64,000 nt of DNA from positions 141,750 through 205,749 of the forward strand of contig CAZTCI010000006.1 in NCBI GenBank assembly GCA_964612665.1, written 5' to 3'. The position numbers and the translations under genes are program-made. This document shows positions 1 through 64,000 of the stretch, piece after piece. The notes beneath the pieces were generated by a model. The model was not told the origin of the DNA and ran no database searches. It saw only the letters and a list, made by a program, of their open reading frames with translations. This DNA comes from an uncultured Planctomycetales bacterium (GTDB taxonomy: Bacteria; Omnitrophota; Gorgyraeia; Zapsychrales; JAHFFX01). Positions within the stretch are counted from its first letter, which is position 1. Every line of letters starts with the position of its first letter.

Positions 1-155
1 CCATTCGAGCTCAATCCTTTTGCTGCTAGAAATTTTGCCTTAGGTGCCACTCCAATAACGCCGACTGCATTATTTCCGACCGCAGCAATGGTTCCTGCCA
101 CGTGTGAACCATGTTTGTTGTCATCCCATGGTTTATTGTTATTACCAGAAAAATT
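1..155 (-). other. In-frame continuation of the S8 protease after the TGA, containing the catalytic His box HGSHVAGTIAAVGNNAVGVIGVAPKAKFLAAK; runs off the window edge
   Basis: Reverse-strand translation in the same frame as 156-1007 reads NFSGNNNKPWDDNKHGSHVAGTIAAVGNNAVGVIGVAPKAKFLAAKGLSSNG, the canonical subtilase HGTHVAG region. Confidence 0.6.
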
Positions 156-1007
156 TCACCCGTACACATCGTCGACAAACCCGTTATTGTCATCATCAAT
201 CCCATTGTCGGGAATTTCTCCGGGATTGCGCCACATATTGGCGGACAAATCCTCATGATTGTAATCAATCCCCGTGTCGACGATGCCAATGATAATATCC
301 TCGCCTTGTTTGATATCCCATGCTTTATTCGCCTGGATTTTAGCCAGTCCCCATAATTCGCCATAACGAGGATCGTTGGGCGTCATAAAAGCTTTAACCT
401 CATAATCCGGTTGCGCATACTCGACGTGTGGATCATTTTGAAAATCTTTAATGGCGGTTTGAAGATCGGTTGGGTCGGAAATTTCGACGGAATAAACGCT
501 TGTCAAGTCAGGCACAGCAGTGTTCGGAGCTATTCTTTTGGTCCGTTGGGAAAATTTATTTTTAATTAATTGGAGTCGTTTCTGAAAATGATCCTTGGCT
601 TGAAATGTGTCTATACCATTACGGTCTTCAAAAACCGCCTTGGCGGAATGCAATTTATGCTTGGCGTGCAAACGGTCCAGCGAATCAGACTGATCGGCCG
701 TTGCTGATTTAAAGGCCTGATTCTTCTCTAATAATGTTTGAACGGATTGGGTGACGGCATAATTTCCGTCGCTTTTAAATTTAATGATAATTCTAGTCGG
801 AGCTTTATTGGCAGAGTTCGTATTTAAAGAGGAAGATGCTTGAGAAATCGTTGTGTTCGGATCAGATGTTAATGGGGAAACGGGTAAACCGTTAGGAAGA
901 AATTTAGGCTGAGGATCTGACCCTGTCGAAGCGAAGCAAGGGGACGTAAAGCTGAGAATTAAAATAAAAGATAATCCAACATATTTTTCAAACAAAACGG
1001 ATTTCAT
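156..1007 (-). CDS. Subtilisin-like serine protease (peptidase S8), N-terminal part: signal peptide, I9-like propeptide, Asp-box GIVDTGIDYNHEDL; reading frame terminated by an in-frame TGA at 156-158
   Basis: ORF translation has signal peptide MKSVLFEKYVGLSFILILSFTSPCFA, the subtilase Asp motif VDTGID and GFVDDVYG immediately before the stop. The same frame continues downstream as NFSGNNNKPWDDNKHGSHVAGTIAA. Confidence 0.8.
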   Translation of the reverse strand: MKSVLFEKYVGLSFILILSFTSPCFASTGSDPQPKFLPNGLPVSPLTSDPNTTISQASSSLNTNSANKAPTRIIIKFKSDGNYAVTQSVQTLLEKNQAFKSATADQSDSLDRLHAKHKLHSAKAVFEDRNGIDTFQAKDHFQKRLQLIKNKFSQRTKRIAPNTAVPDLTSVYSVEISDPTDLQTAIKDFQNDPHVEYAQPDYEVKAFMTPNDPRYGELWGLAKIQANKAWDIKQGEDIIIGIVDTGIDYNHEDLSANMWRNPGEIPDNGIDDDNNGFVDDVYG

Positions 1008-1231
1008 ATAAGCCTCCTTAGAATCATCTAAAGGTTACCATGAGATGAATAGACCGCAAGATGGGGGGGCCGAATATAAGAAAACGCTTCCGGAAGAATT
1101 TGGCCTGCCTTGACAACCGCTCGATTTACCGGACATACTTTAACAGGAGCTAAACAGGAGAATCAGGCAATTCGGGATATAAAGGTAATACGGGTAAAAC
1201 CTAAAAAGGCGGCAAAAAGGGAGAACAAAAT

Positions 1232-1597
1232 ATGAAAAGAATATTATTGGTTGATGATGACCGGGACATGGCGAATTTGACAAAGCTCACGCTGACTATA
1301 GAAGGTCATGAGGTTATTGTGTGTCATGATGCTTCATGTGCGCTTGAGCAAACAAGGAAGGAAATTCCAGACATGATATTAATGGATGTAATGCTTCCTA
1401 ATATGAGCGGCGCGGATGCGGTTGTTAAATTAAGAGAGATCCCTGGTGTCTCCCATATTCCGATTGTTTTTCTGACCGCGCTGGTTTCAACGGAAGAAGA
1501 AAGAGGCATCAATATCAACGGACAGAATTATAAAACATTAGGAAAGCCGTATGACATTGATCAATTATTAAAAGTAGTCGACAATTTTAGTTATTGA
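1232..1597 (+). CDS. Single-domain response regulator (CheY-like receiver)
   Basis: MKRILLVDDD...ILMDVMLPNMSGADA... receiver signature with conserved DD, phospho-acceptor D and the T/K region. Confidence 0.85.
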   Translation: MKRILLVDDDRDMANLTKLTLTIEGHEVIVCHDASCALEQTRKEIPDMILMDVMLPNMSGADAVVKLREIPGVSHIPIVFLTALVSTEEERGININGQNYKTLGKPYDIDQLLKVVDNFSY

Positions 1598-1604
1598 GGT
1601 TGAG

Positions 1605-2201
1605 ATGATTAAAAAGACTTTAACAACATATGGTATCGCTGATCATTGCCAGGTCACGCCGCGCACGGTGATTCAATGGATCATCGAAGGAAAATTAAAG
1701 GCGTATCGCACGCCGGGAAATCACAGCCGCGTGAGCGTTGAAGATTTTGTGGATTTCCTAACGAAATACAATATGCCTGTTCCCGACGAGATAGCTTCAC
1801 AAAACTCCCGGGGGAAGAAACGCATACTTATTGTTGACGACGATCAAGGTATGGTTAGTTCTATTGAACGGTTTCTGATCAGAGAGAAAATTTATGATTT
1901 GGAAGTGGCTTACGATGGTTTTGAAGCTGGTCAGAAATTTTCGGCCTTCAAACCAGATTTAATTATTCTGGATATTAAGATGCCAGGCGTGAATGGGTAT
2001 AAATTGTGCGCTAATGTTCGAAGTAATCCCGCGAATAAGAATGTGAAAATTATTTTGATGTCGGGAATGGCTGATAAATATGAATTAGAGCGGATAGAGA
2101 AATTGGGAGCAGACGCTTACCTTGCCAAGCCTTTTAAGATTCAGGCGTTGAAAGAAAAAATTCAAATGTTTCTGGAAAATACTTATGCGAATAAAAAATA
2201 A
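1605..2201 (+). CDS. Response regulator with N-terminal excisionase/MerR-type HTH and C-terminal receiver domain
   Basis: N-terminus TTYGIADHCQVTPRTVIQWIIEGKLKAYRTPGNHSRV is an HTH_17/excisionase-like DNA-binding domain. C-terminus KRILIVDDDQGMV...LIILDIKMPGVNG is a REC domain. Confidence 0.8.
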   Translation: MIKKTLTTYGIADHCQVTPRTVIQWIIEGKLKAYRTPGNHSRVSVEDFVDFLTKYNMPVPDEIASQNSRGKKRILIVDDDQGMVSSIERFLIREKIYDLEVAYDGFEAGQKFSAFKPDLIILDIKMPGVNGYKLCANVRSNPANKNVKIILMSGMADKYELERIEKLGADAYLAKPFKIQALKEKIQMFLENTYANKK

Positions 2202-2808
2202 TTCCATATATGGAACCATAGCGGCGTTGGTTGCCTGGCTATTTATTATTGGAATAGGATGGACGATGCTTTCCCGGTATGAAAATACGCCGGGCCAGGC
2301 GGAAGCCGCGCCGCAGCGCTGGCCGTTGACGAGCCAAATGCCTCGTATACCCCATTTCAGTACCTTGCTTATGTTTGTCCATCCGCATTGTCCTTGTACT
2401 CGGGCGAGCCTCGAAGAACTTGCTTTAATCGAAACGCATTGCCAGCACAAGGCGAAGACACAGGTGATTTTTGTAAGACCAGAGAACGTTTCTAAAGACT
2501 GGATCAATACTGATCTTTGGCGAAGTGCTATGGCCATTCCTGGCGTTGATGTGTTGGTGGATGATAATGGAAAAGAGGCGGACATTTTTCACGCGGCTGT
2601 TTCAGGTCAAGTGATGTTATATGATGCTCAAGGGAATTTAGTTTTTAGCGGCGGCATCACTTCTTCACGGGGACACTCAGGAGATAACGACGGGCGGGAC
2701 GCAATTGAGGCTTTTTTAAATAAGGGAACGGTTCCGGTCAAGGGCACGTCATTTTTCGGATGCCTGTTGCTTAACCGTGAGTCCAATAAAGCTCAAGGGG
2801 GTAAATAA
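2185..2808 (+). CDS. Membrane-anchored thioredoxin-fold protein with a CPC redox motif
   Basis: N-terminal TM helix IAALVAWLFIIGIGW, then FVHPHCPCTRASLEEL... and ...GQVMLYDAQGNLVFSGG typical of TlpA/redoxin-like folds. 17-nt overlap with the upstream gene and ATGG overlap with the downstream kinase, consistent with translational coupling. Confidence 0.5.
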   Translation: MRIKNNSIYGTIAALVAWLFIIGIGWTMLSRYENTPGQAEAAPQRWPLTSQMPRIPHFSTLLMFVHPHCPCTRASLEELALIETHCQHKAKTQVIFVRPENVSKDWINTDLWRSAMAIPGVDVLVDDNGKEADIFHAAVSGQVMLYDAQGNLVFSGGITSSRGHSGDNDGRDAIEAFLNKGTVPVKGTSFFGCLLLNRESNKAQGGK

Positions 2809-4397
2809 TGGAAGCGTTAAGAGATTTAATAACACAACGATCGCATGAATTATTCTTAAATCATCGCCAAAATATTTTTAAACAAACCGATCGTTTATTT
2901 GTCGGCCTGATGGCGTTCCAATGGGTCGCGGGAATTGTGATCGCTTTGATTGTGTCACCCAAAACCTGGATAGGCACCGTAAGTCTGACGCACACGCATG
3001 TCTGGGCCGCGGTCTTTTTAGGCGGCGCGATCGCGGCTTTGCCGATCGCGTTGGGAATTTTTATGCCAGGACATGTGATTACCCGCAATGTCGTCGCGGT
3101 CGCGCAAATGTTATTTTCTGCGTTACTCATACATTTGACCGGGGGCCGGATTGAAACGCATTTTCATGTTTTCGGTTCGTTGGCTTTTTTGGCGTTCTAC
3201 CGCGACTGGAAGATTCTTATTCCCGCGACGATCGTGGTGGCTTTAGACCATTTTGTGCGGGGCGTTTTTTGGCCGCAATCTGTTTTCGGAATTTTGACCG
3301 CAAGTCCCTGGCGTTGGATAGAACACTCCGCGTGGGTTGTTTTTGAAGATCTTTTCTTGATTTCTTCCTGCCGTAGAAGCGTTGAGGAAATGAAAAATAT
3401 CGCCGACAGAACGGCCCAGTTAGAGGCGCATAACCGGCTCGTCGAAGTTAAGGTCAAAGAGCGCACCCAGGAATTATTCAGATCCAAAGAAATTCTCGCC
3501 ACGGAAATCAGCGAACGCAAAAAATTGGAAACCATGATTTTTCACGCTGAAAAGATGGCCGCTGTCGGTCAGCTCGCGGCCGGCGTGGCGCATGAAATCA
3601 ATAATCCCGTCGGATTTATCAGCAATAATTTGGAAATGCTTGAACAATATGTTGGTGACTATGCCAAAATTTTAAGAATGGTGGAGAATCTAAAGAAAGG
3701 CATTGAAGAAGACAATTTAGAAAAGATAAAGCACATTCTTAAAGATATCAGTGCATTTGAAAAAGAAATTAATCTGGATTACGTCATTAATGATCTCAGC
3801 AAATTATTGCAGCATACTCAACGGGGCATTGAACGAATCCAGAAGATCGTTTTAGATTTACGCACCTTTGCCAGGGAGGACAACGATACCGTCGAGTTTG
3901 TAAAGATTGAAGAGGTCATCGATAATATTCTAAACATTGTGTACAACGAAATTAAATACAAAGCAGAATTAAAGAAGAATTACGGCGACACGCCCTTGGT
4001 CAAAGGCAACACGCAAAGATTAGGGCAGGTTTTTATTAATTTGCTTGTTAATGCCGTGCAGGCTATTGAAGATAAAGGTGTCATTGAGATCGCGACCTAT
4101 CAACAGGGCCGCCATGTTTGCGTTGAAGTATCTGACACCGGCAAAGGGATTAGCCAAGAACATTTGAAAAAAATATTCGATCCATTTTTTACGACCAAAC
4201 CCATTGGCCAGGGCACGGGGCTCGGCCTAAGCGTCAGTTATGAAATTCTTAAGAAACATGGTGGAGAAATGAAGGTCCAATCGAAAGTCGGACAAGGAAC
4301 TGTGTTTACCGTTGTGCTTCCCTTGTCTGAAGGAGGTTACAATGATCGATTTAAAGATCGAAAAACTCGAGCAACGATTAAAGAGTATGAAGGCTAG
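2808..4397 (+). CDS. Sensor histidine kinase with polytopic N-terminal membrane sensor domain, HisKA and HATPase_c
   Basis: About 190 aa of TM helices rich in His (HFHVFGSLAFLAFY, DHFVRG), a coiled linker, H-box AAGVAHEINNPVGFI, and N/G-boxes DTGKGI...GTGLGLSVSYEIL. Confidence 0.85.
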   Translation: MEALRDLITQRSHELFLNHRQNIFKQTDRLFVGLMAFQWVAGIVIALIVSPKTWIGTVSLTHTHVWAAVFLGGAIAALPIALGIFMPGHVITRNVVAVAQMLFSALLIHLTGGRIETHFHVFGSLAFLAFYRDWKILIPATIVVALDHFVRGVFWPQSVFGILTASPWRWIEHSAWVVFEDLFLISSCRRSVEEMKNIADRTAQLEAHNRLVEVKVKERTQELFRSKEILATEISERKKLETMIFHAEKMAAVGQLAAGVAHEINNPVGFISNNLEMLEQYVGDYAKILRMVENLKKGIEEDNLEKIKHILKDISAFEKEINLDYVINDLSKLLQHTQRGIERIQKIVLDLRTFAREDNDTVEFVKIEEVIDNILNIVYNEIKYKAELKKNYGDTPLVKGNTQRLGQVFINLLVNAVQAIEDKGVIEIATYQQGRHVCVEVSDTGKGISQEHLKKIFDPFFTTKPIGQGTGLGLSVSYEILKKHGGEMKVQSKVGQGTVFTVVLPLSEGGYNDRFKDRKTRATIKEYEG

Positions 4398-4809
4398 AGA
4401 TGTGATGTCGCGTTTTGCCATCACCATCAAAGAACACGAGACAACAACCAGTCTGGCTCATTTGATGATGCGGTTTAAAATCAGCGGCGTGCCGGTGATT
4501 GATAAAAACGGCGAAATCTGTGGGATCGCCACAGCGACGGATCTTTTTGACTTAATGAAAAGCATTATTAAAGATATTGATCAAGGAGCTGATTTAAAAC
4601 AGCATGTTAACCAAAAAGTCGAAATGCTGATGACCCGGAATGTGGTGACAATCACCGAGGAAACGAGTTTATATGAGATCATGAAGATCATGTGCGAAAG
4701 AAATATTCATACCTTGCCGGTCATGGTTGTCGCCAAGAAAGAAATCGTCGGTGTGATCGGAAGGCGGGATATTCTCAACGCCTTTTATTCAGGAGGTGAA
4801 TTAGAATGA
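4342..4809 (+). CDS. CBS-pair domain protein
   Basis: Two CBS motifs (VMSRFAITIKEHETT...GVPVIDKNGEICGIATATDL and LMTRNVVTITEE...TLPVMVVAKKEIVGVIGRRDIL). Start chosen at the ATG with GGAGG 7 nt upstream; the ORF track begins at 4312. Confidence 0.75.
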   Translation: MIDLKIEKLEQRLKSMKARDVMSRFAITIKEHETTTSLAHLMMRFKISGVPVIDKNGEICGIATATDLFDLMKSIIKDIDQGADLKQHVNQKVEMLMTRNVVTITEETSLYEIMKIMCERNIHTLPVMVVAKKEIVGVIGRRDILNAFYSGGELE

Positions 4810-5948
4810 ACAAAGAGATCCAGGTTCTTTTTTTAGATGATGAGCCGAGCATCATTGACGGGCTGCAGCGGTTATTCATGCGCGAAGATTATGGTATTTT
4901 TGTGACGACAAGTCCGGCCAAGGCCCGGGAAATGCTTAAGCAGGAAAAAATAAAAGTCATGGTCAGCGACTACCGCATGCCGGAAATCTCAGGCGTTAAG
5001 TTTTTGAGGGAAGTCAAAGAACAATATCCGCCGATTGTAAAAATTCTTTTTACCGGCTTCACTGATTTTTCAGCCGCCGAGGAGGCAATTAATATCGGAG
5101 AGGTTTATCGGTTTATAAGCAAACCATGGAAGACTGCTGAATTATTATCGACAATCCGTCAATCGATTGAACATTATGATCTCGTGCTTGAGGCAAAAAC
5201 GAAAAAAGAGGAACTGGAAGCCACCAACAAACAATTACAGGTCATGTATGAAATGCAAAAAGAATTTACCTCAACGGTATCGCACGAACTGCGAACACCA
5301 CTGGCTTCAATTAAAACCGCAATTGATTTAGTTGTCAGAAGAATGGTGGGTGACATTACGAAAGAGCAGGAAGATGTTCTCGGACGGGCCAAGAAAAATG
5401 TCGACCGCTTAAAGCGGTTGATCGACGATATTTTAGATTTAACCAAGATGGAAGCGGGTAAAGTGCAGATGAATTTAATCACCAATGATATCAACAAGGT
5501 GATCAAGGAAGTTGTCGAGGCTCAAAAAGACGTCGCTGCTAACCGGGGATTGTCGCTTAAAATGGAACTGGCTGAATCTATGCCGCCGGTGCCTTTCGAT
5601 AGTGATAGGATCACTCAGGTCATGAATAATCTTTTAAGTAACGCTCTTAAATTTACAAGACAAGGAGGTGTCACTATAACGAGTATTAATAATGCCGAGC
5701 GTAATCACATTATCGTCCACATCAAAGATACCGGCCCGGGGATTGCGGAACAAAATTTACTAAAAGTTTTTGAAAAATTCCAACAAGTTGAATCAGCTGA
5801 CAGGAATGAAGAGGGCGGAACGGGATTAGGACTTGCGATTTGCCGTCAGATTATAGAGCGGCATCGCGGCAAAATTTGGGTGGAATCCAAGTTAGGTGAA
5901 GGCGCGGCGTTTAGTTTCATCCTTCCCATCCAGGAAAGAAGGAGTTAA
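4806..5948 (+). CDS. Hybrid response-regulator / histidine kinase (REC-HisKA-HATPase_c)
   Basis: N-terminal REC (QVLFLDDEP...VMVSDYRMPEISG), H-box SHELRTPL, and ATPase boxes NLLSNALKFT, DTGPGI, GGTGLGLAICRQI. ATGA overlap with the upstream CBS gene. Confidence 0.85.
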   Translation: MNKEIQVLFLDDEPSIIDGLQRLFMREDYGIFVTTSPAKAREMLKQEKIKVMVSDYRMPEISGVKFLREVKEQYPPIVKILFTGFTDFSAAEEAINIGEVYRFISKPWKTAELLSTIRQSIEHYDLVLEAKTKKEELEATNKQLQVMYEMQKEFTSTVSHELRTPLASIKTAIDLVVRRMVGDITKEQEDVLGRAKKNVDRLKRLIDDILDLTKMEAGKVQMNLITNDINKVIKEVVEAQKDVAANRGLSLKMELAESMPPVPFDSDRITQVMNNLLSNALKFTRQGGVTITSINNAERNHIIVHIKDTGPGIAEQNLLKVFEKFQQVESADRNEEGGTGLGLAICRQIIERHRGKIWVESKLGEGAAFSFILPIQERRS

Positions 5949-5950
5949 CT

Positions 5951-6751
5951 ATGAGTGCTGATAAAACGATTCTTCTGATCGATGATGAAACGGATTTACA
6001 AGAGCTGGTCAAGATTACTCTGAAAACACAACAATACAATGTCATCATTGCGCGTAACGGTATCGAAGGGTTGGAAATCCTTAAAACAACGAAGCCCGAT
6101 CTTGTTATCTTGGATTTGAATATGCCCAAAATGGGCGGGCTGGAATTTTATCAGAATATTTGCGATCGCCATGACCGGCCCCGGTATCCCGTTTTAATCC
6201 TGACCGCCCGCGCGAACATGGAGCGCCTTTTCAAGCAATTTAATATTGACGGCTTTATGGCCAAGCCTTTTGAAATTGATGATCTGCTGCGCGAGGTTAA
6301 CATTATTATTGAAAGAAGATCAAACGGCAGCGTCAAGTTATTACCGTCGGGAAATAGAGAGATCAGAAAGGTGTGTATTGTTGAAAATGATCCGGAAATG
6401 CTCAGTCAAATCGGTTCTACTTTCTTAAACGCAGGTTACATCGTTAATCCAGCGCACAGCGGGACCGATGGCATAGAGCGCATCGCCAACACTATGCCAG
6501 ATGTCGCTTTAGTCAAACTAGGGTTGCTTGATATTCCGGGTGACATGGTGATTCTTAAATTAAAATACATGGCGAAAACTCAAGACATCAAATGTATTTT
6601 GTATACGGACAAGAGTGCCGAAAAGGCGGCCATTGCCCAAAAGGTTGGCATTAAAGAAGGGATTGCGCGTTTTGTTGAATTTGTTTATTCCGCTGAACTT
6701 TTAGCCGCCGCAAATGAAATAGTAAGGGAACATGAAGCGGTAAAGGCTTAG
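5951..6751 (+). CDS. Tandem-receiver protein (canonical REC followed by a second, degenerate REC-like domain)
   Basis: TILLIDDETD...LVILDLNMPKMGG...MAKPF is a canonical REC. The C-terminal half KVCIVENDPEMLSQ...VALVKLGLLDIPGDMV resembles a REC without a clear acid pocket. Confidence 0.75.
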   Translation: MSADKTILLIDDETDLQELVKITLKTQQYNVIIARNGIEGLEILKTTKPDLVILDLNMPKMGGLEFYQNICDRHDRPRYPVLILTARANMERLFKQFNIDGFMAKPFEIDDLLREVNIIIERRSNGSVKLLPSGNREIRKVCIVENDPEMLSQIGSTFLNAGYIVNPAHSGTDGIERIANTMPDVALVKLGLLDIPGDMVILKLKYMAKTQDIKCILYTDKSAEKAAIAQKVGIKEGIARFVEFVYSAELLAAANEIVREHEAVKA

Positions 6752-6774
6752 CGGTTTTAAATCTTTAACAAAAA

Positions 6775-6808
6775 AGCCATGATTGCAAATGCAGTCATGG
6801 CTTTTTTC
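6775..6808 (+). terminator. Rho-independent terminator after the two-component operon
   Basis: agccatgattgc-aaat-gcagtcatggct stem followed by a TTTTTT run. Confidence 0.6.
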
Positions 6809-7111
6809 TAGAAAAGAAACGGAAAGGTTATGCACGTGTAAAGCTTATTAGAACGTATCGCATAAATAGCCGAAGGCACGGGTTCTGTCACGGCAAACGC
6901 TTGTGGGCCCCTCCGCCCGGCGTGGATCCTCCCACAATCGGCTCACCGTGCCACCCGCTGCCCGCTCAATGCCATTTATGGGATGACTTCTACATAAGCA
7001 TCAAGGAAAAGTTTCCAAAAGTGCAGAAACCCGCGACAAAATGCTAAAAAGCCAGAAGAAAGAATGATAAGTATATTGAGCAAAAACTATTCTCATTGTT
7101 TTGTTGGTTTA

Positions 7112-8338
7112 TTATTCATGTTCTTGTTTCTTTATAGGTCTATTTTTCTGATAATAAGTTTGTTGTTTTAATTTGCCGTTTTGGCCATATTCTTTAACCA
7201 GTCCTTCCAATTGTCCTGCTTTATAATTTTTTAAAATTTTCCATTTTCCGTTATCGTAATATTCTCGATATTCTCCATCAAGAACATCATTCTTATAGGT
7301 AGCAAAGAGAACGATCTGACCATTGGGAAGAAATTTTCTAAAGCCGCCATCCCGTTTTCCGTTTAAACGCCCTTCGAGAGTCATAATTTGACCATTGGGA
7401 TAATATTTTTTAATTATTCCATTTAACTGTTTATCTTGCGCCTCCGTCTTTATAGAATCTTTTTGATTGTCGACTTTCTTAATGGTTTTATCAGGAGAGC
7501 TGACCAATCTGAGTGTTAGAAATATGAAAATAATAAGAGGGAGTAAAAGAAAATACCTTGCGTTCAACGATAAATCTTTTTTAGGCTTTCTAGAATTATT
7601 TCGTGAGTCAAATGCTTCCTGAATGGCCTCCTGGAAAAGCTGTGTTCTGATTTCCATTTCCAAATAAGGCAAGAGGAAACGTTGATAACAGTCTTCCAAA
7701 GCTAACCGAACATGCTGGCCGGCTTCATTATCTTTTTTTATAAATAACTTGTTTAGAATGTTGAAACACCCGTCGGACGGCACATTAATAGATAAGGATA
7801 GAATGCCTTTGCTTTCGGCATCTAAAAGTTCCAAAGCGTGAAAGCATTTTGTTGATAGCGGAATAAAAGAGCCATTTAAGTATTTTTTATAATGAGTAAA
7901 TTCCGGGTGGTTTTCTTTAATAATGGCTATGTTTAATGAACCATGTGATTTTAAAAAAGACTTTAATTCTTTTTTAGCCTCTTTATTTTTTTTTATCCGT
8001 TCTGCAACAATGTCTCTTGCCCCGGCCAACGCCTCCTCTCGAGAATTGACCTTAAGTTTTGGCTCAATAAAAGCTAAAGCATCGTCTTGCGGTTTAACAT
8101 TTTCCTGAGCCCAAAGGATTTTTGCTAAAGGCTCTAATCCTTTTTTTAGGGCAATGAGTCCGCGTGTTTCAGTATGAGAAGCATAGAGGTCATAAAGATC
8201 TTCTAAAAGGGAGGACGCATTGGTTGTGAGTATTCTGACTTTAATCTCTTGAGTAAGTTCTCCATTATGGGCGAGTACGTCCATAATTCTTAACCTTCTT
8301 TGATGCAGAATTCGTAGATTTGCGAAATATTCGGTCAT
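7112..8338 (-). CDS. Membrane protein with Tex N-terminal-like helical domain, one TM helix and C-terminal MORN-variant (YwqK-like) repeats
   Basis: Residues about 60-240 align by eye to the Tex N-terminal domain (LYASHTETRGLIALKKGLEPLAKILW...ALAGARDIVAERI...HYKKYLNGSFIPLSTKCFHALELLD...GILSLSINVP). TM helix YFLLLPLIIFIFLTLRLV. C-terminus has repeated YYPNGQI/FLPNGQI/YYDNGKW/YGQNGKL MORN-type units. Confidence 0.65.
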   Translation of the reverse strand: MTEYFANLRILHQRRLRIMDVLAHNGELTQEIKVRILTTNASSLLEDLYDLYASHTETRGLIALKKGLEPLAKILWAQENVKPQDDALAFIEPKLKVNSREEALAGARDIVAERIKKNKEAKKELKSFLKSHGSLNIAIIKENHPEFTHYKKYLNGSFIPLSTKCFHALELLDAESKGILSLSINVPSDGCFNILNKLFIKKDNEAGQHVRLALEDCYQRFLLPYLEMEIRTQLFQEAIQEAFDSRNNSRKPKKDLSLNARYFLLLPLIIFIFLTLRLVSSPDKTIKKVDNQKDSIKTEAQDKQLNGIIKKYYPNGQIMTLEGRLNGKRDGGFRKFLPNGQIVLFATYKNDVLDGEYREYYDNGKWKILKNYKAGQLEGLVKEYGQNGKLKQQTYYQKNRPIKKQEHE

Positions 8339-8459
8339 GTTAATTTAAATAATTTGACAAAAATGGATTGCTGAATATAATACTAAAAATTCTATTATAG
8401 TATTATAGTTATCATTATCTAGGTGTCAATACCCGCCCATCCTAAAAAGGAGAGTCGCA

Positions 8460-9068
8460 ATGGATAAAGACGCGCAAGTTAAGGAAAAGATATTAAACAT
8501 TGCAGAAAAACGAATGATCAAATTTGGATACCGCAAAGTCACAATGGATGAAATCTCGCAAGATTTATCGATGAGTAAAAATACCATTTACAAGCATTTC
8601 GCCAGCAAAATAGAAATGGCTGAAGCCATCTTTAGACGCTTAGAGAAAGAAATAAATCATGAGCTTTCCCTTATAGAGGAAAGTAGTAAAGACCCGTTAG
8701 AAATTATCTCGAAGAGCATTTTCTTTGTTCAGCACAAATTAGCTCCTTGGTTTGAACATTTTTTAGGGGATATTAAATTTGAACTCCCCGATTTGTGGCA
8801 GCAATTTGCCGATTTTAGAAATGAAAAGATATCGGAAATAAAAAAACTTATCGAAGATGGGATTCAAAAAGGCAAGTTCAGAAAAGTCAATGCTGCCCTG
8901 GCGTTGCAGGTTTACTTGGGAGGCATCAATCAAGTCATCAACCCGGAATTTCTGACTAGAGAGAAGATTTCATTTTCAGATGCCATTGAAGGTGTCTTAA
9001 ATATCTGGTCGACGGGCATCGTAAAGAACAAGGATAAGGGCATGAGTTATGGTAAGAGTAGTTATTGA
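8460..9068 (+). CDS. TetR/AcrR family transcriptional regulator
   Basis: N-terminal HTH KILNIAEKRMIKFGYRKVTMDEISQDLSMSKNTIYKHFASK. Confidence 0.85.
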   Translation: MDKDAQVKEKILNIAEKRMIKFGYRKVTMDEISQDLSMSKNTIYKHFASKIEMAEAIFRRLEKEINHELSLIEESSKDPLEIISKSIFFVQHKLAPWFEHFLGDIKFELPDLWQQFADFRNEKISEIKKLIEDGIQKGKFRKVNAALALQVYLGGINQVINPEFLTREKISFSDAIEGVLNIWSTGIVKNKDKGMSYGKSSY

Positions 9069-9303
9069 TAAGATCAATTATGAAATCAGTGAAAATTCTT
9101 GCTTGGCTGATGTTTGTTACAAAGCAGGCGTTCCCTTTAGCTGTAATTCAGGTGTTTGCGGGAGTTGTCAGATCACAATTGTCAATGGCGCTGAAAATCT
9201 GAATGAGTTAAACCAAGAAGAAAAGGAATTAGGCATGGATCGAATCCGTCGTTTAGGTTGTCAATGCCGAATCATTAAAAGCACAGTGGAAATTACTTTT
9301 TGA
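9049..9303 (+). CDS. 2Fe-2S ferredoxin-like protein
   Basis: Cys pattern CNSGVCGSCQ...GCQC typical of plant-type 2Fe-2S ferredoxin domains. Confidence 0.65.
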   Translation: MVRVVIDKINYEISENSCLADVCYKAGVPFSCNSGVCGSCQITIVNGAENLNELNQEEKELGMDRIRRLGCQCRIIKSTVEITF

Positions 9304-9336
9304 AATAAGCTCAAAAGAACTTAACGAGGAAGAATT

Positions 9337-9777
9337 ATGAATCAACAAGACGAAAATAAGAAAAATTGGATCGTCGACATTATCAAGAATTCTGGATTTG
9401 GTTTTCTAGCTACGGTTGATCCTGATAATCGGCCATACGTAAGGCCCATGATGCCGCATTTAAGCGATGACGGGGTGTTATTACTGGCTGTTCTTCCCCA
9501 TTCCAGAACTTTAAAACATGTTCAGAATAACCCTATGGTTGAGATTTGTTATCTTAACAGTCAAATGACCTATTGCCGTATTTCGGGCAAAGCCCGGATA
9601 AGTTACGATTTGGAAAAAAAGGAACTCGTTTGGAATAATATTGCGATGTTGCGAAATTATTTCGCTAGTCCTCTCGACGAAAAATACCATCTTTTGGAAA
9701 TTGATTCTGAGAGAATCGAGACATTGACTGCATCGCAGACATTCCCTGAGGATTTCTATTTTTGTTTAACTCAATAG
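9337..9777 (+). CDS. Pyridoxamine 5'-phosphate oxidase-like FMN-binding split-barrel protein
   Basis: GFGFLATVDPDNRPYVRPMM...VEICYLNSQ... typical of the PNPOx-like family. Confidence 0.7.
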   Translation: MNQQDENKKNWIVDIIKNSGFGFLATVDPDNRPYVRPMMPHLSDDGVLLLAVLPHSRTLKHVQNNPMVEICYLNSQMTYCRISGKARISYDLEKKELVWNNIAMLRNYFASPLDEKYHLLEIDSERIETLTASQTFPEDFYFCLTQ

Positions 9778-9854
9778 TTTCTTTGGGACGAAGGACCTTA
9801 TAAAAGTTGTTGAGAAGATAAAATCAGTTTTTAACAATTAGTTAGGAGGAAGAG

Positions 9855-11183
9855 ATGAAAATGTTGTTCAAGGGTTCCAAGGTTTTAAAAGCTATGGGAT
9901 TCTTCCTGGCTTTTGGGATTATGCCGGCGTTTGCTGATGATTCGCCAAATAATCCTGAGTTTTCGCAATGGAATTTTAAACTCGCCGGTGAGGAAAGACT
10001 GCGGTATGAATACAAAAATGATTTCGATTTTAATCAAAATCTCAAAGACAATGGCGGCCAGTTGTATCACCGTTTGCGTTTAGGTGGAATGGCCAGTCTT
10101 ACCGATGAATACCTTAAGCCCAAAGTCGATATTTTTATTGAAGGTCTCGACGCGCAAACCGGCGGTTATAGGATCAAAGCGGCTTCTAATCAAGTCGATG
10201 ACTTTGATCTTCATCAAGCTTATGTAAACGTTCATCATATTTTGAATTCAGATTTTGATATTAAAGCCGGCCGCGAGGAATTTAAATATGGTAAAGGACG
10301 GTTGATTGCCGCTCCGACGTGGGCAAACCGCATCCGTGCCTTTGATGGAGGCGTTTTTCATTATCAGAAGAAGGAATTCTGGGCAGATTTTTTATACGGA
10401 CAAGATGTTAAATATGATGACGATAAATTTAATCAATCCCGTTCAGAAGAATTCTTAACTGGTTTTTACAGCGCATATCAAAAACATAAAATGGCCCCAT
10501 TGATTGAGCCTTACTTTTTGGAGATGAAGGACCTTAAAGGAACAACAAACACCCAGCGCTATACCGTCGGAGCGCATCTGCAGCATACGATAGCTGATGG
10601 TACGGTTTTGGATATGGAATTTCCTTATCAATTCGGTCATGTTGGTTCGGCGACTTCAAAGAAAAAGGAAATCAAGGCCTATGCGTTTCATGCCGATGTG
10701 ACTAAAAGTTGGGAAGCTGTTCAATTGAAACCTAAGTTAATGATTTCTTATGACGAGGCCTCCGGTGATAAAGATCCCAATGACAGTGTCAACAATACAT
10801 TCATTCCTTTGTATCAAACCACACATGAACCTTATGGTTTATTGGATTTTTTCCGTTGGGAAAATATGCGCAATCCAGAAATCAGTGCGACATTTTCTCC
10901 GACGGAAAAGCTTAGATTTACACCGCAGACAGATTTTTTCTGGCTGCAGAGCAAATTCGATTCTTGGTATAACTCTTCTGGAACAGCCGTTCGTTCGAAA
11001 ACAAGCGGTGACCGCGGTTATTTTGTCGGCACGGAAATTTCGCTGCGCGTTTATTATGATCTTAATAAATATCTTAAGCTAGAATCCGGCTACGCACATT
11101 TTTTGCCAGGTGTATATGTGAAAGACAGCGGAGCGGATGATGATGTGGATTGGGTTTACTCACAAGTCGCCTTTAAATTCTAA
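9855..11183 (+). CDS. Outer-membrane beta-barrel protein (alginate-export/porin-like), first gene of the molybdate uptake cluster
   Basis: Signal peptide MKMLFKGSKVLKAMGFFLAFGIMPAFA, alternating amphipathic strands, and an aromatic C-terminus VAFKF typical of OMP barrels. Confidence 0.55.
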   Translation: MKMLFKGSKVLKAMGFFLAFGIMPAFADDSPNNPEFSQWNFKLAGEERLRYEYKNDFDFNQNLKDNGGQLYHRLRLGGMASLTDEYLKPKVDIFIEGLDAQTGGYRIKAASNQVDDFDLHQAYVNVHHILNSDFDIKAGREEFKYGKGRLIAAPTWANRIRAFDGGVFHYQKKEFWADFLYGQDVKYDDDKFNQSRSEEFLTGFYSAYQKHKMAPLIEPYFLEMKDLKGTTNTQRYTVGAHLQHTIADGTVLDMEFPYQFGHVGSATSKKKEIKAYAFHADVTKSWEAVQLKPKLMISYDEASGDKDPNDSVNNTFIPLYQTTHEPYGLLDFFRWENMRNPEISATFSPTEKLRFTPQTDFFWLQSKFDSWYNSSGTAVRSKTSGDRGYFVGTEISLRVYYDLNKYLKLESGYAHFLPGVYVKDSGADDDVDWVYSQVAFKF

Positions 11184-11201
11184 ATTAATTGGAGAAAAGT
11201 T

Positions 11202-11960
11202 ATGAAAATGAGATCAATTATATTATCACTTTTACTTGTTTTATTTTCGTCAGTATATGCTTTTGCCGACTTGACCGTTGCGGTGGCGGCGAATGTTCAA
11301 TATACTTTTGAAGAACTCAAAGCCGCGTTTCAAAAAGAGACGGGCATTAATGTCAAACAGATTATCGGTTCGTCGGGAAAATTTACAACTCAAATTGAGA
11401 ACGGTGCGCCGTTTGATGTCTTTCTCTCCGCTGACATGGATTATCCCAAAACACTTGAGAAGGAAGGATTGACATACAACTCACCTAAAATTTATGCTTA
11501 CGGGACGCTGGTTTTGTGGACAATGAATAATGTTGATTTAACGAAAGGCATTGACGCCGTGGCGGACTTGGCGGTCAAAAAAGTGGCGATCGCTTCTCCT
11601 AATACCGCACCGTATGGACGTCAGGCTGTGAATGCGCTTAAACATTATCATTTATACGGTCAGGTCCAGAAAAAATTGGTTTACGGCGAAAGCATCGCGC
11701 AGGCCAATCAATTTATCACAACCAAAGCCGTTGATCTTGGATTCACCGCCCAATCCGTCGTGCTTGCGCCCAATATGAAAGATCAGGGGAAATGGATTGA
11801 AATCGATAAGCAAGCCTACGAACCGATCGCGCAGGGTGTGGTTATCTTGAAACATGTTCAAAAAGAAAATTTGCAAGACGCACAGAAGTTTTTTGATTTT
11901 CTTTTTTCCTTGGAAGCTCACGAGATTTTTAAAAAATACGGTTATGTTTTGCCTGAATAA
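11202..11960 (+). CDS. modA: Molybdate ABC transporter substrate-binding protein
   Basis: Signal peptide, then LTVAVAANVQYTFEELKAAFQKETGINVKQIIGSSGKFTTQIENGAPFDVFLSADMDYP, a ModA signature. Adjacent modB and modC. Confidence 0.85.
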   Translation: MKMRSIILSLLLVLFSSVYAFADLTVAVAANVQYTFEELKAAFQKETGINVKQIIGSSGKFTTQIENGAPFDVFLSADMDYPKTLEKEGLTYNSPKIYAYGTLVLWTMNNVDLTKGIDAVADLAVKKVAIASPNTAPYGRQAVNALKHYHLYGQVQKKLVYGESIAQANQFITTKAVDLGFTAQSVVLAPNMKDQGKWIEIDKQAYEPIAQGVVILKHVQKENLQDAQKFFDFLFSLEAHEIFKKYGYVLPE

Positions 11961-11972
11961 GAAAGGCGGCTT

Positions 11973-12380
11973 ATGAATAAACTAAAAGGAAAAATTTCTG
12001 ATGTCCAATCCTCCGATCATATTTCAATCATTCAGGTGAATGTCGACGGAGATGTCTTTAGCTCCATTGTATTGGAAGGAAAGAAGAGCCCGTTAAGTTA
12101 TAAACCTAAAGACAATGTCACTCTGCTTTTCAAAGAAACTGAAGTTGGTCTTGCTAAAGATTTGAGCGGCATGATTAGTTTAAGAAACCGGTTTAAAGCC
12201 ACAATCAAGAAAATTGATAAAGGTCCAATTCTGGCCAAGGTTACTCTCCAATACCGAACACACACTATCGAATCGATTATCTCCGCCCAATCCGCCACGC
12301 AAATGAAGCTCAAAGAAAAAGAAGAAGTTGAGTGGCTGGTCAAAACAAATGAAGTGACCTTAATGAAAAATCCCGAATGA
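11973..12380 (+). CDS. mop: Molybdopterin/molybdate-binding protein (tandem TOBE/Mop domains)
   Basis: Two about 65-aa repeats beginning MNKLKGKISDV... and RNRFKATIKKID... characteristic of Mop/ModE C-terminal TOBE domains. Confidence 0.75.
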   Translation: MNKLKGKISDVQSSDHISIIQVNVDGDVFSSIVLEGKKSPLSYKPKDNVTLLFKETEVGLAKDLSGMISLRNRFKATIKKIDKGPILAKVTLQYRTHTIESIISAQSATQMKLKEKEEVEWLVKTNEVTLMKNPE

Positions 12381-12381
12381 T

Positions 12382-13050
12382 ATGGATATCAGTCCATTAC
12401 TCCTCACCTTCAAGTTAGCGTGTCTCACGACGCTAATTCTCATCGTCATCGGCATTCCGCTCGCGTATTGGGTTTCATTTTCCCGCAATCGATTGAAATA
12501 TTTCATTGAACCGCTCATCAGCATGCCGTTGGTTTTGCCGCCGACGGTGTTGGGCTTTTATATTTTGCTTGTCTTCAGCCCGCGGTCCCCCGTTGGTAAT
12601 TTCTTAGAAACAGTTTTTCATCTCAAAGTGGTTTTTACTTTTACCGGATTGGTAATCGGTTCCGTTTTATTCAGTCTGCCTTTTATGGTTAATCCCATTA
12701 AATCCGGATTGCAAAGTTTTCCTCAATCGTTAATTGAGGCCTCCTACGCACTGGGCAAATCAAAAAGAGAAACTCTTTTAAAAGTAATTCTACCCAATAT
12801 TAAACCGGCTTTATTGACGGGAATCGTGATGGCGTTTGCGCACACAGTGGGAGAGTTTGGCGTGGTTTTAATGATCGGCGGCAATATTCCTGGCGAAACA
12901 CGCGTTGCTTCGATTGCGATTTTCGGAGAAGTCGAAGCGTTAAACTATGCCGCCGCAAATTTTTATTCTGCGATTTTATTTTTAATTTCGTTTCTTATCT
13001 TATTTGCTTTAAATATCATCAATAAAAAAGACTATAAGGTCATGCCATGA
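12382..13050 (+). CDS. modB: Molybdate ABC transporter permease
   Basis: Five TM helices and the EAA-like loop IEASYALGKSKRETLLKVILP. Confidence 0.85.
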   Translation: MDISPLLLTFKLACLTTLILIVIGIPLAYWVSFSRNRLKYFIEPLISMPLVLPPTVLGFYILLVFSPRSPVGNFLETVFHLKVVFTFTGLVIGSVLFSLPFMVNPIKSGLQSFPQSLIEASYALGKSKRETLLKVILPNIKPALLTGIVMAFAHTVGEFGVVLMIGGNIPGETRVASIAIFGEVEALNYAAANFYSAILFLISFLILFALNIINKKDYKVMP

Positions 13051-13919
13051 TTCGAGTGAAAGCTAAAAAGAAATTAATCACCAGTCATGGTCCTTTGCAG
13101 CTCGATGTCGATTTTCAAATACAGGACAAAGAATTCATTACATTTTTCGGCCAGTCGGGAGCGGGGAAAACCACGATCCTGCGCATGATTGCCGGGTTAA
13201 CCGATCCAGAAGAAGGATTGATCGAAGTCGATCGCGAAATCTGGTTTGATAGCAACAAAAAAATTAATCTCCCAATTCAAAAAAGAGAAATCAGCCTCGT
13301 TTTCCAGGATTACAATCTCTTCCCTAATATGACGGTCAGGGAGAATTTACAATATGCGCTTAAAGATAAGAAAGATGAGAAACTTATCGACGAGTTTCTG
13401 GAAATGGTGCATTTGAGTGAATTGAAAAGCCGTAAACCCGAAATCCTTTCCGGCGGGCAGAAGCAAAGAGTCGCTTTAGTCCGGGCGTTACTTAGACGTC
13501 CTAAAATATTTTTATTGGATGAACCTTTATCTGCGCTCGATTTAGATTTGCGTTTAAAACTGCAGGACGAAATTTTTGCGCTTTATAACCGGTTTAAGAT
13601 TCCGACGATCTTTGTGACGCATGACTTAAGTGAAATTTTTAAACTCGCCCATCAGATTCTTATGGTTGAAAGAGGACGGATCATCCGCTCGGGTAAGCCG
13701 CCCGATATTTTCGGCGAAGAGATGTTAAGCGGCAAATTTAAATTTGTCGGGCGCATTCTTGCCTTAGAAAAAGAAGATTTCCTTTATATTGTAACCGTAC
13801 AGATTGGAAATAATTTAACAAAGGTTGTGGCGACGGAAAAAGAGGCGGAGGCTTGGCGTGTCGGCGATCGAGTTTTGGTTTCGGCCAAGGCGTTTAATCC
13901 GATTATTTTAAAGATCTAA
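13047..13919 (+). CDS. modC: Molybdate ABC transporter ATP-binding protein with C-terminal TOBE domain
   Basis: Walker A GQSGAGKTT, ABC signature LSGGQKQRVAL, Walker B IFLLDEP, and a C-terminal TOBE region. Confidence 0.85.
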   Translation: MIRVKAKKKLITSHGPLQLDVDFQIQDKEFITFFGQSGAGKTTILRMIAGLTDPEEGLIEVDREIWFDSNKKINLPIQKREISLVFQDYNLFPNMTVRENLQYALKDKKDEKLIDEFLEMVHLSELKSRKPEILSGGQKQRVALVRALLRRPKIFLLDEPLSALDLDLRLKLQDEIFALYNRFKIPTIFVTHDLSEIFKLAHQILMVERGRIIRSGKPPDIFGEEMLSGKFKFVGRILALEKEDFLYIVTVQIGNNLTKVVATEKEAEAWRVGDRVLVSAKAFNPIILKI

Positions 13920-13972
13920 AGATTCTTTCCGTCGGCATTGACAAAAGTAGACTTGCTTGATACCTTAACTTT

Positions 13973-14275
13973 ATGTTTAAAAACAAAATCAATAAATTTG
14001 CGCTTATTCTACTGCTGTTTGCCGTCGCGGGATTCTTGTCAATATCTCTTGGCGGCGAATTTCTTCATAACTGCATTCATCATCACACTGATCAAGCTTC
14101 CACTGATCAATGTTCATTCTCTCTGCTTCAAACCCAGGTCTTCCTCGCCATCCTGGGCTTTATTGCCGCGTTACTTGCCAAAATCGTTCCTTACTTTTCA
14201 GAAACTCCCCCAACTTTTTCTACACATTCCTTTATCAATCTTCCTAATCTCCGCGCTCCGCCAGTCTTTCTCTAA
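13973..14275 (+). CDS. Small two-TM membrane protein with a Cys/His cluster (C-x-HHH-x8-C)
   Basis: Follows a TTGACA -35-like box at 13939-13944. Translation has two hydrophobic helices flanking NCIHHHTDQASTDQC. The overlapping alternative ORF 13938-14315 is less protein-like. Confidence 0.35.
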   Translation: MFKNKINKFALILLLFAVAGFLSISLGGEFLHNCIHHHTDQASTDQCSFSLLQTQVFLAILGFIAALLAKIVPYFSETPPTFSTHSFINLPNLRAPPVFL

Positions 14276-14339
14276 ATTAATAAAAAGGTTTTGTATCCAA
14301 AATTCCGCTGGATAACTTTTATTATTTTGAGGGGGAACT

Positions 14340-15659
14340 ATGAAAAAAATCTATTTTTTGTATCACTTAATAATCTTTCTATTTCTTTTTGGTCTAAGTA
14401 ATGTCAGCGCTGAGTCTACTCTGGAAGATGAGGTTAAGTCGATGAAAACGCAAATGGAATTGATGCAAAAAAAGCTCACGGAATTAGAAGCTAAAGTCCA
14501 GAGTCAAAATTCAGAGATTACAAATCAGAAATCTGCCAAGGAAGTGTACGAAAAGCGAATTACTGATTTAGAAAATCAATTGGCACAGCAGCAGAGAATT
14601 CCTTTATCTGTGGCGGCGGTTAATCGTCCGACGACGGGTAAATGGACTCCGGAAATTGGTGCGGTCGCTGATACTGTATTTACTTCAACGAGTACTAAGG
14701 CCGATCAAAGCGGCGCCAATCGTTTAAGTTTACGGGAGTTAGAATTAGTGCTGGGTAGCAATGTGGACCCTTATTCTCGTCTCGATGCCACGATTTCATT
14801 CTCGGATGAAGATAATCCTTCTTTGGAAGAAGCTTATTTAACGCGTTTTGATTTACCTTTTGAAACGACCGCCCGTCTAGGAAAGTTCAAACCGAAAGTC
14901 GGGAAAGTTCTGGGGACGCACCGGGATAGTTTAGATACGGTTGATGAGCCGATTGTTATCCAGCGTTATTTTGGGACAGAAGGTATGAATAAAAGTGGGC
15001 TAGATTTTACAAAAACATTAAATCTTCCTTGGCCTGTGACACAACAAGTTGCTTTCGGTGTTTTGGAAGGAGGCAACGGTGAGAATGGAACCGCGTTTGG
15101 CACAACCCGACGGGCGCCGACATTGTACGGCCACCTTAAAAATTACATCGATCTTTCTGACACAAGCGGTTTAGAGATTGGTTTTTCACCCATGATTGGT
15201 TCAGGTGGTGATGAACCTGGGTTTGACGCGCAGGTTTTAGGAGCGGACATGACTTTAACGCAGCATGTTGGTCCTATACAAACAGTGAAATGGCAAAATG
15301 AAGTTTTTAATCTTAATCGCCGAAAAACGACAGGTATCGATACGAACAATGATGGGATCCCTGATGTTAAGGTCGATGGGAATTTGTGGGGCGCTTACAG
15401 TCTTTTGGATTATCACTTTCATCCGCAATGGTCAGCGGGCTTTCGTTACGATTATGTGCAACTGGTCAATAATAATCCAACGATCAATCCGCACAATAAT
15501 GATAACGGCGAAACAGGATATCTTACATTTTATCAAAGTGAATTCGCCCGTTGGCGCCTGCAGTATCAGCATCTGCGCTTAGCGACTGGAAAAGATGACA
15601 ATACCGTCTATCTTCAGGGAACATTCGCAATCGGAGATCACAAACATAAATTGCAATAA
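14340..15659 (+). CDS. Outer-membrane porin with N-terminal coiled-coil (phosphate-selective porin O/P-like), first gene of the metal-uptake cluster
   Basis: Signal peptide, heptad-rich segment (MKTQMELMQKKLTELEAKVQ...), then beta-strand-rich body ending ...YLQGTFAIGDHKHKLQ. Confidence 0.5.
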   Translation: MKKIYFLYHLIIFLFLFGLSNVSAESTLEDEVKSMKTQMELMQKKLTELEAKVQSQNSEITNQKSAKEVYEKRITDLENQLAQQQRIPLSVAAVNRPTTGKWTPEIGAVADTVFTSTSTKADQSGANRLSLRELELVLGSNVDPYSRLDATISFSDEDNPSLEEAYLTRFDLPFETTARLGKFKPKVGKVLGTHRDSLDTVDEPIVIQRYFGTEGMNKSGLDFTKTLNLPWPVTQQVAFGVLEGGNGENGTAFGTTRRAPTLYGHLKNYIDLSDTSGLEIGFSPMIGSGGDEPGFDAQVLGADMTLTQHVGPIQTVKWQNEVFNLNRRKTTGIDTNNDGIPDVKVDGNLWGAYSLLDYHFHPQWSAGFRYDYVQLVNNNPTINPHNNDNGETGYLTFYQSEFARWRLQYQHLRLATGKDDNTVYLQGTFAIGDHKHKLQ

Positions 15660-15675
15660 CATGAGAGGAACTTCA

Positions 15676-16584
15676 ATGAGAAAAATATTTTTAACGTTTA
15701 TTGTATTGTTAACAGTTTCTGTTCAATCAAGCTGGGCGGAAAAACCACTTAATGTGGTGACAACGCAAACTCTTTTTGCCGAATTAGTCAGGCACATCGG
15801 TGGAAATAAAGTAAATGTGACTGCTATCGCTTCTCCTAAATACAATATCCATTTTATCCAACCAAAACCAAGCGATGTTCGTAAAGTTGCGCAAGCCGAT
15901 CTTTATGTAAATGGAGGATTGGATTTAGAAGCTTGGTCTGATCCACTTCTTGAAGCCGCCGGGCGGCCTGAACTTTTTAGAAATGGCCGGCGCAACGTCG
16001 ATCTTTCACAAGGTATCCGGCTGCTCAATGTTCCAGATCATCCGTTGTCCCGGGCAGAAGGGGATATCCATGCTTTTGGAAATCCACATTTTCAAATGAA
16101 TCCCGAGAATGCCAAAATTATGGTTCGGACCATTACCGAAAAGTTAAAAGAGTTTGATTCCACTAATGCCAATTATTATGAGGACAACGCCAAGACTTTC
16201 TTAAGTCAACTGGATCACAAAATCAGCGAATGGAAGAATATCTGTAATCAATGTGCGGGAAAAGAAATCATTTCCTATCACGACGAGGTCGCTTATATCA
16301 TTGATTTTTTTGGAATGAAGGACGAGCAATACCTTGAACCTAAACCAGGAATTCCACCAACGCCTAAACACTTAGAATTTTTACAAGAATATGCCAAGAC
16401 AAATCAGATCAAAGCGATTTCGGTTGCGACTTATTTCCCGAGGGATGCGGCCGAGCAATTGGCGAAACGTCTGGGTGTTAAGGTGATAACGATCGCGCAA
16501 GAACCTGGAGAAGTTTCTGGGACGGATGATATTTTTAGTTTTTTTGATTACGACATTAAACAAATTAGTGAAGGGATAAAATAA
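15676..16584 (+). CDS. znuA: Metal (Zn/Mn) ABC transporter substrate-binding protein, ZnuA/TroA family
   Basis: Signal peptide MRKIFLTFIVLLTVSVQSSWA, then NVVTTQTLFAELVRHIGGNKVNVTAIASP...HFIQPKPSD. GAGAGG RBS 7 nt upstream of this ATG. Confidence 0.8.
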   Translation: MRKIFLTFIVLLTVSVQSSWAEKPLNVVTTQTLFAELVRHIGGNKVNVTAIASPKYNIHFIQPKPSDVRKVAQADLYVNGGLDLEAWSDPLLEAAGRPELFRNGRRNVDLSQGIRLLNVPDHPLSRAEGDIHAFGNPHFQMNPENAKIMVRTITEKLKEFDSTNANYYEDNAKTFLSQLDHKISEWKNICNQCAGKEIISYHDEVAYIIDFFGMKDEQYLEPKPGIPPTPKHLEFLQEYAKTNQIKAISVATYFPRDAAEQLAKRLGVKVITIAQEPGEVSGTDDIFSFFDYDIKQISEGIK

Positions 16585-17420
16585 TGCATGAATTTTTAAA
16601 TGTCATGACACTGCCCTTTCTGGCGTGTTTGATTCTAACTGGAATTCATGCGTATTTGGGTTTTCATGTCATTGAGCGCCAGGTTATTTTTGTAGACCTG
16701 GCGCTGGCCCAAATTGCCGCATTGGGAGCCAGTTTTGCTTTGGTCTTAGGGTTCAGTTTAGAAAGTCCGTATGCGTATTGGCTATCGTTAGGATTTACCA
16801 TTTTAGGCGCAGGCATTTTTTCTTTGACGCGTTTTAAAAAACAACGCATTCCGCAAGAAGCCATTATTGGTATTACCTATGCAGTTTCGGCAGCTTTATT
16901 AATACTGGTGCTTAGCCGTTCGGGGGAAGGCGATGAACACATTCGCCAGGCGTTGGTTGGCAATATTTTGCTTGTCAGTAAGATGGACATTATCAAAATG
17001 TTTATTATTTACTCGATCATCGGCGTTGTCCATTTTATTTTTCGTAGTCAATTTCTAATGATTTCACAAAATCCGCAAGCTTGTTTTCAGAAAGGCCTGA
17101 AGGTCAGGTTTTGGGACTTTCTTTTTTACGTTTCTTTTGGTTTTGTTGTGACAAGTTCAGTGAAAATCGCTGGTGTATTGTTGGTTTTTTCTTTTCTAAT
17201 TGTCCCACCTGTATGTGCCATGCTCTTCTCTAATATACTCCATATACGCCTGATCTTGGGTTGGGCCATAGGATTTTTGGCAAGTGTGCTAGGAATGACC
17301 ATTTCTTATTATTGGGATTTCCCGACCGGCGCCAGTGTGGTATGTGTTTTTGGTCTTATTTTGACACTAATGGCATTGATGAAATTTGCTCAAAATGCAT
17401 TCGGGGCAAAAAATATTTAA
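16584..17420 (+). CDS. znuB: Metal ABC transporter permease (ZnuB/TroD family)
   Basis: Eight predicted TM helices; ATGA-type overlap with the upstream substrate-binding gene. No ATPase gene adjacent. Confidence 0.8.
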   Translation: MHEFLNVMTLPFLACLILTGIHAYLGFHVIERQVIFVDLALAQIAALGASFALVLGFSLESPYAYWLSLGFTILGAGIFSLTRFKKQRIPQEAIIGITYAVSAALLILVLSRSGEGDEHIRQALVGNILLVSKMDIIKMFIIYSIIGVVHFIFRSQFLMISQNPQACFQKGLKVRFWDFLFYVSFGFVVTSSVKIAGVLLVFSFLIVPPVCAMLFSNILHIRLILGWAIGFLASVLGMTISYYWDFPTGASVVCVFGLILTLMALMKFAQNAFGAKNI

Positions 17421-17823
17421 TTTAGACCGAGTCGATATCTATAAAAAACGTAATTACAAATACTTAGGGAATATAGACTCAAGAAACCGCTCATCTTGAA
17501 AAACGAAAATTCATGTTTTATACTTTAAGAGCGTTATAGAAAGTTTGACGCGATAAAGGCAAACCTGCCGGAAGGCAGCGACCCAGGCTTCGCTGAATTT
17601 CAGCTTCGCCTGGCCTGGCAAAGTTCCAGCACGAAAGTGTTAGAGCAGAGCCGGGGCAAAACTAAAGGGGCCAAAACCAGTTTTTGAAGGAAGGGCCAGC
17701 CAGTTGCCGCACAGCTAGAGTCTATTCATCTGCATTGTACTGCTGCATTGCACTGCGAAATTGCCACCCGCCCTGGTTTTATGCTTTCAAAAATTTGGGA
17801 TGCCTCTAAGAAAGGATCCTGTT

Positions 17824-19737
17824 ATGAAAGCTCCTCGCTTTTTCTCCCGATTCCTTTTCGAAGAAAACATTGCCCTCACGCTTATTAGTGCATTCTTTTT
17901 GCTGTGTATTTTAAATTCGTCAGCTGTGGCGGCTGATTTTTATGTGGCCACCGACGGAAATGATAGTAATGCTGGGACGCAAACGGCACCTTTTAGGACT
18001 ATTGCCAAGGGGTTAGCCGCTGCTTCAGCAGGAGACTCTGTCATTGTTAAAGATGGTACCTATGGGCCAGAGGGAAATTATACGTGCGGCACTGTGTGTA
18101 GCCAGCAAACAGACTATACCACACCTGTTTCGATTTTAAAATCTGGAACAGCGTCCGCGCCAATTACTATTAAAGCTGAGCACAAGTGGGGAGCGGTCCT
18201 GGATTGCGGTCTCCCAGACGGATATGCTGGTGATGGAACGGATGGCGTGCAAGCCTGCGATTCTAATTTTATCCTCGATGGCGATGCCTCCTATATTACG
18301 ATTCAAGATTTTGATATAACCCGAGCTTATTGGGACGGTATCCATATTAATGGCACCGGTAACCACGACATTGTTATTAAAGGTAATCATATCCATCATA
18401 TTGGTAACCGACATTATATTGTTCCATCTGGGGCTGACGTTTTTGGTATAGATGGCGTATTTGCCGGAACAAGAACAAGCAATATTACGTTTGATGGCAA
18501 TGTTTTTAACAATATCGGCCGTCTGCCAACATCAGGTCAAAGCACGACCGATTATAATCACGATCACGGCATCTACATCTATAATGGCCCCTACAGCATC
18601 ACAAATAATATTTTTTACAACAATAAAGCAGGGTGGGGCATTCAAATATCACCGGGCACCCACGACACATATATTTACAATAATACGTTTTTCGGGGCGA
18701 ACCCGAACCGCGATGGTCAAATTACGCTTTGGGCAGATAGTAGCCATCCGCACACTAATATAAAAATAGCAAATAATATCTTTTATAATCCTCGTAACTT
18801 CGCAATCACCAGTTATCAGGACACAGAAAATGACAGCCTGATTACTAACAATATCGTCTGTTGCTCCGGAGTTGATGTCGTGAACACAGGTAGTATAGGC
18901 GGTAGTCTAACTGTTACGGATAATAAAACAAATACCGACCCCAGTTTTGTTAATGTAACTGCATATGACTTCCATTTAAATTCTTCCAGTCTTGCGAAAG
19001 GTGTTGGCATTGCCACTTCACCTGAAGTCCCAACTGATCTGGATGGAAATCTTCGCTCTTTACCTCTTGATCTTGGTGCTTATGAGGTGAAAGATACCAC
19101 TCAACCCGTTACGCCGTCGCCGAGTACCACTCTTGCTGATACAACACCTCCTACCGTTTTAATTACAGTACCGGCGAGCGACACCCAGGTTTCTGGAACG
19201 ATTACAATTAGTGCCACCGCTTCTGATGATATTCGAGTCGCGGGTGTTCAGTTTAAGGTCGATGACAAACCCGTTGGTGTTGAGCTGACAGCGGAACCAT
19301 ACAATTTTAGTCTCGACACCAAGACCTTAACTAATGCGACTCATGTAGTCACGGCCGTAGCGCGTGATACATCGAATAACATTTCGGTGTCAGCTCCTGT
19401 GAATATAAGAGTACAAAATGTAACACCTATCGTAATTTTAGATAATGTTCCGCCGACAATTTCCAATGTTCAAGTCTCAAATATCACTCCTTATTCTGCC
19501 ATAATTAGCTGGATCACCAATGAATTGTCTAATTCAGCGGCAGCCTATGGAACTATCGCCACGGATAAATCAGTTGTTAATGGACTTTTGGTTACGGTTC
19601 ACTCGGTTAGTTTAACAAACTTAAAACCAAAGACAGTGTATTCTTTCCAAGTAAGCTCCCGGGATGCTAGTCAAAATACGACTACTTCTGCGGTCATGAC
19701 TTTTCAGACACGGAGATCATACTACCGTTATCGATAG
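17824..19737 (+). CDS. Secreted right-handed parallel beta-helix (pectate-lyase fold) protein with C-terminal Ig-like (Big) and fibronectin-III domains
   Basis: Signal peptide, FYVATDGNDSNAGTQTAPFRTIAKGLAAASAGDSVIVKDGTY beta-helix cap, repeated NN(I/V)F(Y/F)NN coils, Big-like segment TPPTVLITVPASDTQVSGTITISATASDDIRVAGVQFKVDD, and an FN3-like end. Confidence 0.7.
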   Translation: MKAPRFFSRFLFEENIALTLISAFFLLCILNSSAVAADFYVATDGNDSNAGTQTAPFRTIAKGLAAASAGDSVIVKDGTYGPEGNYTCGTVCSQQTDYTTPVSILKSGTASAPITIKAEHKWGAVLDCGLPDGYAGDGTDGVQACDSNFILDGDASYITIQDFDITRAYWDGIHINGTGNHDIVIKGNHIHHIGNRHYIVPSGADVFGIDGVFAGTRTSNITFDGNVFNNIGRLPTSGQSTTDYNHDHGIYIYNGPYSITNNIFYNNKAGWGIQISPGTHDTYIYNNTFFGANPNRDGQITLWADSSHPHTNIKIANNIFYNPRNFAITSYQDTENDSLITNNIVCCSGVDVVNTGSIGGSLTVTDNKTNTDPSFVNVTAYDFHLNSSSLAKGVGIATSPEVPTDLDGNLRSLPLDLGAYEVKDTTQPVTPSPSTTLADTTPPTVLITVPASDTQVSGTITISATASDDIRVAGVQFKVDDKPVGVELTAEPYNFSLDTKTLTNATHVVTAVARDTSNNISVSAPVNIRVQNVTPIVILDNVPPTISNVQVSNITPYSAIISWITNELSNSAAAYGTIATDKSVVNGLLVTVHSVSLTNLKPKTVYSFQVSSRDASQNTTTSAVMTFQTRRSYYRYR

Positions 19738-19771
19738 TAATACGTTTATATACATAATACCAGTTTGTTTA

Positions 19772-19807
19772 GCCGCCGCGAATCCCAATCTCGCGGCGGT
19801 TTTTTTA
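19772..19807 (+). terminator. Rho-independent terminator
   Basis: gccgccgcga / tcgcggcgg 9-bp GC stem with a 9-nt loop, followed by TTTTTTT. Confidence 0.65.
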
Positions 19808-19989
19808 GTATCATTTTTTTAAAGAGAATTTTTCTGCACGGCTTTTCAATTTATCAGTGAGAAAAATACCTTTCTAATAAAAATTTTTTGAGGGCATAGC
19901 CTTAATTTTTTTGCTTTCGATAAAATAATATGTTAAAATTCTCGAGTCTTTGGATGGCAAGGGAAAGTGACTAAGCAAGGGAAAACTGT

Positions 19990-20289
19990 ATGGTCAAAAG
20001 AATTCTAATACTAACCTTGATCCTTTTAACGCTACTTTACACGAGAATTTTCGCCGCGGTTAAAGTTAACCCGCTGGATGTAGCTTCAAAGGATAAAGTC
20101 TCTGGAAATAAACAAAAAAATGATGATTCAAAAGAAACACGGGGTGAGGTTTCCACAACTACATCCCCTAAAAATGCCGAAAATTCGGCTACCCCATATA
20201 TCCCTCCATCCATACCTGATCCAACTGACGTTGAGAAAGAGATCTTAGATGATGAAGCTGTGCAAGACATCAGTCCTATTGGTCGGTAG
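19990..20289 (+). CDS. Small secreted low-complexity protein
   Basis: Signal peptide MVKRILILTLILLTLLYTRIFA; the remainder is Ser/Thr/Pro/Asp-rich. Confidence 0.4.
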   Translation: MVKRILILTLILLTLLYTRIFAAVKVNPLDVASKDKVSGNKQKNDDSKETRGEVSTTTSPKNAENSATPYIPPSIPDPTDVEKEILDDEAVQDISPIGR

Positions 20290-20314
20290 CGTTAATCGTT
20301 AATCCCATAAAAAT

Positions 20315-21544
20315 TTGGACATACTTATGAAGAAATCAACAACAGCTTTGGCTTTTTTAACGCTATTATTTTTCACCCGCAACGCCTTTTCAGATATATC
20401 AATCAGAGAAGAGAGTCTCGAACTCCGCCAGCGCGAATTCCAAGATATTAAAGGAATCCGGATTGGAGACTCCGCCCGCCTAAAAGCAATGCTCTCCGAA
20501 GAAGGACAATATGAGAGCAACATCTTCTTAACTTCAAACAATAAAAAGCACGATTATATCAGTATCACTAGCCCCAAATTTCTTCTCGATGTGCCCATGG
20601 GAACCGAAGCCCGTCATCTTTTTCAGTTAATGTATGCGGCTGATATCGGTTCTTTCGCCAATTTTAAAAGCCAGAATTATGTCAACCAGAATGTCCTTGC
20701 CAGCGCTAACGGGGAACTTCCTTTTGGATATTTTGATATTCAAGACGATTTCAAAGATACCGTGGACCGTTCGTTCACCGAATTTACCGAACGGGTTCGC
20801 AGGGATGAGAACTTTGCCCAAGCCGTTTTAGGCGTGGAAGCGAACAGACTCACCTACGAAATCGGTTATTCTAACTTCCTCCGCAAATACCTTGATGAAC
20901 AATTTGATGATTTAAGTTATTCTGAGAATTTTTTGTCAGCCACTGTCTTTTATCAGCTTTTCCCCAAAACAAAAACGCTTCTTGAATATGATTACGGGTT
21001 CTTGGATTATCTTAATGATTCAACGCGCGACGGGGATTATAACCAGATCCGCACCGGTTTCAAATATGACTTAACTGGAAAGACAACTGGGATTGTAAAG
21101 TTGGGGTATCAACAGAGAAGTTACGATACACAGGGGCCTTCTGGCTTCAATGGATTTGTTTCCGAGGCCGAGTTGACAACGCATCTTTCAGAGAACACGA
21201 CGATAGATTTGAAACACCTTAATATAGCGGTTGAATCAATTGATGCTAGCAATAATTATTTTCATTTAATTTCCACCATGTTAAATGTGACCCAGAAAAT
21301 CAGGGGTCATTTTAGTATTTTAAGTACTTCCCGGTTCGACCGGCGGAATTATCCAGAGCAGGACGTAAGTTTGGGCAAAAAACGCCGGGATTCGGTTGTG
21401 TCACAAGAGATCAGTTTGCAATACGACATTAAAGAACGTGCTCAAATTAATCTGGGCTACCAATATACGGACGATATGTCAAATATCGACGTGAATGATT
21501 ATAATGATCACCTGATTTCCTTACGTTTTAATTTTTTACTGTAA
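20315..21544 (+). CDS. Outer-membrane beta-barrel protein of the polysaccharide export locus (BBP2/EpsL-like)
   Basis: Signal peptide MKKSTTALAFLTLLFFTRNAFS, alternating hydrophobic beta-strands with frequent Y/F, terminal ISLRFNFLL. Confidence 0.5.
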   Translation: MDILMKKSTTALAFLTLLFFTRNAFSDISIREESLELRQREFQDIKGIRIGDSARLKAMLSEEGQYESNIFLTSNNKKHDYISITSPKFLLDVPMGTEARHLFQLMYAADIGSFANFKSQNYVNQNVLASANGELPFGYFDIQDDFKDTVDRSFTEFTERVRRDENFAQAVLGVEANRLTYEIGYSNFLRKYLDEQFDDLSYSENFLSATVFYQLFPKTKTLLEYDYGFLDYLNDSTRDGDYNQIRTGFKYDLTGKTTGIVKLGYQQRSYDTQGPSGFNGFVSEAELTTHLSENTTIDLKHLNIAVESIDASNNYFHLISTMLNVTQKIRGHFSILSTSRFDRRNYPEQDVSLGKKRRDSVVSQEISLQYDIKERAQINLGYQYTDDMSNIDVNDYNDHLISLRFNFLL

Positions 21545-21550
21545 GCAACT

Positions 21551-22231
21551 TTGGTCCGACAAATGAAAAAAATTCACTATACATTCTTTATATTTCTTTT
21601 TTTCAGCTTTGTGGCCGCTGGCCAAGTGTTCTCCCAGGACAAGACTGCAATGGCACCGCTCCAAGATATTTCGATTCTTACCTCTTCCCATACCACTCCT
21701 AACAAATTAGATTCTTTTGATTCCCATAGTGCCGAATACACCATAGGTCCAGAGAATGTTCTACAAATCGATGTCTATTACGGCAAAGGAGACAAGATAT
21801 CGCAGAAAGTCCGCGTTTCTTCGCAAGGAACAATTGATTTCCCACTCGTTGGACAAGTAGAGGCCGGCGGCCTGACCGTTGCTCGCTTTCAGGAAAAGTT
21901 AAGAAAGTTATTAGAAAAAGACTTTCTCGTCGACCCGCAGGTCACGGTTTTCATAGAAGAATATAGTACTGTGTCAATAATGGGGGAAGTCAAGAAACCC
22001 GGCGTCTATCCGATTAAAGGCCGGTTGACGGTCGTAGAATTGATTTCTCTGGCGGAAGGATTTACAAAAATTGCTGCCCAAAACAAGGTAAAAGTCATTC
22101 ACACGAAGCCCGATGGGCAGAAAGAACAAATGGTGGCGCGTGTTTATGACTTCATGAACAAAAATGACGACCAAGCCAATGTCGTTTTATCTTCCGGTGA
22201 CGTTGTTATTGTCCCGGAAAGTTTATTTTAA
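21551..22231 (+). CDS. Polysaccharide export protein, Wza-like (Poly_export + SLBB domains)
   Basis: YTIGPENVLQIDVYYG...GTIDFPLVGQVEAGGLTVARFQEKL...VSIMGEVKKPGVYPIKGRLTVVELISLAEG. Confidence 0.8.
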   Translation: MVRQMKKIHYTFFIFLFFSFVAAGQVFSQDKTAMAPLQDISILTSSHTTPNKLDSFDSHSAEYTIGPENVLQIDVYYGKGDKISQKVRVSSQGTIDFPLVGQVEAGGLTVARFQEKLRKLLEKDFLVDPQVTVFIEEYSTVSIMGEVKKPGVYPIKGRLTVVELISLAEGFTKIAAQNKVKVIHTKPDGQKEQMVARVYDFMNKNDDQANVVLSSGDVVIVPESLF

Positions 22232-22241
22232 GGAATAAATT

Positions 22242-25200
22242 ATGCCTGATTTACATCCATCTGCACATGATCTTATCGAAATTGATTTTCAGGAAATCCC
22301 TAGAAAATTAGTAAAACACCGCAAAAAGATTATTTCAATTGTGGCCACGTGTGTGGTCTTGGCGGCGATCTTTTCTTTTAAGCAGACGCCAATCTACCGC
22401 GCGACGAGCCGAATCATGGTAGACAGTCAACCACCAAAGATTGTGAAGGTGGAAGAAGTTGTCCTGCCCGATTTTGCCGATCGCCCCAATTTTTTTAATT
22501 CCCAAATCGAAATCCTAAAAAGTCATACTTTGGCTGAGTTGGTTTTTCAAGATCTGGGCGGCTATGAGCCTTTAGATCGACGGGGAAAACCCGCAAACAA
22601 ACTTAAACCCATTACAACAGATGAGCGCATTGAGGCCCTCTTAAAACAAGTTAAGATTGCTCCAGTAAGAATGACGCAAATCATTGCTGTCAGTGTCGAA
22701 GACCCAGATCCGAAATTGGCGGCCAGCATTGCCAATAAATGGAGCCAGGCTTATGTGTTTTTTTCATCAGTTGATCAATTAATTCAACGACGCAGTGAAT
22801 TAGAATCGGATCTTAGTCAGCAATTAAAATTTTTGAAGAAGATGCATCCAGTTATTTTAGGGTTACAGAATCAAATCCAGATACTTAATGAAAAAATTGA
22901 CAACGAACGCAAGCGTTTGAGCAAGCAAGAAAATGTTTCGTATAATTCAATGTCATCCAGCGAAATTACGAACGTCAAAATTTTAGACCGCGCTCAAATT
23001 CCACTTAAACCTGTACGGCCTCAAAAAGCGCTCAATATTCTGTTGGGACTTATTTTTGGCGGATTCTTTGGTTTTGCCCTGGTGTTTTTATTGGAATCGT
23101 TCGATCAAACTTTCAAGACAGCCTCTGAGATCGAAAAGGTTCTCAAGATTTCTTGTCTAGCCTCTATTCCTTTAAAGAATGATAACTTTCCGGCGGAACA
23201 TGTTTCATCGAGGATTCGGGATTCCGGTTTCGCTGAATCGTTCCGGGGTTTAAGAACACGCATTATCTTTAGCGAACCTAACCTTTCGAAAAGGACATTT
23301 GTTGTGACGAGTGCTTCTCCGGGTGAAGGTAAAACTAGTGTGGCGGTCAATCTGGCCACGGTTTTCGCTCAAGCCAATGAACGCGTCTTACTTGTCGATG
23401 CCGACATGCGAAATCCAAGGGTGCATAAAGTTTTTAAAATGAAACGGTCAAAAGGAATCGCCGACATTCTGGCGAATCATAAAGAAGATATAGAATCGTT
23501 CATTCATGAAACTGATATCCCAGGATTAGAAATTTTAACCTGCGGAGAAGTGCTGTCGAATCCTTCTGAACTCCTTAGTTCGAAAAGGCTGAAAGATTTC
23601 ATAAACATATTATTGACAAGATATGACCGCATCATTTTCGATACACCACCGGTATTGGCAGCCACTGACGCGGTCGTTCTCGCGACCCGGGTAGACACAA
23701 CAATTTTAGTGATCAGCTCGGACATTACAACCCGTCAAGCGGCTATACGCTCTAAAGAGGCACTAACCTCTGTGCATGCGCCGATTTTAGGCGCTGTTTT
23801 TAATATGGTGAAGATGGATATGCACGGATACGATGCTTACAATTATTTTTATGAAGCTAATCTTCAAAAACAGACGGAGAAGAAACGGTTTACAGTTATT
23901 AAGGAAGGGACGTCTTTTATTCTTTTTCTGGCCGCTATGATGGCCGCCCCCTTGATGTACGGTTCTGTACATATGACTTCTCAACTAATCGTATCGCTTC
24001 TGGCTTTGCTGAGTTTTTATTTTATCCTCATGGCCAGGCCAAAGGCATTAAAGTCCGTGATGAATTCTTTTTTAACAATGTTAGGAATAGGTTTATTTAC
24101 TTTTGCGCTTTGTCAATTGATACCAATTCCATTAAATATAATTAAATTTCTCTCGCCGGCAGCCCATGATATTTACAATCGGTATTTGCCGGGAGGAGTT
24201 CAATCTAAACAATTAGTAACATTCTCTCTTTATCCTTCAGACACGTTGCGTGGCATTCTTCAATTTGTGCTTTACGCGTTGGTCTATATCATCACAAGAT
24301 TGTTTCTTTGGACAGATGAGAAAGATTTTCCATCAGTTCGTACCAAAATTCTCGAGCAAGCAAGATATTTAAAACTAAGCTGTTTGATCGGCGTTTTGTC
24401 GCTTCTTTTTCACAGCCTTTATGATTTCAACCTTCACATTCCTGCTAACGGAATGTTTTTTATGTTTCTGTTGGCCATTGCAACCGGAGGTCCAACGGAA
24501 AATTATGACCATGTCTTTTTCCGGCGGGCTGTGCATTTTATTGTCTTTTTTGGTTTTTCAATGGCTGTATTTGCCATTGTGCAGAGTTGGCTGTTTAACG
24601 GACACATATTTTGGGTCGGCATGCCGGCGCCCCACCCGGTAGGATCGTATTACAATTATGATCACTTCGCCGGTTTCATGGAACTGTGCAGCGCGGTCGC
24701 CGTTGGCATGTTCTTTGCGTCTTTTCTCTATATATCGTTTCCATCGAAGCGGAATAAAAATAAGATAAGTTGGCGGAACGCTCGGGAGCTTTATGTTTTT
24801 CTCGGATATTTATTAATGGCTTCCGTCATGATTTCGACGATTTTTCTCTCCACATCCCGCGGCGGCATCATGAGTTTTCTTTTAAGTCAGATTATTTTTC
24901 TTTTTTTGATATTTATAGCGGAAGGGGAAGCCAGTCGAAGGGCAAAGACCATAACGGCTATTGCAACGGTCATAGCGTTGAGCGCAGTGATTGTGGTTTG
25001 GCTGGGGCCCCAGGCCTTTTTGGAACGGTTTCATCTTTTATCTATACAAAACATTGTAAAAATGGAAGGACCTATTAATCCACGGTTAGCTTTTTATCAT
25101 GATACTCTGCGGGTTATTAAGGATTTTCCGATTTTTGGAAGCGGGTTGAACACTTTTGCCACGAACTTCACGCATTACCGTACATTTGATTACACGCCTA

Positions 25201-25334
25201 ATTTTTTGCGCTATACCCATAATGATTATCTTCAACTTGTTTCCGAAACCGGATTGGCAGGCATGATTTTTCTTTTTGCCTTTTTATTTTACTTCGTTTC
25301 ATGCACTCGCCGAGTGGTTAGAGAAATAAAATGA
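22242..25334 (+). CDS. Fusion protein: Wzz/GumC-type chain-length determinant + BY-kinase (Wzc-like, with C-terminal Tyr cluster) fused to a Wzy/O-antigen-ligase-like polytopic membrane domain
   Basis: Single uninterrupted 1030-codon ORF. Residues 1-540 have the Wzz TM helix, coiled region, second TM helix, Walker A SPGEGKTS, A' VDADMRNP, B IIFDTPPV and a Tyr cluster YDAYNYFYE. Residues about 560-1030 have about 10 TM helices and Wzy_C motifs TSRGG and HNDYLQLVSETGLAGM. Confidence 0.8.
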   Translation: MPDLHPSAHDLIEIDFQEIPRKLVKHRKKIISIVATCVVLAAIFSFKQTPIYRATSRIMVDSQPPKIVKVEEVVLPDFADRPNFFNSQIEILKSHTLAELVFQDLGGYEPLDRRGKPANKLKPITTDERIEALLKQVKIAPVRMTQIIAVSVEDPDPKLAASIANKWSQAYVFFSSVDQLIQRRSELESDLSQQLKFLKKMHPVILGLQNQIQILNEKIDNERKRLSKQENVSYNSMSSSEITNVKILDRAQIPLKPVRPQKALNILLGLIFGGFFGFALVFLLESFDQTFKTASEIEKVLKISCLASIPLKNDNFPAEHVSSRIRDSGFAESFRGLRTRIIFSEPNLSKRTFVVTSASPGEGKTSVAVNLATVFAQANERVLLVDADMRNPRVHKVFKMKRSKGIADILANHKEDIESFIHETDIPGLEILTCGEVLSNPSELLSSKRLKDFINILLTRYDRIIFDTPPVLAATDAVVLATRVDTTILVISSDITTRQAAIRSKEALTSVHAPILGAVFNMVKMDMHGYDAYNYFYEANLQKQTEKKRFTVIKEGTSFILFLAAMMAAPLMYGSVHMTSQLIVSLLALLSFYFILMARPKALKSVMNSFLTMLGIGLFTFALCQLIPIPLNIIKFLSPAAHDIYNRYLPGGVQSKQLVTFSLYPSDTLRGILQFVLYALVYIITRLFLWTDEKDFPSVRTKILEQARYLKLSCLIGVLSLLFHSLYDFNLHIPANGMFFMFLLAIATGGPTENYDHVFFRRAVHFIVFFGFSMAVFAIVQSWLFNGHIFWVGMPAPHPVGSYYNYDHFAGFMELCSAVAVGMFFASFLYISFPSKRNKNKISWRNARELYVFLGYLLMASVMISTIFLSTSRGGIMSFLLSQIIFLFLIFIAEGEASRRAKTITAIATVIALSAVIVVWLGPQAFLERFHLLSIQNIVKMEGPINPRLAFYHDTLRVIKDFPIFGSGLNTFATNFTHYRTFDYTPNFLRYTHNDYLQLVSETGLAGMIFLFAFLFYFVSCTRRVVREIK

Positions 25335-25735
25335 AGACAATGGTTGTACTTGTCAGTCTTATTTATTTTTTTGTTTTAATTTGTGTCGGCGCAGCAGAAA
25401 TAATTTCCAAACGAGCGGTAGCATCTCACGATATCCATCTTCTTAACGTCGCCCAACGGTTATACCCTTTTGTATCGGATTATTTTTATGCCGAATACCG
25501 TCTTAATGGCAATCTCAGCGCCCTAGTTCATGCGATGTCCCTTGAGCCTACGAAGCCGGCGTATCATATGTATTATGGACTGGCCCTTTTAAAACGTTTG
25601 CCGAGAAGACAAGCAACCGACCAAGAGGCCGTTACCGAAATTTGTAAGGCTGCTCAGTTGAAACCTTATAGCCAAGTTTATCGTTCAGCTTGCGAACAGT
25701 ATCGCGCCGCGATTCCGATTTCAACAGTTTTCTAA
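25331..25735 (+). CDS. Hypothetical secreted/membrane-anchored protein
   Basis: N-terminal hydrophobic helix MKTMVVLVSLIYFFVLICVGAA; no recognisable domain. Confidence 0.4.
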   Translation: MKTMVVLVSLIYFFVLICVGAAEIISKRAVASHDIHLLNVAQRLYPFVSDYFYAEYRLNGNLSALVHAMSLEPTKPAYHMYYGLALLKRLPRRQATDQEAVTEICKAAQLKPYSQVYRSACEQYRAAIPISTVF

Positions 25736-25746
25736 TTGAGAATATT

Positions 25747-27087
25747 ATGCCAATTAAGAGACTTAAGAAAATTCAGGAAAAATTTATTCCAAAAGGTTCT
25801 TTTAAAGCCAACGTGCTGATTTTGATGATAGGAACAGCTGTATCGCAAGTGATGTTGATTGCAATATCACCGATTTTGTCCCGTATCTTTTCTCCAGAGG
25901 ATTTTGGTATTTATGGTGTTTATGCCGGGATTATCGCGATTGTCTCGTCGGTAGTTGCTTTAAATTATGAGTTGGCCATCCTTCTGCCGAAACATGATGA
26001 AGAGGCGATCAATTTAGTGGCCTTATCGGTTATCGCCTGTCTTGGCATGGCTGTTCTGAGCGGATTAATTGTGTGGGTTGTTCCTTTTAAATTTATTTAT
26101 CCTGAAAATCCAAAAGCAATTTCATCATGGATATGGATACTACCTGTATCCGTGATCACCTTAGGTATATTGGCGATATTAGAGGCATGGTGCACGAGGA
26201 AAAAACTTTTCCAACAATCGAGTTGGGCAAAAATTCTGCGCTCATTCGTCACGGGTGGTTATCAGATTTTTTCCGGTTATAAAGACGGCGGATCTTTAGG
26301 GCTGATTTTTGGAGCGGTTTTGGGAACCATTGTTGCCTCCGTCGGAGTTGTTGTATTGGTGATGCAGCAGAATTTTAAGACTTATCTGCAGTCGCTTCGA
26401 TGGAAAAAGATCCGTTCTCTAGCAAAAAGATATATTGATTTCCCGGTTTATTCATCTTCACAGAATCTGTTAAACGCGGTGTCGATCAGCGCTCCAGCGT
26501 TTTTCTTGACCTATTTTTATGGAGTCAAGATCGCCGGGTTTTATCTTTTGGGTATCAAATTGATACAGGTTCCGGCTGATTTAGTGTCGCGTTCTTTTCG
26601 GCAAGTGTTTTATCAAAAAGCGGCCGAGGTCCATAATGAGCAAGGAGACCTTTATCAAATTTTTAAAAGATCAACGATCCATTTGTTAATGATTGCGATT
26701 GTGCCGTCGCTCATCATATTCTTTTTTGCACCGATGATATTCAAAATTTTCTTGGGGCAAAATTGGGAGACGGCCGGCGAGTATTCCAGGTGGCTCGTCG
26801 TTTGGATCTACGTTAATTTTGCCAATGTTCCAGCCATTTGCTGTTACCGGATTCTTAATCTTCAATCGCGTTTGTTTCAAATTTATTTCTTCTATCTTAT
26901 TTTCAGGGTTTCAGCTTTATTGCTGGGCGGGTTTTTCTTTTCAGCTCAAACTTCAATTGTTTTATTCTCTGCGGTTGGATTATTTTTTAACATCTTTATC
27001 ATTCTTTATATTTGGAAACATTTGGATAAGACCATCGTAAAAGATCTACATGCTACAAACAAATTGGCATTAGCTAATCTTGAATGA
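25747..27087 (+). CDS. Polysaccharide flippase, Wzx-like (MOP/oligosaccharide flippase family)
   Basis: About 12 predicted TM helices; N-terminus ANVLILMIGTAVSQVMLIAISPILSRIFSPEDFGIYGV typical of Wzx/RfbX. Confidence 0.75.
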   Translation: MPIKRLKKIQEKFIPKGSFKANVLILMIGTAVSQVMLIAISPILSRIFSPEDFGIYGVYAGIIAIVSSVVALNYELAILLPKHDEEAINLVALSVIACLGMAVLSGLIVWVVPFKFIYPENPKAISSWIWILPVSVITLGILAILEAWCTRKKLFQQSSWAKILRSFVTGGYQIFSGYKDGGSLGLIFGAVLGTIVASVGVVVLVMQQNFKTYLQSLRWKKIRSLAKRYIDFPVYSSSQNLLNAVSISAPAFFLTYFYGVKIAGFYLLGIKLIQVPADLVSRSFRQVFYQKAAEVHNEQGDLYQIFKRSTIHLLMIAIVPSLIIFFFAPMIFKIFLGQNWETAGEYSRWLVVWIYVNFANVPAICCYRILNLQSRLFQIYFFYLIFRVSALLLGGFFFSAQTSIVLFSAVGLFFNIFIILYIWKHLDKTIVKDLHATNKLALANLE

Positions 27088-27093
27088 AGGAAT

Positions 27094-28239
27094 TTGATGA
27101 AACGATTCTTCTGGGACAGCATATTTTTTCTTTTAATTATCACTTCATTTACGTTGAGTGCGATTAAAGGTTTCTCCAGCCTTTCAATCGTTTTTACGAT
27201 TCTTTTTTTGTTTGGAATGTTTGAGGGCAGAAAATTAATTTTTTATAGAGGTTTGATTTGGCCGACGATATTCTTAGTTTTTAATGCTTTATCTTTGTTA
27301 TGGGGCGGCGATTTGGAGGAAGTAAGCAAGGTCAGTTCAGCTGTCTTATTCGGGGTAGCTATCTTTATGGGATTAAAAACCGGAAAGAGGGTTCCGGTTT
27401 TAGTGGCGGCGTTGACGGTAAGCGCCATTGCCAATATTGTTCTTTCTTATGGGAACATGGCTGACTTTCAAGTGGATGAAGAAAGCCGGGTTTCGGGTTT
27501 ATTCGGCAATGCCAATGACGTGGCGGTTTTCTTATCCTTAGCGGCGTTTACTATTTATTTTTTGAGCAGCAAAAGAACATTGTTGATTAAGCTGATGACA
27601 TTTTCCATTTTGGCCTTTGTCTTTTTTTATACGGGCAGCCGGCAAGGATTATTTTTAGTTGTGTTTATCCTCGGAGCCATTTTCATTAATTATTACCGTG
27701 GGTTAAACACGGTGACTAAATTTTGGTTTTTACCGGTTTTTTTAGCTGTTCTATTGTGTTCGATGACTCTTTTACAGGTCGTTCAGAATTATTCAGAAGA
27801 TGTTATTGTCCTCAAGAGACTCGACACATTTTTAAGCGGTACTGAAAAAGGATCGGCCCAGACCCGTTCATTTATGATCGAGAAGGGGTTAACGCTGTGG
27901 CACGAAAAACCAATTTTAGGATGGGGCGCGGGAGGGTTCGCTCACAATAGTTATTTTGGTGTGTATTCGCATAATACGTATGTTGAACTATTAGTTAATT
28001 ATGGATTAGTCGGGTTTTGCCTTTATTTTGCTTTTTCGATTTACTTATTCATTAAGGGATGGGAAACGAGGCCAAATTCTTTTGCAAGCATCGGAATCCC
28101 TATTATTCTAATGCTTCTTGTTGTCGGCATGTGGGCGGTGATGTTTCGATCCAAGACGGGTTGGTTGTTTTTAGGAATAGCGGCGTATTGTGTGTCTTTG
28201 CGTGACAGTATGGTCACTGAAGCAAGGAGAATCGAGTGA
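27094..28239 (+). CDS. O-antigen polymerase/ligase family membrane protein (Wzy_C domain)
   Basis: Polytopic; YTGSRQG and AHNSYFGVYSHNTYVELLVNYGLVGF match the Wzy_C signature. Confidence 0.7.
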   Translation: MMKRFFWDSIFFLLIITSFTLSAIKGFSSLSIVFTILFLFGMFEGRKLIFYRGLIWPTIFLVFNALSLLWGGDLEEVSKVSSAVLFGVAIFMGLKTGKRVPVLVAALTVSAIANIVLSYGNMADFQVDEESRVSGLFGNANDVAVFLSLAAFTIYFLSSKRTLLIKLMTFSILAFVFFYTGSRQGLFLVVFILGAIFINYYRGLNTVTKFWFLPVFLAVLLCSMTLLQVVQNYSEDVIVLKRLDTFLSGTEKGSAQTRSFMIEKGLTLWHEKPILGWGAGGFAHNSYFGVYSHNTYVELLVNYGLVGFCLYFAFSIYLFIKGWETRPNSFASIGIPIILMLLVVGMWAVMFRSKTGWLFLGIAAYCVSLRDSMVTEARRIE

Positions 28240-29366
28240 AGATCTCATTAGTTTTACCTGATTTTGCCGGCGGCGGAGCCGAAAGAGTTTTTACAACCTT
28301 GGCCAGAGAATTTGTCGAACGTGGCCATGATGTTGATTTGGTGATTGCTAATAATAACAATCCCGCGTATCTGCATTTGATTCCAGCGCAGGTGCGCATT
28401 ATTGATCTGAAAGCCGCGCGCATGCGGCAAAGTCTTTCTTCATTAATCAAATATTTCCGTCAGCATCAACCGGATGTTGTCATGGCGACCCGGCTTCATT
28501 CGTGTTGTTTTGTTGTTTTAGCAAAAATATTTTCCGGTATTAACACCAAAGTGGTGTTAAGAGAAGCTAACACGCCTTCTTCTGATTTAAACAAATATGC
28601 TCGGTCAAAGCGGTTGCTATTAACATCGTTTGTAAGATTTTTATATCCATTGGCAGATGCGATCATTTGTGTTTCACAAGGTGCGGTTAATGACACTAAA
28701 GAATTTATAAAAACTGCCAGCGGGAAAGTCCATTTGATTTATAATCCAGTTTTGACCGAAGACCTTTTTATCGACGCGGCTAAGCCGTGTGAACATCCAT
28801 GGTTTTCTAAAAATACAATTCCAGTGATTGTGAGCGTCGGCAGGTTATCTTCGCAGAAAAGATTTGATGTTCTGATCAAAGCGTTTGCGGTTGTCCACAA
28901 GCGCAGACCTGTACGCCTATTAATATTGGGGGATGGAGGAGATCGTCCAGCCCTTCAATCTTTGATCATGAGTTTGAATTTGCAAGATGATGTCAGTTTA
29001 CCGGGATTTGATTCTAATCCTTTTAGATTTATGGCCAACGCAGATCTTTTTGTTCTTTCATCGGCATGGGAAGGACTGCCCGGTGCTTTGATCCAAGCGC
29101 TGGCTTGTGGCTGCCCGGTTGTCAGCACTGATTGTCCGAGCGGACCGCGGGAAATATTAAAAGCCGGACGTTTAGGTAAACTTGTGCCGGTCAACGATAG
29201 TGAAGCCATGGCCAAGGCGATTGAGGAAACCCTTGACCAAAAACCTCGACGGATTTCTCAAGAAGACCTGAATGAATATACGGTGGACCAGGCCATCGAC
29301 CGCTATCTACGCATTTTTGGTTTGTCTAACAGGGAGATGGCACCATGCGCGATATCAAAGAGTTAG
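28236..29366 (+). CDS. Glycosyltransferase family 4
   Basis: MKISLVLPDFAGGGAERVF... N-terminus and C-terminal EGLPGALIQALACGCPVVSTD (Glycos_transf_1). Confidence 0.85.
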   Translation: MKISLVLPDFAGGGAERVFTTLAREFVERGHDVDLVIANNNNPAYLHLIPAQVRIIDLKAARMRQSLSSLIKYFRQHQPDVVMATRLHSCCFVVLAKIFSGINTKVVLREANTPSSDLNKYARSKRLLLTSFVRFLYPLADAIICVSQGAVNDTKEFIKTASGKVHLIYNPVLTEDLFIDAAKPCEHPWFSKNTIPVIVSVGRLSSQKRFDVLIKAFAVVHKRRPVRLLILGDGGDRPALQSLIMSLNLQDDVSLPGFDSNPFRFMANADLFVLSSAWEGLPGALIQALACGCPVVSTDCPSGPREILKAGRLGKLVPVNDSEAMAKAIEETLDQKPRRISQEDLNEYTVDQAIDRYLRIFGLSNREMAPCAISKS

Positions 29367-30319
29367 TTGTTCTTTCCAAAGATTTCTTGAAATTTGTAAG
29401 CGGTAAAGATTATTCGCGTCAGCCGCAGCCTTTGGGAAAATATTTTGAAGATCCGCGCTGTTATTACAACGATTTACGCGGTAAATCAGTTTGGAGAGGA
29501 TCAGTTATCGACGGCGTTCCCGCTTTAAAACTAGCTTCGACGGGTGGATTATTATTATTTCCCATTGACATATTTTTGTATGGACTCGGGAGCCTGGACC
29601 GCTATTTCTTTGATAAAGATTCTTCTGTAATGGAAAGAATCACCACTGTGGCAGTTTGGATGACGAATGCTATTGGTGCAGACGGAAGCTTTGATGAAAA
29701 GTGGAAGGAGATGAGTCCGCATCAAGAATTTTATTCGAATAACAGCGGCATGGGCCAAGGATTAGCTTTGTCTTTTGCGATAAGAGTTGTGAAATACAAT
29801 CTCTGCAGCGCAGAAGTAAAAACTCGCCTTGAAGACGTCATTGAGAGAGTAAAAAATAACATGTTGCTGCCCGTTGCGCAAGGCGGCACACGTTTTGATA
29901 CAAGTACGAGAGGCGTTGCTTTCTTGGAATTCCCCCGCAAAGATGGGAATATTGTTTTGAACGGATGGATTTTTGCGGTCTTTGGGCTTTATGATTATTT
30001 AAACTATAAAAAAGATTCTGAAGTGGAAAAAGTATACCAGTTAACGCTTAACACCATGGAAGCCATGCTGCCTGACTACCATCTGCCGAACGGGTGGGCC
30101 ATTTATGACAACATGAACAGGATTTGTTCTCCTTTTTATCAAGATCTTCATATTTCTTTAATAGAGGCCATGTATAAAATCACTAATAAAGAAATCTTCG
30201 GCCAATATCTGGAAAAAGCCAGAAAAGCGAACACCGCGGTTAATCGTTTGTATTTCACCTCAAATAAGATTATGGAGAAATTGTTTAAAGATAAAGAAGC
30301 TTATGTCAGCGCTGAATGA
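29345..30319 (+). CDS. D-glucuronyl C5-epimerase C-terminal-domain-like ((alpha/alpha)6 toroid) protein
   Basis: Segments NNSGMGQGLALSFAIRV and IVLNGWIFAVFGLYDYLNY resemble the SAMGQGQA... and ...VLNGFMYSLIGLYDL... blocks of animal glucuronyl C5-epimerase as I recall them. Confidence 0.4.
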   Translation: MRDIKELVVLSKDFLKFVSGKDYSRQPQPLGKYFEDPRCYYNDLRGKSVWRGSVIDGVPALKLASTGGLLLFPIDIFLYGLGSLDRYFFDKDSSVMERITTVAVWMTNAIGADGSFDEKWKEMSPHQEFYSNNSGMGQGLALSFAIRVVKYNLCSAEVKTRLEDVIERVKNNMLLPVAQGGTRFDTSTRGVAFLEFPRKDGNIVLNGWIFAVFGLYDYLNYKKDSEVEKVYQLTLNTMEAMLPDYHLPNGWAIYDNMNRICSPFYQDLHISLIEAMYKITNKEIFGQYLEKARKANTAVNRLYFTSNKIMEKLFKDKEAYVSAE

Positions 30320-30356
30320 AATGAATCGGCGCAATTTTAAGCGGGAGGAAGAAGTT

Positions 30357-31556
30357 ATGCAGGAAAAATTACTTGTATACATTACTGCTTTTATCCCATT
30401 TGGGAAAACAGAAAGCTTTGTTCTGGAAGAGGGGTTCGCTCTTAAGAACCTCTATAAGAATTTTTTAATTATCCCTCGCAATCCGCCGAAAGAAATCTTC
30501 CATCAAAAGGGCAAACAGCTTCGCGATAATGCCATTTGGCTGCCGCTTTTTAATTTAAAAATTATATTCAATTTTTTGATGGCTTTGTTTTCACCGCGCG
30601 TTTGGGCTGTGATTGGAGCGATTGTCCGCCATTCGAGAAATTTTAAGACCTGCCTAAAGAATTTTGTGGTTTTGCCAAAGACGCTTTACGTTATTCGTTT
30701 GTTAAAGGAGCGTAATGTGGGACACATTCACGCACACTGGGGAAGTACAACCGCCACTATGGCCTATATTATTCATAGACTGATAGGGATTCCCTATAGC
30801 TTTACTCTCCATCGATGGGATATCTATGAAAATAATATGTTAAGGGAGAAGGTTCAGATGGCCAGTTTCGTTAGATGTATTTCGCAAAAAGGAAAGGATG
30901 ATGTTTTGACTATAGTCGGGCACGATCTGAAAGATAAAGTTCATGTCGTGCATATGGGTGTGGATTTGCCGTCTATTGATCTTCCAGATGAACTGCATAA
31001 GCCGTTCATTATGATGATTCCCGCAAACCTGCTTCCAGTCAAAGGGCACCGATATCTTATTTCGGCATGCCAGCGATTAAAGATCAAAGGTTTTAATTTT
31101 AAATGTTATATCGCCGGCGATGGGCCTTTGGAAACCGAATTGAAAAAAATGGTCCAGGACCGCGGGCTGACAAGTGAGGTTTTGTTTTTAGGGCGCTTGC
31201 CGCATGAGCAGATTATTGAGATGTATAAGGATCATTTGGTCGATATGGTAATTCTTCCTAGTATTAATTCCGATGCTGGAGATATGGAAGGGATTCCGGT
31301 GGCGTTAATCGAGGCAATGTCTTACGGGATCCCGGTTATATCGACGGACACGGGTTCTATTTCAGAATTAATCAGCGATCACTGCGGCATTAAAGTTCCG
31401 GAGAAGAACAGCGAATTGTTAGCGGAAGCTATTGAAAAGCTCGTGAGAGACCCGGAATATTATGGACGGATCAGCGTTGGAGGGCGGAAAAAAGTTGAGA
31501 ATGAATTCCAGCGCTCCTCGATTTCGGCCGCATTAATTAGTTTAATCGGTACTTAA
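30357..31556 (+). CDS. Glycosyltransferase family 4
   Basis: C-terminal EGIPVALIEAMSYGIPVISTDTGSISELI (Glycos_transf_1). GGGAGGAAG RBS upstream of the ATG at 30357; the ORF track starts at 30303. Confidence 0.75.
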   Translation: MQEKLLVYITAFIPFGKTESFVLEEGFALKNLYKNFLIIPRNPPKEIFHQKGKQLRDNAIWLPLFNLKIIFNFLMALFSPRVWAVIGAIVRHSRNFKTCLKNFVVLPKTLYVIRLLKERNVGHIHAHWGSTTATMAYIIHRLIGIPYSFTLHRWDIYENNMLREKVQMASFVRCISQKGKDDVLTIVGHDLKDKVHVVHMGVDLPSIDLPDELHKPFIMMIPANLLPVKGHRYLISACQRLKIKGFNFKCYIAGDGPLETELKKMVQDRGLTSEVLFLGRLPHEQIIEMYKDHLVDMVILPSINSDAGDMEGIPVALIEAMSYGIPVISTDTGSISELISDHCGIKVPEKNSELLAEAIEKLVRDPEYYGRISVGGRKKVENEFQRSSISAALISLIGT

Positions 31557-31557
31557 G

Positions 31558-32421
31558 ATGTCTTTTGAAGAATTTATTAAATCCTTTGCCGGGATTTTTG
31601 TCAGAATCACCGGAATAAGCTTTCTTATGCGTGAGGTCGTCTTAAGGAACAAAAGCTCTATTTTATGTTATCACAATCCGTCGGCCCAGCGTTTTAGACA
31701 GCACTTAAAGTATCTTACGAAAAGATACAACATTATTCCTTTGGAGACTTTGACTGAAGCCATCAAAAGCAAGGATTGGTCAGCCATTCCTCCGAAAAGC
31801 TTAGTGATCACTTTTGATGACGGCTTAAAAGAGAATTACGATTTGGTGGCGGTTCTACGTGAATTTCAAATCCCAGTGACGCTTTATTTGTGCAGCGACA
31901 TTATTAACACCAACCGTCATTATTGGTTTTTAACGGGCGTTTCCAATGTTCAAGAGCTGAAGCGCCGCACGACTGAAGAGCGCTTGGCTGTTTTAAAACA
32001 AACCGTGGATTATGAACCGATGAAGGAATACGCTCATCGTCAGGCTTTGAACTTACAGGAAATCAAAGAGATGACAACTCATTTCAACTTTGGGTCGCAC
32101 ACACGTTTTCATCCGATTCTGCCTAAATGCGGTGATGCGGAAAGTTTAGAAGAAATTAAAGGATCTAAAGAATCTTTAGAAAAAATTTTGAAGCGCCCTG
32201 TTCGGCATTTTTCTTATCCCAACGGTGATTTTGGTGACCGGGAAATTGCTTATGTAAAGCAAAGCGGATATGCGTCGGCTGTTACCATGAAGATGGGATG
32301 CAATGATATTAATTCCAATTTATTGTGTTTAAAAAGAGTCGGTATCTCAGACAGGGCTTCCATAAATGAACTCGCCGCAGAGATGACTTGGCTTTTAACT
32401 TGCTTAAGGCGATTTAATTAG
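31558..32421 (+). CDS. Polysaccharide deacetylase (NodB homology, CE4)
   Basis: LVITFDDGLKENYDLVAVLREFQIPVTLYL; HTRFHP His motif. Confidence 0.75.
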   Translation: MSFEEFIKSFAGIFVRITGISFLMREVVLRNKSSILCYHNPSAQRFRQHLKYLTKRYNIIPLETLTEAIKSKDWSAIPPKSLVITFDDGLKENYDLVAVLREFQIPVTLYLCSDIINTNRHYWFLTGVSNVQELKRRTTEERLAVLKQTVDYEPMKEYAHRQALNLQEIKEMTTHFNFGSHTRFHPILPKCGDAESLEEIKGSKESLEKILKRPVRHFSYPNGDFGDREIAYVKQSGYASAVTMKMGCNDINSNLLCLKRVGISDRASINELAAEMTWLLTCLRRFN

Positions 32422-32435
32422 GATTAGCTGAAACT

Positions 32436-33473
32436 ATGTTCACCAATTACGTTTCTATTATTATTCCTTGCCGCAATGAAGAAAGGCACATTCAAGCGTG
32501 TCTCGATTCGATCCTGGAACAGGACTATCCGAAAGACCAGTTAGAAATTTTGGTGGCTGATGGAATGAGCACGGATAAAACCCGCGACATATTGAAAAGA
32601 TATGCGGCCCAATATCCATTCATCCGGTGGTTTGATAATCCTCAGAAGATTGTTCCCACCGGGCTTAATGTTTTAATCAGAGAGGCCAAAGGAAACATCA
32701 TTATCCGCATGGACGCGCATACCGATTATCTTGAGGATTATGTGTCTCAATGTGTTCATCATCTCATGGAAAGCCAGGTTGATAATGTCGGCGGAATTTG
32801 TGTCACATTGCCTGAATCCAACTCTCCAGTTGCCCAAGCTATTGCATTGGCTTTATCAAGTCCGTTTGGTGTTGGTAATTCTTCTTTTAGAATCGGCGTC
32901 AGTGAGCCGCAGCTCGTCGATACCGTTCCTTTTGGATGTTTTAAACGTGAAGTGTTTGACAGGATTGGGTTGTTTGACGAAGATTTGGTACGCAATCAAG
33001 ATGATGAACTTAACTCGCGTTTAATTAAAAGCGGAGGGAAAATCCTTCTCGTCCCAAAGATTGTTTCAAAATATTACGCGCGTGGTTCTTATAAAAAATT
33101 GTGGAGGATGTATTTTCAATACGGCTATTTTAAACCTTTGACGATCGTGAAACTGGGTGGCGTGATGACTTGGCGGCAGTTGATTCCAGCATTGTTTATC
33201 AGCTCGCTTATATTTTGGGGAATAACATCGTTGTTTTCTCCTTTCTGTCAGTGGCTTTTCTTTTTGGAAGGTGGGTTGTATATCCTCGGGAATTTGGCCG
33301 CTTCACTGGGTCTCGCTCTTCGTCGAGGAATTCTTCTTTTACCTTATTTGATGGCGGCTTTTCTGGTGATACATTTTGGATATGGACTTGGTTATATGAA
33401 AGGAATTTATCATTTTCTCATTCTTAAACGGCATCTAAAAAACAAAGTGAACGATATGGCGCTTAGCCGTTAA
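32436..33473 (+). CDS. Glycosyltransferase family 2 with C-terminal membrane anchor helices
   Basis: VSIIIPCRNEERHIQACLDSILEQDYPKDQLEILVADGMSTD... DxD-type GT-A fold and four C-terminal TM helices. Confidence 0.8.
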   Translation: MFTNYVSIIIPCRNEERHIQACLDSILEQDYPKDQLEILVADGMSTDKTRDILKRYAAQYPFIRWFDNPQKIVPTGLNVLIREAKGNIIIRMDAHTDYLEDYVSQCVHHLMESQVDNVGGICVTLPESNSPVAQAIALALSSPFGVGNSSFRIGVSEPQLVDTVPFGCFKREVFDRIGLFDEDLVRNQDDELNSRLIKSGGKILLVPKIVSKYYARGSYKKLWRMYFQYGYFKPLTIVKLGGVMTWRQLIPALFISSLIFWGITSLFSPFCQWLFFLEGGLYILGNLAASLGLALRRGILLLPYLMAAFLVIHFGYGLGYMKGIYHFLILKRHLKNKVNDMALSR

Positions 33474-33506
33474 CCTTGCGCGAGTTCCCTAGAAAGTACA
33501 GACAAC

Positions 33507-34664
33507 ATGCATCGATTCATCCCATTTCACAGAGGTTACGTAGGCAAAGAGGAAATTAATAATGTCATCGAGGTCATTAAATCCGGATGGCATACGATGG
33601 GGCCGAAAACAGCCCTGTTTGAAGAAGAGTTTAAAAAATATACCGGAGCGAAGTTTGCTATTTCGGTTAACTCCTGTACCGCTGCTTTACATCTGGCGCT
33701 AGAGGCGATCGGCCTTAAAGAAGGGGATGAAGTTTTAGTCCCCGCGATTACATTCACGGCTTCCGCGGAAGTCGTTTGTTATTTTAAGGCCAAGCCGGTT
33801 TTTGTTGATGTCGAACGCGCCACGATGAATATCAACCCCCGAAAGATCGAAGAAAAAATTACGCCCAAAACACGGGCCATCATCACCGTCGATTTTTCCG
33901 GCCAGCCGGTTGATTATGACGAAATCAGGACAATTGCCCGCAAGCATAAACTGTTCACTATCGAAGATGCCGCTCATACACTGCCCTCATCCTATAAGGG
34001 AAAAAGGGTAGGAACGTTGGCGGACATCACTTGTTTTAGCTTTTATGCTACGAAAACCTTAAACACCGGCGAAGGTGGAATGATTACAACCGAAAATCCT
34101 GACTGGGCCGCCCGGATGAAAACGATGCGTCTGCACGGTATGAACAAAGACGCCTGGAAAAGATATACCAAAGAAGGCAGCTGGTTTTATGAGGTCGTCG
34201 GCGCTGGGTTCAAATACAACACAACTGATTTGAACGCCGCTTTGGGTCTTGCTCAGCTTGAGCGTTTAGAATGGATGAGAGAAAAACGCGCCGCGATGGC
34301 TGAAGCTTATACAAAGGCTTTTAGTCCTTTACCAGAAATCATAACGCCGACGGTCAAACCGGACCGCGAGACAAGCTGGCATCTGTATGTAATCAAACTT
34401 GATCTAGAAAGATTAGCAATCGACCGCAATACGTTTATTGAAAAATTATCAGCATGCGGGATTGGAACTAGCGTGCATTTTATTCCGGTTTATCGTCATC
34501 CTTTTTATCGAGACTCTTTTAAATTAAAAGCGAAGGACTGGCCGGATAGCGAATGGGTTTATGGACGGATTCTGTCGCTTCCAATATATCCTGGTCTTAC
34601 CAAGAAAGAGATTCAATATATCATTGCTTCTATGAAGAAACTCGTCGAGGAAAATAGAAAGTAA
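33507..34664 (+). CDS. DegT/DnrJ/EryC1/StrS-family PLP-dependent sugar aminotransferase
   Basis: GWHTMGPKTALFEEEFKKYTGAKFAISVNSCTAALHLAL...; the PLP Lys is in FSFYATKTL. Confidence 0.85.
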   Translation: MHRFIPFHRGYVGKEEINNVIEVIKSGWHTMGPKTALFEEEFKKYTGAKFAISVNSCTAALHLALEAIGLKEGDEVLVPAITFTASAEVVCYFKAKPVFVDVERATMNINPRKIEEKITPKTRAIITVDFSGQPVDYDEIRTIARKHKLFTIEDAAHTLPSSYKGKRVGTLADITCFSFYATKTLNTGEGGMITTENPDWAARMKTMRLHGMNKDAWKRYTKEGSWFYEVVGAGFKYNTTDLNAALGLAQLERLEWMREKRAAMAEAYTKAFSPLPEIITPTVKPDRETSWHLYVIKLDLERLAIDRNTFIEKLSACGIGTSVHFIPVYRHPFYRDSFKLKAKDWPDSEWVYGRILSLPIYPGLTKKEIQYIIASMKKLVEENRK

Positions 34665-34665
34665 T

Positions 34666-35289
34666 ATGATGTACAGAAATTTTGGGAAACGTTTGATGGA
34701 TCTGTGTTTATCTTTGATTGGATTAGTCGTGTCTATTCCGATTTTTGTGATTGTTCCACTGCTGATTAAGGTCGATTCACCGGGCACTGTTTTTTTTCGG
34801 CAAAAAAGAATGGGCCGTGACGGAGGTTTTTTTGATCTGATCAAATTCCGCACCATGGCCGCCGATAAGGAAAGAGAGCGAAATGGTTTTGAACCCGGTT
34901 CGTCTTTACGGGTCACTAGGGTTGGAAAAATTTTACGTAAAACAAAGTTAGATGAAATTCCCCAACTGTTAAATGTTTTTATGGGACAGATGAGTTTTGT
35001 GGGGCCGCGTCCTGAGGTTGCGCGATACAAAGATTTTTATACGGGAAAGTTTGCTCAAGTCTTAAGCGTTCGTCCAGGAATAACAGACCGCGCGTCGATT
35101 AAGTATCGTCATGAAGAAGAAATTTTGGCCCGAAGCAACGATCCGGAAAAAACCTATCGAGAAATCATATTGCCGGACAAGTTAGGGATTGCTTTGTCGT
35201 ACATTAACAATGGCATTAGTCTCGGGGAAGACATTGACATTGTATTTCAAACTCTCCTAGCAATTGGAAAAGGAAAAAATGAACACTAA
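34666..35289 (+). CDS. Initiating phosphoglycosyl (sugar) transferase, small PglC/WbaP-C-like
   Basis: KRLMDLCLSLIGLVVSIPIFVIVPLLIKVDSPGTVFFRQKRMGRDGGFFDLIKFRTM...PQLLNV..GQMSFVGPRP. Confidence 0.85.
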   Translation: MMYRNFGKRLMDLCLSLIGLVVSIPIFVIVPLLIKVDSPGTVFFRQKRMGRDGGFFDLIKFRTMAADKERERNGFEPGSSLRVTRVGKILRKTKLDEIPQLLNVFMGQMSFVGPRPEVARYKDFYTGKFAQVLSVRPGITDRASIKYRHEEEILARSNDPEKTYREIILPDKLGIALSYINNGISLGEDIDIVFQTLLAIGKGKNEH

Positions 35290-37195
35290 AATCAAAGAGA
35301 TTATACTCCGTTATCGAAGGCAGCTGATCATTTTGGTCCATTTTTTTATATTTGTGGCCGCGTATATTTTATCGGTCATGCTGCGGTTCGATTTTGACGT
35401 CCCGGCTTCTGAATTGCCGGGCTTATATAAAGGGTTTCCTTTAATCATTGAAACGCAAATGCTGATTTTTGCGGCGCTCAATCAATATAAAGGATTTTGG
35501 CTCTATGTTTCCGTTAAGGATCTGATTCAGTTGACAAGGGCTAATATTATTGCCTCGCTTATTATTTTCATTGCTTTTCTGGGTTTAGGATGGGAATTTT
35601 TTCCTCGTTCTATTTTTTTGTTAGATTTTATTTTATCTTTGGGAATGACCTGCGCGGTCAGGGTTTTTTGCAAATTTTTAAGAGAAACGTGGCATCGCAG
35701 AAATTTTTCTTCCAAAGACCATAATATTCTTATCGTCGGAGCGGGTTACGCTGGTGTGCGGCTTTTAAAAGAGATACGCCGCAATCCAAGCATGGGCACA
35801 GTGATTGGATTTGTCGACGACGATCCTAAAAAAGCCGGTGAAATAATTCAAGATGTCAGGGTTCTTGGGAACCGAAAAAGAATTCCAGTCATCGTTCAGA
35901 ATGATCAAGTGGACGAAATTATTCTGTCAATTCCTTCTGCCAAGGGTGAAGTGGTTCGGGACATTTTAAGTTATTGTGAACAAACTCCTGCCAAAATCCG
36001 GATTTGCCCGAGTTTAGATAAAGTGATAACCGGAGTCAGCGAAGTTCGGCCGCGTAACGTTTTGCCCGACGATCTTTTGGGCCGTAAGACAGTTCAAATT
36101 AATTCCGATGATATCAAGGGATATATTAAAGACCGGGTTGTTTTGGTGACTGGCGCCGGAGGTTCGATCGGATCTGAAATTTGCCGTCAAGTCGCGGCGT
36201 TTGGTCCTAAGGAACTTATTCTTCTGGATCATCATGAGAATTTTGTTTATTTCTTGACTGTTGAATTCAAAAGCAAATATCCGAATCTTCACGTATCGAC
36301 CGTTATTGGAGACATCCGTGATGTGGGGTTATTAAAAAATCTGTTTATGAAAAAGCGTCCTCAGGTTGTTTTTCACGCCGCAGCACACAAACATGTTCCA
36401 CTTATGGAAGACAGCCCTGTTGCAGCGGTTAAAAACAATATTTTCGGCAGCCGGAACATGATTTATGCTTCAGAACATTACAACGTCGAACGTTTTGTGT
36501 TGATATCGACGGACAAAGCGGTGAACCCAATCAATACGATGGGCATGTCTAAGCGCGTGGCGGAAATCATTCTTCAATCCAGAGCACAAAAGAGTTATAC
36601 GAAATTTATGGTAGTCCGTTTTGGAAATGTTCTAGGGTCGGCGGGGTCGGTGGTTCCGCTCTTTAAAAAACAGATTGAAGAGGGCGGACCGATTACCGTG
36701 ACTCATCCTGACGTGAAGCGATATTTCATGAGCATTAAAGAAGCGGTCTTGCTGGTTTTACAGGCGGGAGCAATCGGCAAAGGTGGAGAACTTTTTATTC
36801 TTGATATGGGTGAACAGATTAAAGTCGTTGAAATCGCGAAAAATCTTTTGGCGCTCTCCGGCTATCGTTTGGATAAAGATATTAAAATCAAATTTACCGG
36901 TCTGCGTCCTGGAGAAAAGCTTGAAGAAGAAATTCTGCTGGATAAAGAAAAAGACCTTGTGACGAAACATAATAAAATTTTTATGAGTCCCAACGGGGTA
37001 GTTATTAACCGTCGAGATTTACACAAGACCCTTAAAAGATTATACCGGATGGCTGAATTGATGGATGAAAAAGGTATTCGTAGTCTTCTAAAAGATATTA
37101 TTAGTATGGGCAATGGAGTCAATTTGCCTCTTGAGAATATCGAAGAGAATTATGTTTCAGCATCGGCCTCTTTAGCTGAAAGTCATCGACAATAA
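35279..37195 (+). CDS. Membrane-bound UDP-GlcNAc 4,6-dehydratase-type polysaccharide biosynthesis protein (PglF/CapD/WbpM family)
   Basis: Four N-terminal TM helices, then Rossmann VLVTGAGGSIGSE and YxxxK-type SDR catalytic region (...NVLGSAGSVVPLF). The ATG at 35279 lies inside the track ORF that starts at 35264. Confidence 0.85.
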   Translation: MNTKIKEIILRYRRQLIILVHFFIFVAAYILSVMLRFDFDVPASELPGLYKGFPLIIETQMLIFAALNQYKGFWLYVSVKDLIQLTRANIIASLIIFIAFLGLGWEFFPRSIFLLDFILSLGMTCAVRVFCKFLRETWHRRNFSSKDHNILIVGAGYAGVRLLKEIRRNPSMGTVIGFVDDDPKKAGEIIQDVRVLGNRKRIPVIVQNDQVDEIILSIPSAKGEVVRDILSYCEQTPAKIRICPSLDKVITGVSEVRPRNVLPDDLLGRKTVQINSDDIKGYIKDRVVLVTGAGGSIGSEICRQVAAFGPKELILLDHHENFVYFLTVEFKSKYPNLHVSTVIGDIRDVGLLKNLFMKKRPQVVFHAAAHKHVPLMEDSPVAAVKNNIFGSRNMIYASEHYNVERFVLISTDKAVNPINTMGMSKRVAEIILQSRAQKSYTKFMVVRFGNVLGSAGSVVPLFKKQIEEGGPITVTHPDVKRYFMSIKEAVLLVLQAGAIGKGGELFILDMGEQIKVVEIAKNLLALSGYRLDKDIKIKFTGLRPGEKLEEEILLDKEKDLVTKHNKIFMSPNGVVINRRDLHKTLKRLYRMAELMDEKGIRSLLKDIISMGNGVNLPLENIEENYVSASASLAESHRQ

Positions 37196-37297
37196 TCATC
37201 GATTTGGAATTCCTACCGACATCTGCAAAGATCTGCAAATGATTTGCCAACCTTCTTTCCTTTAAGTACAATGTGGCAGGTTTGAAAGGAGTTTGTT

Positions 37298-37675
37298 TTG
37301 GTTTTGGACAGACGAGTAACCTGTTTGAATTGCATGGACGGCCGCGTCCAGTTGCCGGTTTTGACTTGGATCAAATCAAATTATCCAGTCGATTTTGTGG
37401 ATGTTATTACAGAAGCCGGTATGGACGGGGTTTTGGCAAAGCAGGATGATATCAGTGAGATTTTGCGCAGTATCGCTGTCTCGGTTAATGTTAATAAATC
37501 CACCCGCTTATTCATCATTGGTCATCACGACTGCCGCGGTAATCCCGTCGACCGCGACACCCACCACGCTCAAATCAAAGAAGCCGTCCGCCGGCTCAAA
37601 CCTTACTGGTCTAAACAGGAAGTTTCCGGGCTCTGGGTCAATAACACTTGGAATGTTGAACTCATCGCAGATTAG
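37298..37675 (+). CDS. Small protein with beta-carbonic-anhydrase-like zinc-ligand motifs (CxDxR ... HxxC)
   Basis: CMDGR near the N-terminus and GHHDCRGN about 63 residues later reproduce the beta-CA CxDxR / HxxC ligand spacing. The protein is only 125 aa. Confidence 0.35.
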   Translation: MVLDRRVTCLNCMDGRVQLPVLTWIKSNYPVDFVDVITEAGMDGVLAKQDDISEILRSIAVSVNVNKSTRLFIIGHHDCRGNPVDRDTHHAQIKEAVRRLKPYWSKQEVSGLWVNNTWNVELIAD

Positions 37676-37735
37676 TAACTTTTTAACAACTCTCACCTGA
37701 ATTTATCAATGAAAAAATTTAAGGAAACCACTTTT

Positions 37736-38047
37736 TTATAAATGCTTCTCACCCCACTGCGTTAACGCCTTTAAAATTTTATCCAAACTTCTGCCAAGCG
37801 GCGTCAAAGAATATTTTACTTTGGGCGGAACTTCTGGATAAACTTTCCGGTGGATCATTTTATCTCTTTCCAATTCCCTTAACTGCTGGGCTAACATTTT
37901 TTCGGTGATTTCTTTTTGAAATCTCCGGATTTCTGAATAACGTTTAGGACCGCTCATAAGAAACCAAAGAATCGGAACCTTCCAGCGTCCGCCAATAATT
38001 TTAATTACATCTTCCGCCGGGCATTTTTCTTCAACCATTTTTGACAC
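37736..38047 (-). CDS. HxlR-family winged-helix transcriptional regulator
   Basis: CPAEDVIKIIGGRWKVPILWFLMSGPKRYSEIRR...KVYPEVPPKVKYSLTPLG. Confidence 0.8.
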   Translation of the reverse strand: MSKMVEEKCPAEDVIKIIGGRWKVPILWFLMSGPKRYSEIRRFQKEITEKMLAQQLRELERDKMIHRKVYPEVPPKVKYSLTPLGRSLDKILKALTQWGEKHL

Positions 38048-38173
38048 TAACCTTTCGGTAAGTAACTGTGAATAAAGTGCGTTCTTGACGGTATTTTGGA
38101 TACGGATTATATTGTGACATGTGATCGGTTTTCGTGAAATAAAATTTATCGAGTTGTCAGAAGGGAGTTATCT

Positions 38174-38902
38174 ATGAAAAATACTTTTAAAAATACGATT
38201 CAAGTAAGACCGGCGGCTGAACGCGGCCACGCGAATCACGGGTGGTTGGACAGTTACCATACATTTTCTTTTGCAAATTATTATGATGAAAAGTATATGG
38301 GTTTTCGTTCATTAAGAGTGATTAACGATGATTGGATTGCGCCGGGCAAGGGATTCGGCGCGCATCCGCACCGCGATATGGAAATTTTTACCTACGTGAT
38401 TGAAGGCGCAGTCGCGCATAAAGACAGCATGGGCCATGAGTCGGTCATTAAAGCGGGTGACGTACAGAAAATTACCGCCGGCACCGGCATTGTTCACAGT
38501 GAATATAATGGATCGCAAAAAGAAAAAGTTCACTTGCTGCAGATTTGGATTGTTCCGGCAAAGCAAAATTTGAAACCGTTTTACCAGGAATTCAGGCTGG
38601 GATCAGTGGATTCAAAAACACCCGTTTCCTTAATCGGTTCTCCACAAGGCGGAGAGAATGTGATGCAATTTAATCAGGATGTCTACATCTATAAAGGTGC
38701 GCTCAAATCCGGCGAGTCCTATCAGCATGATTTAAAATCCGGCCGCGGCGTTTGGCTTCAAATGATTAAAGGCGAAGTTCAGGTGAACGGAGTGAATGGT
38801 CAAAAGCTCGTCGAAGGAGACGGCGCGGCGGTTGAAAACGTCAATCAAATCGCTGTAGCCGTGAAAAAAGATGCTGAGTTTCTTTTAATGGATTTAGCTT
38901 AA
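38174..38902 (+). CDS. Pirin-family cupin protein
   Basis: GFGAHPHRDMEIFTYVIEGAVAHKDSMG...; divergent from the HxlR gene. Confidence 0.85.
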   Translation: MKNTFKNTIQVRPAAERGHANHGWLDSYHTFSFANYYDEKYMGFRSLRVINDDWIAPGKGFGAHPHRDMEIFTYVIEGAVAHKDSMGHESVIKAGDVQKITAGTGIVHSEYNGSQKEKVHLLQIWIVPAKQNLKPFYQEFRLGSVDSKTPVSLIGSPQGGENVMQFNQDVYIYKGALKSGESYQHDLKSGRGVWLQMIKGEVQVNGVNGQKLVEGDGAAVENVNQIAVAVKKDAEFLLMDLA

Positions 38903-38923
38903 GAATTCGCCTTCAGTTGCATG

Positions 38924-38967
38924 AAATAAGCCATGGTTATATTTGATAGCCATGGCTTATTTATTTT
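38924..38967 (+). terminator. Rho-independent terminator after the pirin gene
   Basis: ataagccatgg / ccatggcttat stem followed by a T-rich tract. Confidence 0.55.
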
Positions 38968-39099
38968 GTCGATGAATTTTTTCCAAATTCAATCTTTCTC
39001 AACTTGCCGTTAATCGATATAATAGATATAAACATTCTTCCGAAAAAAATCCATTTATCTATTGAAGTTATTGGGCGTCGGTATTAAGCTTTTACAATC

Positions 39100-39453
39100 A
39101 TGTTAGAGTACATCGCAATTATATTTGCCTTTCTATTTGCCTTAGGGATTGCGGCGTTTTTGTTGACGTTGCCTAAATTGCTGAGTCCCAAACGTCCTAG
39201 CGAGGCCAAATCTAAAATATTCGAATGCGGAAAAGAACCGCTGTCCTTGCCGCGTGGGCAGATTCCTGTTCATTTTTATATTGTCGCCATGCTTTTTATT
39301 GTATTTGACGTCGAGATGGTCTTTCTTTTTCCCTGGGCGGTGACGTTCCGAGATATGGGCGTTTTTGGATTGGTTGAGATGGCGATTTTTTTGGGCTTTG
39401 TAATTTTGGGATATGCTTACGCCTGGAAAAAAGGGGCGTTAGAGTGTGAGTAG
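39100..39453 (+). CDS. nuoA: NADH-quinone oxidoreductase subunit A
   Basis: Three-TM protein with FECGKEP...FDVEMVFLFPWA signature. Confidence 0.9.
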   Translation: MLEYIAIIFAFLFALGIAAFLLTLPKLLSPKRPSEAKSKIFECGKEPLSLPRGQIPVHFYIVAMLFIVFDVEMVFLFPWAVTFRDMGVFGLVEMAIFLGFVILGYAYAWKKGALECE

Positions 39454-39457
39454 TTTA

Positions 39458-39536
39458 AACGCGAATACTCGCGAATTGCACACCAATTAACGCGAATTCG
39501 CGAGATTCGAGTGTAATTCGCGAGTATTCGCGTTTA
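39458..39536. repeat. Intercistronic perfect 21-bp inverted repeat (nuoA-nuoB) enclosing the self-complementary dodecamer CGCGAATTCGCG
   Basis: aaacgcgaatactcgcgaatt at 39458-39478 is the exact reverse complement of aattcgcgagtattcgcgttt at 39516-39536; cgcgaattcgcg lies at 39491-39502. Confidence 0.8.
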
Positions 39537-39554
39537 AAAAAAAAGGAACTAACA

Positions 39555-40118
39555 ATGTCCTTCATGAGTTCAGCCACAAATTTTTTCACATCCAAAATGA
39601 ACGACGCGCTGGGCTGGGCGCGCAAATATTCTATTTTTCAATATCCTTTCGTAACGGCGTGCTGCGGCATGGAATATATGTCAACCGCGGCCGGTCATTA
39701 TGATGTCGACCGTTTCGGCGCCGGCTTCCCCCGTTTTTCCCCTAGGCAATCCGATGTCCTTTTTGTCGTCGGAACAATCAGCCATAAAATGGCACCCGTC
39801 CTTAAAACTGTTTATGACCAAATGTGTGAACCGAAATGGGTTGTCGCTTTCGGCGTCTGTACTTGTACCGGCGGATTTTATGATAATTACGCGACGGTAA
39901 TGGGCATCGATACGATTATTCCCGTTGATATTTATATTCCCGGCTGTCCGCCCCGTCCGGAAAATGTTTTGGATGGTCTTATGAAGCTTCAAAATAAAAT
40001 TCAGCGTGGGGAACAATCCCGGACGCTTTATGATCCCCGGACAAAAATTGGCAGGCCTGCCGAATTACAGCAAGGTTATTCCGTCCAGCAGCACATAAAA
40101 CATATAGAATCCACATGA
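39555..40118 (+). CDS. nuoB: NADH-quinone oxidoreductase subunit B
   Basis: CCGMEYM, GVCTCTGG, PGCPP cluster N2 ligands. Confidence 0.9.
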   Translation: MSFMSSATNFFTSKMNDALGWARKYSIFQYPFVTACCGMEYMSTAAGHYDVDRFGAGFPRFSPRQSDVLFVVGTISHKMAPVLKTVYDQMCEPKWVVAFGVCTCTGGFYDNYATVMGIDTIIPVDIYIPGCPPRPENVLDGLMKLQNKIQRGEQSRTLYDPRTKIGRPAELQQGYSVQQHIKHIEST

Positions 40119-40609
40119 CACCTCTACAATACGTTCAAGAAAAATTTCCGCAAGACGTGATCGAAACACACAGCTTTAGGGGCGATGAAACCGTTATCAT
40201 CCGGCCGGGCGCTTTACGCACGATTGCCAAATCTTTAAAAGAAACGCCAGAACTTGATTTTAATTTCCTCATGGACTTAACTGCAGTCGATTATCTTTTT
40301 TTCGCGGGCGGAAGGATTCCAAAAGAATTTAGGTTTGAAGTTGTTTATCATTTTTATTCGTTGAAACATAATCACCGGTTGCGGATCAAGGTTCCCGTCG
40401 GTGAAGATAATCCGGAAGTTGATTCACTTATAACTCTCTGGCCATCGGCCAATTGGTATGAGAGAGAAGTTTGGGATATGTTCGGTATCCGGTTTAACGG
40501 CCATCCGAATTTAAAAAGAATTTTGATGTACGATGAGTTTAAAGGCCATGCGTTGCGGAAGGATTATCCGTTTAATAAACGGCAACCCCTCATCGGACCC
40601 AATAATTAA
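40115..40609 (+). CDS. nuoC: NADH-quinone oxidoreductase subunit C
   Basis: 30 kDa subunit signature EREVWDMFGIRFNGHPNLKRIL. Confidence 0.85.
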   Translation: MTPLQYVQEKFPQDVIETHSFRGDETVIIRPGALRTIAKSLKETPELDFNFLMDLTAVDYLFFAGGRIPKEFRFEVVYHFYSLKHNHRLRIKVPVGEDNPEVDSLITLWPSANWYEREVWDMFGIRFNGHPNLKRILMYDEFKGHALRKDYPFNKRQPLIGPNN

Positions 40610-40613
40610 AATG

Positions 40614-40730
40614 ACCAATAACCAAGATACAAACACCAAACAAATTCCAATATCCAAATTCGAATCTTCATTGGTTTGTGAATTGAATATTGAAATTTGG
40701 TAATTGTTTGGTGTTTGTATCTTGGTTATT
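40614..40730. repeat. 117-nt near-perfect palindromic element between nuoC and nuoD
   Basis: accaataaccaagatacaaacaccaaacaa at 40614-40643 versus aattgtttggtgtttgtatcttggttatt at 40702-40730, with a second nested inverted repeat (ccaaattc / gaaatttgg) in the loop. Confidence 0.75.
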
Positions 40731-40745
40731 AAATATTCTAAAGAT

Positions 40746-42068
40746 ATGTCTGAATCCCGCACAATGATGTTAAATGTAGGTCCTTCGCACCCGGCGATGC
40801 ATGGTGTTATCCGGCTGATTATGGAGCTGGAGGGGGAGAAAATTAAAAATGTCGACGTGGAGATCGGCTATCTTCACCGCGCTTTTGAGAAAATGTGCGA
40901 AACGGTCATGTACGCGCAGTGTTTTCCTTATACTGATCGGTTGAATTATGTTTCGCCACTCATCAATAATGTCGGCTTTGCGTTGGCGGTTGAACAACTT
41001 TTGGGGATTGATATTCCGGAACGGGCGAAATATATCCGGGTCATCATGAGTGAAATTTCGCGCGTGACCGACCATCTGACTTGCATCGGCGCCTCCGCCA
41101 TGGAATTGGGCGCGATGTCTGCTTTCCTTTATATGATCAAAGCCCGGGAATTTTTGTATGAACTCGTCGAAGAAATCACCGGCGCCCGTTTAACCATTTC
41201 CTATGTCCGTATCGGCGGCGTCAAAGCTGACCTCACGCCCGGTTTCGCGGACAAAGCTTTCAAAAAAATCGCGGATGTGCGCAAAGTCTTGATTGAAGTC
41301 GATGAATTGTTAACGCGTAACCGGATCTTTTTTGACCGGGTCAAAGATATCGGAAAAATTTCCGCTGATGATGCGATCGCCTATGGCATCACCGGTCCAT
41401 TCCTGCGCTCGACGGGCGTTGCGTATGATGTGCGTAAAGCTAATCCCTATTTAATCTATGACCGTTTAAAATTTGAAGTGCCGACCGGAACGAAAGGGGA
41501 TAACCTCGACCGTTATTTTGTCCGTATGGAAGAGATGGAACAGAGTCTGCGGATTGTTGAACAATGTTTAGAACAAATTCCCGATGGGCCGATTGCGGGG
41601 AATTTAACCGCAGAAGTGATTCCGGCCGCCGAAATGGTTGATAAAGCCAAGATGGGACAGACCAAAGGTTTGATTGAAGATCAGGTTGATTTGGATCCCA
41701 CGCTTCAAGGCAGCACCAAGAAATTTTATAAAGGTATTAACGCCGAAAGAAAAGATGTTGTTCTTCCGGCCAAGGAAGACACTTACAGTAATATCGAAGG
41801 GTTAATGAATCATTTTAAGCTGGTTATGTATGGTCACGGCATTAAGCCTCCGGTCGGCGAAGCTTATTTTCCCGTCGAGGGGGCGAATGGTGAACTTGGG
41901 TTTTATATTGTCAGTGACGGACGTGATCAACCCTGGCGCGTCCGTGTTCATCCGCCGTGTTTCCCAATCATGGCCGCGTTACCGAAAGTTTTAATTGGAG
42001 ACATGATGGCGGATTTGGTTCCGACGTTTGGGTCGGTGAATATGATCGCCGGGGAGTTAGATCGTTGA
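40746..42068 (+). CDS. nuoD: NADH-quinone oxidoreductase subunit D
   Basis: MSESRTMMLNVGPSHPAMHGVIRL... 49 kDa subunit. Start set at the first ATG after the palindromic element; the track ORF begins at 40704. Confidence 0.9.
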   Translation: MSESRTMMLNVGPSHPAMHGVIRLIMELEGEKIKNVDVEIGYLHRAFEKMCETVMYAQCFPYTDRLNYVSPLINNVGFALAVEQLLGIDIPERAKYIRVIMSEISRVTDHLTCIGASAMELGAMSAFLYMIKAREFLYELVEEITGARLTISYVRIGGVKADLTPGFADKAFKKIADVRKVLIEVDELLTRNRIFFDRVKDIGKISADDAIAYGITGPFLRSTGVAYDVRKANPYLIYDRLKFEVPTGTKGDNLDRYFVRMEEMEQSLRIVEQCLEQIPDGPIAGNLTAEVIPAAEMVDKAKMGQTKGLIEDQVDLDPTLQGSTKKFYKGINAERKDVVLPAKEDTYSNIEGLMNHFKLVMYGHGIKPPVGEAYFPVEGANGELGFYIVSDGRDQPWRVRVHPPCFPIMAALPKVLIGDMMADLVPTFGSVNMIAGELDR

Positions 42069-42176
42069 TAGACGAATAGACACAAGTAGAAATTCTAACG
42101 TGTGTCATGTGTCTGGCGTCTTGTGTCCTTAAAAGTTTAGGAGGCTTTTATTTCTACGAAGACTCTAATTCCAGAA

Positions 42177-42617
42177 ATGGATAAAATCACAAGCCAGTAC
42201 GAAAGCAAACGCGCGGCATTGCTTCCTTTATTGCATTTGGTTCAGGAAAAACAAGGCATTATCTCGCCGGAAGCGGAAAAAGAAATAGCGGAATATCTTG
42301 GCATTGCGGTGTCGCACGTGCATGAAGTTATTTCGTTTTATCACTTGTTCCATCAGAAACCTCAGGGTAAATGTCATTTCTCTGTTTGCCAAACAACCGC
42401 TTGTTCTTTATTGGGCGGAGAAGAAATCATTGGTCATATTAAGAAAAGATTAAACATTAAAGCCGGCGAGACCACTCCCGACGGTAAATTCAGTCTGGGG
42501 GTTGTCGAATGCCTGGGCGCCTGCGAACTCGCGCCGATGATGCAGTGCAATAAAGATTATATCGGTTTCTTAAACAATAAAAAAGTTGATGAATTAATCG
42601 AGCAGAATTCTAAATAA
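42177..42617 (+). CDS. nuoE: NADH-quinone oxidoreductase subunit E (2Fe-2S)
   Basis: CQTTACSL ... CLGACELAP cysteine motifs. Confidence 0.9.
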   Translation: MDKITSQYESKRAALLPLLHLVQEKQGIISPEAEKEIAEYLGIAVSHVHEVISFYHLFHQKPQGKCHFSVCQTTACSLLGGEEIIGHIKKRLNIKAGETTPDGKFSLGVVECLGACELAPMMQCNKDYIGFLNNKKVDELIEQNSK

Positions 42618-42621
42618 ACCT

Positions 42622-43935
42622 ATGGAAAAAATAGTCACCCGACATTTTGATCAGCCTGAATCATACCGGATTGATTCCTATTTAAAAGATAAAGGCTACG
42701 AAGGCGCGCGTAAAGCACTGACCCAAATGACGCCCGCTCAGGTTATTGATGAGGTTAAGAAATCGAATTTGCGCGGGCTTGGCGGCGCAGGGTTCGCGAC
42801 GGGCATGAAATGGAGTTTTATTCCGAAAGACAACCCAAAACCCAAATATCTCGTCGTCAACGGTGATGAAGGCGAGCCAGGGACGTTTAAAGACAAATAC
42901 ATTTTGGAACTAGATCCGCACGCGTTGATCGAAGGGATGATTATTACCTGCTACGCGATTGGAAGCCATAAAGGTTATGTTTATATTCGCGGCGAATATT
43001 TAAAACAGATTGAAAGACTGCGCGCTGCGATCGCGGAAGCTTATCAAAAAGGATTTCTCGGTAAAAATATTATGGGAACGGGTTTCGATTTGGACATTGT
43101 TGTTCACCAAGGCGCCGGCGCTTATATCTGCGGTGAAGAAACCGCGCTCATTGAATCGCTCGAAGGGAAAAAAGGGTTCCCGCGTCTTAAACCGCCTTTC
43201 CCGGCGGTCGTTGGATTGTTCGGCTGCCCGACGGTGATTAATAACGTTGAAACCTTGGCGTGCGTTCCTCCGATTATTATGAATGGCGCGGAGTGGTATG
43301 CGAAATTGGGTTGCGAAAAAAACGGTGGGAACAGATTGTTTTGTATCAGCGGTCATGTGAATAGACCCGGAATCTATGAACTTCCCAATGGAACAACTTT
43401 GCGCGAAATTATTTATCAGCACGCCGGAGGCATTCGTAACGGCCGTCAGCTTAAAGCTGTCATTCCCGGCGGCATTTCAGCGCCGCTTTTAATACCCGAT
43501 CAGCTCGACGTGAAAATGGATTTCGATTCCCTCAAAGCGATTGGTTCAATGGCCGGTTCCGGCGGAATTATTGTTATGGATGAAACCACGTGCATGGTTC
43601 GTGCCGCCATGATTGCCGCACGGTTTTTTGCGCATGAATCCTGCGGCCAGTGTTCGCCGTGCCGTGAAGGGAGCGGATGGGTCTACCGCAATGTCAAACG
43701 CATTTTCGACGGAGAAGGACGTCCGTTGGATTTACAAAATTTACCCGGTATTGTGGGGAATATCGGCGGCAACACGATCTGCGCGTTCGGGGATGCGGTC
43801 ACAATGTCCATCGGCAGTTACGTCCAAAAATTCCGCCATGAATTTGAACAGCATGTGAAAGACAAACGCTGTGGGCTTACAACCAATTTAAACTCGCCAG
43901 AGGCTGTGAAGGAATATGCCAAAGCTAACCATTGA
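42622..43935 (+). CDS. nuoF: NADH-quinone oxidoreductase subunit F (FMN, NADH-binding, 4Fe-4S)
   Basis: GLGGAGFATGMKW, GAGAYICGEETALIESLEG, ESCGQCSPCREG. Confidence 0.9.
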   Translation: MEKIVTRHFDQPESYRIDSYLKDKGYEGARKALTQMTPAQVIDEVKKSNLRGLGGAGFATGMKWSFIPKDNPKPKYLVVNGDEGEPGTFKDKYILELDPHALIEGMIITCYAIGSHKGYVYIRGEYLKQIERLRAAIAEAYQKGFLGKNIMGTGFDLDIVVHQGAGAYICGEETALIESLEGKKGFPRLKPPFPAVVGLFGCPTVINNVETLACVPPIIMNGAEWYAKLGCEKNGGNRLFCISGHVNRPGIYELPNGTTLREIIYQHAGGIRNGRQLKAVIPGGISAPLLIPDQLDVKMDFDSLKAIGSMAGSGGIIVMDETTCMVRAAMIAARFFAHESCGQCSPCREGSGWVYRNVKRIFDGEGRPLDLQNLPGIVGNIGGNTICAFGDAVTMSIGSYVQKFRHEFEQHVKDKRCGLTTNLNSPEAVKEYAKANH

Positions 43936-45505
43936 TGGACAAGAAATAGAAGTCCCGGCCGGCACAACCGTGATTCAGGCCGCGGAAAAATTGGGCATTA
44001 ATATTCCGCGCTACTGTTATCATCCGGCGCTGCCGATCGCCGGAAATTGCCGCATCTGCATGGTTGAAATTGAAAAACAACCCAAACTTCAGATCGCCTG
44101 CTACACGCAGGTCGCTGAAGGTATGGTTGTGAAAACCAATTCACCTAAAGTTCTTGAAACTCGGAAAACCGTTTTGGAATTTTTGCTCGTCAATCATCCG
44201 GTTGATTGCCCGGTCTGCGATCAGGCGGGCGAATGCAAGCTTCAAGATTATTACATGGAACACGGCAAATATAACAGCCGTTTGGAAGACGTTAAAGTCA
44301 AGAAACACAAAAAAGCTTTTTCAATCGGCCCGACGGTCATGCTGGATCAGGAACGCTGTATCCTTTGCACGCGCTGCGTTCGGTTTGCGGATAATATTAC
44401 GAAGACAAGTGAATTCGGTGTTTTTAACCGTGGTGATCATTCGGAACTTGATGTGACACCGGGTAAACAGTTTGATAATAATTATTCCGGAAACGTCGTC
44501 GACATTTGTCCAGTCGGCGCGTTGACCGATAAAGATTTCCGTTTCAAATGCCGTGTTTGGTATTTGAGTAATACTAAATCCGTGTGCCCAGGCTGCAGCG
44601 CGGGATGCAATATTAATATCGATTGGGACAAATCGCGTCCGCACCTGCAGAAAAAAGCGCGCGTCATGCGGTTAAAGCCCCGGCATAATCCGGGCGTTAA
44701 TGATTATTGGATCTGTGATGTCGGCCGTTACAATTATCATTTTATCGACGAGAATAGAATTTTTTTTCCTCAGTATAAGAATGACATCGTTTCCTGGGAC
44801 CAGGCGGCTGAGATGGTTGTTCAAACCCTTAAAGCGCTCAAAGATTCGGGCCACAGCGATAGAATCGGTATAATAGCATCCCCTCAATTAACCAACGAAG
44901 ATCTTTTCGCCGTCCGAAAATTATTTAAAGACAATTTGAAAATTGCTAACGTCGATTTCCGAGTCCCTGAACCGCCGGGCAAAGCGGATAACTTCCTTCT
45001 TAAAGCGGACAGAAATCCTAACACCGCCGGCGCCAAAGCGATTTTAGGTCAAGAAGGCAGCGATGCGCAACAGACAATTGAAAAAGCCAAGAAAGGTGAC
45101 ATCGATCTTTTATATGTCTTCGGTCATGACCTGGTCAATCTTTTCGGCAAAGTTGCCGTCGAGGAAATCGCAAAAAAAGTCAGGCTCTTTGTTTTTCAGG
45201 GGAGTAACGTGAATGAAACCTGCAGTTACGCGCATTTGATTTTGCCAAGCGCGGTGTACGCTGAAAAAGACGGAACGTTCACCAATTGCCAAGAGCGTGT
45301 CCAACGGATTTGGCCGGCTTTTATGCCGTTAGGTGAAAGTAAAGGCGACTGGGAAATTCTTTCGACATTGGCCCAGAAATTGGGAATCCAATTGGGATTT
45401 AAAAAGTCCGAGGATATTTTTAAGGAAATCGCAAAGTCCGTCGGGGCGTTTTCTGAAATGAATTACGAAAAAATTGCTGATCAAGGTATGGTGTTGAAAA
45501 AATAA
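43916..45505 (+). CDS. nuoG: NADH-quinone oxidoreductase subunit G (short form)
   Basis: N-terminal 2Fe-2S CYHPALPIAGNCRICMVE, HPVDCPVCDQAGEC, CILCTRCVRF. Confidence 0.85.
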   Translation: MPKLTIDGQEIEVPAGTTVIQAAEKLGINIPRYCYHPALPIAGNCRICMVEIEKQPKLQIACYTQVAEGMVVKTNSPKVLETRKTVLEFLLVNHPVDCPVCDQAGECKLQDYYMEHGKYNSRLEDVKVKKHKKAFSIGPTVMLDQERCILCTRCVRFADNITKTSEFGVFNRGDHSELDVTPGKQFDNNYSGNVVDICPVGALTDKDFRFKCRVWYLSNTKSVCPGCSAGCNINIDWDKSRPHLQKKARVMRLKPRHNPGVNDYWICDVGRYNYHFIDENRIFFPQYKNDIVSWDQAAEMVVQTLKALKDSGHSDRIGIIASPQLTNEDLFAVRKLFKDNLKIANVDFRVPEPPGKADNFLLKADRNPNTAGAKAILGQEGSDAQQTIEKAKKGDIDLLYVFGHDLVNLFGKVAVEEIAKKVRLFVFQGSNVNETCSYAHLILPSAVYAEKDGTFTNCQERVQRIWPAFMPLGESKGDWEILSTLAQKLGIQLGFKKSEDIFKEIAKSVGAFSEMNYEKIADQGMVLKK

Positions 45506-45536
45506 AATTGTTGTAGAAATGTCACTTATCGTTGGT

Positions 45537-45621
45537 CGGTTTCGTAGCTCGTATCGTCTTTCGGTTGTGGTGACGTCCGAACCGTAACCCCAAACGATTA
45601 CCGATACGAGCTACGAAACCG
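45537..45621. repeat. Intercistronic 20-bp inverted repeat between nuoG and nuoH
   Basis: cggtttcgtagctcgtatcg at 45537-45556 versus cgatacgagctacgaaaccg at 45602-45621, with a nested cggtt/aaccg hairpin in the loop. Confidence 0.75.
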
Positions 45622-45656
45622 ATAGTCATTCAACTCAACCTAACATCTAAGCAAAT

Positions 45657-46736
45657 ATGAACGATATCTTAATCAAACTCATCTTAAGCTGCGGCACGAT
45701 ATTTATGATGTTTAATATCGCCGGGCTTTTGACGTGGGTTGAGCGAAAGCAAAGCGCGGTCATGCAGGACCGTATCGGCGCGAACCGTGCGAAAATTTTT
45801 GGATTCAAGGCGATGGGGCTTTTCCATGCGATCGCGGATGTTTTGAAGATGCTTAGCAAAGAAGAGTTTATGCCTAATGGCGCGAATAAATTTTTATTTA
45901 ACCTGGCGCCGTATTTGTCAGTTGTTTTCGCGTTGGTGGGTTTTGCCGCGATTCCCATCGGCGATAGGTTAATCGTGGGCGGCCATGCTATCGAACTTCA
46001 AGCGGCGAACATTAATATTGCGCTGCTTTTTATTTTTGCGATGATGTCGATGGGCGTTTATGGCGTTGTGTTGGCCGGTTTCTCGTCCAATAACAATTAC
46101 GCGTTTCTGGGAGGCTTGCGCGGGGCGGCGCAAATGATTGCTTACGAAATCACAATGGGCGCGGCCATTATGGGTGTGATTATGGTTTTTAATTCGCTCG
46201 ATCTTCAACATCTTGTGCGCGCGCAAGGTGCTTATCTTTTCGGCTGGCTTCCGAAATGGGGTGTTTTCGTTCAACCACTCGCGTTTATTTTATTTTTGAC
46301 CGCTGCAACCGCTGAAACAAAGCGTATTCCATTCGACCTTCCCGAAGGCGAATCCGAAATCATTGGTTATTTTGTGGAATATAGCGGCATGAAGTTCGGC
46401 ATGTTTTTTCTGGCGGATTTGGTTGAAACAGTTTTGGTTTCATCTTTGATGACAACGCTATTTTTAGGCGGCTGGCAGGTGCCGTATCTTTTTCCCGACG
46501 GGTTTCATTTCCCGTGGGGCATGCAGCTCGCGCTTTCGAACTTTACTGTTGTTTTCTTAGGTTTGCTGGCATTTTTTATTAAACTTAGTTTCTTCATTTG
46601 GCTTTTAATGTCGATCCGCTGGACTTTACCGAGATTTCGTTATGATCAGCTCATGTATCTCGGCTGGAAAATTCTTTTGCCGGCTTCTTTAGTGAACATC
46701 GCCATTACGGCTGTCATTATAACGTTACTAAGGTAA
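45657..46736 (+). CDS. nuoH: NADH-quinone oxidoreductase subunit H
   Basis: Eight-TM ND1 homologue: VMQDRIGANRA..., GWLPKWGVF..., ETKRIPFDLPEGESE. Confidence 0.9.
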   Translation: MNDILIKLILSCGTIFMMFNIAGLLTWVERKQSAVMQDRIGANRAKIFGFKAMGLFHAIADVLKMLSKEEFMPNGANKFLFNLAPYLSVVFALVGFAAIPIGDRLIVGGHAIELQAANINIALLFIFAMMSMGVYGVVLAGFSSNNNYAFLGGLRGAAQMIAYEITMGAAIMGVIMVFNSLDLQHLVRAQGAYLFGWLPKWGVFVQPLAFILFLTAATAETKRIPFDLPEGESEIIGYFVEYSGMKFGMFFLADLVETVLVSSLMTTLFLGGWQVPYLFPDGFHFPWGMQLALSNFTVVFLGLLAFFIKLSFFIWLLMSIRWTLPRFRYDQLMYLGWKILLPASLVNIAITAVIITLLR

Positions 46737-46740
46737 TAAA

Positions 46741-47352
46741 ATGGAAAATACAAATACAACTCAAGAACGTCGAAAAGAATTAGAAAAGTATTTTGATGTT
46801 AAGGGCGTCTTTTCATTTTTACGTTTGGCGCAGATGAAACGGGCATGGAGACAAACGAACCGCCGGGAATTGACCTGGTGGGAAAGCACTTATATTCCGT
46901 CGGTGGCGCTGGGTATCTGGATCACTTCAAAACATTTTTTTCGTAATTTGAGCCTACATATTCTTCATCTGTTTGGTCTTTATAAAGATGTTCCCGCTGC
47001 GGTCACTTATCAATATCCCGAACAACCGCGTCCATTGGCCAAACGTTTAAGGACACGCCATCGTTTGATGAAACGTGAAGACGGTTCGCCGCGCTGTGTC
47101 GCTTGCATGATGTGCGAAACCGTCTGTCCGGCACGCTGTATTCAAATCACCGCCGCCGAACATCCTGATCCTAACATTGAAAAATATCCCGCCGAATTCG
47201 TCCTCGATTTAGGTAAATGTGTTTACTGCGGTTTTTGCGTCGAGGTTTGTCCGGAAGACGCGATCCGTATGGATACCGGCAAACTCGATACCTCCGAATA
47301 TTCCCGTGAAAGCATGATTTATAATAAGAAACGGTTGATGGAAGAATCGTAG
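46741..47352 (+). CDS. nuoI: NADH-quinone oxidoreductase subunit I (2x 4Fe-4S) with N-terminal extension
   Basis: CVACMMCETVCP and CVYCGFCVEVCP ferredoxin motifs. Confidence 0.85.
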   Translation: MENTNTTQERRKELEKYFDVKGVFSFLRLAQMKRAWRQTNRRELTWWESTYIPSVALGIWITSKHFFRNLSLHILHLFGLYKDVPAAVTYQYPEQPRPLAKRLRTRHRLMKREDGSPRCVACMMCETVCPARCIQITAAEHPDPNIEKYPAEFVLDLGKCVYCGFCVEVCPEDAIRMDTGKLDTSEYSRESMIYNKKRLMEES

Positions 47353-47392
47353 GGTTCAATTCTAAACCTTTCCAATCGAGCGCATTCAAATC

Positions 47393-48559
47393 ATGTCTGT
47401 TCATTTCACCTCCACAATTGAATTTCAGATCAGTCTCTTATTGTTCGTGGCCATCGTCGGGTATTTGATCGCGACACGCATTAATCAATCGCCGGTTATT
47501 GGCCAGATTTTGGCAGGGATTCTGATCGGCCCTAGTTTGCTCAATCTTATTACGTACACTGATTTCATCAGAAGCATGGCCCAATTGGGCGCGGTCATTT
47601 TGCTTTTTGTGATTGGACTGGAATTTAAATTAAAGGATATTTTTAACGTCCGTTATACCGCGATTGCTTTGGTGGGCGTTATAGTTCCATGGATCGGCGG
47701 ATTTTTAACCGGAAAAGCTTTCGGTTATAGTTTCGACAATGCTGTCTTTATCGGCACAGCGCTTACCGCAACAAGCATCGCTATTACCGCTAATGTTCTT
47801 AAGGAAATGAATAAACTCAAAACCGAAGCGGCCAAAGCGATCATGGGTGCGGCTATCATCGACGATGTTTTGGCACTCTTAGCGCTTTCGTTATCTAAAC
47901 AAGTTGTAAATGGAACATTTTCTCTCGCGGCTGCTATTGTGCCAATTATTAAAGCTCTTTTGTTTTTGGTGGTCGGAATTTATTTGGGACAGAATTTTTT
48001 TAGGAGACTGATTGAACGGGCGGATGAAACAGTCGCTTTGCAAAAATATCCAGAGTTTGTTTTCATTTTTACGATGGCCTTTGCATTTGTTTATGCGATG
48101 GCCGCGGAACTTCTTAATCTATCAGCGATCGTTGGTGCTTTTCTCGCCGGCATTTCGCTTGAGGGGGCGGTCATTTGTAACAGTAAGAATTATAAAGAAG
48201 GTGCGGAATATCTGCGGATTATTTTCGCGTCGATTTTTTTTGTTTCGCTGGGTGTTCTTGTTGATGTGCGGGCGGTGACACAAGCTGTCATATGGTTTGT
48301 TATCGCATTAACCGTTGTTGCGGTTCTGACAAAAGTCATCGGATGTTTTGTGCCGGCGAAGCTGCAGGGGATGTCAACGAAAGACGCAGCTATTGTTGGC
48401 GTCGGTATGTCGCCGCGAGGAGAAGTCGCGATGATTGTTGGGCTTATCGGTCTAAACCAAGGCATTATCCATCAAGAAATTTATGCCGCCATTATTCTTA
48501 TGAGTATAATAACAACCATCCTTACGCCCATCATTCTTCAAAATTGGCTGTATAAATAA
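47393..48559 (+). CDS. Monovalent cation:proton antiporter (CPA/Na+-H+ exchanger family) sited between the two nuo blocks
   Basis: About 12 TM helices; N-terminus SLLLFVAIVGYLIATRINQSPVIGQILAGILIGPSLL typical of Kef/NhaP-type exchangers. Confidence 0.8.
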   Translation: MSVHFTSTIEFQISLLLFVAIVGYLIATRINQSPVIGQILAGILIGPSLLNLITYTDFIRSMAQLGAVILLFVIGLEFKLKDIFNVRYTAIALVGVIVPWIGGFLTGKAFGYSFDNAVFIGTALTATSIAITANVLKEMNKLKTEAAKAIMGAAIIDDVLALLALSLSKQVVNGTFSLAAAIVPIIKALLFLVVGIYLGQNFFRRLIERADETVALQKYPEFVFIFTMAFAFVYAMAAELLNLSAIVGAFLAGISLEGAVICNSKNYKEGAEYLRIIFASIFFVSLGVLVDVRAVTQAVIWFVIALTVVAVLTKVIGCFVPAKLQGMSTKDAAIVGVGMSPRGEVAMIVGLIGLNQGIIHQEIYAAIILMSIITTILTPIILQNWLYK

Positions 48560-48608
48560 TTCAATTTAATAATTTAGGAACAAAGGACAATCAGAAAATT
48601 TTAAGTGA

Positions 48609-50045
48609 TTAGAATATTCCTTTGACAGCCGCAAGCGCGACTTCAAGGAAGGGGCCTTGGAAGATTCCAATACCAATAATTCCAGCGATGGCAACAGCGA
48701 GAATTATCTGGATAGGTAAAGAAACAGCAATGGCAGAAGTGTTTCGAGGCGGATCAACATAGATCCGTTTGACAACGATCAGATAGTAATAAAGCGAAAT
48801 GACGATGTTCATAGCAGCGACGAGCGCCAGCCATAGAAAACCGCTTTTGACAGCGGCCATTAATAACGTAAATTTACCAAAGAATCCCGCCAGCGGTGGA
48901 ATTCCGGCCAATGAAACAAGCGCCAGCAACAACACGACCGCCAAGATTCCCGAACGCTGCGCGAGCCCCGCATAATCTTCAAGCTCATCACTTTTGACCG
49001 CCACAAAAAATAAAACAATCACCGTAAACGCGGCGAGATTCGTAAACAAATATCCCAGCAAATAAAAATTAATCGCCGCAACACCGAGCGTTGACCCGGC
49101 GGCTGCGCCCATCAAAAGATATCCCGCGTGGCCGATGCTGGAATAACCCAGTAACCGTTTAATATTTTTCTGAAACATGGCGGCGCAATTTCCGTAACAC
49201 ATTGTAACCGCCGAAAGAACCGCGAAGACAGGAGCCCAGTGAATATGCCAGGCTGAAAAAACGCCTAAGAAAAGCCGAATCAAAATCACAAAACCTGCGG
49301 CCTTAGACCCGACGGACAATAATGCGGTCACCGGCGTCGGCGCGCCTTGATAAACATCCGGAACCCACAAATGAAACGGCACTGAGGCGATTTTAAAACC
49401 AACCGCGGAAAAAATCATGATTAAAGCAAACAAAATAACCGGACTGGCCGCGTGCGTCATCGCATAGGCGCGGATCGTTTCAAATCCTGTCGTGTGCGTA
49501 ATACCGTAAAGAAAACTAATGCCGTAAAGAAAAAAGCCCGACGACAAAGCACCAAGAATCAAATATTTCATCCCCGCTTCAAGAGAATGATGATCGCTTT
49601 TAAGATAGGCGGTCATGACGTAAAGGGAGATCGTCAGGATTTCAATTGAAATAAAAAGCAGAATAAAATCCGCGGAAGATACAATCAAACACATGCCGAG
49701 CAAAGCCAGCCATAATAAGAGATAGAATTCGTTCTTTGGCTGCTGCGAGGATTTGAAAAACTGCTGGGTCATCACAAAAACAAAAACCATCGCGATAAGA
49801 AAGAAACCTTTAAAGAACCAAGCCATCGGATCCATGATAAACATGCCGCCAAAAGTTTTCCCGGTAACATCGCTTTGGGTTAGCCAAAAACCGAGCATTA
49901 ACAAAAGCGCCGCTAAACTTAGATTCCCGATCCAGTCTTGACGGTTATTTTTGGGCAGAAACATGTCGACGAGAATCAGGATGACAAGCGTGATTGCGAT
50001 CAGTGTTTCTAAGGTGAATAAGTTCCAGTTAATTGTAGGAAACAT
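48609..50045 (-). CDS. nuoN: NADH-quinone oxidoreductase subunit N
   Basis: ND2-like polytopic protein at the distal end of the - strand J-K-L-M-N block. Confidence 0.85.
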   Translation of the reverse strand: MFPTINWNLFTLETLIAITLVILILVDMFLPKNNRQDWIGNLSLAALLLMLGFWLTQSDVTGKTFGGMFIMDPMAWFFKGFFLIAMVFVFVMTQQFFKSSQQPKNEFYLLLWLALLGMCLIVSSADFILLFISIEILTISLYVMTAYLKSDHHSLEAGMKYLILGALSSGFFLYGISFLYGITHTTGFETIRAYAMTHAASPVILFALIMIFSAVGFKIASVPFHLWVPDVYQGAPTPVTALLSVGSKAAGFVILIRLFLGVFSAWHIHWAPVFAVLSAVTMCYGNCAAMFQKNIKRLLGYSSIGHAGYLLMGAAAGSTLGVAAINFYLLGYLFTNLAAFTVIVLFFVAVKSDELEDYAGLAQRSGILAVVLLLALVSLAGIPPLAGFFGKFTLLMAAVKSGFLWLALVAAMNIVISLYYYLIVVKRIYVDPPRNTSAIAVSLPIQIILAVAIAGIIGIGIFQGPFLEVALAAVKGIF

Positions 50046-50089
50046 AGTTTATGCTTTCTTGCTAATCGGCCGAAATTTGGACCAGCTGT

Positions 50090-50197
50090 CTGCTCCCCGG
50101 CCCGCTGTATCCGGCGAAGCCGGGGCGGGCACGCGATCCTGTCTCCGCCTTTTCTTTAAGGGAGGTAGGCGGAGACAGGATCGAAGTTCGCTGACAG
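50090..50197. repeat. Copy A of a roughly 85-110-bp intergenic hairpin element present twice in the window (second copy at 58545-58630)
   Basis: gcgatcctgtctccgcc-ttttctttaagggaggt-aggcggagacaggatcg-aagttcgctgacag; about 80% identical to copy B, with base changes that preserve stem pairing. Confidence 0.75.
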
Positions 50198-50213
50198 TCA
50201 TCCGCAAAAGGCC

Positions 50214-51698
50214 CTACTTCAATTCTATACTTTGCGAAATTATTTTTACCGGTGCTTCAATATTTTTCAAAATAAAAGCCGGCCAGCATCCGGCTAAAAT
50301 TAACGCCGCTAATAACAGAATATATGGTAAGCGTTGTAAAGGTGTTGCCGCATCAACGAGTTTTCTCCACTGGGAATTCAACGGGCCTTGAAATGCCAGC
50401 CTGATTGTCTTAAGCATATAAACAGCGGTGATCACAATCCCTAACACCGCTAATATGGTTTCGGTTCGGTAATAATCCCAAGATCCTAAGAGGACCATGA
50501 TTTCTCCGACGAAGTTGGCGAATCCCGGAACACCGGCGGAAGCGAGCGCCGCCATGGCAAAACAAGTCGCGATAAACGGCATGGATTTGGCGATGCCGCC
50601 TAATTCTTCTAGATTTCGAGTTTTTGTTTGATCTGCCACGGAACCGATTAAAGCAAACGAAAGCGCCGCCATGATTCCGTGCGCAAACATTAAAAAGACA
50701 ACACCGTTTATACCAATAATATCTAAACAAGCCAAACCTAAAAGAATGTAGCCCATATGACTGCAGCTTGAATACCCTAATATATATTTAATATCCTTCT
50801 GAGTGAGCGCGACCAATCCACAAAAAATAATATTGATAGCCGCGAGATCAGCCACAATCGGCATCCAAATGTGAGCGGCCTGCGGCATGAGTTGAATTGC
50901 GAAGCGGAGGATTGCGTAGGCGCCGAGTTTTTTTAAGACTCCGGCGTGGAGCATGCTGATTGAGGTGGGCGCTTCGGCGTATCCGATCGGCGCCCACGTG
51001 TAAAATGGCCAGAGAGTTAATGTGATTCCAAATCCGACGACAATCAGCGGGAAGATCCAATTTTGGAGTTCCAATGGCAAAGGATGCTTAGCCAAATGCT
51101 GTTGGATTTGAATGAAATCAAATGTGTTTAAACCGGTAGAAAGATAAAGGCCGATTAAGCCGATTAGCGCCAACGAAGCGCCAGCGGTCAAATACAGTGT
51201 CAATTTCATGGCCGCATATTCTTTATGGTTGGTTCCCCAAATCGCAATCAGTAAAAACGCCGGGATCGCGGCGACTTCATGAAAGAAATAGAAAAAGAAG
51301 ATATCTAAAGAAAGAAAAGCACCGTAGGTGCCGGCCACAACGAGAAGTAAAAGGATGTAATATTCTTTAACGCGTTCTTTGATGCTGCGTGAAATTAAAA
51401 CCGCAGCCAAAGAACAAATCCCCAAAAGAAGGACGAGCACAGCATTGATACCATCGATCCCTAAATGGTACGAAATCCCAAAAGGTACGACCCAAGGCAT
51501 TTTGTCAATGAATTGGAATCCTCCGGCCGTGTGATCGTAAGCAACAAAAACCCACAATGACAAAAGCGATGACAACAGCGTACCAATCGTTGCAATCTTG
51601 CGGATCAAACAGATTTTTTCCGACGGGACTAATAGAATCAGCCAGGCGGCGGCTACCGGCAATAACAGAATCCAAGTAAGCGGATGAGGAATGCTCAT
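50214..51698 (-). CDS. nuoM: NADH-quinone oxidoreductase subunit M
   Basis: ND4-like; ...WPFYTWAPIGYAEAPT..., HMGYILLG. Confidence 0.85.
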   Translation of the reverse strand: MSIPHPLTWILLLPVAAAWLILLVPSEKICLIRKIATIGTLLSSLLSLWVFVAYDHTAGGFQFIDKMPWVVPFGISYHLGIDGINAVLVLLLGICSLAAVLISRSIKERVKEYYILLLLVVAGTYGAFLSLDIFFFYFFHEVAAIPAFLLIAIWGTNHKEYAAMKLTLYLTAGASLALIGLIGLYLSTGLNTFDFIQIQQHLAKHPLPLELQNWIFPLIVVGFGITLTLWPFYTWAPIGYAEAPTSISMLHAGVLKKLGAYAILRFAIQLMPQAAHIWMPIVADLAAINIIFCGLVALTQKDIKYILGYSSCSHMGYILLGLACLDIIGINGVVFLMFAHGIMAALSFALIGSVADQTKTRNLEELGGIAKSMPFIATCFAMAALASAGVPGFANFVGEIMVLLGSWDYYRTETILAVLGIVITAVYMLKTIRLAFQGPLNSQWRKLVDAATPLQRLPYILLLAALILAGCWPAFILKNIEAPVKIISQSIELK

Positions 51699-51729
51699 AG
51701 TTTAAATTACAAATAATTTAAAATTCAAT

Positions 51730-53571
51730 TTAAAAAACCATTACCAAAATCAACAAAACCACACCCCAAACAAAAACCAACGCATACGACTGGACTAATC
51801 CAGTCTGAAGTCTGCGGAATAATTCGCCGAGCGTTCTCGCCAGATTAATGACACCCCGCATACCAAAGCGGACGATAAAAAAACTTTCAAAATAGGCCAG
51901 CATGTTGGCGAAATTTTGCTGTACAAAATCTACATACCAGCTGTACACGGCATCGAAATAATATTTATTTTTTAAAACCGGATAGATAGCCCCAAGTTTT
52001 GTTTCCAAGGGATCGCTTGCGGGACGTTTGCTGTAAATAAGATATGAAACAGCTAACCCTAAAACCGCTGCGCCCGACGAGATAAACGCGATCTTCATGT
52101 TCATCGGCACATGGGATTCTTCTGGATATAAGAAATGTGGAATACCGATAAAACCTCCAATCACTGAAAGAACGGCTAGAAAAATCAGAGGAATCGTCAT
52201 AATAGCCGGCGATTCATGAACATGATGATCGTGATGCGTATCGTCGTTGCCCCAAAAAGCTGTCCAAAATAACCGTCCCATATAGAAAGCTGTTAAGGCC
52301 CCGGTAATTGTTCCTATCCAATAGAGAAGAACATTATGTTCAGCCGCTAAAGCGAGAATTTCATCTTTGCTCCAAAATCCGCTCAACGGAAAAATGCCGC
52401 AAAGTGCAAGCGTTCCGATAAGAAACGTGAATCCGGTTATCGGCATTGATTTGAGAAGTCCTTTCATTTTCCAAATATTTTGCTCATGATGCATCGCGTA
52501 AATAACACTGCCAGCGCCTAAGAAAAGAAGCGCTTTGAAAAACGCATGAGTCGTTAAATGATACATCCCTTGAAGCGGCCCGGCTAAACCTAAAGCCATG
52601 ACCATATAACCTAATTGGCTCAGTGTTGAATACGCGAGGATTCTTTTAATATCGTTTTCGACGATGGCGAGTGTTGCGGCCATGAAAGCGGTGATGGCGC
52701 CGATGTGCGCGATGATTGTTAACACAGTTGATAACGGCTGAAAAAGGAAAAAGGTTCGCGCCAAAAGATAAATACCTGCGGCAACCATGGTCGCCGCGTG
52801 AATAAGGGCGCTGACGGGCGTCGGCCCTTCCATAGCATCAGCCAGCCAGACGTGAAGCGGGACTTGCGCGGATTTTCCGACGACACCGCAGAAAATCAAA
52901 AGCGCCGCGGTTGTTAATAAATCTGGATGGATATGCGGTACAACGCTCGCTAAGCGCGTAAAAAGAAAACTCCTATCGCCTCCCGCGCCGGAAAGACTCC
53001 ATAACAAAATAATCCCCCAGAGAAATCCGAAATCCGCAACGCGATTAACTACGAAAGCTTTAACTCCGGCATCCGCCGCCGAAGGCTTCGCGTACCAAAA
53101 CCCAATCAAGAGATACGAACTTAAGCCCACGAGTTCCCAAAACATAAATAACTGAACAAAATTATTTGCCAAAACAATTCCAATCATTGAAAACGCGAAA
53201 AGGCTAAGGTAGGCAAAAAACCGCGGCATACTCGGATCATCCGCCATGTATCCTTTAGAGTAAATAAAAATGGCGCTTCCAACACCGGTCACAATCATGA
53301 GCATCATGATCGCCAGCGGATTGATGAGAACCCCGAAATCAATTGTCAGCCCATCAAAATGGATCCAGGATAGAGATTGTTGAACTTGAGCGGGAGGGGT
53401 GGTATTAAAAATTTGAGTGAAGAGTAAGACACAGCAGACAAAAGAGGTTAGAATCCCGGCAATCGCAATCAAGGAACTTAACACTTTTGAACGCAGAAAG
53501 AAAACTGTAATAAGAATGCACGCCACGAGCGGTGAAAACAACGCAATCCAAGCTAATTGTGGATTTACCAT
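51730..53571 (-). CDS. nuoL: NADH-quinone oxidoreductase subunit L
   Basis: ND5-like, 613 aa; LFMFWELVGLSSYLLIGFW, HAFFKALLFLGAGSVI. Confidence 0.9.
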   Translation of the reverse strand: MVNPQLAWIALFSPLVACILITVFFLRSKVLSSLIAIAGILTSFVCCVLLFTQIFNTTPPAQVQQSLSWIHFDGLTIDFGVLINPLAIMMLMIVTGVGSAIFIYSKGYMADDPSMPRFFAYLSLFAFSMIGIVLANNFVQLFMFWELVGLSSYLLIGFWYAKPSAADAGVKAFVVNRVADFGFLWGIILLWSLSGAGGDRSFLFTRLASVVPHIHPDLLTTAALLIFCGVVGKSAQVPLHVWLADAMEGPTPVSALIHAATMVAAGIYLLARTFFLFQPLSTVLTIIAHIGAITAFMAATLAIVENDIKRILAYSTLSQLGYMVMALGLAGPLQGMYHLTTHAFFKALLFLGAGSVIYAMHHEQNIWKMKGLLKSMPITGFTFLIGTLALCGIFPLSGFWSKDEILALAAEHNVLLYWIGTITGALTAFYMGRLFWTAFWGNDDTHHDHHVHESPAIMTIPLIFLAVLSVIGGFIGIPHFLYPEESHVPMNMKIAFISSGAAVLGLAVSYLIYSKRPASDPLETKLGAIYPVLKNKYYFDAVYSWYVDFVQQNFANMLAYFESFFIVRFGMRGVINLARTLGELFRRLQTGLVQSYALVFVWGVVLLILVMVF

Positions 53572-53867
53572 TTTAAGTCCTTTAATTCATCAGCTTGAAT
53601 GGTTGAGAAATGACGGAACATCAAAACAACAATCGCCAGCCCGATCGCAACTTCCGCAGCAGCGACGAGAATCACAAAGAAAACAACCAGCTCTCCGGTG
53701 TAATCGCCGTTAAACCGTGAGAAAGCGACAAAAGAAAGATTCGATGCCGCCAATAAAAGTTCTAAGGAAAGAAGGATCTTAAGCACGTTGCGGCTAGTCA
53801 CGACGCCCATAATGCCGATCGAAAAAAGAACGCCGCTTAAAAGAATATATTGTGAAAGTCCAATCAT
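53565..53867 (-). CDS. nuoK: NADH-quinone oxidoreductase subunit K
   Basis: 100-aa three-TM ND4L homologue with LELLLAASNL... and AAAEVAIGLA. Confidence 0.9.
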   Translation of the reverse strand: MIGLSQYILLSGVLFSIGIMGVVTSRNVLKILLSLELLLAASNLSFVAFSRFNGDYTGELVVFFVILVAAAEVAIGLAIVVLMFRHFSTIQADELKDLKW

Positions 53868-54409
53868 GTGTTTCCTGTCATCTTTTTCATTTCCTGCGCT
53901 TTATCCCAGGCTGTTTCCATGGCGCCTTTGGCCAAAGAAACAATTCCGAATATGGCAATAAATAAGAGAAATGAGGTTAATTCAAAAGGAAGAAGATAAT
54001 TGGTAAAAATAATTTTGCCGATGACTTCAATGGTGCCGCGGATCGAAGACGGCGGCATTGTTTGAGCGGCTAAAAAGCTTTTGGTCAACATGAGAAAGCT
54101 CGACAGAAACATGAGCCCAACAACACCGCCGAGCAATCGAAAACGGGCTTGTTTAATTGTGGTGTGCGCATCCGCGTTTAGATTTAAACACATTACAACA
54201 AAGAGGAAAAATACCAAGACCGCGCCTGCATACACTAATAAAAGAATAATGCCGACGAAGAAAGCCTCCATCTGCATAAATAGAGAAGCAAGGGAAAAGA
54301 TGGCGAGGACCAGCGACAAAACATTATAAAGAGGATTTTTAGAAAGGACGACAGAAAGCGCCGCCAAAATTAAAACAGTCGCAAAAAGATAGAAAAAAGC
54401 AGAAGCCAT
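53864..54409 (-). CDS. nuoJ: NADH-quinone oxidoreductase subunit J
   Basis: ND6-like; ATGA overlap with nuoK. Confidence 0.85.
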   Translation of the reverse strand: MASAFFYLFATVLILAALSVVLSKNPLYNVLSLVLAIFSLASLFMQMEAFFVGIILLLVYAGAVLVFFLFVVMCLNLNADAHTTIKQARFRLLGGVVGLMFLSSFLMLTKSFLAAQTMPPSSIRGTIEVIGKIIFTNYLLPFELTSFLLFIAIFGIVSLAKGAMETAWDKAQEMKKMTGNT

Positions 54410-54605
54410 GCCGATTAAAGTTAAACGGTTAGGTTAAATGGGTTTATAAATAAATTTGTGTATATTAGAGCAGTCATCTTAAAATAAGTCAAGGAAGTGT
54501 CGATTTATTTTTGCATATCATAAAAGTTTTTAAAAAGATAATGGTTAAAAGTTGATTCCATGGTAGCGCCTCAGGGAAACGGGCGGATATTTTTATAAGA
54601 ATACA

Positions 54606-54640
54606 TTGACAATTCAATAGTTGAATGGTAAATATTATAT
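54606..54640 (+). promoter_or_regulatory. Putative sigma70-type promoter with overlapping palindromic MarR operator
   Basis: TTGACA at 54606-54611, 17-nt spacer, then TAAATA; the spacer contains the palindrome attcaa-tag-ttgaat. AGGAG RBS follows before the ATG at 54658. Confidence 0.45.
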
Positions 54641-54657
54641 CGAAAAAGGAGAACCCT

Positions 54658-55143
54658 ATGGAATTCTTAAAAGCCTTCGGGATACAGGATTCAAAAGACA
54701 AGCATCACAAGCAGATCATCTATGGCCTGGCGTTGATTTACAATCTCATTTACGACGCCATGGCTAATTTTTTTCAGGAATATGATTTAACGCCGGGCAA
54801 ATTCAATATTCTGATGGTCATCAAACATCAAGGCAAAGACCAGGGCATTGCGCAAGTTGAAATCGGCAAGCACCTCATCCTAACGCCATCCAATATGACG
54901 AAATTGATTGATAAATTAGAGAAGGAAGGGCTCGTTGAGCGGTCGGCGTTAAAAGGGGATCGAAGAGTTAACTTGACTAAGATTACCAAAAAAGGTTCCG
55001 ATCTCCTGGAACGCGTTTGGGAAGCTTATAACAAAAAATTATTAGCCTTAACCGCTTCGCTTAATAAAGAAGAACAAAAAGCATTGGCCAAATTGCTGGT
55101 CGCGTGGCTTAAAGAGATGAAAGGAGAAGCGGACCTTGGCTAA
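54658..55143 (+). CDS. MarR-family transcriptional regulator
   Basis: PGKFNILMVIKHQGKDQGIAQVEIGKHLILTPSNMTKLIDKLEKEGLVERSALKGDRRVNLTKITKKG winged HTH. Confidence 0.8.
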   Translation: MEFLKAFGIQDSKDKHHKQIIYGLALIYNLIYDAMANFFQEYDLTPGKFNILMVIKHQGKDQGIAQVEIGKHLILTPSNMTKLIDKLEKEGLVERSALKGDRRVNLTKITKKGSDLLERVWEAYNKKLLALTASLNKEEQKALAKLLVAWLKEMKGEADLG

Positions 55144-58100
55144 GAGTTTGAAACAACTGGGATTCAAAGCGCTTTTGGTGACTCAATTCCTCGAAGCCTT
55201 TAACGACAACGCTTTAAAGTTCGTCGTGACTTTTGTGGCGATTGATTATTTTACGAAAAGTAATTTGGGAAATCTTTTCGTGTCTTTGGCCGGCGCTGTT
55301 TTTATTCTTCCCTTTTTATTATTTTCAACCTACGCCGGTTATTTGGCGGACCGGTTTAGTAAAAAGAAAATTCTTGTTACCGCGAAGATCGCTGAACTTT
55401 TCATTCTCACCTTTGGTTTGATTGCGTTCATTCAAATCAATATGACCGGAATGTTGGCAGTTTTATTTTTGATGGGACTGCACAGCGCGTTTTTTAGCCC
55501 GTCGAAGTATGCGATTCTGCCGGAAATTTTGGATAAAGATGATCTCTCCGAAGGTAATGGGCAGATGCAGATGTGGACTTACGCGGCGATTATTTTGGGA
55601 CAGGCGTGCGGCGGTTATCTCTTACAGTTATTTAACGCCGCGCTTTTTAAAACGTATTTTGTTTTTATAGGCATTGCCGTTGTTGGGATTGTTACCAGTT
55701 TATTCATTCCAACCGTTCGCCCGTCGGGATCGAAGCGCCCGATGGCATGGAACTTCCTTAAAGAAATCGCCGGTAATGTTTCTTTCGTAAAGACCAATCG
55801 AACCATATTTCTTTCAATCGTGGCGTTGGTTTATTTTTCTTTTCTAGGCGGAATCTTTCAGCCAAACATTCTTCTGTACGCACGAAACATGATGGGCGTA
55901 GATCCGTTTCTTTCTAGCATTCTGCTGGTGAGTATCTCGTTGGGAATCGGCATCGGAAGTTTAATGGCCGGGCGTTTTTCAGACCAGAAAATTGAATTGG
56001 GATTGGTGCCATTTGGAGCGATTGGCCTCAGTATTTTCTCAATCGTACTTGGATTTAGTTATCATTCTTTTTACAACGTTTTTCTAACCTTGTTTTTACT
56101 TGGTATGTCGAGCGGATTTTACATTGTTCCTTTAAATACACTCGTGCAGTATGAAAGTCCCGCCGATCAACGCGGGCGTATCATTGCGACGAATAATTTC
56201 TTTTCCTTCCTGGCGATTCTTGTCGCATCATTATCGATTTATCTTTTTGGCGAAGTTCTAAAAATCAATCCAGCTAAAACATTTGTTATCTTAGGTGTCG
56301 TCACCATTGGGGGAACGATTTACATCTGTCGTTTACTACCGTATGCGCTGGTACGGTTGTTTGTTTGGCTTTTGACGCACACGCTTTATAAAATCCGTGT
56401 CATCGATAAAAATAATGTCCCGGCGCAGGGCGGCGCGTTGTTGGCTTCCAATCATATTTCTTATCTCGACGCTGTTTTGCTGGTTGTGACCGTACAGCGT
56501 CCGATCCGGTTTTTGATGAGCCGGGAAGTTTATGAGAACAGTATTTTTAAATTTCTTTTTAAAATCGGCCGCGCGATTCCCATTAATTCAACTGATAATC
56601 CCAAAGAAATCATCCGCGCGTTGCACACCGCCAAAGAAGCGTTGAAAGCCGGCGAACTGGTTTGCATTTTTCCCGAAGGCCATTTAACGCGCACTGGAAA
56701 CACTTTGAAGTTTAACGCCGGTGTCGAACACATTGTCAAAGGTGTCGACACGCCGATTATTCCGGTCAATCTCGACCGCATTTGGGGAAGTATTTTCAGC
56801 TGGGAACGCGGCAAATTCCTTTATAAGTGGCCGAAAATTATTCCTTATCCCGTGACGGTTTCGTTTGGAAAGCCACTTCCGTCGACAACGAACGCATTTG
56901 AAATCCGTTCGAAGGTCATGGAATTGGGAGCGGATGCTTTTCAATACCGTTTGGAAGATAAATTAACTTTGCCGGAAAGTTTTTGGCGTGAAGCGCGGAA
57001 ACATCCGCAGAAATTTTGTATCGGCGATTCAACCGGTAAAAAATTGGATTATGGTATGACGCTCGTGTCAGCCGTTGTCATCGCCTCAAAAATTCGCGTC
57101 CGGCTCGATCAAGAGAAAACCGTCGGCATATTAATCCCTCCGTCGGTAGGCGCAGCGCTGGTTAATATCGCAGTTTCTTCTTTAAATAAAGTTCCGGTGA
57201 ATATAAATTACACGTCCTCAAAAGAAGCCATTCAATCAATTGTTAAACAATGCGCCATGCAATACGTGATCACCTCGCGCGTTTTTTTAGAAAAAATCGG
57301 AATTGAAATTACTTGCGAGAAAATTTTTATCGAAGACATTGTGGCAAGCATTTCAAAGATGGATCAACTTAAGGCCTTCGGCGTGGCGTTCGCGTTTCCG
57401 TCGGTATTGTCCCATCGATTAATCTTCGGTCCCAAAGCCTGCCGCGAACATGAGAAGCTCGCCACGATTATGTTCACGAGCGGCAGCACCGGCGAGCCCA
57501 AAGGTGTCATGCTCACTCATGGCAATGTCATCTCCAACTTGGAAGGGCTTTATCAAGTTTTTAATATTCAGAAGAACGACGTGATGGTTGGCATTTTACC
57601 GTTTTTTCATTCGTTTGGTTTTACCGGCACACTGTGGTTTCCTTTGATTACCGGCATTGGCGCTGTTTATCACAACAATCCATTGGATGCGAAAGTCATT
57701 GGAAAATTAATTGCGGAATATAAAGTGACGATTTTAATGACGACACCGACCTTTCTTAGTTCCTATATCCGCCGCTGTGAGCCGAAACAATTTAAAAGTT
57801 TGCGGATGGTGACCGTCGGCGCGGAGAAGTTAAAAGAAAATTTGGCTGAGGAATTTAAAAATAAATTTGGGCTGGAGCCGATGGAAGGTTACGGCTGCAC
57901 GGAACTATCGCCGGTTGTTTCGATCAATTTGCCGGACAACGAACGGGAAGGCTCGTTACAGAAAGCGCACAAGCGCGGCACAATTGGTCTGCCGCTGCCG
58001 GGAATCGCGATTAAAATTCTTGATCAAAATTCCAGCGAGCCGCTAGGAGCAAATCAAAATGGTTTATTGTTTGTCAAGGGACCGAACGTCATGAAAGGTT

Positions 58101-58534
58101 ATTTGAATCAACCGACCAAAACGGATGAAGTCATTAAAGACGGCTGGTATTACACGGGCGACATTGCGCAGATGGATGAGGACGGATTCATAACGATCAC
58201 CGACCGCTCGAGCCGTTTCAGTAAAATCGGCGGAGAAATGGTGCCGCACATCAGGGTCGAAGAAGCGATTCATAAAATCCTTAACGCCTCAGAACAAATC
58301 GCGGTTGTGACTTCAATTCCCGATGATAAAAAAGGAGAACGGCTTGCCGTTTTTTACGCCAAAGATATCGATATGCCTGATTTGATCGCCAAATTAAAAA
58401 ACGACGGCTTGCCGAATCTCTGGATTCCGGACAAAGATTTATTCGCCAAAATCGATGCGCTTCCCTTATTAGGCAGCGGCAAATTGGATTTAGGCACAAT
58501 CAAACGCAAAGCGCAGGAAGTTTTTCTTAACTGA
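55136..58534 (+). CDS. aas: Tri-domain fusion: MFS lysophospholipid transporter (LplT-like) + PlsC-type acyltransferase + acyl-ACP synthetase/AMP-ligase (Aas-like)
   Basis: Residues about 1-400 have 12 TM helices of an MFS transporter. About 400-620 has the PlsC motifs LASNHISYLDAVLL and FPEGHLTRTGN. About 620-1132 has the AMP-binding motifs TSGSTGEPKGVMLTH, YGCTE, and GWYYTGD. Confidence 0.8.
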   Translation: MAKSLKQLGFKALLVTQFLEAFNDNALKFVVTFVAIDYFTKSNLGNLFVSLAGAVFILPFLLFSTYAGYLADRFSKKKILVTAKIAELFILTFGLIAFIQINMTGMLAVLFLMGLHSAFFSPSKYAILPEILDKDDLSEGNGQMQMWTYAAIILGQACGGYLLQLFNAALFKTYFVFIGIAVVGIVTSLFIPTVRPSGSKRPMAWNFLKEIAGNVSFVKTNRTIFLSIVALVYFSFLGGIFQPNILLYARNMMGVDPFLSSILLVSISLGIGIGSLMAGRFSDQKIELGLVPFGAIGLSIFSIVLGFSYHSFYNVFLTLFLLGMSSGFYIVPLNTLVQYESPADQRGRIIATNNFFSFLAILVASLSIYLFGEVLKINPAKTFVILGVVTIGGTIYICRLLPYALVRLFVWLLTHTLYKIRVIDKNNVPAQGGALLASNHISYLDAVLLVVTVQRPIRFLMSREVYENSIFKFLFKIGRAIPINSTDNPKEIIRALHTAKEALKAGELVCIFPEGHLTRTGNTLKFNAGVEHIVKGVDTPIIPVNLDRIWGSIFSWERGKFLYKWPKIIPYPVTVSFGKPLPSTTNAFEIRSKVMELGADAFQYRLEDKLTLPESFWREARKHPQKFCIGDSTGKKLDYGMTLVSAVVIASKIRVRLDQEKTVGILIPPSVGAALVNIAVSSLNKVPVNINYTSSKEAIQSIVKQCAMQYVITSRVFLEKIGIEITCEKIFIEDIVASISKMDQLKAFGVAFAFPSVLSHRLIFGPKACREHEKLATIMFTSGSTGEPKGVMLTHGNVISNLEGLYQVFNIQKNDVMVGILPFFHSFGFTGTLWFPLITGIGAVYHNNPLDAKVIGKLIAEYKVTILMTTPTFLSSYIRRCEPKQFKSLRMVTVGAEKLKENLAEEFKNKFGLEPMEGYGCTELSPVVSINLPDNEREGSLQKAHKRGTIGLPLPGIAIKILDQNSSEPLGANQNGLLFVKGPNVMKGYLNQPTKTDEVIKDGWYYTGDIAQMDEDGFITITDRSSRFSKIGGEMVPHIRVEEAIHKILNASEQIAVVTSIPDDKKGERLAVFYAKDIDMPDLIAKLKNDGLPNLWIPDKDLFAKIDALPLLGSGKLDLGTIKRKAQEVFLN

Positions 58535-58544
58535 CGAACAGACT

Positions 58545-58630
58545 TCCGCGGCCGGCTGTTTACTCAGGCGATCCAGTTCCCGCCTTTCTGTAAAGAAGGT
58601 AGGCGGGAGCTGATCGGAGTTCGTTGACAG
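58545..58630. repeat. Copy B of the intergenic hairpin element (see 50090-50197)
   Basis: gcgatccagttcccgcc-tttctgtaaagaaggt-aggcgggagctgatcgg-agttcgttgacag. Confidence 0.75.
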
Positions 58631-58659
58631 CCACCGTGAAAGTCTTGAGCAGCCTACTA

Positions 58660-59400
58660 ATGACGAACCAAATTGTAAAAACCCTAAAAGCCGCAGATAA
58701 TCACCTTGTCCATTGTGATTTGTACGCTAGAAATTCCGACAAACTAATCATCATCGCCCCAGGATTTTTTAACAGTAAACAAGCGTTGCTCATGAAAGAT
58801 CTGGCCCAAAGTTTGAATGATAACTATGACGCGATGATTGTAGATTTCCGCGGTCATGGGCAAAGTAAAGGATGGTTTTATTGGACGAGCAAAGAATATC
58901 TGGATCTGCTGGCGGTCTTTGAATATGCTAAACAACATTACAAGAAAGTCGGCCTCGTCGGATTTTCTTTGGGTGCGGCGACGAGTTTGATTGCTTTTTC
59001 CAAATCGGACGTTGTTGATTCGGTCATTGCGGTAAGCGCCCCATCGGCATTTGAAAAGATTGAATTTTATTTTTGGCAATTGAATTTCAAATTGGATATC
59101 CAATACAGTCTTTTCAGCGAAGGCCGCATTGGCAAGGGCGTCAGGCCCGGGCCTTTTTGGTTGCCGAAGGAAAAACCGCGGGATGTTGTCGCGATTTTGC
59201 AGCGACCTGTTTTTTACATTCATGGTGCGGACGACTGGCTTATCAAGCCCTGGCATTCTCAATTGTTGTATGAAAAAACCGCCTCCAAAATAAAAAAATT
59301 CGAAATCATCAAAACCGCCCCGCACGCCGAATATATGATGAAAACGCATCGTAAAGAGTTTATAAAGCTGATTCGAGATTGGTTTCAAGAAACGTTATAA
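58660..59400 (+). CDS. Alpha/beta-fold hydrolase
   Basis: GFSLGAATS nucleophile elbow (GxSxG) with Asp/His further downstream. Start set at the first ATG after repeat element B; the track ORF begins at 58624 with TTG. Confidence 0.65.
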   Translation: MTNQIVKTLKAADNHLVHCDLYARNSDKLIIIAPGFFNSKQALLMKDLAQSLNDNYDAMIVDFRGHGQSKGWFYWTSKEYLDLLAVFEYAKQHYKKVGLVGFSLGAATSLIAFSKSDVVDSVIAVSAPSAFEKIEFYFWQLNFKLDIQYSLFSEGRIGKGVRPGPFWLPKEKPRDVVAILQRPVFYIHGADDWLIKPWHSQLLYEKTASKIKKFEIIKTAPHAEYMMKTHRKEFIKLIRDWFQETL

Positions 59401-59476
59401 AAATGTTGAACCTATAGCGCAAAAAATTATGATAATCTACTATAGTGTTCTAAGAGACTTTCATTAGAGGTGAAGA

Positions 59477-59962
59477 ATGCGGATTGCGATCGGTTCGGAT
59501 CACGCCGGATTTGAACTTAAAGAAATTCTAATTAAATTTCTTAAACAAAAAGAATATAAAATCCTCGATGTCGGCGCTTACAACGCCAGGCCCAGCGATT
59601 ATCCGGATTTCGCCGTAAAAATCGGTCGGGCTTTGCTCGACGGAAAAGCGCACCGAGGCATTTTAATTTGCGGCAGCGGTGTTGGCGCCGGCGTTGCAGC
59701 CAACAAAATCCCCGGCATCCGCGCCGGACTTTGCCATGACACTTATTCAGCCCACCAAGGCGTTGAACATGATGATATCAACGTGCTCGTCTTGGGCAGC
59801 CGCGTTATCGGTGTCGAACTTGCTAAAGAATTAGTCTTAACATTTCTTAAAGCTGAATTTTCAAACGAACCGCGGCACAAACGCCGGCTCAAAAAAATTC
59901 ATTTGCTCGAAGACCACCCCAACCCCGGGGGTTGGGGTGGTCTTCGGACACATTTAACTTGA
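59477..59962 (+). CDS. rpiB: Ribose-5-phosphate isomerase B
   Basis: MRIAIGSDHAGFELKE...GILICGSGVGAGVAANK... RpiB/LacAB signature. Confidence 0.85.
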   Translation: MRIAIGSDHAGFELKEILIKFLKQKEYKILDVGAYNARPSDYPDFAVKIGRALLDGKAHRGILICGSGVGAGVAANKIPGIRAGLCHDTYSAHQGVEHDDINVLVLGSRVIGVELAKELVLTFLKAEFSNEPRHKRRLKKIHLLEDHPNPGGWGGLRTHLT

Positions 59963-60032
59963 ATACGACTAGTCGAATTCGCGGCGATTCGTGTATCATT
60001 AGCGGCAATTCGCGTTAATAAGGAGAAATAAA

Positions 60033-60935
60033 ATGCAAATCGGATTCATAGGATTAGGCAAAATGGGCGGCCATATGGTCCGGCGGCTTTTAAAAGACGG
60101 ACATAAGGTCGTTGTTTATGATAAAAGTCCTGAACCCGTTCAGGAATTAGTCAATGAAGGGGCGACGGGCGCGAAGTCGCTTAGTGATTTAGTTAAGAAT
60201 TTGATCTCGCCTAAAGTCGTGTGGTGCATGGTCCCGGCGGGTGAGGTTACACTGCAAACCATCCGTACGCTTAGCGCCGAGCTGTCGAAAGGCGATATCG
60301 TCATCGACGGCGGAAATTCTTTTTACAAAGATTCAAAAAAGACCGCCGAGGAATTGGCTCAAAAAGGAATTCGATTCATCGACGCTGGAACGAGCGGCGG
60401 GATTTGGGGATTGAAGAACGGGTATTGTTTAATGATCGGCGGTGATGCGGAGGTTTTTAAATCGTTGGAACCGATTTTTAAAACCTTGGCGCCCAAAGAC
60501 GGGTACAAACACGTCGGGCCCAGTGGCGCTGGACATTTTGTTAAAATGATTCACAACGGCATCGAGTATGGAATGCTGCAAGCTTATGCGGAAGGTTTTG
60601 AAATTTTAAAATCGTCGGATTATCCTTTAGACTTAGCGGCGATCGCGCATCTTTGGAATCAGGGCAGTGTCGTACGTTCATGGATTCTTGAACTGGCCGA
60701 AAACGCTTTTGGTAAAAATCCAAATCTCGATGGGATTGCGCCTTACGTGTCGGATTCTGGCGAAGGCCGCTGGACAGTGGCGGAGGCCATTGAAAAAAAT
60801 GTTCCGGCACCGGTCATCACACTTTCCTTATTAGAACGCCTGCGTTCGCGCGAAGAAGAATGTTTCAGCGACAAAGTCATCGCCGCGCTGCGGAATGAAT
60901 TTGGCGGGCATAGTGTTAAGAAAGATACTCGATAA
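60033..60935 (+). CDS. gnd: 6-phosphogluconate dehydrogenase (decarboxylating), short about 300-aa form
   Basis: MQIGFIGLGKMGGHMVRRL Rossmann N-terminus, GTSGGIWG, and HFVKMIHNGIEYGMLQAYAEGF. Confidence 0.8.
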   Translation: MQIGFIGLGKMGGHMVRRLLKDGHKVVVYDKSPEPVQELVNEGATGAKSLSDLVKNLISPKVVWCMVPAGEVTLQTIRTLSAELSKGDIVIDGGNSFYKDSKKTAEELAQKGIRFIDAGTSGGIWGLKNGYCLMIGGDAEVFKSLEPIFKTLAPKDGYKHVGPSGAGHFVKMIHNGIEYGMLQAYAEGFEILKSSDYPLDLAAIAHLWNQGSVVRSWILELAENAFGKNPNLDGIAPYVSDSGEGRWTVAEAIEKNVPAPVITLSLLERLRSREEECFSDKVIAALRNEFGGHSVKKDTR

Positions 60936-60943
60936 AGAGGTTT

Positions 60944-60994
60944 TGGGTCTTAGGTTTTAGGTGCTAGTCAAAAATCCTAACACCTAAGACCCAG
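60944..60994 (+). terminator. Long imperfect hairpin after gnd containing taggt(g/t) direct repeats
   Basis: tgggtcttaggt at 60944-60955 pairs with acctaagaccca at 60982-60993; cacctaa is repeated three times downstream. No T-run follows. Confidence 0.4.
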
Positions 60995-61012
60995 CACCTA
61001 ACACCTAAAAGT

Positions 61013-62605
61013 ATGATCAACAAAATTCCCCTAAAAGTCCAAGTCCACTGCGCTGATCCTCACGAAAAACCAATGGATCCATGTGCGATCGTTATTTTCG
61101 GCGCCTCAGGCGATCTTGCGCACCGTAAACTTTTACCGGCGCTATTCGCGCTCTTCTGCGCTAAACGGTTGCCGGATCATTTTTTTATCCTCGGGTTTTC
61201 GCGCAGTCCGTGGAACGACGAGGATTTTCGTAAAGAAGTGAAAGCCACTTTAGAAAAAGAGAGCCCCGCTAATTCTGCGCTGTTAAAAAAATTTCTTCAG
61301 TTCCTTTATTACCGCGTGGCCGACTGGGAAGATAAAAATTCCTTTCGTCATCTGGCCTCCGCGCTCGATGATTTAGAAGCTAAACATAAGACGCGCGGCA
61401 ATGTTCTTTTTTATCTGGCCATTCCGCCGGACGCTTATGGCGGCACAATGACCCATCTCAACCGCGAAAATTTGATTCGACCTTTAAAGTCCGGTCAGCC
61501 GTGGACAAGAATCATTTTTGAAAAACCTTTCGGCCACGATCTGGGATCCGCTCAAAAACTTAATTTGTGTCTTCACAAGTTCCTCGACGAGAAACAAATC
61601 TACCGTATTGATCATTATCTCGGTAAAGAAACAGTTCAAAACATTTTGATGTTCCGTTTCGCGAATTTAATTTTTGAACCGCTTTGGAACCACCAGTATA
61701 TTGATCATATTCAAATCATGGCCTATGAAACACTCGGCGTTGAGCACCGGGCGGCGTATTATGACAAGGCCGGCGCACTGCGCGATATGTTCCAAAATCA
61801 TATGTTCCAGCTTCTAACTTTATGCGCCATGGAACCGCCCGCGCATTTAATCGCTGACCAATATCAAGACGAGAAAGCGCAAGTACTGTCTTCCTTGCGG
61901 CCGATTCCCAAAGGTCAAATCGATCAATTCGTCGTGCGCGGTCAATATGACAGCGGAACGATCGACGGTAAAAAGGTTCCGGCTTACCGGCAGGAAGAAG
62001 GAATCAACCCTAAATCCAAGACCGAAACATTTATCGCGATGAAACTTTTCATCGATAACTGGCGCTGGCACGGTGTTCCGTTTTATTTAAGGTCGGGGAA
62101 GCGTTTGAATTTTCAAGGGACAGAAATTCTCATACAATTCAAACAAATCCCGCATTCGATTTTTCCTTCTTTTAAACACGACCAGTTTGCTTCAAATATT
62201 TTGTGCTTTAGAATCCAGCCGGACGAAGGCATCGCGCTGCGTTTTGAAGCCAAACAGCCCGGGCCAGCGATGAACATTGCTTCGATTAATTTTAATTTTG
62301 ATTATAAAAGTACCTTTCAATCCCAGCTCATGAGTGCGTATGAGCGGCTGCTTTTAGACTGCATGCACGGCGATCAAACACTCTTTATTAGAGAAGACAT
62401 TGTTGAGTTGTCATGGAAATTTATGACGCCGATTTTAAAAGAATGGGAAAAATCACCTTCAAATTCAAAAAAGCTCCCGCTTTACGCCTCAGGCTCCTGG
62501 GGCCCGCCGCAAGCAAAAGCCTTGATTGAACAAGACGGCCGCAAATGGCGCTCCTACGTTCCCAATTACAATTTTCCGACGGATGGGGAAGGTAAGAAGT
62601 TGTAA
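61013..62605 (+). CDS. zwf: Glucose-6-phosphate 1-dehydrogenase
   Basis: IVIFGASGDLAHRKLLPALF, RIDHYLGKE, and the full about 500-aa length. Confidence 0.9.
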   Translation: MINKIPLKVQVHCADPHEKPMDPCAIVIFGASGDLAHRKLLPALFALFCAKRLPDHFFILGFSRSPWNDEDFRKEVKATLEKESPANSALLKKFLQFLYYRVADWEDKNSFRHLASALDDLEAKHKTRGNVLFYLAIPPDAYGGTMTHLNRENLIRPLKSGQPWTRIIFEKPFGHDLGSAQKLNLCLHKFLDEKQIYRIDHYLGKETVQNILMFRFANLIFEPLWNHQYIDHIQIMAYETLGVEHRAAYYDKAGALRDMFQNHMFQLLTLCAMEPPAHLIADQYQDEKAQVLSSLRPIPKGQIDQFVVRGQYDSGTIDGKKVPAYRQEEGINPKSKTETFIAMKLFIDNWRWHGVPFYLRSGKRLNFQGTEILIQFKQIPHSIFPSFKHDQFASNILCFRIQPDEGIALRFEAKQPGPAMNIASINFNFDYKSTFQSQLMSAYERLLLDCMHGDQTLFIREDIVELSWKFMTPILKEWEKSPSNSKKLPLYASGSWGPPQAKALIEQDGRKWRSYVPNYNFPTDGEGKKL

Positions 62606-62711
62606 GAATATAGGGGCAGAGAAGTCTATACAATACCATATACAATTCCTATACAATTATGGTATATTTTATATGGCTTCTTTCAAGATGATTTATGAAA
62701 GCCAGTAAACT

Positions 62712-63722
62712 ATGTTTAATCCACACTACCGTTCAACGCCATACCTTCTTCAGTGTCTGGAAAAAATCGCGGCTCATCTCGCGCTTTTGAAAGCGGCACC
62801 GGCAAAAACGACGTTGCGTTTGAAGATCGAACGTGAGGCGGTCATTCAAAACGTCCATTCTTCAACTTGGATTGAAGGAAATACATTGTCGCTGGAACAG
62901 GTTTCAAATCTTTCGGTGAACAAGGATGTCAATGCGCCTGAGCGTCAAAAACGGGAAGTGTCGAATGCCCTAAAGGCTCTGCGGTGGACCATGAAGAATA
63001 AGACGGCCGCATTGACTGAACAAAAATTATTAAAACTGCATGCGTTGATGACCAACGGGCTTCTATCCCCGACGCGTATTGGCGTTTACCGGAATATCCC
63101 AAATTTTATTGTGGATGGGCGAAACACCGTTATTTATACGCCGCCGGCTGTTCAGCAAGTTGGCAAGCGCATGAAAGATCTTTTTGCCTGGCTCAACAAA
63201 AAGGAAATTGAGCATGGCATTGTCCGTTCGGCTATTTTTCATCACGAATTTGTCGCCGTACATCCGTTTGTGGATGGGAATGGCCGGGTGGCCCGCGCTG
63301 CTAGTCAATGGCTGCTATGGGAAAAAGGGTATGATCCCGTCGTGACATTAGGATTAGATGAATTTTTTGCCTTGGACCGTTCGCGTTATTACGATATGAT
63401 TAAACAAACGCATGAAATGGATGGTGATTACACGCACTGGATTGGATATGTAACCGAAGGAGTTTTGCAAAGTGTTGAACGGACGGTCAAAAGATTCCAA
63501 CATCACAAGCGTTTGGCCAAAGGTGTTAAAATTATTTTGACGCCTAAACAAGAAGAATTGATCGCTTTGCTTAATGACCGCGGCGTTTTAAGCTCGTCGG
63601 AAATTGGAAAGGTCATGAACATCCAGCGCGCGAGGGTCAATCAGCTGATCGCGCCTTTGCTCAAAGCGGGTATTGTCAGTAAAGAAGGCAGTACGCGGGC
63701 CGCGCGTTATCGGCTGGCGTAA
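62712..63722 (+). CDS. Fic-family protein (Fic domain + C-terminal winged HTH)
   Basis: Fic motif HPFVDGNGRVARA; C-terminal wHTH region QEELIALLNDRGVLSSSEIGKVMNIQRARVNQLI. Confidence 0.8.
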   Translation: MFNPHYRSTPYLLQCLEKIAAHLALLKAAPAKTTLRLKIEREAVIQNVHSSTWIEGNTLSLEQVSNLSVNKDVNAPERQKREVSNALKALRWTMKNKTAALTEQKLLKLHALMTNGLLSPTRIGVYRNIPNFIVDGRNTVIYTPPAVQQVGKRMKDLFAWLNKKEIEHGIVRSAIFHHEFVAVHPFVDGNGRVARAASQWLLWEKGYDPVVTLGLDEFFALDRSRYYDMIKQTHEMDGDYTHWIGYVTEGVLQSVERTVKRFQHHKRLAKGVKIILTPKQEELIALLNDRGVLSSSEIGKVMNIQRARVNQLIAPLLKAGIVSKEGSTRAARYRLA

Positions 63723-63785
63723 TGAGTAATGTTTTTTCAAACAAAAGAAAAATTTACTTTTAAGTTTTATTGAAAGGAGTTCACT

Positions 63786-64000
63786 ATGAAAACAGATAAA
63801 AAACAACCAAACACCGGTAAAGCCGCGGCGAAAAAATCTGCACCCGGCGGGGCGCCGGTTGTTCACTGGGAGTTGATGTCAAAAGATCCCGCGAAAGTTT
63901 CCGATTTTTACACAAAAGTTTTTGATTGGAAGATCCAGCACCTTCCCGAGATGAATTACCGTGTCGTTGACACCGGCAGTGAAGCCGGAATCAAAGGCGG
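63786..64000 (+). CDS. VOC/glyoxalase-family protein, 5' partial at the window edge
   Basis: AAAGGAG RBS, then MKTDKKQPNTGKAAAKKSAPGGAPVVHWELMSKDPAKVSDFYTKVFDWKI..., a glyoxalase/bleomycin-resistance-like beta-alpha-beta-beta-beta start. The ORF runs off the end of the window. Confidence 0.5.
   Translation, partial: MKTDKKQPNTGKAAAKKSAPGGAPVVHWELMSKDPAKVSDFYTKVFDWKIQHLPEMNYRVVDTGSEAGIKG

Follow-up and report, generated by a model that had tools for sequence, protein, structure and literature searches.

The window analyzed here, a stretch of 64,000 nucleotides of Omnitrophota DNA, contains within a polysaccharide locus a gene whose product resembles animal D-glucuronyl C5-epimerase (GLCE), and the question it raises is on which sugar, and at which stage of glycan assembly, the encoded enzyme would act. 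The original prediction considered bacterial homologues of GLCE to be rare and proposed that the enzyme epimerizes the uronic acid residues of a finished polymer, yielding a glycosaminoglycan (GAG)-like exopolysaccharide (EPS). The analysis described below supports the identity of the gene and points to a different stage of action: the best explanation as a whole, and a reasonably probable one, is that the epimerase acts on a lipid-linked repeat unit inside a Wzx/Wzy assembly line.

The GLCE-like open reading frame is found exactly where it had been predicted, and its product matches the Pfam family PF06662 (C5-epim_C) at 91.4 bits (E=6.4e-26), well over the gathering score of 23.3; the same domain is present in 52/52 relatives of the protein. 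When the PDB was searched with the single sequence, human and zebrafish GLCE were the sole matches, and GLCE was again the sole match (E=4.6e-29 and 7.7e-27) with a family profile of 51 sequences. The blocks shared with the animal enzyme can be read in the alignments, where NSGMGQGLALS of the bacterial protein is paired with SAMAQGQAIS of GLCE, FLEFP...IVLNGWIFAVFGLYDY with YEEYP...FVLNGFMYSLIGLYDL, and NGWAIYD...SPFYQDLHI with GSGTIYD...WDYHTTHI, a resemblance that is far above chance. The AF2 model of the epimerase (pLDDT 95, pTM 0.93) is almost entirely helical according to DSSP, and its eight best Foldseek matches are all GLCE (E 3e-9 to 2e-8), with superpositions at an rmsd of 2.7-3.5 Å across ~220 columns. 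Assignment to the AGE superfamily or to another barrel family was considered and rejected. The (alpha/alpha)6 enzymes of the AGE superfamily (cellobiose 2-epimerase, N-acylglucosamine 2-epimerase) share with the model a distant helical-barrel likeness (Foldseek E ~4e-4, rmsd 5-6 Å, 11-13% identity) but employ other catalytic residues and yield no match at the sequence level; cellobiose 2-epimerase, the best non-GLCE match (E 4e-4, rmsd 5.8 Å), and the other barrels score 10^5-fold weaker than GLCE, and the pair E195 and Y265, equivalent to the acid/base pair of GLCE, is retained. The epimerase is a true GLCE-family homologue, and identity with an AGE-type barrel is excluded.

Such homologues turned out not to be rare in bacteria. 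An exhaustive profile search retrieved 5,111 clusters (50% identity) at E<=1e-3 and 3,644 at E<=1e-10, distributed over many phyla, and two narrow peptide patterns alone recovered 113 species-level genomes from at least 10 phyla. Bacterial genes of this kind had already been tabulated by Raedts et al. in 2011 (PMC3068255), and the label “D-glucuronyl C5-epimerase family protein” is already in use at NCBI. The annotation is the expected one, given already by standard pipelines, and the protein is a fairly ordinary bacterial relative of GLCE.

With animal GLCE the protein shares PF06662, the alpha-helical barrel and the equivalents of Glu499, Asn510, Tyr560 and Tyr578, whereas it differs in sequence (~16-19% identity), length (324 vs 617 aa) and domain composition. 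The profile alignment spans only the helical domain of GLCE, together with a weak match of residues 37-91 to the helix segment upstream of the sandwich, and neither this alignment nor DSSP or hydropathy analysis of the 324-aa protein reveals the N-terminal beta-hairpin dimerization domain, the beta-sandwich or the Golgi membrane anchor of the animal enzyme. The conserved domain begins at residue 1, the N-terminus is not hydrophobic, and no signal peptide or transmembrane segment was detected in the protein (maximum 19-residue hydropathy of 1.58). As a part of the best explanation, the epimerase is rather likely to be a soluble cytoplasmic protein consisting of the GLCE catalytic barrel.

The catalytic set of GLCE, as listed in one secondary source, comprises E499, Y500, N510, Y560 and Y578 (PMC13308652), and another assigns Tyr578 as the base and Glu499 as the proton donor (PMC12834895). 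By alignment, the equivalents of Glu499, Asn510, Tyr560 and Tyr578 are E195, N206, Y254 and Y265, so that four of the five catalytic residues are kept; the position of Tyr500 in the luminal animal enzyme is occupied by Phe196 in the cytoplasmic bacterial one. Because the Y500F exchange is used to inactivate human GLCE (bioRxiv 10.1101/2024.11.25.625114), where Tyr500 is deemed crucial, this replacement counts against the predicted activity and is the reason to consider an altered barrel, functioning as a lyase, a hydrolase or a binding or scaffold protein; the model also displays weak structural similarity to the barrels of GH105/GH88 unsaturated glucuronyl hydrolases, PL10 and GH76 (Foldseek E 1e-3 to 1e-2). 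Conservation across the family makes such a loss or change of activity very unlikely. The four retained residues are unchanged in 51/51 members of the clade, and N206, Y254 and Y265 also in 77/77 genome-derived homologues, 72 of which have Glu at the position of E195, so that the proposed proton-transfer pair and N206/Y254 are under strong purifying selection over a range of 25-100% identity. At the position of Tyr500, in contrast, Phe and Tyr are equally frequent among the close relatives from syntenic loci (18/51 each, with another residue in 15/51), and in the genome-derived set Tyr is found in 43/77, Phe in 11/77 and other residues in 23/77. Tyr is commoner where a UDP-sugar dehydrogenase gene is linked (21/27 vs 22/50 loci, Fisher p=0.008, uncorrected for phylogeny), and Phe is also found in three dehydrogenase-linked loci. 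The equal frequency of the two residues in relatives and the presence of Phe in dehydrogenase-linked loci suggest that the Tyr500 hydroxyl is dispensable in this clade. Furthermore, the structural matches to hydrolases and lyases all trail those to GLCE by 10^5-fold, and a degradative cytoplasmic enzyme would be unlikely amid a biosynthetic operon.

The genes of this operon, all co-oriented on the + strand between positions 20315 and 37195, are listed in Table 1. The two GT4 genes flanking the epimerase gene and the nearby deacetylase gene, which had been noticed previously, are confirmed by Pfam.

Table 1. Genes of the epimerase locus, with positions in the window and the domain or family matches on which the assignments are based
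Feature	Coordinates	Strand	Evidence
EpsL-like outer-membrane beta-barrel (BBP2_2)	20315..21544	+	BBP2_2 1e-18; EpsL weak match
Wza-type polysaccharide export protein	21551..22231	+	Poly_export 2.2e-20, SLBB
Wzc-like chain-length regulator/tyrosine autokinase fused to C-terminal Wzy_C	22242..25334	+	Wzz, GNVR, AAA_31, Wzy_C
Wzx (MOP) flippase	25690..27087	+	Polysacc_synt_3 1.1e-20; MOP flippase family
Wzy-type repeat-unit polymerase	27094..28239	+	Wzy_C 3.5e-15
GT4a, PglJ/PglH-like GT4 glycosyltransferase	28236..29366	+	Glycos_transf_1 3.6e-35, Glyco_transf_4 4.3e-22
Minimal GLCE-type hexuronyl C5-epimerase	29345..30319	+	324 aa, ATG start; catalytic (alpha/alpha) barrel only
GT4b, EpsE/WcaL-like GT4 glycosyltransferase	30357..31556	+	Glycos_transf_1 8.3e-36
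NodB-type polysaccharide deacetylase	31558..32421	+	Polysacc_deac_1 3.5e-19
GT2 glycosyltransferase	32436..33473	+	Glycos_transf_2 7.9e-24
DegT/PglE/PseC-type sugar 4-aminotransferase	33507..34664	+	DegT_DnrJ_EryC1 6e-129
Small PglC-type polyprenyl-phosphate sugar-phosphate transferase (initiating)	34666..35289	+	Bac_transf 1.4e-52, EPS_sugtrans C-terminal domain
PglF/WbpM/CapD-type membrane UDP-GlcNAc 4,6-dehydratase	35264..37195	+	Polysacc_synt_2 5.9e-115, CoA_binding_3

The locus is a Wzx/Wzy-dependent heteropolysaccharide cluster, with a flippase, a polymerase, a PglC-type initiator, three glycosyltransferases (GTs) and chain-length and export proteins, and its PglF/E/C-like module points to a sugar of the bacillosamine type at the start of the repeat unit. 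Several of the assignments can be refined by NCBIfam. The best matches are PglJ for GT4a (172 bits, under its cutoff), PseC for the 4-aminotransferase (376 bits vs a cutoff of 423) and PseB for the 4,6-dehydratase, and GT4b matches EpsE with 185 bits, again under the cutoff. The reading frame of GT4b is open from 30303, with the likely start given in Table 1 lying behind a GGGAGGA Shine-Dalgarno sequence and the public gene call comprising 399 aa; for the deacetylase, which has no obvious signal peptide, the public gene call starts at 31627. The Wzc-like protein, which also matches tyrosine autokinase families, is fused to Wzy_C in the same way in two further loci (L082 and L083), where the synteny of the cluster is kept and the epimerases are 69% and 63% identical to the one described here.

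The composition of the cluster bears directly on the idea that the epimerase modifies the finished polymer, in the manner of animal GLCE or of the alginate epimerases AlgG/AlgE, to give a GAG-like EPS. Polymers are the substrates of animal GLCE and of the only assayed bacterial homologue, RED65_08024 of Bermanella marisrubri (Raedts et al. 2013), which likewise belongs to PF06662 and converts polymer-bound GlcA to IdoA in vitro (PMC4432689; PMC12834895); compared by description, it is longer (448 aa, with an extended N-terminus) and has been assayed on animal-type polymers only. The deacetylase next to the epimerase loosely recalls the action of NDST before GLCE, but it co-occurs with the epimerase only in the four closest loci and is conserved only in the syntenic L082 and L083/84, which leaves a pairing of the NDST/GLCE kind unsupported. 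In the Wzx/Wzy pathway, polymerization takes place in the periplasm, and the polymer exists only there; since neither a signal peptide nor a membrane anchor is present in the epimerase, epimerization at the polymer level is unlikely. In addition, no locus protein matched sulfotransferase families in Pfam, and no GAG synthase, KfiA/KfiC-type GT pair or ABC capsule exporter was found in the locus. Without a synthase and a sulfotransferase, N-sulfated heparosan is impossible as a substrate here, and because a PglC-type initiator and three GTs build the repeat unit, the product is not a disaccharide GAG. Taken with the lack of a UDP-sugar dehydrogenase in the window and in the close syntenic loci, these observations make the model of post-polymerization epimerization to a GAG-like EPS extremely improbable, and either a lipid-linked repeat unit or a UDP-sugar fits better as the substrate.

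The gene order around the epimerase is informative in this respect. The end of the GT4a gene and the start of the epimerase gene overlap by 22 nt, and a GGGAG Shine-Dalgarno sequence is located 8 nt 5' of the epimerase ATG, within the 3' end of the upstream gene. Among 76 independent loci, the gene directly upstream of the epimerase encodes a Glycos_transf_1 GT in 56 (74%, against a background of 13%; binomial p=2e-33) and the gene directly downstream encodes a GT in 44 (58%), with GTs on both sides in 34 and a median gap of 2 nt. The GT-epimerase-GT order is a family-wide arrangement with translational coupling.

Such tight linkage to GTs is equally consistent with the supply of a donor sugar, in which case the epimerase would turn UDP-D-GlcA or a different UDP-hexuronate into its UDP-L-epimer within the cytoplasm, and a GT would then transfer the L-sugar. 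A parallel is “Gae”, a 323-aa protein specified by a PF06662 gene in the O-antigen clusters of E. coli O112ab and of Shigella boydii type 15, both of which have L-IdoA in their O-antigens (PMC3068255; PMC7685785). Compared by description, Gae is a single-domain protein of the same size class, encoded in a Wzx/Wzy O-antigen cluster, but it serves gammaproteobacterial LPS rather than an Omnitrophota EPS, and its proposed substrate is UDP-GlcA; when the DNA of a Photobacterium homologue was used as bait for gae in the genomes of E. coli, there was no match. A review of E. coli O-antigens lists Gae as the C5-epimerase of a proposed UDP-L-IdoA pathway, which by its own account is not based on experiment (PMC7685785). 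The soluble, cytoplasmic nature of the epimerase and the lack of the beta-sandwich and of the dimer partner, which border the long substrate cleft of GLCE, speak for this route. Nevertheless, action at the nucleotide-sugar level appears unlikely: every assayed enzyme of the GLCE family, including that of Bermanella, uses glycan-bound GlcA, and genes for sugar-nucleotide enzymes are usually clustered with the dehydrogenase that feeds them. Pfam scans covering essentially every reading frame of 120 aa or more in the 64 kb window detected no UDP-sugar 6-dehydrogenase, nor did an HMM built for the purpose and run against translations of all six frames, and the same two approaches found none in 13/13 loci with an epimerase at least 36% identical to the one studied. 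This negative result for the uronic acid supply also counts against the preferred reading, the epimerization of a lipid-linked unit, although a dehydrogenase gene may be located elsewhere in the genome. For the wider family, a link to uronic acids is provided by 29/84 loci in which a UDPG_MGDP_dh-family gene lies no more than 9 kb from the epimerase gene.

The identity of the uronic acid is a separate issue, and an enzyme of the same class could, at any of these levels, convert D-ManNAcA to L-GulNAcA, or D-GalA/GalNAcA to L-AltA/AltNAcA. L-GulNAcA of the V. cholerae VPS has been proposed to arise from ManNAcA by C5 inversion, with the enzyme unassigned (PMC3901696), and paralogues of differing specificity were expected by Raedts et al. 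in 2011. A gene for WecB (UDP-GlcNAc 2-epimerase) is located near the epimerase gene in 14 loci, including L004 and L005 of near-clade Planctomycetota, and at the Tyr500-equivalent position the near clade departs from the dehydrogenase-linked one. In particular, the Omnitrophota/Planctomycetota subclade, with Phe or a variable residue at this position and no linked dehydrogenase, could use a uronate other than GlcA. On the other hand, all chemical correlations available for the family are with IdoA, and scans of the 64 kb window revealed neither WecB nor WecC, so that a different hexuronate is regarded as possible but somewhat doubtful. L-IdoA is a plausible candidate product; in the O-antigen of P. 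haloplanktis KMM 223, IdoA, GlcA and QuiN4N occur together.

In the favored model of epimerization on the lipid carrier, the PglF-, PglE- and PglC-like enzymes would make a 4-amino-4,6-dideoxy-HexNAc of the bacillosamine type and load it onto undecaprenyl phosphate, and GT4a, GT4b and the GT2 enzyme would lengthen this initiating sugar to a repeat unit of ~4 sugars. A D-hexuronic acid residue, most probably the one attached by GT4a, whose gene lies upstream and is translationally coupled, would lose its H5 to the epimerase while the unit is still lipid-linked at the cytoplasmic face, with Y265 acting as the base and E195 reprotonating the opposite face to give the L-epimer, which with GlcA as the substrate would be L-IdoA. 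Extension of the L-epimer by the next GT would draw the reversible reaction forward, after which the unit would be flipped by Wzx, polymerized by Wzy and exported by the Wzc-, Wza- and EpsL-like proteins. A functional analogue of this proposed mechanism is Agl32 (VNG1058H) of Halobacterium salinarum, which, however, is AGE-like, has none of the GLCE catalytic residues and shows no useful homology to the clear GLCE-family member studied here. More tentatively, the prokaryotic GLCE barrels of ~320 aa may form a distinct class that epimerizes an undecaprenyl-PP-linked hexuronate in an obligatory relay of two GTs without the Tyr500 hydroxyl: one GT would add the D-uronate, the epimerase would invert C5, and the next GT would accept the L-form only, locking the product.

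In microbial surface glycans, L-iduronic acid and the other L-hexuronates occur rarely and in a strain-specific manner, and their biosynthetic enzymes are almost entirely uncharacterized, a single bacterial GLCE homologue having been assayed, on an animal substrate only. The epimerase described here adds a clear example of the GLCE family from Omnitrophota, an uncultivated phylum of the PVC group; the source of the DNA was resolved by means of NuoD homologues. Small soluble barrels of the GLCE type may be of interest for the chemoenzymatic synthesis of heparin and IdoA. The loci compared in this work suggest a generalization, namely that bacterial epimerases of the minimal type reside in the cytoplasm and are encoded between two tightly coupled GT genes, and this pattern bears on the level at which the bacterial enzymes would find their substrates, whether UDP-sugars, lipid-linked oligosaccharides or polymers.

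The open reading frame at 29345-30319 is real and its coordinates are exact: its ATG, preceded 8 nt upstream by a Shine-Dalgarno sequence (GGGAG), lies 22 nt within the 3' end of the gene for the glycosyltransferase (GT) GT4a. The proposed kinship of the product with animal D-glucuronyl C5-epimerase (GLCE) was borne out by PF06662, the C-terminal domain of that enzyme (E=6.4e-26, 91.4 bits, well over the gathering score of 23.3); none of the NCBIfam models matched. Among all PDB sequences, the single protein sequence matched human and zebrafish GLCE only, as did a profile of its 51-member family (E=4.6e-29 and 7.7e-27). The protein comprises the alpha-helical catalytic domain alone, the profile alignment spanning the GLCE C-terminal domain, and lacks the beta-hairpin dimerisation domain and beta-sandwich of the GLCE architecture (PMC13308652). 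In a second aligned stretch, non-significant by itself, the bacterial N-terminal YYND...PI.ILQYGLG pairs with a GLCE segment upstream of the beta-sandwich. Since no signal peptide or transmembrane segment was detected in the protein (maximal 19-residue Kyte-Doolittle mean 1.58) and the conserved domain starts at residue 1, the enzyme is predicted to be cytoplasmic.

Catalysis by human GLCE involves E499, Y500, N510, Y560 and Y578 (PMC13308652), with Tyr578 described as the base taking H5 and Glu499 as serving reprotonation from the opposite face (PMC12834895). HMMER alignments place them at E195, F196, N206, Y254 and Y265 of the bacterial protein. All but F196 are invariant across the 51-member clade; N206, Y254 and Y265 are also invariant in all 77 homologues from species-level genomes, 72 of which have Glu at the E195 position, the other five looking like one-residue alignment shifts. 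F196 in place of Tyr500 does set the protein apart from the animal enzyme, in which Y500F serves as an inactivating mutation (bioRxiv 10.1101/2024.11.25.625114). This position is variable both in the clade (F 18, Y 18, other 15) and in the genome-derived homologues (Y 43, F 11, other 23), and because close relatives with the same gene order carry Tyr or Phe interchangeably, we infer that the Tyr500 hydroxyl is dispensable in these bacterial enzymes. The protein is a genuine GLCE-family member and a probably active hexuronyl C5-epimerase.

Bacterial homologues, originally thought rare, are numerous. When 1.84 billion cluster representatives were searched exhaustively with the profile, 5,111 matched at E<=1e-3 (3,644 at E<=1e-10, 778 at E<=1e-30), and among the top matches listed most are about 300-330 amino acids long. 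Two narrow peptide patterns retrieved 113 species-level genomes, including Planctomycetota, Omnitrophota, CPR groups, Bacillota, Bacteroidota, Actinomycetota, Chlamydiota, Acidobacteriota, Vibrionaceae and a Methanosarcinales archaeon. Prokaryotic PF06662 genes were tabulated, and their association with glycosyltransferases remarked upon, by Raedts et al. in 2011 (PMC3068255), and the name "D-glucuronyl C5-epimerase family protein" is already in use at NCBI; the epimerase adds to a catalogued family.

The gene is enclosed, as predicted, in a polysaccharide locus, a co-oriented Wzx/Wzy-type exopolysaccharide (EPS) cluster at about 20.3-37.2 kb (Table). The DegT-type aminotransferase, PglC-type transferase and PglF/WbpM-type dehydratase predict an initiating sugar of the bacillosamine/QuiNAc4N type, and the presence of three GTs suggests a repeat unit of about four sugars. 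The gene order is shared with relatives whose epimerases are 69% (L082; GCA_016307145.1, contig JADMIO011019993.1, the closest long syntenic relative) and 63% (L083) identical. Both also keep the Wzc/Wzy_C fusion (1028 and 1012 aa) and a small ORF between it and Wzx (141 and 129 aa); L082 has an additional PglD-like hexapeptide acetyltransferase that the window lacks. Contig numbers in the L082 assembly run past one million, suggestive of a metagenome or of a host genome assembly with bacterial contigs in it. The beta-helix protein encoded directly upstream of the export genes has an N-terminal pectate-lyase (PelN/Pel9A/DUF1565)-like match, weak and only about 100 residues long; a true polysaccharide lyase here would be a hint that the polymer contains uronate. 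Elsewhere in the window, the genes for complex I (nuo) fall into two groups on opposite strands (39555-54409). Their product NuoD shares 84-92% identity with proteins from MAGs of Candidatus Omnitrophota, which identifies the phylum and makes the source an uncultivated member of the PVC group.

Table. Features of the window, with EPS locus genes numbered in order
Feature	Locus gene	Coordinates	Strand	Remarks
Two-component signalling block		1232-6751		dense; several response-regulator receiver proteins, two histidine kinases, one CBS-domain protein; just 5' of transport and EPS region
Beta-helix protein		17761-19737	+	658 aa; Big_7 and fn3
EpsL-like outer-membrane barrel	1		+	
Wza	2		+	
Wzc-like kinase/Wzy_C fusion	3	22242-25334	+	1030 aa; Wzz/GNVR chain-length domain, tyrosine autokinase ATPase, C-terminal Wzy_C (O-antigen ligase/polymerase-like membrane domain)
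Small ORF	4	25331-25735	+	134 aa; no assigned function; no match in Pfam or NCBIfam
Wzx	5		+	
Wzy	6	27094-28239	+	stand-alone Wzy_C protein
GT4a	7		+	overlaps epimerase start by 22 nt
Epimerase	8	29345-30319	+	ATG start, 324 aa
GT4b	9	start 30357	+	
NodB-type deacetylase	10		+	
GT2	11		+	
DegT-type aminotransferase	12		+	
Small PglC-type phosphoglycosyltransferase	13		+	
PglF/WbpM-type 4,6-dehydratase	14		+	
nuoB-to-I-like genes		39555-47352	+	
Na+/H+ exchanger gene		47393-48559		
Antiporter-like subunits and nuoJ		48609-54409	-	
MFS transporter/acyltransferase/AMP-binding (acyl-ACP synthetase-like) triple fusion		55136-58534	+	1132 aa; LplT-Aas-type lysophospholipid recycling architecture; preceded by MarR regulator gene

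From 84 loci of epimerase homologues, 1,219 neighbouring ORFs were extracted and clustered, and the placement of GTs beside the epimerase is the strongest regularity of these neighbourhoods. Among 76 independent loci, the immediate same-strand 5' neighbour is a Glycos_transf_1-family GT in 56 (74%) and the immediate 3' neighbour a GT in 44 (58%), with GTs on both flanks in 34 and a median intergenic distance of 2 nt. Among all neighbourhood ORFs, the share of such GTs is only 13% (binomial p=2e-33 upstream, 4e-20 downstream). The window fits this pattern, with the overlapping GT4a and with GT4b 37 nt downstream, a gap that, like the public gene call, assumes the Shine-Dalgarno-preceded ATG at 30357 as the start. 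Of the 38 members of one GT cluster, c4, 29 lie directly 5' of the epimerase; in loci from Bacillota and Bacteroidota, this GT has the look of a dedicated partner. Cluster c4 is a distinct Glycos_transf_1 subfamily of about 380 aa (loci L002-L081, e.g. L022:8757-9899), whose stop codons usually overlap or abut the epimerase start. TupA-like ATP-grasp and pyruvyl-transferase genes also recur as neighbours.

A Pfam-confirmed UDPG_MGDP_dh-family gene was found within 9 kb of the epimerase in 29 of the 84 loci, all in a more distant clade (25-34% identity), and a UDP-GlcNAc 2-epimerase gene is close by in 14. Tyr occupies the Y500 position in 21/27 dehydrogenase-linked loci vs 22/50 others (Fisher p=0.008, phylogeny not corrected for). 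In the 64-kb window, Pfam searches covering nearly every ORF of 120 aa or more found no UDP-glucose/UDP-ManNAc 6-dehydrogenase, and an HMM built from 30 dehydrogenases near other family members, when run on six-frame translations both of the window and of all 13 loci with epimerases at least 36% identical, gave no match either. In hexuronyl C5-epimerases and lyases, abstraction of the C5 proton needs the C6 carboxylate; if the epimerase is active, the uronate must therefore be supplied from elsewhere in the genome.

Epimerisation at the polymer level was a natural first guess, because animal GLCE works in this way. In the Wzx/Wzy pathway, repeat units are polymerised by Wzy only once flipped by Wzx. 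Polymer-level action is thus unlikely for a predicted cytoplasmic enzyme whose gene sits tightly between GT genes to which it is translationally coupled. The best-supported reading is that the epimerase would act in between two glycosyl transfers: a hexuronate residue of the repeat unit, still linked to undecaprenyl-PP, would be inverted at C5, and the downstream GT would draw the reversible reaction forward. A functional precedent, unlike our protein outside the GLCE family, is archaeal Agl32, which epimerises GlcA in a dolichol-phosphate-linked tetrasaccharide and requires the flanking sugars (PMC13308652; PMC12624080). The main rival, action on UDP-GlcA, has been proposed for the homologue Gae of E. 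coli O112ab, though without experiment (PMC7685785).

By analogy, the product may be L-IdoA, which occurs in the O-antigens of E. coli O112ab and S. boydii 15, both made by clusters that contain a PF06662 gene for a 323-aa protein (PMC3068255; PMC7685785); the P. haloplanktis O-antigen combines IdoA, GlcA and QuiN4N (PMC3068255), and a Bermanella enzyme active in vitro is a precedent for L-IdoA (PMC4432689). The product may also be a different L-hexuronate, for example L-GulNAcA formed from ManNAcA (PMC3901696), above all in the subclade of our protein, which has no linked dehydrogenase and deviates at the Y500 position. With neither a GAG synthase nor a sulfotransferase in the locus, we found no evidence for a glycosaminoglycan-like product; family membership and locus setting survive from the original prediction, whereas rarity, polymer-level action and this product are not supported. 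Together, the family-wide GT-epimerase-GT arrangement and a dispensable Tyr500 would allow a direct test of the level at which the bacterial homologues of GLCE work.

Follow-up and report, generated by a model that had tools for sequence, protein, structure and literature searches.

Two copies of a probable REP/MITE-like palindromic element at intercistronic junctions of an Omnitrophota genome

Two unrelated intercistronic junctions of an Omnitrophota genome each carry a copy of the same long palindromic sequence. Within the window, the whole 64-kb stretch of DNA that was analysed, copy A lies in the complex I (nuo) gene cluster and copy B lies between an aas-type fusion gene and an alpha/beta hydrolase gene. 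Both are probably instances of a single short palindromic element of the REP/MITE kind, one that is dispersed and non-autonomous and has no coding function. Such an element would be mobilised in trans, would keep its foldback either for the sake of mobility or by correction at the DNA level, and would be carried passively in the transcripts of the operons that it had entered.

The gene context of both copies is well defined (Table 1). Those NuoN homologues that bear names come from metagenome-assembled genomes (MAGs) of Candidatus Omnitrophica/Omnitrophota, and identical proteins are present in a 228-kb NCBI MAG contig and in the Logan assemblies of runs SRR12313477-80. The two sites named in the original prediction are borne out by domain content: nuoM and nuoN are two Proton_antipo_M genes that follow nuoJ-K-L on the minus strand, with copy A between them, and copy B follows, on the plus strand, a gene of the MFS-acyltransferase-AMP-binding type. 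The nuoJ-N transcript carries copy A in antisense, and the aas-hydrolase transcript carries copy B in sense orientation.

The complex I genes as a whole (39100-54409) form two convergent blocks, nuoA-I on the plus strand and nuoJ-N on the minus strand, separated by a Na+/H+ exchanger gene. The convergent layout is common to related contigs, in which the middle genes differ. At the other locus, the longest open reading frame of the hydrolase begins at a TTG (58624) inside copy B, and the ATG at 58660 is supported as the start by an independent Logan gene call (246 aa) and by the N-termini of orthologues. An inserted element could in this manner mislead the prediction of start codons.

Table 1. 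Genes and element parts at the two sites and in their surroundings (positions in the window)
Feature	Position	Strand	Basis and remarks
nuoA-I	39100-47352	+	Pfam and neighbourhood data
Na+/H+ exchanger gene			After nuoA-I, before nuoN; Pfam and neighbourhood data
nuoN	48609-50045	-	
nuoM	50214-51698	-	
nuoL, nuoK, nuoJ		-	Follow nuoM in this order
MarR-family regulator		+	Between the nuoJ-N block and the aas-type fusion
aas-type fusion	55136-58534	+	MFS-acyltransferase-AMP-binding
Alpha/beta hydrolase	58660 (probable ATG start)		Followed by rpiB, 6PGD, G6PD
Copy A, whole inserted element	50068..50218 (approximate limits)	+	Within the 168-nt nuoM/nuoN spacer (50046-50213); dG -83 kcal/mol
Copy A, left outer arm GGCCGAAATTTGGACCAGCTGTCTGC	50068..50093	+	Imperfect pairing with 50190-50213 (MFE structure)
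Copy A, GC-rich local hairpin segment	50094..50132	+	Alignments, fold
Copy A, inner stem-loop	50134..50183	+	50134-50150 paired with 50167-50183; 17 perfect pairs, 16-nt loop
Copy A, conserved tail AAGTTCGCTGACAG and right outer arm	50184..50213	+	
Copy A, right-end motif CCTACT	50213..50218	+ (AGTAGG on -)	Contains the nuoM stop TAG
Copy A, right end			Overlaps the nuoM stop codon
Left direct repeat TGACGAAC, 8 nt	58532..58539	+	Contains the aas stop TGA
Copy B, whole inserted element	58540..58660	+	Between the TGACGAAC direct repeats; fills the 125-nt aas/hydrolase spacer; dG -58.5 kcal/mol
Copy B, left outer inverted repeat AGACTTCCGCGGCCGGCTGTTTAC	58540..58563	+	Pairs with 58623-58645 (MFE structure)
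Copy B, inner stem-loop	58569..58616	+	58569-58585 paired with 58601-58616; 16 pairs, one bulged C, one G-U
Copy B, conserved tail GAGTTCGTTGACAG and right outer inverted repeat GTTGACAGCCACCGTGAAAGTCT	58617..58645	+	Right repeat 58623-58645
Copy B, right tail TGAGCAGCCTACTA	58646..58659	+	Includes the shared end motif CCTACT (58653-58658)
Right direct repeat TGACGAAC, 8 nt	58661..58668	+	Overlaps the hydrolase start ATG 58660-58662

The two copies, both on the plus strand in a direct reading of the sites, are homologous. Identity between their cores (50131-50199 in A, 58566-58632 in B) is about 78%: a blastn alignment of 50130-50210 and 58565-58642 gives 77.8% across 81 nt (E ~1e-11 to 1e-12), and by the same program the sequences that flank the two copies are unrelated. 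In the whole window the 19-mer GATCGRAGTTCGYTGACAG is found at 50179-50197, at 58612-58630 and nowhere else; 0.04 occurrences are expected in shuffled sequence, and none of 100 shuffles reached two matches. In a gapped local alignment the homology can be traced from about 50092 to 50218 in copy A and from about 58544 to 58658 in copy B. Even the hexamer CCTACT is found just twice in the 64 kb, both strands counted, and stands at the equivalent ends of A and B, so the homology genuinely extends to the right end. The original description of two elements of about 85 bp with about 80% identity was thus right as to homology and short as to extent, since copy B measures ~106-121 nt and copy A ~150 nt.

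The previously proposed start of copy A, at 50090, takes in a GC-rich hairpin (50094-50132) that is specific to copy A and absent from copy B; that segment may be an internal duplication or an insertion within copy A. Since its first 19 nt can be aligned with the left outer arm of copy B, only some 16-35 nt, depending on the alignment, are an extra GC-rich segment missing from B. The element has a GC content of 56-58%, against ~43% for the genome. Both copies are reproduced exactly in independent Logan assemblies from several runs, which rules out an assembly artefact. They have diverged by 22%, and so give no sign of recent mobility.

In its compact form, represented by copy B, the element folds back over its full length, with imperfect outer inverted repeats of 23-24 nt around an inner stem-loop; the corresponding outer arms of copy A (50068-50093 with 50190-50213) are weaker. 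The ends read AGACTTCCGCGG... and ...GCCTACT. On the right, both copies terminate in GCC(C)TACT, of which the other strand reads GTAG. Two further dyads are conserved, a GATC pair at the base of the stem and CGAA-N-TTCG in the tail. Open reading frames over the element are spurious ones only, and it is without coding capacity. The folds are far stronger than those of shuffled controls on either strand (z-scores -4.2 to -6.5), and in a sliding 100-nt scan copies A (-64 kcal/mol) and B (-51 kcal/mol) are among the most extreme positions of the window (mean -19.7, sd 6.2).

The inner hairpins are 4-6 kcal/mol more stable as plus strand (-37.3 against -33.3 kcal/mol in A, -29.7 against -23.8 kcal/mol in B), an advantage that arises because the non-Watson-Crick pairs are G-T rather than A-C on that strand. 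Although host transcription uses one strand at copy A and the other at copy B, it is the plus strand that folds better at both. This weak asymmetry therefore suggests a feature of the element, for example a single-stranded DNA intermediate or an RNA in element sense, rather than a function in host mRNA. The proposal that the element functions in either orientation is not supported by this comparison: A and B share the same DNA orientation, both fold better as plus strand, and the direction of host transcription is all that differs between them.

The strongest argument for mobility comes from the corresponding junctions of relatives. Here nuoM and nuoN are separated by 168 nt. In three contigs from related Omnitrophota, with NuoN proteins 76-78% identical, the two genes are 8 nt apart (L004), 22 nt apart (L007) or overlap by 17 nt (L009). 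Likewise, aas and the hydrolase gene are 125 nt apart here, and in relatives with hydrolases 65-74% identical they share an ATGA overlap (L082, L084) or are 8 nt apart (L080, L081). A covariance model built from the two cores (R1) finds nothing in the nuo and aas/hydrolase loci of these relatives. With junctions of 168 nt against an overlap to 22 nt in relatives, and of 125 nt against an overlap to 8 nt, comparison of the loci shows both copies to be lineage-specific insertions into unrelated, formerly tight junctions. Arrival at two such junctions argues for a dispersed insertion element and against a regulatory hairpin that evolved locally. The REP/MITE-like character suggested at the outset is upheld by these insertions, placed as they are at junctions that overlap or are 8-22 nt wide in relatives.

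The way in which such an element would have spread can be outlined. It would move by transposition, in trans, with the enzyme encoded elsewhere in the genome. At copy B, the 8-bp TGACGAAC may be a target-site duplication through which the stop codon of aas and the start codon of the hydrolase were restored: an ATGA-type overlap, if ancestral and duplicated, would have left just such a pair of repeats, one holding the aas TGA and the other overlapping the hydrolase ATG. A flanking repeat of this type, of at least 8 nt, is met at ~2.4% of random window positions. The geometry of terminal repeat and target duplication is not clean, as the right outer repeat of copy B stops 15 nt short of the direct repeat and leaves 14-15 nt of element between the two. 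The best flanking repeat of copy A is 6 nt long and lies inside nuoM, and is no convincing target duplication. Once inserted, the element would be transcribed within the operon mRNA, in antisense for copy A and in sense for copy B, where it would form a read-through intercistronic stem-loop with at most side effects on stability, processing or translational coupling. Its hairpin would be retained because the mobilising enzyme requires it, or by palindrome correction at the DNA level, and not through any need of the host for a terminator.

Structural alignment of the inner stems bears out the claim that three stem positions differ on both arms with pairing preserved. These are position 7 (T-A in A, A-T in B), position 10 (C-G, T-A) and position 11 (T-A, C-G); position 9 has changed on one side only (T-A against T-G), and position 6 is C-G in A and a bulged C in B. 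By our own calculation we infer a chance of ~2e-4 that all three 5'-arm changes would meet their exact complement among four 3'-arm substitutions, a figure that assumes independent arms, an assumption violated by DNA-level processes that keep palindromes. An RNAalifold covariation check recovers the three pairs changed on both sides, and shuffled sequences do as well in 114 of 500 cases, with two sequences giving neither the shuffle control nor formal covariation statistics any power. Pairing in the stem is maintained, at an RNA or a DNA level that two sequences do not separate. The original prediction read the compensatory changes as a sign that secondary structure is under selection. Real as the changes are, with two sequences and possible maintenance at the DNA level that argument was overstated. 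Palindromes can be kept paired at the DNA level through template switching (PMC8794818), and transposition that requires a single-stranded DNA hairpin can be another cause of the same kind.

The main rival of a mobile element is an RNA stem-loop between cistrons that is under selection because it blocks 3'-5' exonucleases or serves RNase III/E as a processing site, and thereby sets the expression of nuoJ-M relative to nuoN and of aas relative to the hydrolase. Such a role is compatible with a mobile origin; as the explanation of the two copies it is unlikely. It would agree with the three compensated stem positions, with a sole wobble in the main stem of copy B that is G-U on the transcribed strand, with the many strong hairpins between co-directional genes (nuoA/B, nuoC/D, nuoG/H, rpiB/6PGD, 6PGD/G6PD), and with REPs and Correia elements, which are known to act so (PMC3733652, PMC2649163). 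However, A and B stand opposite relative to transcription and present different loops and tails in the two mRNAs, the G-T pairs that extend the A stem become C-A mismatches in nuo mRNA, and the same junctions measure only 0-22 nt in relatives. Covariation, moreover, has no statistical power with two sequences, and a stem-loop of this sort would account for a role after insertion but not for homologous copies at unrelated loci. The same gap besets an account without selection, in which template-switch mutation (quasi-palindrome correction) keeps the palindrome perfect in two old neutral copies. Template switching creates and maintains perfect hairpin stems and gives apparent compensatory substitutions in one step (PMC8794818, PMC5453318); the stem of copy A is perfect across 17 bp, and positions 10 and 11 are adjacent, so that a single event is possible. 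Yet the bulge and the wobble in B were left uncorrected, and the spread to two loci is unexplained, which makes this process a complement of the mobile element rather than a replacement for it, and improbable as the whole account.

The remaining alternatives fare worse. An intrinsic, factor-independent terminator or attenuator, as the original prediction allowed, would suit a stable GC-rich stem-loop just downstream of coding regions, but no T-run follows the inner or the outer stem on either strand at A or B: the sequences after the stems are GATCGAAGTTCG and GATCGCGTGCCC in A and GATCGGAGTTCG and GATCGCCTGAGT in B, none of them T-rich. A terminator scan gave no call at the element except a weak, artefactual one in the 5' arm of copy A. 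Copy A also lies inside the nuoJ-N gene run, between nuoM and nuoN, where termination would sever nuoN from the rest of the transcript, and copy B lies between aas and a hydrolase gene that abuts or overlaps aas in relatives; a terminator is therefore implausible and scarcely deserves credence. Slightly less remote, and still very improbable, is that a palindrome bound by a DNA-binding protein, such as a regulator, gyrase or a nucleoid protein, was recruited to both loci. REP/BIME elements are bound by IHF and gyrase, and this precedent speaks for such a site, as do the two conserved dyads of stem base and tail. Against it, the middle of the stem co-varies where a sequence-specific site would be expected to be conserved, the 17-bp arms, 16-nt spacer and outer arms far exceed the size of an operator, and neither copy is in a promoter region.

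Rfam 15 returned no match at gathering score over the whole window, and at E values up to 10 the two sites drew generic microRNA-hairpin models only, with at most 28 bits against gathering scores of 76-100. The element holds no promoter-like site: TTGACA or CTGACA in the tail is without a -10 hexamer at a suitable distance. On consensus features, an integron attC site was dismissed because the core sites do not match, a group II intron domain V because of mismatch to the consensus, and a retron because there is no reverse transcriptase nearby.

The probable mobile element has been found in these two copies alone. With filters off, R1 recovers A and B from the 64-kb window and nothing else, the next best match being an unrelated hairpin at 59908 (E 0.05). 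No further copy was present in ~10 kb of the same genome beyond the window ends, for a total of two copies in ~74 kb. Nor was another copy found in 218 kb of related and same-genome loci. In the GTDB one-genome-per-species set, which does not include this genome, the tail 19-mer has two matches, both unrelated; its 61 JGI metagenome matches and its 5 matches among viral contigs likewise lack the element. Plasmid and phage collections gave no blastn match to the element. As for a mobilising enzyme, no transposase, RAYT or integrase domain (no Y1_Tnp) was found among ~47 window ORFs scanned against Pfam, and none in precomputed Pfam matches on Logan gene calls for the other nuo genes (nuoA-L).

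Two observations that might have been taken for further copies were set aside. A family of soil sequences that shares the 19-mer, with a short hairpin followed by GATCGAAGTTCGTTGACAGC, was rejected as a relative and regarded as coincidence: it is high in GC, unrelated beyond the motif, resembles a -35 promoter context and was selected by the motif. In the five metagenome contigs of this family (L014, L024, L037, L038, L050) a conserved high-GC intergenic motif consists of a short hairpin (GAACGTG...CACGTTC), then GGATCGAAGTTCGTTGACAGC, then other blocks that are also conserved. This motif, to which Rfam has no match, may belong to a promoter or leader in some group of soil bacteria. The other observation concerns assembly breaks. 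In three runs the Logan contigs break off within copy A (50107-50136), but Logan contigs also end in an unrelated GC hairpin (59901-59953) and read through copy B, so these breaks are not evidence of repetition; they track strong hairpins, which are not necessarily repeats.

Among known systems, the nearest are two. REPs and REPINs are repetitive extragenic palindromes that bear a GTAG tag and owe their mobility to RAYT tyrosine transposases (PMC3733652, PMC8266576). Like them, the element is non-coding and palindromic and has an extragenic position between unidirectional genes, immediately downstream of coding sequence and in either orientation relative to transcription, with its stem kept paired; GTAGG, with an unpaired GTAG, stands on the minus strand at one end of both copies (50213-50218, 58653-58658), the whole element forms a larger hairpin as REP doublets (REPINs) do, and one strand folds better, as expected of an element handled as single-stranded DNA. 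Unlike them, it has an inner stem-loop of 48-50 nt and a foldback of 106-150 nt, well beyond the 20-40 bp of a REP palindromic unit (PMC3733652); its GTAG is found at one end only, 0-8 nt from the outer stem; there are just two copies in ~74 kb and no RAYT gene in the window; and the possible 8-bp target duplication would not fit an HUH/Y1 mechanism.

Miniature elements (MITEs) such as the Correia elements of Neisseria (PMC2649163, PMC10969869, PMC2229807) resemble it in other ways: they measure 100-150 bp and contain no ORF, a size range and lack of coding that the element shares, their terminal inverted repeats let the transcript form a long hairpin, they insert at intergenic or intercistronic sites, and they can be co-transcribed and influence neighbouring genes. 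At 106-150 nt, the element also falls within the 50-500 bp typical of MITEs. Empty orthologous sites in relatives add to the likeness, and the direct repeat that flanks copy B may do so too. On the other hand, the terminal repeats and target duplication are imperfect in their geometry here, the element is GC-rich rather than AT-rich, and the window holds no parent insertion sequence. The particular features of Correia elements, namely 26-bp terminal repeats, TA duplication, an IHF site and promoter-forming ends (PMC2649163, PMC10969869, PMC2229807), are none of them seen in A or B. Intrinsic terminators and intercistronic stabilising stem-loops share with the copies a stable GC-rich stem-loop right after a stop codon, but A and B are without a U-tract, lie inside operons in both orientations, and are dispersed homologous sequence, not locally evolved. 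Hairpins made by template switching have similarly perfect long stems and clustered two-sided changes that preserve pairing (PMC8794818), but that mechanism acts in place and does not move a 120-nt sequence to a second locus. The element is best described as working like a REP or a MITE, and is not assigned to a named family.

The window contains other structured intergenic regions. The nuoA/nuoB spacer (39454-39554, 101 nt) holds an 84-nt near-perfect palindrome (39454-39538; CGCGAAT-rich, dG -52 kcal/mol), and the same gap is 10-22 nt in three related genomes; judged from these comparisons it is apparently a second inserted hairpin, unrelated in sequence to A and B. The rpiB/6PGD spacer (59974-60021) is related to it (77% over 48 nt, E 2e-6, both orientations), and on this similarity the two appear to be a second two-copy repeat family in the window. 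Close by, at 59904-59948, a GC-rich near-perfect hairpin of 19-20 bp (GAAGACCACCCCAACCCC/GGGGTTGGGGTGGTCTTC) overlaps the 3' end of rpiB, and Logan contigs L011 and L085 end within it. Two more long nuo hairpins lie between nuoC and nuoD (40617-40730) and between nuoG and nuoH (45531-45625), one AT-rich and ~115 nt, the other ~95 nt, dG -51. Between nuoG and nuoH there are 151 nt here, whereas relatives range from an overlap to 49 nt, and the nuoC/D gap varies from 25 to 160 nt among relatives. The 6PGD/G6PD spacer (60938-60999), which separates two pentose-phosphate genes of the same direction, also folds into a strong hairpin (dG -32.5, z -7.4). It seems that intercistronic hairpins are general in this genome.

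Elsewhere in the window, GC-rich multi-stem regions occupy long ORF-free gaps at 6840-7000 (gap 6752-7111, dG -64.6 kcal/mol) and 17530-17690 (gap 17421-17760, dG -57.8 kcal/mol); neither has an Rfam match at gathering score, and they may be unannotated non-coding RNAs or leaders. A stretch of 924 nt (15660-16583), between a 439-aa unknown ORF and an ABC-3 permease gene, has no ORF of at least 70 aa on either strand.

In all, at least seven long intercistronic hairpins fall within ~22 kb (39.4-61.0 kb). Four of these lie at nuo junctions that are at most 25 nt wide in at least one relative, and in all three relatives for nuoA/B and nuoM/N. A more ambitious joint reading would make A and B one type in a genome-wide set of long intercistronic hairpins. 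In it, a GTAG-tagged REP variant of unusually large size, in a PVC-group phylum, would be mobilised strand-specifically in the form of single-stranded DNA and be used by the host as operon 'punctuation' (mRNA processing or stability), and insertion would regenerate the stop and start codons of once-overlapping genes. In this full combination it is a long shot.

Compensated stem changes in a two-copy DNA palindrome are, alone, no sign of a functional RNA. Short-read assemblies break at repeats of this kind, and Logan contigs stop at these hairpins; the repeats can also mislead gene callers, and they mark disrupted translational coupling between the genes of an operon. The practical value of the finding is modest. 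Omnitrophota are known from metagenomes alone, and no publication linking the phylum with small palindromic repeats was found in the literature; if confirmed genome-wide, the element would give the phylum its first described family of such repeats.
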